From positions 1 through 14,032 of the forward strand of contig JAKQHK010000067.1 in assembly GCA_029573015.1 (NCBI GenBank): DNA of 14,032 nucleotides, given 5' to 3'. How positions within the stretch are numbered: position 1 is the first letter of the stretch; the number at the start of each line of letters is the position of its first letter. Shown here piece by piece: positions 1 to 14,032 of the stretch. The notes under the pieces are model-generated. The model saw only the letters and a program-made list of their open reading frames with translations, did no database searches and had not been told where the DNA came from. Source of the DNA: a bacterium (GTDB lineage Bacteria > Patescibacteriota > CG2-30-54-11). A program made the translations under genes and the position numbers.

Positions 1-20
1 TTTAGAACACTACCGTAATC

Positions 21-41
21 CCGGGGGCGTAAGCCCCACGG
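21..41. repeat. IS left-end subterminal hairpin (GTAA tetraloop)
   Basis: CCG GGGGC GTAA GCCCC a CGG. The stem is 5+3 bp and lies upstream of tnpA. Confidence 0.55.
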
Positions 42-76
42 ATGAAGTTGATTCCAGAATCGTGTAATATGAGTTC

Positions 77-508
77 ATGAAATACAACAGACAAAGTAAC
101 GCGATATATAAGTGTGAGTACCATTTGGTGATGACGAGTAAGTATCGTCGGAAGATATTTAATGATGGGGTTATGGAGTATCTGCGGGTAAAGATGTTAG
201 AGATACGGAAGCGTTACGCGGCAGTAGAGGTACTAACAGCAAATCACGACAGGGATCATGTACATATAATGATAAGCATACCACCGAAGATGAGTGTAGG
301 GAGCGTGGTGAGGATAATCAAGAGCAATACAGCGAGGGAGTTAAAGGAGAAGTTTGAACATATACGAAAAGCCTATTGGGGTACAGAGAGTGTATGGTCG
401 GGAGGATATTTTGTCAGCACGGTGGGGATGAACGAGGAAGTGATACGAAAGTACGTTGAGCTGCAAGGGCAAGAAGATTCTGGACAAGCGAAGCTTGACC
501 TAGGCTAA
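77..508 (+). CDS. tnpA: IS200/IS605-family transposase TnpA (Y1 HUH single-strand transposase)
   Basis: The size (143 aa) is typical. It has the N-terminal 'YHLVMTSKYRRKIF' block, the HUH motif in 'DRDHVHIMISIPPK', and a C-terminal Tyr-containing helix 'EEVIRKYVELQ', which I take as the plausible catalytic Tyr. Confidence 0.9.
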   Translation: MKYNRQSNAIYKCEYHLVMTSKYRRKIFNDGVMEYLRVKMLEIRKRYAAVEVLTANHDRDHVHIMISIPPKMSVGSVVRIIKSNTARELKEKFEHIRKAYWGTESVWSGGYFVSTVGMNEEVIRKYVELQGQEDSGQAKLDLG

Positions 509-510
509 TG

Positions 511-530
511 CCGGCAGCGTAAGCTGCCGG
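511..530. repeat. IS right-end subterminal hairpin (GTAA tetraloop)
   Basis: CCGGCAGC GTAA GCTGCCGG has a perfect 8-bp stem and starts 3 nt after the tnpA stop (TAA at 506-508). It has the same loop as the left-end hairpin. Confidence 0.6.
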
Positions 531-564
531 AAGTTTACCTTTATTAATTATCGATTTGATCACG

Positions 565-1314
565 ATGACATGGAATCAATGGCGTGATTTTGTAAACAGC
601 AAATTATACGATGTCGCGTTTGTCATTTTTATTATAATCTTTTTTTCCAGCTCAACTTTTCAGGATATGCTTCCTAGAGAGCGGCATAGCATGGAGGGGT
701 TAGTCTTTACCTTCGGTTTCGTTGCATTGTATTATGCTCCCAAGTTGGTTTTGCGGAGGCTTATTCGTGAACAGCAGCGAGAAGAAGATCGGCTGGTAAA
801 TCTAGAAATGGATGCCTCAGGCGAAAAAAGGTTTACACGAGCATTAACCGATGCCGAGAAAAATCATATATATAAAGCTATGCAGCGTATTTGGGTACGC
901 GTCGCTCTGGCATTGGCAGTTGGACTGTATATCGGTTTATATGTTTTTACCAAGAGCAAAGCGAATCTTGATCCAATCCTTGCGGCATTCCTCGGAATTG
1001 TATTGGCAGGCATTGGAGTAGCGCGAGAGCTGGATAAAAATCGAAAACTCTATTTGGATTTGCGTACTGATGCAGTAATGCAGGTTGAGGGAGAATTAGT
1101 TCGGGAGATTGATTATGGTAAATATAACAAAAAATTCATTAAGTTTATTGTGCGAGGACAGGTTTTCGAAGACACGGTTACTCCTGGATTGAAGCAGGTA
1201 TATGATCAATTCGAAGAGGACGAGGCAGTCAGGATATTATTTTCTCCATATACGAAATTAGTTTACACCATCGAAAGTACCAAGAGACCTGGGATAAAAT
1301 TTGAAATGGTATAG
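565..1314 (+). CDS. Membrane protein, paralog A of a tandem pair. It has 4 predicted TM helices, a charged loop 'LIREQQREEDR' and a roughly 95-aa C-terminal soluble domain. The family is not recognised.
   Basis: This is a long ORF (the ORF track starts at TTG 556; the first ATG is at 565). Two hydrophobic pairs of helices are separated by a charged loop. Large conserved blocks are shared with the next ORF: LIRxQQRxEDR, RTDAVMQVEGELxREI, xVRGxxF and FxEDExVRI. The DNA is visibly AT-rich compared with its neighbours. Confidence 0.6.
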   Translation: MTWNQWRDFVNSKLYDVAFVIFIIIFFSSSTFQDMLPRERHSMEGLVFTFGFVALYYAPKLVLRRLIREQQREEDRLVNLEMDASGEKRFTRALTDAEKNHIYKAMQRIWVRVALALAVGLYIGLYVFTKSKANLDPILAAFLGIVLAGIGVARELDKNRKLYLDLRTDAVMQVEGELVREIDYGKYNKKFIKFIVRGQVFEDTVTPGLKQVYDQFEEDEAVRILFSPYTKLVYTIESTKRPGIKFEMV

Positions 1315-1320
1315 AATACC

Positions 1321-2091
1321 GTGTCTAATCGAAGTAATGAGCATAAACCGAATCGATTGCGCAATTTTATTAATAGCGGCTCATATGAGTTAATAGCTGC
1401 TATTATTATTTTTATAGTGGTTATCATTTTGCCACTGAGTGATTTTGGTCCTAAAATACAACGAAATCAGACAAGCCTATTATTTTTTTTCATTTTTTTA
1501 ATCGTTATTTTTATACCAAAGAATTATGTTCAATCTTTAATTCGCAAGCAGCAGCGGGCAGAAGACAGGCAGACGAATGTGAAGATTGATGCTGCGGGAG
1601 AGCCGAGATTGATCCGTGATTTGCGTGAATCTGAAAAACGATTACTTATGAAAACAAAACAGCAATTTATGCTTCAAATGGTATTATTCATGGTTGCTGC
1701 TCTGTTCTTTATTTTCTTTTTGTATCTTGAAAGTTTTAGGTTGCCTTTTTTGTTGTTATTTGTAGCATATCTTGGCATTTTTACTTTTCGAGGTATATTA
1801 AGTTATGTCGATGGATTCCGGTTGATATATTATGATCAGAGAACTGATGCGGTCATGCAAGTCGAGGGAGAATTAATTCGAGAAATCCTGAAAACCCGTC
1901 GTGGGTTAGATGTAACCTATATCGTACGGGGTGTTGCATTTACCAATTCTGTTTCCAAAAGGCTTGAAAAAATAGCCTATCGGTTTATGGAGGATGAACC
2001 CGTACGTATAGAATATGGTCCTCATTCCAAAATAATTTTTCGCATAACCAGCCTGGTTCGTTCAGGCATCAGTGAAGATTTTACGAGCTAG
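1321..2091 (+). CDS. Membrane protein, paralog B of the tandem pair. It has the same architecture as 565-1314 and probably a GTG start.
   Basis: The ORF begins with GTG at 1321, 6 nt after the stop of paralog A, and has no in-frame ATG until far downstream. It shares the motifs 'LIRKQQRAEDR', 'DQRTDAVMQVEGELIREI', 'YIVRGVAF' and 'FMEDEPVRIEYGP' with paralog A. The sequence is AT-rich. Confidence 0.6.
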   Translation: MSNRSNEHKPNRLRNFINSGSYELIAAIIIFIVVIILPLSDFGPKIQRNQTSLLFFFIFLIVIFIPKNYVQSLIRKQQRAEDRQTNVKIDAAGEPRLIRDLRESEKRLLMKTKQQFMLQMVLFMVAALFFIFFLYLESFRLPFLLLFVAYLGIFTFRGILSYVDGFRLIYYDQRTDAVMQVEGELIREILKTRRGLDVTYIVRGVAFTNSVSKRLEKIAYRFMEDEPVRIEYGPHSKIIFRITSLVRSGISEDFTS

Positions 2092-3341
2092 ACAGACAGG
2101 GATGCATGCTCGCCTGCTACCCAGCCAGTAGAAAAGGCTGCCTGCAGATTGTAGCCGCCCGTAGGGGCATCGAGGTCTAGTACTTCGCCGGCAAAATAGA
2201 GTCCTTTGACCAGGCGTGATTCCATGGTCTTGGGATTGATTTCTTGCAGACTGACACCCCCGCTGGTGATGATCGCATCTTTGAATCCGATCAGCCCGGT
2301 GATCGTACAGGGCAGCTTCCGCAGGAGCTCAAACAGTCTTTGTCGTTCCTGCCGATTAATCTGATTGCCAAGCTTGTCACGCGGTATGCCTGTCAGTTCG
2401 ACGAAGACAGGTATCAGGCTGGCTGGCAGGAGATTTTTTAGTATGCTCACAAAATACTTTTTGCCCTCCTGGTCGAAGTCGCGTTGCAGGCGGGCTTGCA
2501 GCTGGGTGTCGCTCAGCGCCGGCTTGAGATCAATATTTGCCTGCAGTGGTTCGGGCCAGTTATCCGGCGCACTGCCGTGAGACCGGAGATAGGTGGTTAT
2601 GTCCCTGCTGGCATCGAGGACAATTGGCCCGCTGATGCCGAAATGCGTGAAAAGCATCTCGCCGAATTTTGTACTGATCACCTGATTGGCAGCGCGGATG
2701 GTGAGCGCGACATTCTTGAGACCCAAGCCCTGGACATTTTTGATCCATTTCTCTGAGCAGGTCAGTGGGGTAAGAGCTGGGTAAAGATCCAGGACTCTAT
2801 GCCCGCTCTGTTCAGCAAAGGCATAACCGTCTCCGGTTGAGCCGGTGCCGGGATAACTTTTTCCACCGGTTGTTATGATGACACGGTCGGCAGATAGTTC
2901 CTTGCTGTTAATCTGGATACCGGTTACTTGTCCGTTATTATGCAGGATGTTTTCTACCCGCTGTCCATAGCGCATTTTTGCCTGGCTGGCATAGCTTGTC
3001 AGAGCATCGCGGACATCCGTGCTTTTCTGGGATACGGGAAATATGCGGCCGCCGCGTTCTGTGACCGTCTCCACGCCATGTCTTTTCAGCAGCTCAAGCA
3101 GCTCAGGCCGGAAGAACTGATGAAAAGCTCCATAGAGGAATTCGCCATGCGGCGAGTAAGCTGTGATGAATTCAGGCAAGTCGGCAGCGTTTGTGAGATT
3201 GCAGCGGCCTTTGCCGCTGATAAGTAGCTTGTAGCCGGCAATATCGTTGCGCTCATAGACGGTAACCTGAGCGCCATGTTCCAGAGCCCGTCCGGCAGCC
3301 ATAAGGCCGGCTGGACCGGCACCGATAATGCATATTTTCAT
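2088..3341 (-). CDS. HI0933/BaiN-like NAD(P)/FAD-dependent oxidoreductase (aminoacetone-oxidase-family flavoprotein)
   Basis: The N-terminal Rossmann dinucleotide motif 'MKICIIGAGPAGLMAAG...VTVYER' is present, followed by 'LISGKGRCNLTN' and C-terminal 'GLYFAGEVLDLDAPTGGYNLQAAFSTGWVAG', which are typical of the HI0933-like family. I place the start at the ATG encoding MKICIIG (3341) rather than the upstream in-frame ATG at 3389, because the GxGxxG normally sits within about 10 residues of the N-terminus. Confidence 0.85.
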   Translation of the reverse strand: MKICIIGAGPAGLMAAGRALEHGAQVTVYERNDIAGYKLLISGKGRCNLTNAADLPEFITAYSPHGEFLYGAFHQFFRPELLELLKRHGVETVTERGGRIFPVSQKSTDVRDALTSYASQAKMRYGQRVENILHNNGQVTGIQINSKELSADRVIITTGGKSYPGTGSTGDGYAFAEQSGHRVLDLYPALTPLTCSEKWIKNVQGLGLKNVALTIRAANQVISTKFGEMLFTHFGISGPIVLDASRDITTYLRSHGSAPDNWPEPLQANIDLKPALSDTQLQARLQRDFDQEGKKYFVSILKNLLPASLIPVFVELTGIPRDKLGNQINRQERQRLFELLRKLPCTITGLIGFKDAIITSGGVSLQEINPKTMESRLVKGLYFAGEVLDLDAPTGGYNLQAAFSTGWVAGEHASLSV

Positions 3342-3375
3342 AGATATACTTTCTGCGAGTACTGTTGGGAGTGCA

Positions 3376-3840
3376 TTACAGGACATCAAAGGTTACATCA
3401 GTCGCGTCAACAGGGAAAACCTGGGATGTTGCTTTCCCGATTCTGAAGAGTTCATGTCCGAGGAAATACAGGACGAATCCCTGTCTGACCTCGCCGGTTG
3501 CGTAACCGTACAAATGATAGGTGTGCATGTCCTGGTCGACTGCATAGTATACACCCGGTTTCGGCTGACTGCCTGCGAGCAGTTCATCATAGTTGTGTAA
3601 TTCCACCAAAAGTTGTTGGTCGGTAACCGCGGTACGCAATGTAGCATAGGAGGGATAGCTGTCAGCATCTTGGTACATTAGCTGCAGCAGGTCGTTGAGC
3701 TCATGCATGTCCGCGCGCACGAGCATGTCCACAGAGCCGCAGGCACAGGGAAAGTGCAGACCGTAGTCAGTACTGTGCACGCGGAGGGTGAAGAGTGCGG
3801 GCAAACAGAGGCAGAGGATAATGATGATTTTTGTTCGCAT
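3376..3840 (-). CDS. Small exported protein of unknown function (signal peptide, probable SPase I site after VHS)
   Basis: The N-terminus 'MRTKIIIILCLCLPALFTLRVHS' is a basic n-region followed by a hydrophobic core. There is no canonical lipobox. The gene sits 22 nt downstream of the radical SAM gene on the same strand. Confidence 0.6.
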   Translation of the reverse strand: MRTKIIIILCLCLPALFTLRVHSTDYGLHFPCACGSVDMLVRADMHELNDLLQLMYQDADSYPSYATLRTAVTDQQLLVELHNYDELLAGSQPKPGVYYAVDQDMHTYHLYGYATGEVRQGFVLYFLGHELFRIGKATSQVFPVDATDVTFDVL

Positions 3841-3862
3841 GGGATTTCCTGTTAATCTGAGC

Positions 3863-5209
3863 TTATTCTATGCCGTAGGCTAGTCGTCTGGCAAGCCGGC
3901 CGAGTGCGTGCATGCATCCATGATTGGCAAGCATGGATGTCAGTTTGCCGAATTTCCGATAACCGAGGTTGAAGAGCAGATAGGGCATACGTTGTCTGGG
4001 AGCCAGCGGCAGGCGTTTCCAGATATTCTTCCAGCTATAAAACTGATCATACATCCAGAGATAGCCTGTATAGAGTTCCGCAGCGGTTAGTTGATGTGGT
4101 TTAAAGACAACGTGAGCGGTATTATACTGAGACCAATTCTTATCAATGATGCGATTTTCTTTTATATAACGCTGGTACAATTTTGTTCCGGGATAGGGCG
4201 TGAGGATATGAGCAGTCATGGTTTCGATGCGATTGCGTACCAGCCAGTCCAGCGTAGCCGGGAATGTCTCCGGTGTATCGGTATCGAATCCGAAAACCAG
4301 GCTGGCGTTGATCATGATATGGCGGTCGTGGATAGCGGTGATAGTCTGTTCATAGCTGGCGACGCGGTTCTGATGCTTGTTCGCTCTGGTGAGCGCCTGC
4401 TCGTTAATGGTTTCAAAACCGATGAACAGGCTTTGGCATCCGGTTGCGGCCATACGGTCGAGCAGCTCGGGATATTTGCCGATATTGGCAGAAACCGCCG
4501 CATTCCATTTCAAGCCGAGCGGTTCGATAGCCTGCAATAATTCTTTAGTCCAGGCGGGATTTCCGATAAAGTTATCATCGATGAACATGACATGCCTAGT
4601 GGGCAACCGTTCAATTTCTGCAACAACCTGGGCAACCGGACGGGCGCGATGACCAGGATGGACATAGGAACAGCTATTGTAACAAAATTCACAGCGGAAT
4701 GGGCAGCCGCGGCTGGCACAGATGATATTGGTGTATAAATACGCTGATTGATCGATTGCTTCCCAGCGTGGTATGGGTATAGTAGCCGGATCAACAGGTC
4801 GAGATGCCGCATACCTTTTTTTCAGCTTTTTGTTCTGGCAGTCAGTCAGTATTTCTATCCAGACTGGTTCAGCTTCACCGATGCAGACGCTGTCAGCGTG
4901 CTGTTCTGCCTCATCGGGACAGGCGCTCGCATGAATGCCTCCGAGGATAACAGGTATACCGAGCTGGCGATACGCGTCGGCTATGTCATATGCCCGGTAG
5001 GCTGTATCAACAGTAACCGTGATACCAACAAGATCTGTTACAGGATGCATGCGTAAGGGTTTGCTGTTTTCGTCAGCGATGCAGACCGTATGTTGAGAAG
5101 GCGTCAGAGCAGCCAGAGTCAGCAAGGAAAGGGAGGGAGACATGTGGCGCTTATACTCGCTGTCCATGGGTCTGAGGCTCATGCGGGGTGATACCAGGGT
5201 TATATGCAT
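3863..5209 (-). CDS. B12-binding domain radical SAM protein (class B rSAM)
   Basis: An N-terminal cobalamin-binding-like domain ('VGITVTVDTAYRAYDIADAYRQLGIPVILGGIHASACPDEA') is followed by the canonical CxxxCxxC cluster in 'CASRGCPFRCEFCYN', encoded around 4676-4706 on the minus strand. The start codon overlaps the last codons of the upstream membrane-protein gene. Confidence 0.85.
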   Translation of the reverse strand: MHITLVSPRMSLRPMDSEYKRHMSPSLSLLTLAALTPSQHTVCIADENSKPLRMHPVTDLVGITVTVDTAYRAYDIADAYRQLGIPVILGGIHASACPDEAEQHADSVCIGEAEPVWIEILTDCQNKKLKKRYAASRPVDPATIPIPRWEAIDQSAYLYTNIICASRGCPFRCEFCYNSCSYVHPGHRARPVAQVVAEIERLPTRHVMFIDDNFIGNPAWTKELLQAIEPLGLKWNAAVSANIGKYPELLDRMAATGCQSLFIGFETINEQALTRANKHQNRVASYEQTITAIHDRHIMINASLVFGFDTDTPETFPATLDWLVRNRIETMTAHILTPYPGTKLYQRYIKENRIIDKNWSQYNTAHVVFKPHQLTAAELYTGYLWMYDQFYSWKNIWKRLPLAPRQRMPYLLFNLGYRKFGKLTSMLANHGCMHALGRLARRLAYGIE

Positions 5210-5775
5210 GGTTTGTCCTGTCCTGACTGCAGTAAGCGGATTAGTTCTCCTGCGAATATGGCACCCAGCAGGTTGACGAACAGATCAATCATTGTATCCC
5301 CGTAATAATGCGGTTTATCGAGGTGATACCCCAGCCGGATACTGTATTCCAGAAATTCATTGGCATTACCTATTAAGAGGACTATGCCCGCGATGAGTGC
5401 TTCCCTGAGCCAGGCTTGTTTACTTTTGACCCAGGAGAATACGAGCGGCATGACTAACACGCCAAAACAGGTCGCCCAGAGAAAGTGCTCGATGCGGTTG
5501 AGCCATAGCCAGGAATACGGCCATTTTTCAGTGAGCAGCAGGCGTTTGATCATCGATGCAGTGACCGGATATGCAAAGGCAACGCTGTAAAACAGTCTAC
5601 GAAGCGGTATGGTTATGCTTTGATCGGCGTTGGCGATAATAGTTATGCCAGCGAGTAAAAACCAGGCCGCGAGCATGCCGAACCAGAGCGGAAACAGGCT
5701 GAGAGAAAAGCCGAGCACGCTGACGGCAATAATACTAAGGGGAACAAGAATAGATCGATTCCGGGAGAGTTGCAT
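5200..5775 (-). CDS. Polytopic membrane protein, possibly VanZ-like family
   Basis: The 191-aa protein has 5-6 hydrophobic helices. Its C-terminal 'GDTMIDLFVNLLGAIFAGE' fits the D-x2-D-x3-N-x2-G-x3-G pattern I associate with VanZ-like proteins. An AAAGGAA Shine-Dalgarno lies 4 nt upstream of the ATG. It overlaps the rSAM start by about 10 nt. The family call is tentative. Confidence 0.55.
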   Translation of the reverse strand: MQLSRNRSILVPLSIIAVSVLGFSLSLFPLWFGMLAAWFLLAGITIIANADQSITIPLRRLFYSVAFAYPVTASMIKRLLLTEKWPYSWLWLNRIEHFLWATCFGVLVMPLVFSWVKSKQAWLREALIAGIVLLIGNANEFLEYSIRLGYHLDKPHYYGDTMIDLFVNLLGAIFAGELIRLLQSGQDKPCI

Positions 5776-5821
5776 GGGTTTCCTTTCGTGTTACACTGCA
5801 GATGGGGAAACGCATGAGTCC

Positions 5822-5841
5822 GGGAAAAGTAACTTTTTCCC
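5822..5841. promoter_or_regulatory. Palindrome GGGAAAA-gtaact-TTTTCCC in the divergent intergenic region between the VanZ/rSAM operon and the peptidase gene
   Basis: The 7-bp arms were read directly. It is located between the two divergent starts (5775 and about 5895) and is a candidate operator. Confidence 0.3.
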
Positions 5842-5894
5842 CGCAGGCGTGTTATCGATTAACGTGTTCTGTTCATGATATGCAGGAGATGCGA

Positions 5895-7562
5895 ATGATT
5901 GAGGCATCTGGCGCAGAAGAGAGGGACGAAACATCTGTACCCTTTGTCAGGCTACAGGGTCATGGTGTAGCAGCCGACAGGCGGATCCTGCCGCTGTTTC
6001 TGCGCGTGTTGTTGTTTGTGCTGATTTTAACCGGTTCACTCGGCGGGGCGGTTTGGCTAATACGGCATGGTATGCCGGCAGTATATGCCCGTTCTGATCT
6101 CACCTATGTGTATTATGTACCATTGTTTACGTTCTTAATGCCCTATTATGCTTATTTCGGCATCATCCTCGGACTGGTTGTGCTCGGGATAGCAGGTACG
6201 TATATCTGGGAAAGTCCGAGGCAGCGGCTGTTTCCGACCTTGCTCGGCAAGGTTGTCCTGAGCTTCATCAGTTGCCTCCTGCTGTGTGCAGCCGGTATCC
6301 GGTATGCCTGGGACCTGTCGCTTGTCTGGTACAAGCAGGAGGCACAACAGGCTGCCGAGCATATTACTGCCCAGGAAGCAGAGCTGTTTATTACTGATGC
6401 TGCAGCTATTGCTGCGGCGCTATCTGCTTCTGACCATATTCTGATTGCTTCTGGCACGCCCGAGGAATTATCTCGCCAGATCATCAGTAATGAGATTGGG
6501 AAAAACGATGAGCTGGGGACGTATTATACCCAGACATTAAGCAGCCTTGTGAATGAATTCAGTTTTCCGACGCTGTCGATTGCAGAAACAAGCCTGTTTT
6601 ACTATGACAGCGTTTTATATTTCGGCTCAGTCGAGGAAGCAGCCATGGAGCAGATCAGTGAAGAATTAGGAAGGAGGCTCGTTCAGCAATACTTCAGTGA
6701 GCATGTCATTAAGGCTGATCCTGATTTCGATATCATCGCCCAGGATGAGTATGTTGTTAAGCGCCAGCAGCAGATAGCTGAAGATCTAGCGGAGTATGAT
6801 ACCGCCATCGGGGAGGCACGGCAAACCATTATAGAAATTGAAAATGAAATTCCGATTCTGCAGCAAACCATGGGAGAAATACGCCAGGCAATCGCAGAGG
6901 ATGAGCAGTATCTGGCAGAGTACGGGTATGACATGTGGGGACGCTGGCTCGAGGAGGACCGTGCCATGCTTGGCCGCTACGAAAACCTGCTCGCCGAATA
7001 CCAGCAGGGGCTGGCAGACTGGCAACAGTACCTCGCTGACCTTGAGAATAACAGGGAGATTTTAACAGAATCCAGTCAGTGGGTGGACGTTGAATTGGGG
7101 CTGTTTACCCCGGATAACCAAATAGAAATTGTGCTGGATACAGATGATCCTCTCCCGCCTGAAGCATATCTTTCTACGCTGGTCCACGAGTATCTGCACT
7201 TTACCAGCTATGTACCGGAGGAAGATCTGGAGAATTTTTTTGAAGAAGGTCTTACAGAATACTATGCGCGTGAAATTTTGCGGAAGTCCCTGCATACCAC
7301 GGTTGAGCTCGGGTATTCGTCGGCTGTTGATATCATACAGTACATGGAACAGGATATCCCTTTTTCCGAATTTACGGAGATTTATTTTTCCAAAGATGAA
7401 GAACTACTTGCACAAACAGTCGACCAGACATACGGGACAGGATTTTATGCTACTACCCTTCCGGTATTCAAGTTGGTGCTCTACGGTGATGACGAAGCAG
7501 CGGAATCAGCTAAAGATGATCTGATCGCACGCATGGAGGGAGCACGCGAACGAACAGAGTAA
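5895..7562 (+). CDS. Membrane-anchored Peptidase_MA_2-like zinc metallopeptidase fused to a multi-TM N-terminal region and a long coiled-coil domain
   Basis: The HExxH motif is 'HEYLH' at 7185-7199, and 'EEGLTEY' (7242-7262) lies 18 residues downstream. HExxH plus 18 plus EGxxEY is the gluzincin/Peptidase_MA pattern. There are about 3-4 TM helices near the N-terminus and a heptad-rich central region with internal 'LAEY...W' repeats. I prefer the start at ATG 5895, which is preceded by AGGAG (5884-5888); the ORF track extends to 5802. Confidence 0.75.
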   Translation: MIEASGAEERDETSVPFVRLQGHGVAADRRILPLFLRVLLFVLILTGSLGGAVWLIRHGMPAVYARSDLTYVYYVPLFTFLMPYYAYFGIILGLVVLGIAGTYIWESPRQRLFPTLLGKVVLSFISCLLLCAAGIRYAWDLSLVWYKQEAQQAAEHITAQEAELFITDAAAIAAALSASDHILIASGTPEELSRQIISNEIGKNDELGTYYTQTLSSLVNEFSFPTLSIAETSLFYYDSVLYFGSVEEAAMEQISEELGRRLVQQYFSEHVIKADPDFDIIAQDEYVVKRQQQIAEDLAEYDTAIGEARQTIIEIENEIPILQQTMGEIRQAIAEDEQYLAEYGYDMWGRWLEEDRAMLGRYENLLAEYQQGLADWQQYLADLENNREILTESSQWVDVELGLFTPDNQIEIVLDTDDPLPPEAYLSTLVHEYLHFTSYVPEEDLENFFEEGLTEYYAREILRKSLHTTVELGYSSAVDIIQYMEQDIPFSEFTEIYFSKDEELLAQTVDQTYGTGFYATTLPVFKLVLYGDDEAAESAKDDLIARMEGARERTE

Positions 7563-7671
7563 GCATGTCATCCTTCGACCCTCACCAGGGCAGGATCGCT
7601 CAGGATGACTATGCTGGCATACTTTCAGCAATGCTCAGGTTATAACGTATAATGCAGAGTGACTCGGTGGA

Positions 7672-8835
7672 TTAGTTGAACGGCCAGGCGGTGACATCGC
7701 CAGTGGTGATGGGCAGCACCCCGTCCCATTTTTCAATTGCTTTGGCAGCATTTTCCAGGCGTTTGAGCTCGATAGCTTTGTCGCTGATCTGCTGTTCGCT
7801 GACCAGCTTGTTGTACTCCGCTATAGCCTGGGCTTCCAGGATGGTGACCTGCTTGGCGGTTTCCGCTTCAAGTAGTTCGCGGTCTGAGGCGGCTTTGGCC
7901 TGCTCGAGCAGGGCATCCTCCATGTCGCGACTGGAGATGGCTAATTCGGTTTCCGCGATCTGCTGGCGGAAAGCGGGTGAGATAAGAATATTTTCAATAT
8001 CCACGTCATGGACAGTGATGTAGTAGTCCTCAAGCACGTCGGCGATTTCCTTAGCTGCGGCTTTTTTGATCTCCGGCTGCTTGAGCAGGACTTCACCGAT
8101 GGGGTATTTTACAATAATATTCTTGATGACTTCGTTGGTATTCGGATTGATAATGTCCTCGGTCAGTTCGGCGATGCTCCTCACCCCGTATTCACGGTAC
8201 ATGTCATACAGTTTGGCTTCATTGAGCTGGAATTCCACATTCACCCAGAGGGTGACATCCTGGAACTCTTTGGAATCAGCAGTGATGCGTTCGACTTCCG
8301 CGGACTGGCGGGTGACATCCGCCAGGTAGATTTCCTGGGTCAGGGGCAGGTAAAAGTGGGTGCCTTCATCGAGGACTTCTTTGGTCAGGCCGCCGCCAAA
8401 GCGATCGAAGACCACGCCGCGATGGCCGGGAGGAATAGTTACCCAGAGTTTTTCGGTTGACAGATATCTGGCAATACCGCCGATCACCACGAGGATGATC
8501 AGCGTTACGATGATGCGTACTTTGTGCTTCCAGATCGCATGGAGAATCTGGCCGATCTTCTGGAAAAAGGCATTGATAAAAATGCCCAGTGCCTGTCCGA
8601 GTCCGGATACTGCCTGCCCAAGCTTGGCGGTCGAGGTGGCGAGAGTTGTTTTAGTTTCTTTTTTCTGTTCTGGTGCAGGAGCGGGTTGAGAGGGGGGAAG
8701 CGGACTAGCCTGCGGCAGGGTCATGGTTTTTTCCTTCCTGGTTAATGGAGCTAAACGCAGAAATACCTCCCGGATAATGAGTACGAGGAGGGTTATCAGC
8801 AGAATGATATAGAGATATAACAAAATCTTGTCCAT
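7672..8835 (-). CDS. SPFH/band-7 (prohibitin/HflK/HflC-like) membrane protein
   Basis: The protein has a TM helix followed by 'WVTIPPGHRGVVFDRFGGGL...EGTHFYLPLTQEIYLADVT', the typical start of an SPFH domain. It also has a C-terminal coiled coil rich in A/E/K. An alternative start is Met38 (ATG 8724-8722), which is preceded by GGAAGGA-n7 and would give a Pro-rich N-terminal tail plus a single TM, as in HflK. Confidence 0.85.
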   Translation of the reverse strand: MDKILLYLYIILLITLLVLIIREVFLRLAPLTRKEKTMTLPQASPLPPSQPAPAPEQKKETKTTLATSTAKLGQAVSGLGQALGIFINAFFQKIGQILHAIWKHKVRIIVTLIILVVIGGIARYLSTEKLWVTIPPGHRGVVFDRFGGGLTKEVLDEGTHFYLPLTQEIYLADVTRQSAEVERITADSKEFQDVTLWVNVEFQLNEAKLYDMYREYGVRSIAELTEDIINPNTNEVIKNIIVKYPIGEVLLKQPEIKKAAAKEIADVLEDYYITVHDVDIENILISPAFRQQIAETELAISSRDMEDALLEQAKAASDRELLEAETAKQVTILEAQAIAEYNKLVSEQQISDKAIELKRLENAAKAIEKWDGVLPITTGDVTAWPFN

Positions 8836-9106
8836 CCAGCCTGCCGAATGTTAAAGGTATATCAGTATAGCAGGCGATGGTCAGTCAAAACAAGTATCCT
8901 TTGGGATATCTTGCTTTTGGCTGTGGTTGGGATATTTTACCTCATACGATCGGTAACCGGTTTGGCATACTCCTGCGCTAGGGCATGTTTTGGATATGGT
9001 TGGTCTGCTCGCCTCCAGCAGGCGGGCATGCGAAAGGGTGCGGTTTGCCATGCGGTGGTAGACGAGACTGAGGGTGCAGTTGGAGGGGAACATCTTTTTT
9101 TGAGTC

Positions 9107-9134
9107 TAGAATTTAGAATATAGAATTCAGAATG
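9107..9134. repeat. Four tandem heptamers: TAGAATT TAGAATA TAGAATT CAGAATG
   Basis: A direct read of 9107-9134 gives a 7-bp period with a conserved AGAAT core. The repeat sits immediately after a T7 run at 9095-9101. Confidence 0.6.
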
Positions 9135-9176
9135 GTTACGGCGTACATCTAATAAGTAATACGAATGAGAGGTGCG

Positions 9177-9200
9177 TTTGTTACAACGTGTAGTAACAAA
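9177..9200. repeat. Perfect palindrome TTTGTTAC-N8-GTAACAAA
   Basis: The 8-bp arms are 9177-9184 and 9193-9200, with loop 'aacgtgta'. It abuts the terminator hairpin of the TfoX_C gene. Confidence 0.6.
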
Positions 9201-9224
9201 AAAGCAGCGCGAAAGTAACGCTGC
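9194..9224 (-). terminator. Probable Rho-independent terminator for the minus-strand gene 9254-9532
   Basis: The minus strand reads GCAGCG-ttactttcg-CGCTGC (stem 9204-9209 / 9219-9224) followed by TTTTTTGTT. It lies 30 nt downstream of the gene's stop. Confidence 0.5.
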
Positions 9225-9253
9225 AATAAAAGTGTATACGTGCTATTCCTGTT

Positions 9254-9532
9254 TTAGCACTTATTTTTCCAGGTGTGGTCAGGATAGAGTCTGTCGAATT
9301 CCTTGGCTGCCTGGGCGTGAATCGTGTTCCACTTCACGCCATGGTGAGCGCCGACGATGCTCGCTAGGGCGCAGCGGCAGAGGGAGGGATCAACTTTTTC
9401 TGTAAGCTCATGAAAGATTTCGTAGGGGTCGCGCGCCAGAAACTGTTCGCGATCGGTGATACCGATCTTGTTAAGGGTTGCGGCGATTTTCGGACCAATA
9501 TTGGGGAGTGATTCAAGTGATGATTTGGGCAT
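9254..9532 (-). CDS. Stand-alone TfoX/Sxy C-terminal (helix-hairpin-helix) domain protein
   Basis: 'LESLPNIGPKIAATLNKIGITDREQFLARDPYEIF' and 'CALASIVGAHHGVKWNTI' match the TfoX_C signature (LPNIGpks...G, then lyaLeGAl.g..W). The protein is 92 aa. Confidence 0.6.
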   Translation of the reverse strand: MPKSSLESLPNIGPKIAATLNKIGITDREQFLARDPYEIFHELTEKVDPSLCRCALASIVGAHHGVKWNTIHAQAAKEFDRLYPDHTWKNKC

Positions 9533-9586
9533 GATACTTTTTTCCGATAATGATATAGACTGACAGCCTGCGGTTTGTCTGCCCGT

Positions 9587-10126
9587 CTAGCCGATCCAGT
9601 CCGTGCTGACAAGTTTGCCTTGCGGTCCGAAGGTCAGGGTGTGGAGCAGGCCTCCGAGCGTCAGTACAAACTGCTGTCCAAGGGCGGTGATCTGGTAGGA
9701 GCGCGATTTTTGTTCCACCAGCCCTGCATGTTCAAGCTCCCGTAGATGGTAATACAGTGCTCCGCCTTCCATCCCGGTTGCTCCAGCCAGGCTGGTGGCG
9801 GTGGCGGTTCGGGTGTGCATGAGGGCTTTGAGCATTTCCAGCCGCTGGCGGTGGGCGGCTGAGGAGAGGAGTAGTTCCCAGAGGTCGGGATTGATGCCGC
9901 TTACAAAGGTGTCTCCCGGTTTGTCAGCGCGCGATACAAGCAGGGAGGACCAGGCTTGTGGTTCGCTTTCCGTGGTTTGCCGGTAGGCGCCGGCGCTGTA
10001 GACGATGGTATCGCCGGGTTCAGTCAGGGCGCGATTCCACTCCCGAATGAGGGGCGGTGGTTTTTGTTTACCCTTACCGGAGATTTTTTCGGTGAGGGGG
10101 CCGAAAATCGGTTTACTGGCTGACAT
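9587..10126 (-). CDS. Transcriptional regulator with a C-terminal ArsR/SmtB-like winged HTH and an unrecognised N-terminal domain
   Basis: 'LEMLKALMHTRTATATSLAGATGMEGGALYYHLRELEHAGLVE' fits the ArsR-type wHTH. I place the start at ATG 10126-10124 because AGGAGG lies 5 nt upstream; this gives MSASKP... The ORF track's longer start (10141) lacks an SD. Confidence 0.7.
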   Translation of the reverse strand: MSASKPIFGPLTEKISGKGKQKPPPLIREWNRALTEPGDTIVYSAGAYRQTTESEPQAWSSLLVSRADKPGDTFVSGINPDLWELLLSSAAHRQRLEMLKALMHTRTATATSLAGATGMEGGALYYHLRELEHAGLVEQKSRSYQITALGQQFVLTLGGLLHTLTFGPQGKLVSTDWIG

Positions 10127-10160
10127 GGTATCCTCCTGCATTAATTATGCTTACACTACA

Positions 10161-10188
10161 ATTATACAATAATTTGTAGATTTGTAAA
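10161..10188 (-). promoter_or_regulatory. Sigma70-like promoter for the ArsR-like regulator: TTTACA-16-TATAAT on the minus strand
   Basis: The minus strand reads TTTACA (complement of 10183-10188), a 16-nt spacer, then TATAAT (complement of 10161-10166). This is about 35 nt upstream of the AGGAGG-ATG. Confidence 0.5.
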
Positions 10189-10221
10189 TATATAATAACT
10201 GTACGATGGCTAAAACGGGTT

Positions 10222-10249
10222 TTTACATTTCAGATCTTTGGGATACAAT
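10222..10249 (+). promoter_or_regulatory. Sigma70-like promoter for nadA: TTTACA-16-TACAAT
   Basis: TTTACA is at 10222-10227, the spacer is 16 nt, and TACAAT is at 10244-10249. An AAAGG SD lies 6 nt before ATG 10279. Confidence 0.5.
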
Positions 10250-10278
10250 AGAGCACGCATCTTAAACAAAGGCATGTC

Positions 10279-11184
10279 ATGTCGGAGATCGTGGAACAGA
10301 TCCAAAAGCTTAAAAAGCAACGCAATGCCGTCATCCTCGGCCATAATTACCAGCTTCCGGAAGTGCAGGATATAGCTGATTTTGTCGGTGATTCCTTGGG
10401 ACTCAGTTTGAAAGCGCATGAAACGTCGGCAAGCGTGATCGTCTTTTGCGGCGTACGCTTCATGGCGGAAACAGCTGCGATCATCAGCCCGGATAAAACA
10501 GTACTTCTACCGGACGCGCAGGCAGGCTGTCCACTGGCTGAGATGATCAGTGTGGCTGAACTCCGTGAGCTCAAGGCGGCGCATCCGGGGGTGCCGGTGG
10601 TTTGCTATATCAATACCAATGCTGACGTCAAAGCAGAGTGCGACCTGTGCTGCACCTCGGCAAACGCCCTGGAAATTGTGGAATCGCTCGAGAGCGAGGA
10701 GGTAATCTTCGTGCCTGACAAATATCTGGGCAGTTATGTGCAGGAGAAGACCAAAAAACACTTGATTCTCGGTAAAGGCTTCTGCCCGACGCATCAGGTT
10801 TTTACGGTCGAAGAGATTGCTGCCCTAAAGGCTGAGTATCCGGGAGCGTTGTTTATGATACATCCGGAGACCAATCCAGATCTACGCGCTGTAGCTGATT
10901 ATGTTGGCGGGACTGGAGGCATGCGGGTGTTTGCCCGCAACAATCCAGGACCTTTTATCGTAGGGACTGAAGTCGGCATGCTCCATCGGCTGGAGCAGGA
11001 AAATCCGGGCAAGCTGTTTGTCCCGGCTTCCGAGCGCGCCGTCTGTCCGAACATGAAAAAAATCACCCTTGAAAAGGTGCTCTGGGCACTTGAGGACATG
11101 CAGCCGGTGATCACCGTCGAGGAGCCAACTGCTTCGCTGGCGCGGCGGTCGATTGAACGGATGCTGGCGATTAATACTCAATAG
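10279..11184 (+). CDS. nadA: Quinolinate synthase NadA
   Basis: The 301-aa protein begins with 'AVILGHNYQ'. It has 'CPLAEMI', 'ADVKAECDLCCTS', 'GKGFCPTHQ' and 'AVCPNMKKITLEKV', which are the conserved Cys ligands of the NadA [4Fe-4S] cluster and the family blocks. Confidence 0.9.
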   Translation: MSEIVEQIQKLKKQRNAVILGHNYQLPEVQDIADFVGDSLGLSLKAHETSASVIVFCGVRFMAETAAIISPDKTVLLPDAQAGCPLAEMISVAELRELKAAHPGVPVVCYINTNADVKAECDLCCTSANALEIVESLESEEVIFVPDKYLGSYVQEKTKKHLILGKGFCPTHQVFTVEEIAALKAEYPGALFMIHPETNPDLRAVADYVGGTGGMRVFARNNPGPFIVGTEVGMLHRLEQENPGKLFVPASERAVCPNMKKITLEKVLWALEDMQPVITVEEPTASLARRSIERMLAINTQ

Positions 11185-11281
11185 CTTAGAGCTATGAGCA
11201 TTGAGCTCGGATGGTGTTTAGTAAAAAATACTACTCCCTCTTAGGCGGCTATCCAACAATATTTTATAAATCGAATGTATT

Positions 11282-11620
11282 ATGAGTCTACCTTTAGTTG
11301 CCGTTATCGTTACGCAGTTACTCTATACATCATGCGATTTGCTCGCGAGAGCAAACATGCCAAAACAAGGTTTTACCCTGGCATCATTTCTGAGCGGGTG
11401 GTTTCTCCTGTATTTTGCGATCAGGACTGTCGCCATGTTTGGCCAGTTGTATGTATTTACGACGATCGAACTCGGGAAAACCATGGCGCTTTTCGGGGCT
11501 GTATCCATCGTGCTTTCAAATCTGGTCGGCTTCCTGGTTCTGAAAGAAGTCCTGAGTCCGGGAGCCTATATCGGAGTTACGTTTGCAGTGATTGGCTTTA
11601 TCGTATTAGCGTTGGCATGA
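11282..11620 (+). CDS. Small 4-TM membrane protein (SMR/DMT-like size and topology)
   Basis: The 112-aa protein has four hydrophobic helices and a charged residue (D19) in TM1. The overlapping alternative frame, 11275-11658, translates to low-complexity R/C/Y-rich sequence and is less protein-like. Confidence 0.5.
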   Translation: MSLPLVAVIVTQLLYTSCDLLARANMPKQGFTLASFLSGWFLLYFAIRTVAMFGQLYVFTTIELGKTMALFGAVSIVLSNLVGFLVLKEVLSPGAYIGVTFAVIGFIVLALA

Positions 11621-11660
11621 TACTCCTGATTGTATTTCACTACTTACTATCAGAATAGCT

Positions 11661-12281
11661 ATGAGTATACTCCTCGAAGCGCAGAAGGCACTGGAAGCGA
11701 ATAATTTTACCTGTATTGTTTTTGCTAACCGTGAGGAAGCGAAGACATGGATTTTACAGCAGATACCACCCGGAAGCACGATCGGGACCGGTGGATCCAT
11801 GACCATAGAAAAAGACCTCAACCTTCATTCGGATCTAGACCAAATCGGCACATTCCTCTCCCCTTACCGGGCTGGTCTTTCTGCCGAGGCAGCGCAGGAG
11901 ATCCGCAAGCAGTCATTCTGGGTTGATTATTATCTCACGAGCAGCAATGCGATCACACTTGAGGGTGAACTCGTTAATACCGACGGATCGGGTAACCGCA
12001 TCGCAAGCATAGCCTTGCAGTTCGGGCCGGCGCGCGTGTTCGTGGTCGTTGGTCGCAATAAAATCGTCGCAGACCGGGCTGCGGCCTTCGAACGCATACG
12101 CACCATTGCCGCTCCGCTTAATGTCAAACGACTGCGCCGCCAAACCGGATGCGATCAGACCGGCTTCTGCATAGACTGCAAATCTCCGGACCGGATTTGT
12201 GCCAACACCTTGATCACCTGCTGGCAGAAAGACCGGAACCGGATAACGGTTGTTCTGATCGACGAAGATTTGGGCTTCTAA
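11661..12281 (+). CDS. LUD-domain (DUF162, LutC/YkgG-like) protein
   Basis: 'TIGTGGSMTIEK', 'SSNAITLEGELVNTDGSGNR', 'VFVVVGRNKIV' and the C-terminal 'VVLIDEDLGF' match my recollection of the LUD domain core. Confidence 0.6.
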   Translation: MSILLEAQKALEANNFTCIVFANREEAKTWILQQIPPGSTIGTGGSMTIEKDLNLHSDLDQIGTFLSPYRAGLSAEAAQEIRKQSFWVDYYLTSSNAITLEGELVNTDGSGNRIASIALQFGPARVFVVVGRNKIVADRAAAFERIRTIAAPLNVKRLRRQTGCDQTGFCIDCKSPDRICANTLITCWQKDRNRITVVLIDEDLGF

Positions 12282-12518
12282 CTGCGTTAGCCAGGAGTCC
12301 TGAGTCATAAGTCGCTTGTCCGCTGAACCCTGAGGGCAACCGAAGGGGAAGGCGAATGAGCCGTGTAACTTTAGACAAGTGCTCGGGGTAGGTGTATGGT
12401 GCAAGCAATAACAATTCGTAACAATGATTAACCAGCTATAACGATAGGCTCACTTGATTCGTATGACACCATTTCGGATTACTAATTATACTGTTTAACA
12501 ATAAGTGAGTCATAGAGT

Positions 12519-12785
12519 ATGTCAGAAATCGAAGAATTGGAGAAACGCATCAGAGCGATCGAGGAACGCAATCAGCGGGTCGAGCGGGATAAAGCCTGGG
12601 AAACCAGCCTGATGCGCCGTGTGCTGGTAGCTGGTCTTACCTACGGAATCGTAGTGCTTTTTTTCTTCATCATCCGGACAGAGCAGCCATTGCTGAACGC
12701 GCTTGTGCCAACTCTGGGATTTCTGCTCTCAACGCTGACCTTGGACGCGATGAAGAAAGCCTGGTTACGCAGGAATAATGCATAA
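12519..12785 (+). CDS. Small protein with an N-terminal coiled-coil segment and 2 TM helices
   Basis: The 88-aa protein begins 'MSEIEELEKRIRAIEERNQRVERDK', followed by two hydrophobic stretches. It ends 5 nt from the stop of the convergent gene. Confidence 0.45.
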   Translation: MSEIEELEKRIRAIEERNQRVERDKAWETSLMRRVLVAGLTYGIVVLFFFIIRTEQPLLNALVPTLGFLLSTLTLDAMKKAWLRRNNA

Positions 12786-12790
12786 CCAGA

Positions 12791-13903
12791 TCAGACTGGC
12801 TGATGTGCCGCTTGATATTTGCGGATTATCCAGTACAGGATGAGACCTGCATAACAGCTTGCGCCGATGAGAAGCGGGATGAGCATCCAGGGCTGCGTTG
12901 CTTGTTCTACGCGGTTAAATATCGTGTTGATAATGGTTATCAGATACTCGAGTACTTCTGTGGGAGTGTCAGAAGTCAGTTCCTGTATCAGCGTATCACT
13001 GACAGTGGTATGCAGCCACTGCAGCGCCAGACGCATGCCAAGAAAATTAAGTCCAAGCAGGAATAAACTGGTCCCAATCCAGCGCAGCAGGGAGGGGAGG
13101 GAGTGGAGCGTAATCGCGAGCATGAGAGACAGGAGACCAATTACGATGATCAGCCAGATGCGCTCGCCGACTGAGACGTACCCATAGACTGAACGCACAT
13201 CCTGCAAACCGGTAACCAGTTCCTGATATGCCTTTGTATCAGAAGAGCCTGTTTTCACTTCCGGTATTTTTCCTTCAGGCACATTAAAGTCTTCCATGAT
13301 CGTACCGTCGATAATTTTTTTCAGGCTGATTTTATCAGGTAATACCTGCGTGAAATTATCCAGGAACCCGTATCCCTCCGGACCGAGGAATTGCTCGAGA
13401 CTCATGCCCTCGGGTACGCAGTCAAACGTCACCTTGCCGGTTTCCTGCATGCGGATCAGCTCGCTCATGGTGCAGAACGGCAGCGCTGCCTGTTTGCGTT
13501 CCAGCGTGGATTTCACCAGTTCTGCAAACGTGTCACGCTGTGAGCTGATGTCCACCACGATATCAAATTCCGGTTCATCGCTATCAAGCCAGGATGAAAG
13601 GTCACTGACAGCCCGGTCAATCTGGTCGTAGAACCATGAGGTCGGAAAGGCTTCGTATACAAGTGATTCGATCTCATCGTTCGAGAAGAGCAGAGGAGAA
13701 TCTTCCAGCTTGAATTCTTCCTGTTCCTGCTTCAAAGCGGTGAAGGCTTCCTCGTATCCGAGCTCGATTATGCCTGAGTTTCGGAATTCGTCGGCATAGT
13801 ACTGCAGGTCGAGCAGGGAATTTTTCAGGATAATCAGCACGCCTCCGGCAGTAGTCAGGAGGATGAAGCTGGTCAGCAGGAGGAAGAGGAAGAATTTACG
13901 CAT
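12791..13903 (-). CDS. Membrane protein of unknown function. It has an N-terminal signal anchor, an acidic extracytoplasmic domain of about 230 aa, and 3-4 C-terminal TM helices.
   Basis: The ORF is 370 aa. 'MRKFFLFLLLTSFILLTTAGGVLIIL' is a signal or anchor. The C-terminal third is hydrophobic ('IWLIIVIGLLSLMLAITL', 'LFLLGLNFLGMRLALQWL', 'MLIPLLIGASCYAGLILYWII'). Confidence 0.65.
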   Translation of the reverse strand: MRKFFLFLLLTSFILLTTAGGVLIILKNSLLDLQYYADEFRNSGIIELGYEEAFTALKQEQEEFKLEDSPLLFSNDEIESLVYEAFPTSWFYDQIDRAVSDLSSWLDSDEPEFDIVVDISSQRDTFAELVKSTLERKQAALPFCTMSELIRMQETGKVTFDCVPEGMSLEQFLGPEGYGFLDNFTQVLPDKISLKKIIDGTIMEDFNVPEGKIPEVKTGSSDTKAYQELVTGLQDVRSVYGYVSVGERIWLIIVIGLLSLMLAITLHSLPSLLRWIGTSLFLLGLNFLGMRLALQWLHTTVSDTLIQELTSDTPTEVLEYLITIINTIFNRVEQATQPWMLIPLLIGASCYAGLILYWIIRKYQAAHQPV

Positions 13904-13911
13904 CTTGTTTA

Positions 13912-13973
13912 GACATTAGAGATGAGACATTAGTTGTACAGTTGTATGACATTATTAACACCCCAGAGGGTGT
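13912..13973. promoter_or_regulatory. Upstream region of the minus-strand gene 12791-13903. It holds three GACATTA direct repeats (13912-13918, 13926-13932, 13948-13954), TTGTA-cag-TTGTA, and the palindrome ACACCC-CAGA-GGGTGT (13958-13973).
   Basis: All motifs were read directly from the sequence. They lie 9-70 nt upstream of the ATG at 13903. Confidence 0.3.
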
Positions 13974-14032
13974 AGCACGTTAACAAACCAAAAAAGCATA
14001 CGGTAGGATATTCCTGCTTTATATATCCAATT

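Follow-up and report, generated by a model that had tools for sequence, protein, structure and literature searches.

Tandem paralogous genes of strikingly low GC content, parA and parB, lie directly downstream of a complete IS200 element at one end of the window, the stretch of 14,032 nucleotides of patescibacterial DNA that was analysed as a whole, and encode predicted four-helix membrane proteins that end in an OB-fold domain. The explanation that is probable as a whole, and the most likely of those weighed here, is that the genes, duplicated beforehand, were taken up as a pair from a donor of lower GC content, atop a family-wide tendency towards AT-rich coding, and that the IS inserted later and separately; the IS and the pair would then be two independent features, adjacent by chance. 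The case is a modest curiosity and not a new kind of system.

Organization of the locus

The features on which the argument rests are as follows.

1–538, forward strand: complete IS200-type insertion sequence of 538 bp, TTTAGAACAC...AAGTTTAC, delimited by its copies in other contigs
77–508, forward strand: tnpA, Y1 (HUH) transposase, 143 aa (Pfam Y1_Tnp; NCBIfam transpos_IS200 equivalog)
539–564, forward strand: 26-nt spacer from the IS boundary to the parA start codon, too short for a promoter
565–1314, forward strand: parA, 249 aa, with TM1-TM2, a charged linker, TM3-TM4 and a predicted C-terminal OB-fold domain; GC 40.5%, GC3 39%
1321–2091, forward strand: parB, 256 aa, of the same architecture as parA; the most AT-rich gene, GC 36.3%, GC3 33%
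2088–2091, no strand assigned: CTAG, the overlapping convergent stops of parB (forward) and the flavoprotein gene (reverse), from the sequence and the list of open reading frames; right edge of the AT-rich block
2088–3389, reverse strand: HI0933-like flavoprotein gene (Pfam HI0933_like, E 1e-81); GC 53%, GC3 58%

The ATG of parA at 565 lies 34 nt past the right-end hairpin of the IS, and the homologue P0002 aligns from this codon; parB begins with a GTG at 1321 and retains the conserved N-terminal NRLRNFIN motif. The flavoprotein gene is the first gene of normal composition and belongs to the context outside the AT-rich block.

Base composition and codon usage

GC content is 44.5% over positions 1–564, falls to 38.4% over 565–2091 and reaches 50.6% over 2092–14032. 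When the pair is set against 1527-bp windows taken from the rest of the window (mean 50.5%, SD 1.0, minimum 48.1%), its deficit amounts to about 12 SD, and relative to 2092–14032 it exceeds the 10 points that the preliminary description had named as supporting. Third codon positions, read by eye as leaning to A/T, do so clearly, with the GC3 of the two paralogs standing against 52–66% in the twelve other genes. Relative to the GC3 predicted from host codon usage, the paralogs show residuals of -18 and -26 points, against -8.5 to +7.4 points across the host genes; amino-acid composition accounts for only 2–4 of the 12–14 GC points missing in parA/parB. The pair, 12 points lower in GC and with these GC3 residuals, thus has the atypical composition and codon usage of a genomic islet. 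A comparison of Shine-Dalgarno sequences was of no help as a test of foreignness, since most host genes are also without one.

A likelihood change-point search placed the right boundary of the low-GC block at 2040–2047, about 45–50 bp before the CTAG stops, so that the compositional shift previously located at the shared stop is recovered to within 50 bp. The best low-GC segment on raw GC is 43–2040, which includes the IS and leaves the left boundary inseparable from it. Codon usage gives a different picture of the element: tnpA is expected to have 46.9% GC with host codons and has 44.4%, and its GC3 residual of -4.6 points falls inside the host range. The IS is therefore mildly AT-rich because of its amino-acid content, and what is truly atypical is the DNA of parA and, most of all, of parB. 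Accordingly, the earlier description of one AT-rich segment made up of IS and pair is right for the pair, whereas the IS leans only mildly to A/T and uses host-like codons. As a compositional finding, a small AT-rich gene pair beside an IS is routine.

The IS200 element and its relation to the gene pair

IS200/IS605 elements carry a Y1 HUH transposase and move as single-stranded DNA in a 'peel and paste' manner. The tnpA product matches Pfam Y1_Tnp with E 6.4e-34 (117 bits; cut-off 23) and the NCBIfam transpos_IS200 equivalog with E 4e-36 (124 bits; cut-off 55), and the element has a subterminal hairpin at each end:

21–41, forward strand: left-end hairpin, CCGGGGGC gtaa GCCCC(A)CGG, with A38 bulged, read from the sequence
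511–530, forward strand: right-end hairpin, CCGGCAGC gtaa GCTGCCGG, two perfectly paired 8-bp arms around a 4-nt loop

The two hairpins are alike, with a GTAA loop and a CCGG..GC stem design, and no long inverted repeats were found in 1–2600; subterminal imperfect hairpins at both ends without terminal inverted repeats are characteristic of the IS200 group. The element that had been recognized next to the pair, together with its right-end hairpin, is correctly named. It resembles the group in its single tnpA, its hairpins, its small size, its multiple identical copies and its intergenic insertion sites, and differs in being 538 bp long, below the classical IS200 length of roughly 700 bp.

The limits of the element are fixed by its copies. 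Six other contigs (L108–L113) match positions 1–538 or 1–541 of the window at 99.8–100% identity and diverge at once on both flanks, and the variety of these flanks, at least three on the right and at least three on the left, marks it as a discrete mobile unit. Four assemblies of the same locus break inside the IS, at window positions 398–484. Three left flanks (TTCCA, ATAAT, CTGTA) have no obvious target motif in common and give no sign of a conserved tetranucleotide, and a search of plasmid DNA with the IS as query gave no match. The IS is multi-copy, and its activity in this genome or community is recent.

The preliminary description had combined the IS and the pair into a single piece of foreign DNA, which came or moved jointly with the paralogs as cargo. 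The two do adjoin in the same orientation, and the raw-GC segment takes in the IS; however, the IS stops exactly at 538, and identical copies adjoin unrelated genes elsewhere without the pair. Codon usage also divides them, as tnpA is host-like and the pair is not. No second IS copy or hairpin resembling the right end lies to the right of parB within 1–2600, and at the seven other family loci inspected, no IS200 adjoins the family gene. IS200/IS605 elements are known to mobilise only the DNA between the left-end and right-end hairpins, an interval that here excludes the pair. The joint unit is thus largely refuted and must be regarded as very unlikely. The copies with other right flanks, the host-like tnpA codons and the end of the element 26 nt before parA instead identify the IS as a separate insertion upstream of the pair.

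Under the independent-feature explanation, the IS would have landed 26 nt ahead of parA, co-oriented with it, after the pair had been acquired, and would have cut the pair off from its earlier promoter. No promoter-like site was found in 539–564. About 60 nt ahead of its start, the homologue in another contig, L001, carries a TTGCAA-17-TATTAT site together with an AGGAG. With the former promoter separated in this way, transcription of parA/parB probably starts inside the IS or occurs by read-through from tnpA. At two sites, the IS precedes co-oriented genes by 26–27 nt; being precisely bounded and active, this 538-bp element offers a tidy case for IS200 rewiring of downstream expression.

The paralogous proteins

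BLASTP aligns parA and parB with 36% identity over 242 residues (E 2e-39), so that the paralogy seen by eye stands, while the figure of about 30% was somewhat low. The distance between the two equals that of each to homologues in other genomes; judged by their sequences, they are ancient tandem copies, in agreement with the old duplication first suggested. Gene conversion between the paralogs was considered and rejected: at the DNA level they resemble each other over one longer stretch alone, 59 nt with 78% identity, in which about half of the synonymous sites differ and which covers the conserved YxDxRTDAVMQVEGEL motif.

Hydropathy and structural modelling together show four TM segments in each protein, consistent with their initial recognition as membrane proteins, and the AlphaFold2 model of parA has a pLDDT of 91.9 and a pTM of 0.83. 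The parts outside the membrane are predicted to be the following.

754–888, forward strand: charged linker of parA, residues 64-108, IREQQReEDR..DAsGEkRftRaLt..E, containing a beta-strand at 89-92, from alignments and the full-length model
1069–1311, forward strand: C-terminal OB-fold domain of parA, residues 169-249
1846–2088, forward strand: C-terminal OB-fold domain of parB, from alignment to parA (A1-A3) and a C-terminal HMM (E 3e-23)

The linker is invariant within the clade, and R92, L94 and E98 are nearly invariant in 47 family members; its short strand 89-92 is present in the full-length model, beside the OB domain. The positive-inside rule predicts that linker and OB domain are both cytoplasmic. 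Each protein would thus consist of two TM hairpins with the charged linker between them and the OB domain at the C-terminus, and its working form may be a membrane-anchored homo- or hetero-oligomer, the most likely form given that adjacent copies recur in unrelated genomes. The role of the OB domains would be to bind a partner or ligand from the cytoplasm at the membrane.

The C-terminal domain is modeled as an OB fold, a closed beta-barrel of five strands in which a helix separates the third from the fourth, and not as a bacterial PH domain. The latter identity, bPH_2 of the YdbS/YdbT type, had been put forward for the C-terminal 95 or so residues, and the general plan is superficially similar in that a TM hairpin is followed by a small, beta-rich cytoplasmic domain; however, the predicted folds differ and no sequence match to bPH_2 (PF03703) was obtained at E<=0.1 for whole proteins or E<=10 for 37 C-terminal domains, making this identity highly improbable.

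Profile searches show a resemblance to DUF4131 (PF13567), the N-terminal module of ComEC, in which a TM helix pair is followed by an OB fold (PMC5031224). Weak matches cover exactly TM3-TM4-OB, where a TM hairpin likewise leads directly into the OB domain, in 6 of the 47 family members (best E 4.2e-6); parA and parB themselves score 15.0 and 16.0 bits (E 0.01-0.02), below the gathering score of 31.6. In contrast to ComEC, they are without competence or metallo-beta-lactamase domains and add an N-terminal TM hairpin and the conserved charged linker, and their OB domain is predicted by the positive-inside rule to be cytoplasmic, whereas the N-loop of ComEC is extracellular (PMC5031224).

Other small membrane-anchored OB-like domains, those of DUF2500/YhhM (PDB 3q6c) and PDB 3rd4, are of unknown function, share 8-15% sequence identity and have another TM architecture; Pfam DUF2500 gave no match even at E<=10. 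NfeD-type proteins, the partners of SPFH/flotillin proteins, also combine a membrane anchor with a C-terminal OB domain, and the window contains an SPFH gene at 7672-8835. An NfeD-SPFH pairing with this gene is rejected in view of its distance of 5.6 kb, its position on the opposite strand to the pair and the lack of a Pfam match to NfeD (PF01957). A PDB sequence search with the family profile returned only TM-helix noise (E>0.2), and Rfam found no RNA family in the window. As BFVD viral structures, PHROGs and PADLOC gave no meaningful match, there is no sign of a phage or defence role.

Origin of the gene pair

Horizontal acquisition of the pair, whose codon usage departs strongly from that of the contig, is plausible. 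There is no direct evidence of transfer. The chief alternative is a native pair that owes its AT-richness to the family it belongs to, through hydrophobic proteins rich in Lys, Asn, Ile and Phe and through weakly adapted codons in membrane-protein genes of low expression, the IS having merely landed nearby. In six loci (L001, L044, L050, L103, L105, L106), the family genes have less GC than the genes around them, and GC3 residuals are negative in six of the eight family genes measured elsewhere, typically -6 to -11 points and in one case -19.5. Since the family falls below its neighbours in most genomes sampled, part of the AT signal is intrinsic to it, and in a family that is AT-rich by nature, low GC taken by itself makes horizontal transfer look better supported than it is. 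The right junction, with its overlapping convergent stops, looks settled and not like a fresh insertion scar, and the same arrangement is seen between a family gene and groEL in L046. The hallmarks of an island (tRNA, flanking direct repeat, integrase) were not found, and mobility signatures do not enclose the pair, as the only IS present does not include it between its ends.

Against a purely native origin, the window pair is the extreme case, with both genes affected by 18 and 26 points, amino-acid composition explains only the small part of the deficit given above, and two family members elsewhere have residuals near 0, which indicates that the bias is not obligatory. Native origin is therefore possible but distinctly less probable than uptake of the duplicated pair from a lower-GC donor. 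Counting against transfer, the closest homologues, P0002 and P0004, lie on contigs of 50-55% GC and not in AT-rich genomes. A tblastn search with all window proteins and the family HMMs revealed no shared neighbours; in a scan of genome and metagenome contigs, the best relatives of the flavoprotein were 50% (genomes) and 46% (metagenomes) identical, had no shared synteny and were too distant to reveal an empty site.

The family in other genomes

The family is rare, with 59 clusters among 1.84 billion representatives, and has no Pfam or NCBIfam model; it was found only by exhaustive profile search, as word-index protein searches gave almost only the query. What is exposed is a rare family with a confident predicted structure, a four-TM anchor joined to an OB domain, and a habit of adjacent paralogs, multiple adjacent copies recurring in other genomes.

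Family members from other lineages lie in suf operons, closely tied to a short SufD-like gene, and this provides a testable lead on function for proteins otherwise annotated as hypothetical; the cytoplasmic partner in the main clade is probably linked to this short SufD-like protein. A more far-reaching proposal, speculative and rather unlikely in its entirety, is that parA and parB belong to an undescribed family of membrane-anchored, cytoplasm-facing OB proteins whose adjacent paralogs combine into hetero-oligomers. Within suf operons of Patescibacteria-like genomes, where the main clade occurs, its genes would be translationally coupled to the truncated SufD-like gene and its proteins would tether or regulate Fe-S cluster assembly at the membrane, the window pair being a horizontally transferred offshoot that no longer has that context.

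Composition of the paralog pair

1-538: IS200-type insertion sequence (IS)
77-508 (+): tnpA, its transposase gene
565-1314 (+): parA, 249 aa
1321-2091 (+): parB, 256 aa
2088-3389 (-): HI0933-like flavoprotein gene, convergent with parB

The GC content of the entire window is 49.0%, with 44.5% at 1-564, 38.4% at 565-2091 and 50.6% at 2092-14032. Windows of 1527 bp drawn from the sequence outside 565-2091 have a mean GC of 50.5% (SD 1.0, minimum 48.1%); thus the pair falls short by about 12 points (about 12 SD), in agreement with the preliminary description, which had called it markedly AT-richer and would have taken a drop of more than 10 points as support. The change in composition that it had placed at the shared stop is also recovered, as a likelihood change-point search sets the right edge of the low-GC block at 2040-2047, at most 50 bp from the CTAG at 2088-2091 in which the stop codons of parB and the flavoprotein gene overlap. 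The left edge shows no separation from the IS on raw GC. A family gene and its convergent neighbour also overlap by stop codons at L046 6513-6516 (the P0060 gene and groEL, in a genome unrelated to that of the window), and neither site leaves space for terminators.

GC3 is 39% in parA and 33% in parB, and 52-66% in the twelve other window genes. The effect of amino-acid composition was gauged by recoding each protein with the codon usage of twelve host genes, whose own residuals were computed leave-one-out. The tnpA residual is within the host range; what is atypical is the DNA of the two paralog genes, where the anomaly sits in synonymous sites.

Table. GC expected from host codon usage, observed GC and GC3 residual.
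parA: expected 48.5%; observed 40.6%; residual -18 points
parB: expected 46.9%; observed 36.2%; residual -26 points
tnpA (IS200): expected 46.9%; observed 44.4%; residual -4.6 points
12 host genes (leave-one-out): residual -8.5 to +7.4 points

The IS200 element

The ORF at 77-508 encodes an IS200-type Y1 transposase (Pfam E 6e-34) that scores 124 bits against the NCBIfam IS200 equivalog (cut-off 55). A perfect hairpin follows at 511-530 (CCGGCAGC-gtaa-GCTGCCGG), and a matching one with one base bulged can be read from the sequence at 21-41. Four further assemblies of the locus, 100% identical apart from one at 99.99%, all end inside the IS at window 398-484; assembly breaks within an element are what repeats do to assemblers. 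A look-up of the transposase itself gave six more contigs, each 99.8-100% identical to window 1-538/541 and divergent directly outside, so the element is exactly window 1-538 (TTTAGAACAC...AAGTTTAC), window position 1 being its left end. At least three different left flanks and three kinds of right flank (parA, a cheW gene on L108 and a Pyr_redox-like gene on L111/L112) are found; the IS is thus a multi-copy element with recent activity and, apart from its unusual compactness, an ordinary IS200. Copies at 99.8-100% identity lie at window 1-538, L108 3607-4144, L111 672-1209 and L112 10-547. The L111 copy directly follows a cheD terminator hairpin; L111 and L112 share the right flank and differ in the left, which implies either chimeric assembly across the repeat or IS copies that vary between strains.

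The IS does adjoin the pair, as previously described, its right end lying 26 nt before the parA ATG. In L111 it sits 27 nt before another co-oriented gene, giving a spacing of 26-27 nt to a co-oriented gene start at two sites (window, L111/L112). The 26 nt between IS and parA cannot accommodate a promoter-like site; in L001, the start of the homologue is preceded by a promoter-like site and an AGGAG. The IS probably inserted into the upstream region of the pair, which is now probably transcribed from within the IS or through it.

An undescribed family of predicted membrane-anchored OB proteins

The pair is part of an undescribed sequence family whose fold is known and whose general plan, a membrane anchor plus an OB domain, is familiar. 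No Pfam or NCBIfam model matches parA or parB. Word-indexed searches across 5.8 billion proteins returned P0002 (on contig L001) as the sole homologue; a profile search run exhaustively against 1.84 billion cluster representatives gave 59 proteins at E<=1e-3, 18 of them at E<=1e-10, and mostly 190-280 aa long. The family alignment begins with one or two hydrophobic helices at the N-terminus, followed by a charged linker (consensus EExxESLxEGGIEEPRxxRxLTxEE; R92, L94 and E98 nearly invariant), in most cases a second TM hairpin, and a C-terminal domain of about 85 aa that starts Y-x-D-L-R-S-P-V-F-x-V-Q-G and ends V-E-Y-S-P-x-T-K-x-V-W, with D165 and G176 invariant. Both window genes are intact and carry the conserved motifs.

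ParA and ParB share 36% identity over 242 residues (E 2e-39) and form one clade with P0002, P0004 and P0005. As pairwise identities throughout the clade are 28-35%, the duplication is as old as the split of the homologue-carrying genomes, and the proposal of old tandem paralogs is confirmed. Extended DNA similarity is confined to 59 nt at 78% identity over a conserved motif, where about half of the synonymous sites differ (judged by eye); thus there is no sign of gene conversion between parA and parB. In the VEYSP motif, ParA residue 225 (window 1237-1239) is Leu where at least 90% of the family have Glu, and the ParB residue aligned to ParA 227 (window 2023-2025) is Gly where at least 90% have Ser; one nearly invariant position changed in each paralog may represent complementary divergence.

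Predicted structure and topology

The AlphaFold2 model of ParA (47-sequence alignment; pLDDT 91.9, pTM 0.83) contains four long helices, a short linker strand at 89-92 and a beta-rich domain at 171-247. Four hydrophobic segments are present in both paralogs, and a four-TM anchor with an OB domain is predicted computationally for each. The C-terminal domain had been suspected to be PH-like, a guess that was rejected, as the top 60 matches include no PH domain and 37 isolated domains gave no bPH_2 match at E<=10. Weak matches to DUF4131, spanning TM3-TM4-OB, occur in 6 of 47 family members (best E 4.2e-6), the window proteins scoring 15-16 bits, below the cut-off of 31.6. DUF4131 has been described as two TM helices plus an OB fold, extracellular in ComEC (PMC5031224), whereas the positive-inside rule points the opposite way for the parA/parB family: in 23 members with four predicted TM, mean Lys+Arg is 14.1 for the N-terminus plus linker and 1.6 for the two short loops, so the linker and OB domain are predicted to be cytoplasmic. 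The proteins would then be N-in/C-in, with the OB domain probably held against the membrane-proximal linker strand; adjacent paralogs may assemble as a hetero-oligomer, and a cytoplasmic partner or ligand would be bound.

Family loci in other genomes

Seven other family loci were looked at, and IS200 is absent beside the family gene in all of them. No phage or defence association was found.

Table. Family genes on other contigs.
L001: single copy, convergent with panB; GC 49.6%, neighbours 56-58%
L046-49: single copy, convergent with groEL, stop codons overlapping
L050: single copy; GC 47.5%, neighbours 56%
L105: single copy
L106 (a Patescibacteria group bacterium): single copy
L044/L045: three copies in a row; L044 GC 35-38%, neighbours 41-44%
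L103: two copies, one each side of a short SUFBD_core gene; GC 32% and 37.5%, neighbours 42-45%
L114: two copies in a row

At L044/L045, L103 and L114, family genes directly abut a SufD-like gene of 173-192 aa, with gene spacing from an 8-nt overlap to directly abutting, in a suf/Fe-S neighbourhood (SufB, SufC, SufS, NifU, ferredoxin, flavodoxin-like, Rieske). The conserved SUFBD_core neighbourhood suggests a functional link of the main clade to Fe-S cluster assembly, and the SufD-like protein is the obvious candidate partner for that clade. These neighbourhoods lie on three independent contigs (L044 4793-7355, L103 467-2376, L114 3536-5414), and those of L044 and L114 both run on to a Flavodoxin_2 gene. 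Two of the three adjacent L044 copies (5372-5950 and 6786-7355) lack the second TM hairpin, the linker leading directly into the OB domain; thus, 2-TM and 4-TM forms exist side by side.

At nearly every locus, family genes have a lower GC than the genes around them, and their GC3 residuals against neighbours' codon usage are typically -6 to -11 points (one -19.5, two about 0). As adjacent copies and low GC/GC3 recur elsewhere, multiple copies and an AT-rich lean are family traits, of which the window pair is the extreme case. The value of the case lies mostly in the rarity of the family, the recurrence of adjacent copies and the linkage to suf genes elsewhere, rather than in the AT-rich island itself.

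Origin of the pair

The outline of the preliminary description, atypical DNA holding true old paralogs with an IS adjoining, is borne out; its reading of IS and pair as one foreign unit is largely refuted. The pair lies beyond the hairpin at the right end of the IS, and identical copies of the element are present elsewhere without the pair, so the IS was not the vehicle of the pair, and joint movement is highly improbable. Acquisition of the already duplicated pair by itself has roughly even odds or slightly better: the synonymous-site anomaly is far outside the local host range in both genes, and their GC3 is among the values of the AT-rich genomes in which most family members occur. Native genes would be a less likely alternative. 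Several observations are neutral or count against acquisition. The family-wide AT bias accounts for part of the signal, the closest homologues are on contigs of 50-55% GC, the right junction consists of overlapping stop codons, and a search for a tRNA, flanking repeat or integrase found none. Identity to the nearest flavoprotein homologues does not exceed 50%, and these share no other gene with the window.

Other genes of the window and of family contigs

No Pfam or NCBIfam family matches the ORFs at 3376-3840 (154 aa), 5802-7562 (586 aa) and 12791-13903 (370 aa). The 586-aa protein combines TM segments with a long stretch resembling a coiled coil, which gives only faint matches of the SMC/spectrin type. 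The Translin family (PF01997) is uncommon in bacteria; one member is encoded at L001 2026-2613, on the bacterial contig that bears the closest homologue, P0002. At L114 15-2528, the SufB gene is split by an intein that carries a LAGLIDADG homing-endonuclease domain.

What the first reader, a model, noticed from the sequence alone, without database searches (positions are those of the whole stretch)
565..2091. Tandem paralogs with a 4-TM core, a conserved charged loop LIRxQQRxEDR, and a C-terminal beta-rich domain (RTDAVMQVEGELxREI ... VRGxxF ... FxEDExVRI)
Both proteins share the same topology: TM1-TM2, a roughly 45-aa highly charged loop, TM3-TM4, and a roughly 95-aa soluble tail. Their motifs are colinear. 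The second gene starts with GTG 6 nt after the first gene's stop. I do not recognise the family. The C-terminal domain has the alternating hydrophobic/charged pattern of a small beta-sandwich. It may be a membrane-tethered PH-like domain, as in the Bacillus YdbS/YdbT tandem pair, but that is speculative. Tandem membrane paralogs of unknown function next to a mobile element are the kind of locus where small novel systems, such as stress or phage-exclusion modules, turn up.
Basis: partly seen in the sequence, partly recalled or inferred. Interest (0 to 1): 0.55.

Follow-up and report, generated by a model that had tools for sequence, protein, structure and literature searches.

The report
Tandem membrane-anchored OB-fold paralogs, Patescibacteria-type
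Two adjacent genes encode old duplicates of a very rare, unnamed family of bacterial membrane proteins that hold a small OB-fold barrel (not a PH domain) on the inner face of the membrane; what they do is still unknown.

Summary
Genes A (565-1314) and B (1321-2091) are true paralogs: 36% identity, E 2e-39, with every quoted motif present. Both are intact. Their synonymous sites are saturated, so the duplication is old and neither copy is decaying.

No Pfam, NCBIfam, PADLOC or PHROG model reaches significance. In about 15 billion proteins I found only about 25 relatives. The few that carry a taxon name are Saccharibacteria or "Patescibacteria group".

One relative has three tandem copies, two of them without TM3-TM4. 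The linker and the OB therefore form one unit on one side of the membrane, probably the cytoplasmic side.

A and B have GC3 of 0.33-0.39, against 0.52-0.67 for the other chromosomal genes, and abut an IS200 copy. This suggests horizontal acquisition.

Function is not established. My best guess is a two-subunit membrane tether for an oligomeric ligand, possibly nucleic acid. There is no evidence for phage exclusion.

The parts
565..1314 (+). Gene A, 249 aa: a membrane-anchored OB-fold protein. It is the first of the tandem paralogs.
   Evidence: ORF. Paralogous to B. An identical protein is called in four other assemblies. It matches the family profile at E 2e-54.
613..753 (+). A: TM1 (aa 17-32) and TM2 (aa 45-63), an N-terminal helical hairpin.
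   Evidence: Hydropathy scan, plus alignment to the modelled helices of B.
754..858 (+). A: conserved charged linker (aa 64-98), with motifs LIREQQREEDR and GEKRFTRALTDAE.
   Evidence: Family-invariant R, L and E (B numbering R99, L101, E105) and near-invariant E94. The equivalent stretch of B is modelled as a helix plus a short strand.
889..1023 (+). A: TM3 (aa 109-129) and TM4 (aa 135-153). This second hairpin is dispensable in short-form relatives.
   Evidence: Hydropathy. It is absent from two tandem copies in L007 and from P0042.
1051..1284 (+). A: C-terminal OB-fold barrel (aa 163-240), with motifs YLDLRTDAVMQVEGEL, VRGQVF and FSPYTK.
1312..1323 (+). A/B junction: TAG AAT ACC GTG. A and B are in the same reading frame, and no Shine-Dalgarno-like sequence precedes B.
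   Evidence: Sequence and frame check.
1321..2091 (+). Gene B, 256 aa: the second tandem paralog, with a GTG start.
   Evidence: ORF. Full-length AlphaFold2 model at pLDDT 86, pTM 0.78. It matches the family profile at E 3e-55.
1381..1512 (+). B: TM1 (aa 21-42) and TM2 (aa 45-64).
   Evidence: AlphaFold2 helices and hydropathy.
1519..1635 (+). B: charged linker (aa 67-105), LIRKQQRAEDR ... GEPRLIRDLRESE. It contains strand 96-99.
1666..1809 (+). B: TM3 (aa 116-136) and TM4 (aa 141-163).
   Evidence: Together with the start of the barrel, this region aligns in register to Pfam DUF4131 positions 9-121 at a sub-threshold score.
1828..2058 (+). B: C-terminal OB-fold barrel (aa 170-246).
   Evidence: Strands 178-192, 195-202 and 205-208, helix 213-216, strands 227-232 and 239-244. 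It is homologous to the modelled domain of A.
16..545 (+). Context: an IS200-type insertion sequence. tnpA runs 77-508, flanked by two similar hairpins at 21-41 and 511-530. A and B lie outside it. The outer limits 16 and 545 are approximate.
   Evidence: PF01797 at E 6e-34. Hairpins have z-scores of -2.4 and -3.4. The shared GCGTAAGC loop occurs only at these two sites in the window. Four other assemblies of this locus break inside tnpA.

Best explanation
A and B are two old, intact paralogs of a very rare, unnamed protein family. The only taxon names attached to any relative are Saccharibacteria and "Patescibacteria group".

Each protein is an integral membrane protein. It has an N-terminal helical hairpin (TM1-TM2), a conserved highly charged juxtamembrane helix followed by a short strand (GEPRxxRxL..E), a second hairpin (TM3-TM4), and a C-terminal OB-fold barrel. 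The anatomy is shown by the models and alignments.

The next three points are inferred. The linker and the barrel form one composite soluble unit. It sits on the cytoplasmic face, because the N-terminus and the linker carry most of the Lys and Arg. The TM3-TM4 hairpin is an optional insert.

The following steps are also inferred:
- The two genes are translated as a coupled pair: same frame, 6-nt gap, no Shine-Dalgarno sequence before B.
- The proteins work together as a hetero-oligomer.
- The OB units hold an oligomeric ligand at the membrane. The ligand is most plausibly single-stranded nucleic acid, otherwise a peptide tail. This would resemble the 2-TM + OB (DUF4131) module at the N-terminus of the DNA-uptake channel ComEC.
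- The pair was probably acquired horizontally, and an IS200 copy now sits beside it.

My confidence in the anatomy and fold is about 0.85. My confidence in the ligand-tethering or nucleic-acid mechanism is about 0.25.
For: - Paralogy: 36% identity, E 2e-39.
- Old duplication with both copies retained: 35 identical codons among 85 identical residues, against 35.0 expected at saturation. Both copies keep every invariant family residue.
- Family size and taxa: 23 hits at E<=1e-3 in 1.84 billion representatives, two of them spurious repeat proteins, and a few more from profile searches. Named sources are Candidatus Saccharibacteria and Patescibacteria group.
- ComEC-like module: 8 of 21 members hit PF13567 DUF4131, best 27 bits. 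The register is the same in those inspected: TM3 start aligns to profile position 5-9, and the match extends into the barrel up to profile position 93-121. DUF4131 is a pair of TM helices plus an OB fold predicted to bind ssDNA (PMC5031224).
- Composite unit on one side of the membrane: short-form relatives join the linker directly to the OB with no TM3-TM4. Strand 96-99 of B is the only strand outside the C-terminal domain, so it must pair with that domain.
- Orientation: the linker has 11-13 Lys+Arg and the N-terminus 2-4, against 1-2 in each short loop.
- Paralogs working together: tandem arrays recur. There are two copies here and three in L007/L008. In L007/L008 the long copy and the two short copies belong to different old clades: c1+c3 has 97% bootstrap support, all three together 1%.
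- Horizontal origin: GC3 is 0.39 (A) and 0.33 (B), against 0.52-0.67 for the other 13 chromosomal genes. The IS200 tnpA itself has 0.51. The IS200 is directly upstream.
Against: - No function has been tested for any member.
- The DUF4131 matches are below Pfam's threshold (27 against 31.6 bits). hhalign against the N-terminus of E. coli ComEC/YcaI found nothing, though that was a single sequence and so a weak test.
- The OB of ComEC is described as outside the cell, whereas this one is predicted inside.
- The OB domains are not markedly basic: pI 5.1 for A, 8.2 for B, family median 8.6. That is lukewarm for nucleic-acid binding.
- Neighbouring genes are not conserved among relatives, so context supports no pathway.
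- Six of the eight relatives whose flanks could be read are single-copy, so a hetero-oligomer is not obligatory for the family.
- Heteromer formation and membrane orientation were not computed directly.
Confidence: 0.4

Rival explanations
1. NfeD-like model. The OB barrel is a protein-binding module that docks the tail of another membrane protein, as NfeD/YuaF/YbbJ OB domains do with SPFH (stomatin/flotillin) partners. It would organise or regulate that partner.
For: The overall plan is the same: TM helices followed by a C-terminal OB barrel. The OB domains are near-neutral rather than basic. The window does encode a Band_7/SPFH protein at 7672-8835.
Confidence: 0.12
2. Mobile conflict module. 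The pair is an accessory membrane system, such as phage or superinfection exclusion, a toxin/immunity-like pair, or a host-interaction factor of an episymbiont. It would spread by horizontal transfer.
For: The distribution is patchy and very sparse. The composition is foreign (GC3 0.33-0.39 against 0.52-0.67) and the pair lies beside an IS200 copy. Tandem expansions are lineage-specific. The b1-b2 loop is variable and rich in Lys and Arg.
Against: There is no hit to 5,027 defence models or to PHROGs. There are no relatives in IMG/VR, GenBank phages or PLSDB plasmids. In other genomes the gene has native composition and sits among housekeeping genes such as groES/EL, suf and rRNA methylase. No enzymatic effector domain is present.
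Confidence: 0.15
3. Split-gene model. A and B are the two halves of what is, or was, a single two-module gene. The in-frame TAG would be a nonsense mutation or a leaky stop, so the real product is an 8-TM, two-OB protein, or B is no longer made.
For: A and B are in the same frame, separated only by TAG AAT ACC. B starts with GTG and has no Shine-Dalgarno sequence. In the Saccharibacteria relative, the frame of P0002 stays open to the contig end and carries a YSPFT motif 84 nt upstream of its GTG. In the window, the corresponding motif at the end of A lies 81 nt upstream of B's GTG. The motif's background rate is 3 hits in 218,510 aa.
Against: Sharing a frame has a 1-in-3 chance. The 249-aa product of A ending at this stop is called identically in four other assemblies, and TAG ends other genes in the window, including NadA and HI0933-like. 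Synonymous saturation shows that B has been maintained for a long time. The upstream stretch in L001/L011 scores only 2-5 bits against the family profile, whereas true tails score 25-43 bits. In L007 the tandem copies are in different frames.
Confidence: 0.1
4. The C-terminal domains are membrane-tethered bacterial PH (bPH) domains, and the pair is an analogue of Bacillus YdbS/YdbT.
For: There is a superficial similarity: tandem membrane proteins with TM hairpins and small beta-rich soluble domains.
Confidence: 0.02

Closest known systems
ComEC/Rec2 N-terminal module (Pfam DUF4131, PF13567): two TM helices followed by an OB fold
   Same: A TM hairpin is immediately followed by an OB barrel. 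There are recurrent, in-register sub-threshold profile matches from TM3 into the barrel. The literature records stand-alone DUF4131 proteins (PMC5031224).
   Different: Scores are below Pfam's threshold: best 27 bits against 31.6. There is no Competence or beta-lactamase domain. The protein is small (about 250 aa). It has an extra N-terminal hairpin and a conserved charged linker with no counterpart in DUF4131. The OB is predicted to be cytoplasmic, whereas the ComEC N-loop is reported outside the cell. No competence genes lie nearby.
YhhM/DUF2500 (PDB 3q6c) and PROPEN_03304 (PDB 3rd4): small OB-like barrels of unknown function
   Different: Sequence identity is only 8-15%. There is no profile match. 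The membrane part differs, and the charged linker and tandem paralogy are absent. Their functions are equally unknown.
SSB/PriB-type single-stranded-DNA-binding OB folds
NfeD family (YuaF, YbbJ; PF01957)
   Same: The architecture is TM helices plus a C-terminal OB barrel.
   Different: There is no sequence or profile match. No operon partner of SPFH type is conserved. It is not among the top structural hits.
YdbS/YdbT bacterial PH-domain membrane proteins (PF03703)
   Same: They are tandem membrane proteins with small soluble beta-rich domains.
   Different: The fold differs (OB, not PH), and there is no Pfam match.

Membership tests
OB-fold superfamily (fold level) | A five-stranded closed or semi-closed barrel ordered b1-b2-b3-helix-b4-b5 | tested here: met
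   Two independent AlphaFold2 models give this order. In A's tail the strands are 17-29, 35-41 and 44-47, the helix is 53-60, and further strands are 66-71 and 78-83. B's tail is equivalent.
OB-fold superfamily (fold level) | The nearest solved structures are OB folds | tested here: met
DUF4131 / ComEC N-terminal module (PF13567) | Score at or above Pfam's gathering threshold (31.6 bits) | tested here: not met
   The best member, P0022, scores 27.0 bits at E 4.2e-6. A scores 15.0 and B 16.0 bits. Eight of 21 members match at E<0.1.
DUF4131 / ComEC N-terminal module (PF13567) | Two TM helices directly followed by an OB fold | tested here: met
   TM3-TM4 followed by the OB barrel. Matches run in register from profile position 5-9 to position 93-121. 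The domain definition comes from PMC5031224.
DUF4131 / ComEC N-terminal module (PF13567) | Association with Competence (PF03772) and metallo-beta-lactamase domains, or with competence genes | tested here: not met
   No such domains occur in A, B or any relative. No ComEC-type gene appears in any of the fetched neighbourhoods.
DUF4131 / ComEC N-terminal module (PF13567) | Profile-profile homology to ComEC N-termini | tested here: inconclusive
   hhalign of the family alignment against the single E. coli YcaI N-terminus gave nothing. A proper test needs a deep DUF4131 alignment (HHpred), which was not available.
Bacterial PH domain proteins YdbS/YdbT (bPH_2, PF03703) | Match to the Pfam model | tested here: not met
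   No hit at E<=1 for A or B.
Bacterial PH domain proteins YdbS/YdbT (bPH_2, PF03703) | PH-like fold: two orthogonal sheets closed by a C-terminal helix | tested here: not met
   The models end in strands. The only helix lies between b3 and b4. No PH structure appears among the best matches.
NfeD family (PF01957) | Match to the Pfam model, or to a family member | tested here: not met
   No Pfam hit. hhalign against E. coli YbbJ gives probability 0.15%.
NfeD family (PF01957) | Operon partnership with an SPFH/Band_7 gene | tested here: not met
   The Band_7 gene in the window is 5.6 kb away on the opposite strand. No SPFH gene occurs in the related loci.
Known anti-phage defence systems (PADLOC-DB 2.0) | Match to any defence protein model | tested here: not met
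   A has no hit. B has only noise: Cas12 at E 0.0064 over 56 aa, and PycTM at E 0.84.

The most novel reading that the evidence does not exclude
The pair may be the founding example of an undescribed two-subunit membrane system. In it, cytoplasm-facing OB barrels, distant offshoots of the ComEC 2-TM + OB module, would capture nucleic acid at the membrane. It would be specific to Patescibacteria, which depend on scavenging from host cells. The system could serve DNA or nucleotide scavenging, or act as a mobile conflict element, and would spread by horizontal transfer.
Probability: 0.12. Interest if true: 0.65.

Novelty: new variant of a known kind. Interest (0 to 1): 0.36.

Why it matters
The family has no name in the curated libraries I searched, although its sequence motifs are strongly conserved and its structure is confidently predicted. 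Every relative with a taxon label is a Patescibacterium, a group in which a large share of genes has no assigned function.

This work defines the family: the fold, the domain limits, the invariant residues, the long and short forms, and the tendency to occur in tandem arrays. That gives a concrete target for biochemical tests. If the distant link to the OB module of ComEC holds, the family would be a stand-alone relative of part of the DNA-uptake machinery, in organisms that depend on scavenging from their hosts.

On present evidence this is a well-characterised protein of unknown function, not a demonstrated new system.

Tried and rejected
- Foldseek against AFDB50. The library was not available.
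- hhalign against single E. coli sequences for ComEC/YcaI and NfeD/YbbJ. Nothing was found. Single-sequence targets make this a weak test.
- PDB sequence searches with the family profiles. Nothing was significant. The sub-threshold hits to staphylococcal nuclease and IF-1 fall on their OB parts and I treat them only as an echo.
- P0006 and P0007 from the representative search. These are long internally repetitive proteins whose scores are inflated by repeats, so I discarded them.
- An upstream paralog in the Saccharibacteria contig L001. I first read a frame-2 tail there. I withdrew that reading when L011, which is 9 nt longer, showed a TGA in that frame. I then found a YSPFT motif in frame 1 at the expected distance. 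Profile scores of all candidate readings are only -1.5 to 5 bits, against 25-43 bits for true tails. Conclusion: undecided, so I do not use it as evidence of tandem conservation.
- Charge complementarity between tandem OB domains as a sign of a heterodimer. A has pI 5.1 and B 8.2, but the three L007 copies are all basic, so there is no general pattern.
- A and B as cargo of the IS200 element. Rejected: both IS hairpins flank tnpA only, at 21-41 and 511-530.
- Gene conversion between A and B. The 59-nt stretch at 78% identity is explained by the invariant peptide RTDAVMQVEGEL, and synonymous sites are saturated overall.
- Scans for relatives of the A/B subfamily in GTDB genomes, JGI metagenomes and IMG/VR. 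They yielded only the Saccharibacteria locus and one fragment, and nothing viral.
Full report
**1. What is in the sequence**

The window holds two co-directional ORFs at the stated coordinates. A runs 565-1314 (ATG, 249 aa) and B runs 1321-2091 (GTG, 256 aa). A's TAG is followed by AATACC and then B's GTG, so the 6-nt gap is exact.

BLASTP of A against B gives 36% identity over 242 residues with three gaps, E 2e-39.

B has two N-terminal helices (21-42, 45-64), a charged helix (67-89), a short strand (96-99), two long helices (103-136, 141-175), and then a beta-rich tail.

The GTG start of B is the right one. The conserved N-terminal motif (N)xLRNFxN..Y, shared with A and with relatives, lies upstream of the TTG start chosen by another gene caller.

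**2. Both copies are maintained**

Among the 85 aligned positions where A and B have the same residue (excluding Met and Trp), 35 use the same codon. The number expected if synonymous sites were fully randomised is 35.0. The duplication is therefore old, and there is no recent gene conversion.

The one 59-nt stretch at 78% identity encodes the invariant peptide RTDAVMQVEGEL. Both proteins keep every invariant residue of the wider family. Neither is a decaying copy.

**3. The family**

- No curated model reaches significance: Pfam, NCBIfam, PADLOC and PHROGs all fail.
- A word-indexed search of 5.8 billion clusters found only A itself and one relative.
- An exhaustive HMMER scan of 1.84 billion representatives found 23 hits at E<=1e-3. 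Two of these are spurious repeat proteins.
- Profile searches added a few more, including short forms.
- The only taxon names attached are "Candidatus Saccharibacteria" and "Patescibacteria group bacterium". The window's own MAG is labelled only "bacterium".
- Nothing was found in IMG/VR, GenBank phages or PLSDB plasmids.

The family alignment shows these conserved elements, in B numbering:
- QRxE(D/E) in the charged helix;
- GxxGEPRxxRxLxxxE, with E94, R99, L101 and E105;
- YxDLR(S/T)PV just before the barrel, with Y170 and D172;
- G183 in the first strand;
- VRGxxF, with R203 and F207;
- EYSPxTKxxW, with E231, S233 and P234.

A, B, P0002 (Saccharibacteria), P0004 and P0005 form a subfamily with 97% bootstrap support. 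Whether A and B are each other's closest relatives is unresolved: 44% support, against 45% for A grouping with P0002+P0004.

**4. The fold of the tail**

The order is: stalk helix, long bent strand, two strands, a helix, two strands, and a short final strand. This is the OB order b1-b2-b3-helix-b4-b5.

- then bacterial SSBs, RPA, the anticodon-binding domains of AsnRS, AspRS and LysRS, Stn1/Ten1, and AB5 toxin B subunits.

Foldseek gave the same kinds of structure, with a best E-value of 4.5e-3. No PH-like structure appears in either list, and there is no bPH_2 Pfam match. The domain is an OB fold without a close solved relative.

**5. Link to a known module**

Eight of 21 family members give sub-threshold matches to Pfam DUF4131. 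The best is 27.0 bits at E 4.2e-6, against a threshold of 31.6.

In the matches I inspected, the register is the same. The match starts at the beginning of TM3 (profile positions 5-9) and runs through TM4 into the first strands of the barrel (profile positions 93-121). B aligns at residues 120-233 to profile positions 9-121.

DUF4131 is the N-terminal part of the DNA-uptake channel ComEC. It has been dissected into a pair of TM helices plus an OB fold predicted to bind ssDNA, and stand-alone DUF4131 proteins are on record (PMC5031224).

The shared plan and consistent register make distant homology plausible, but membership is not shown. The score threshold is not met. There are no Competence or beta-lactamase domains. 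No competence genes lie nearby. hhalign against a single E. coli ComEC N-terminus found nothing.

NfeD proteins (TM helices plus an OB that binds SPFH partners) are an architectural analogue, but they fail every test I could apply. The Band_7 gene of the window is 5.6 kb away on the other strand.

**6. Long and short forms, and tandem arrays**

A profile search of all fetched loci shows three consecutive family genes in L007/L008, at 7372-7950, 8001-8720 and 8786-9355. The first and third (193 and 190 aa) lack TM3-TM4 altogether. In them the charged linker runs directly into the OB domain. P0042 (158 aa) has the same short form. This has three consequences.

- The linker and the OB must lie on the same side of the membrane and probably form one unit. 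This fits the model of B, where strand 96-99 is the only strand outside the C-terminal domain and so must pair with it.
- TM3-TM4 is an optional insert.
- The short copies (c1+c3, 97% bootstrap) and the long copy belong to different old clades, because all three together get only 1% support. Distinct paralogs are therefore kept side by side, as A and B are here.

Six of the eight relatives whose flanks could be read are single-copy: L006, L009, L013, L014, L015 and L016. The tandem state is therefore recurrent but not universal.

For the Saccharibacteria locus the question is open. Both available contigs end about 100 nt upstream of the gene. A YSPFT motif lies in frame 84 nt before its GTG. 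In the window, the matching motif at the end of A lies 81 nt before B's GTG. The motif's background rate is 3 hits in 218,510 aa. However, no reading of that stretch scores more than 5 bits against the family profile.

**7. Orientation (inferred)**

Lys+Arg counts are 2-4 in the N-terminal 20 residues and 11-13 in the linker. Each of the two short inter-helix loops has 1-2 (the short-loop counts are read from the sequence).

By the positive-inside rule, the N-terminus, the linker and the OB face the cytoplasm. This differs from the reported extracellular position of the ComEC N-loop (as summarised in PMC5031224).

**8. Genomic setting**

An IS200-type element lies directly upstream. Its tnpA runs 77-508 (PF01797, E 6e-34). 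Two similar hairpins flank it at 21-41 and 511-530, and their GCGTAAGC loops occur nowhere else in the window. A and B lie outside the element.

Four other assemblies of the same locus all break inside tnpA. This fits a multi-copy repeat.

A and B stand out in composition. GC3 is 0.39 for A and 0.33 for B, against 0.52-0.67 for the other 13 chromosomal genes, membrane proteins included. tnpA itself is at 0.51. In the low-GC relatives the gene matches its neighbours. The pair was probably acquired from a lower-GC donor.

B's stop overlaps the stop of a convergent HI0933-like flavoprotein gene. No sigma-70-like promoter lies between the IS and A, and there is no intrinsic terminator. B has no Shine-Dalgarno sequence and shares A's frame, so coupled translation is likely.

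Neighbours of relatives differ from locus to locus:
- TatD and groES/EL (L006, L015);
- the suf cluster (L007);
- RmuC and a methyltransferase-type DNA-repair gene (L014);
- a DEAD-box helicase (L016).

No conserved partner exists.

**9. How it most likely works**

Shown: two maintained paralogs; the membrane anchor; the conserved charged linker; the OB barrel; the long and short forms; recurrent tandem arrays; foreign composition.

Inferred: a cytoplasm-facing composite linker+OB unit; coupled expression; hetero-oligomer formation; binding of an oligomeric ligand at the membrane.

I favour nucleic acid as the ligand, for three reasons: the ComEC-module echo, the SSB/PriB structural neighbours, and the Lys/Arg-rich b1-b2 loop together with the conserved SPxTK turn. 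However, the domains are only mildly basic, and A's is acidic.

I put this mechanism at about 0.25. Protein-tail binding of the NfeD type and a mobile conflict role are the main rivals.

**10. Verdict**

This is a real and well-defined but functionally uncharacterised family. It is best described as a new variant of the membrane-anchored OB-fold theme, possibly a distant stand-alone relative of the ComEC N-terminal module. It is not a PH-domain pair, and there is no evidence that it is a defence system. Interest is moderate.

Noticed in passing
window 1-545: An IS200-type element carrying tnpA only (77-508). It is flanked by two similar hairpins (21-41 and 511-530) with identical GCGTAAGC loops. 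Contigs from four other assemblies of this locus all end inside tnpA, at window positions of about 398-484. The element is therefore probably multi-copy in this genome.
   Followed up: partly
window 565-2091: A compositional island. GC3 is 0.39 (A) and 0.33 (B), against 0.52-0.67 for the other 13 chromosomal genes. The boundary on the right coincides with the end of B.
   Followed up: partly
window 1312-1323: A and B are in the same reading frame, separated only by TAG AAT ACC, and B has no Shine-Dalgarno sequence. Read-through of the TAG would give a protein of about 508 aa with 8 TM helices and two OB domains. TAG is otherwise an ordinary stop in this window (NadA, HI0933-like, HTH gene).
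   Followed up: partly
window 2088-2091: The stop codons of B (+ strand) and of the convergent HI0933-like flavoprotein gene (2088-3389, - strand) overlap. There is no intergenic space and no terminator.
   Followed up: no
L007 7372-9355 (same in L008): Three tandem family genes. The first and third are short forms (193 and 190 aa) that lack the TM3-TM4 hairpin. They sit inside a suf/iron-sulfur cluster neighbourhood.
   Followed up: yes
L001 1-90 and L011 1-100: Two independent assemblies of the Saccharibacteria relative end within 9 nt of each other, about 100 nt upstream of the family gene. The frame of that gene stays open to the contig end and holds a YSPFT motif. A canonical AGGAG lies 5 nt before the GTG. 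An upstream paralog is possible but unproven.
   Followed up: partly
L001 920-1050: Downstream of the family gene there is a GC-rich hairpin (acacccgctcagactgagcgggtgt), followed by a short tandem repeat of TACTTCTTACTTCC-like units.
   Followed up: no
L009 1114-2034: The single-copy subfamily member here is 306 aa. It carries about 50 extra residues ending in a further hydrophobic helix after the OB domain, so its barrel would be flanked by membrane segments on both sides.
   Followed up: no
window 7672-8835 and 9254-10141: A Band_7/SPFH protein with a long Pro/Thr-rich N-terminal region. Separately, there is a small TfoX_C/Cdd1 (helix-hairpin-helix) protein next to an HTH_20 regulator. Neither is linked to A or B in other genomes.
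   Followed up: partly
window 3376-3840, 5802-7562, 12791-13903: Three sizeable ORFs (154, 586 and 370 aa) have no Pfam match. The 586-aa protein has a long Glu/Gln-rich region that looks helical, and the 370-aa protein appears to be a membrane protein.
   Followed up: no
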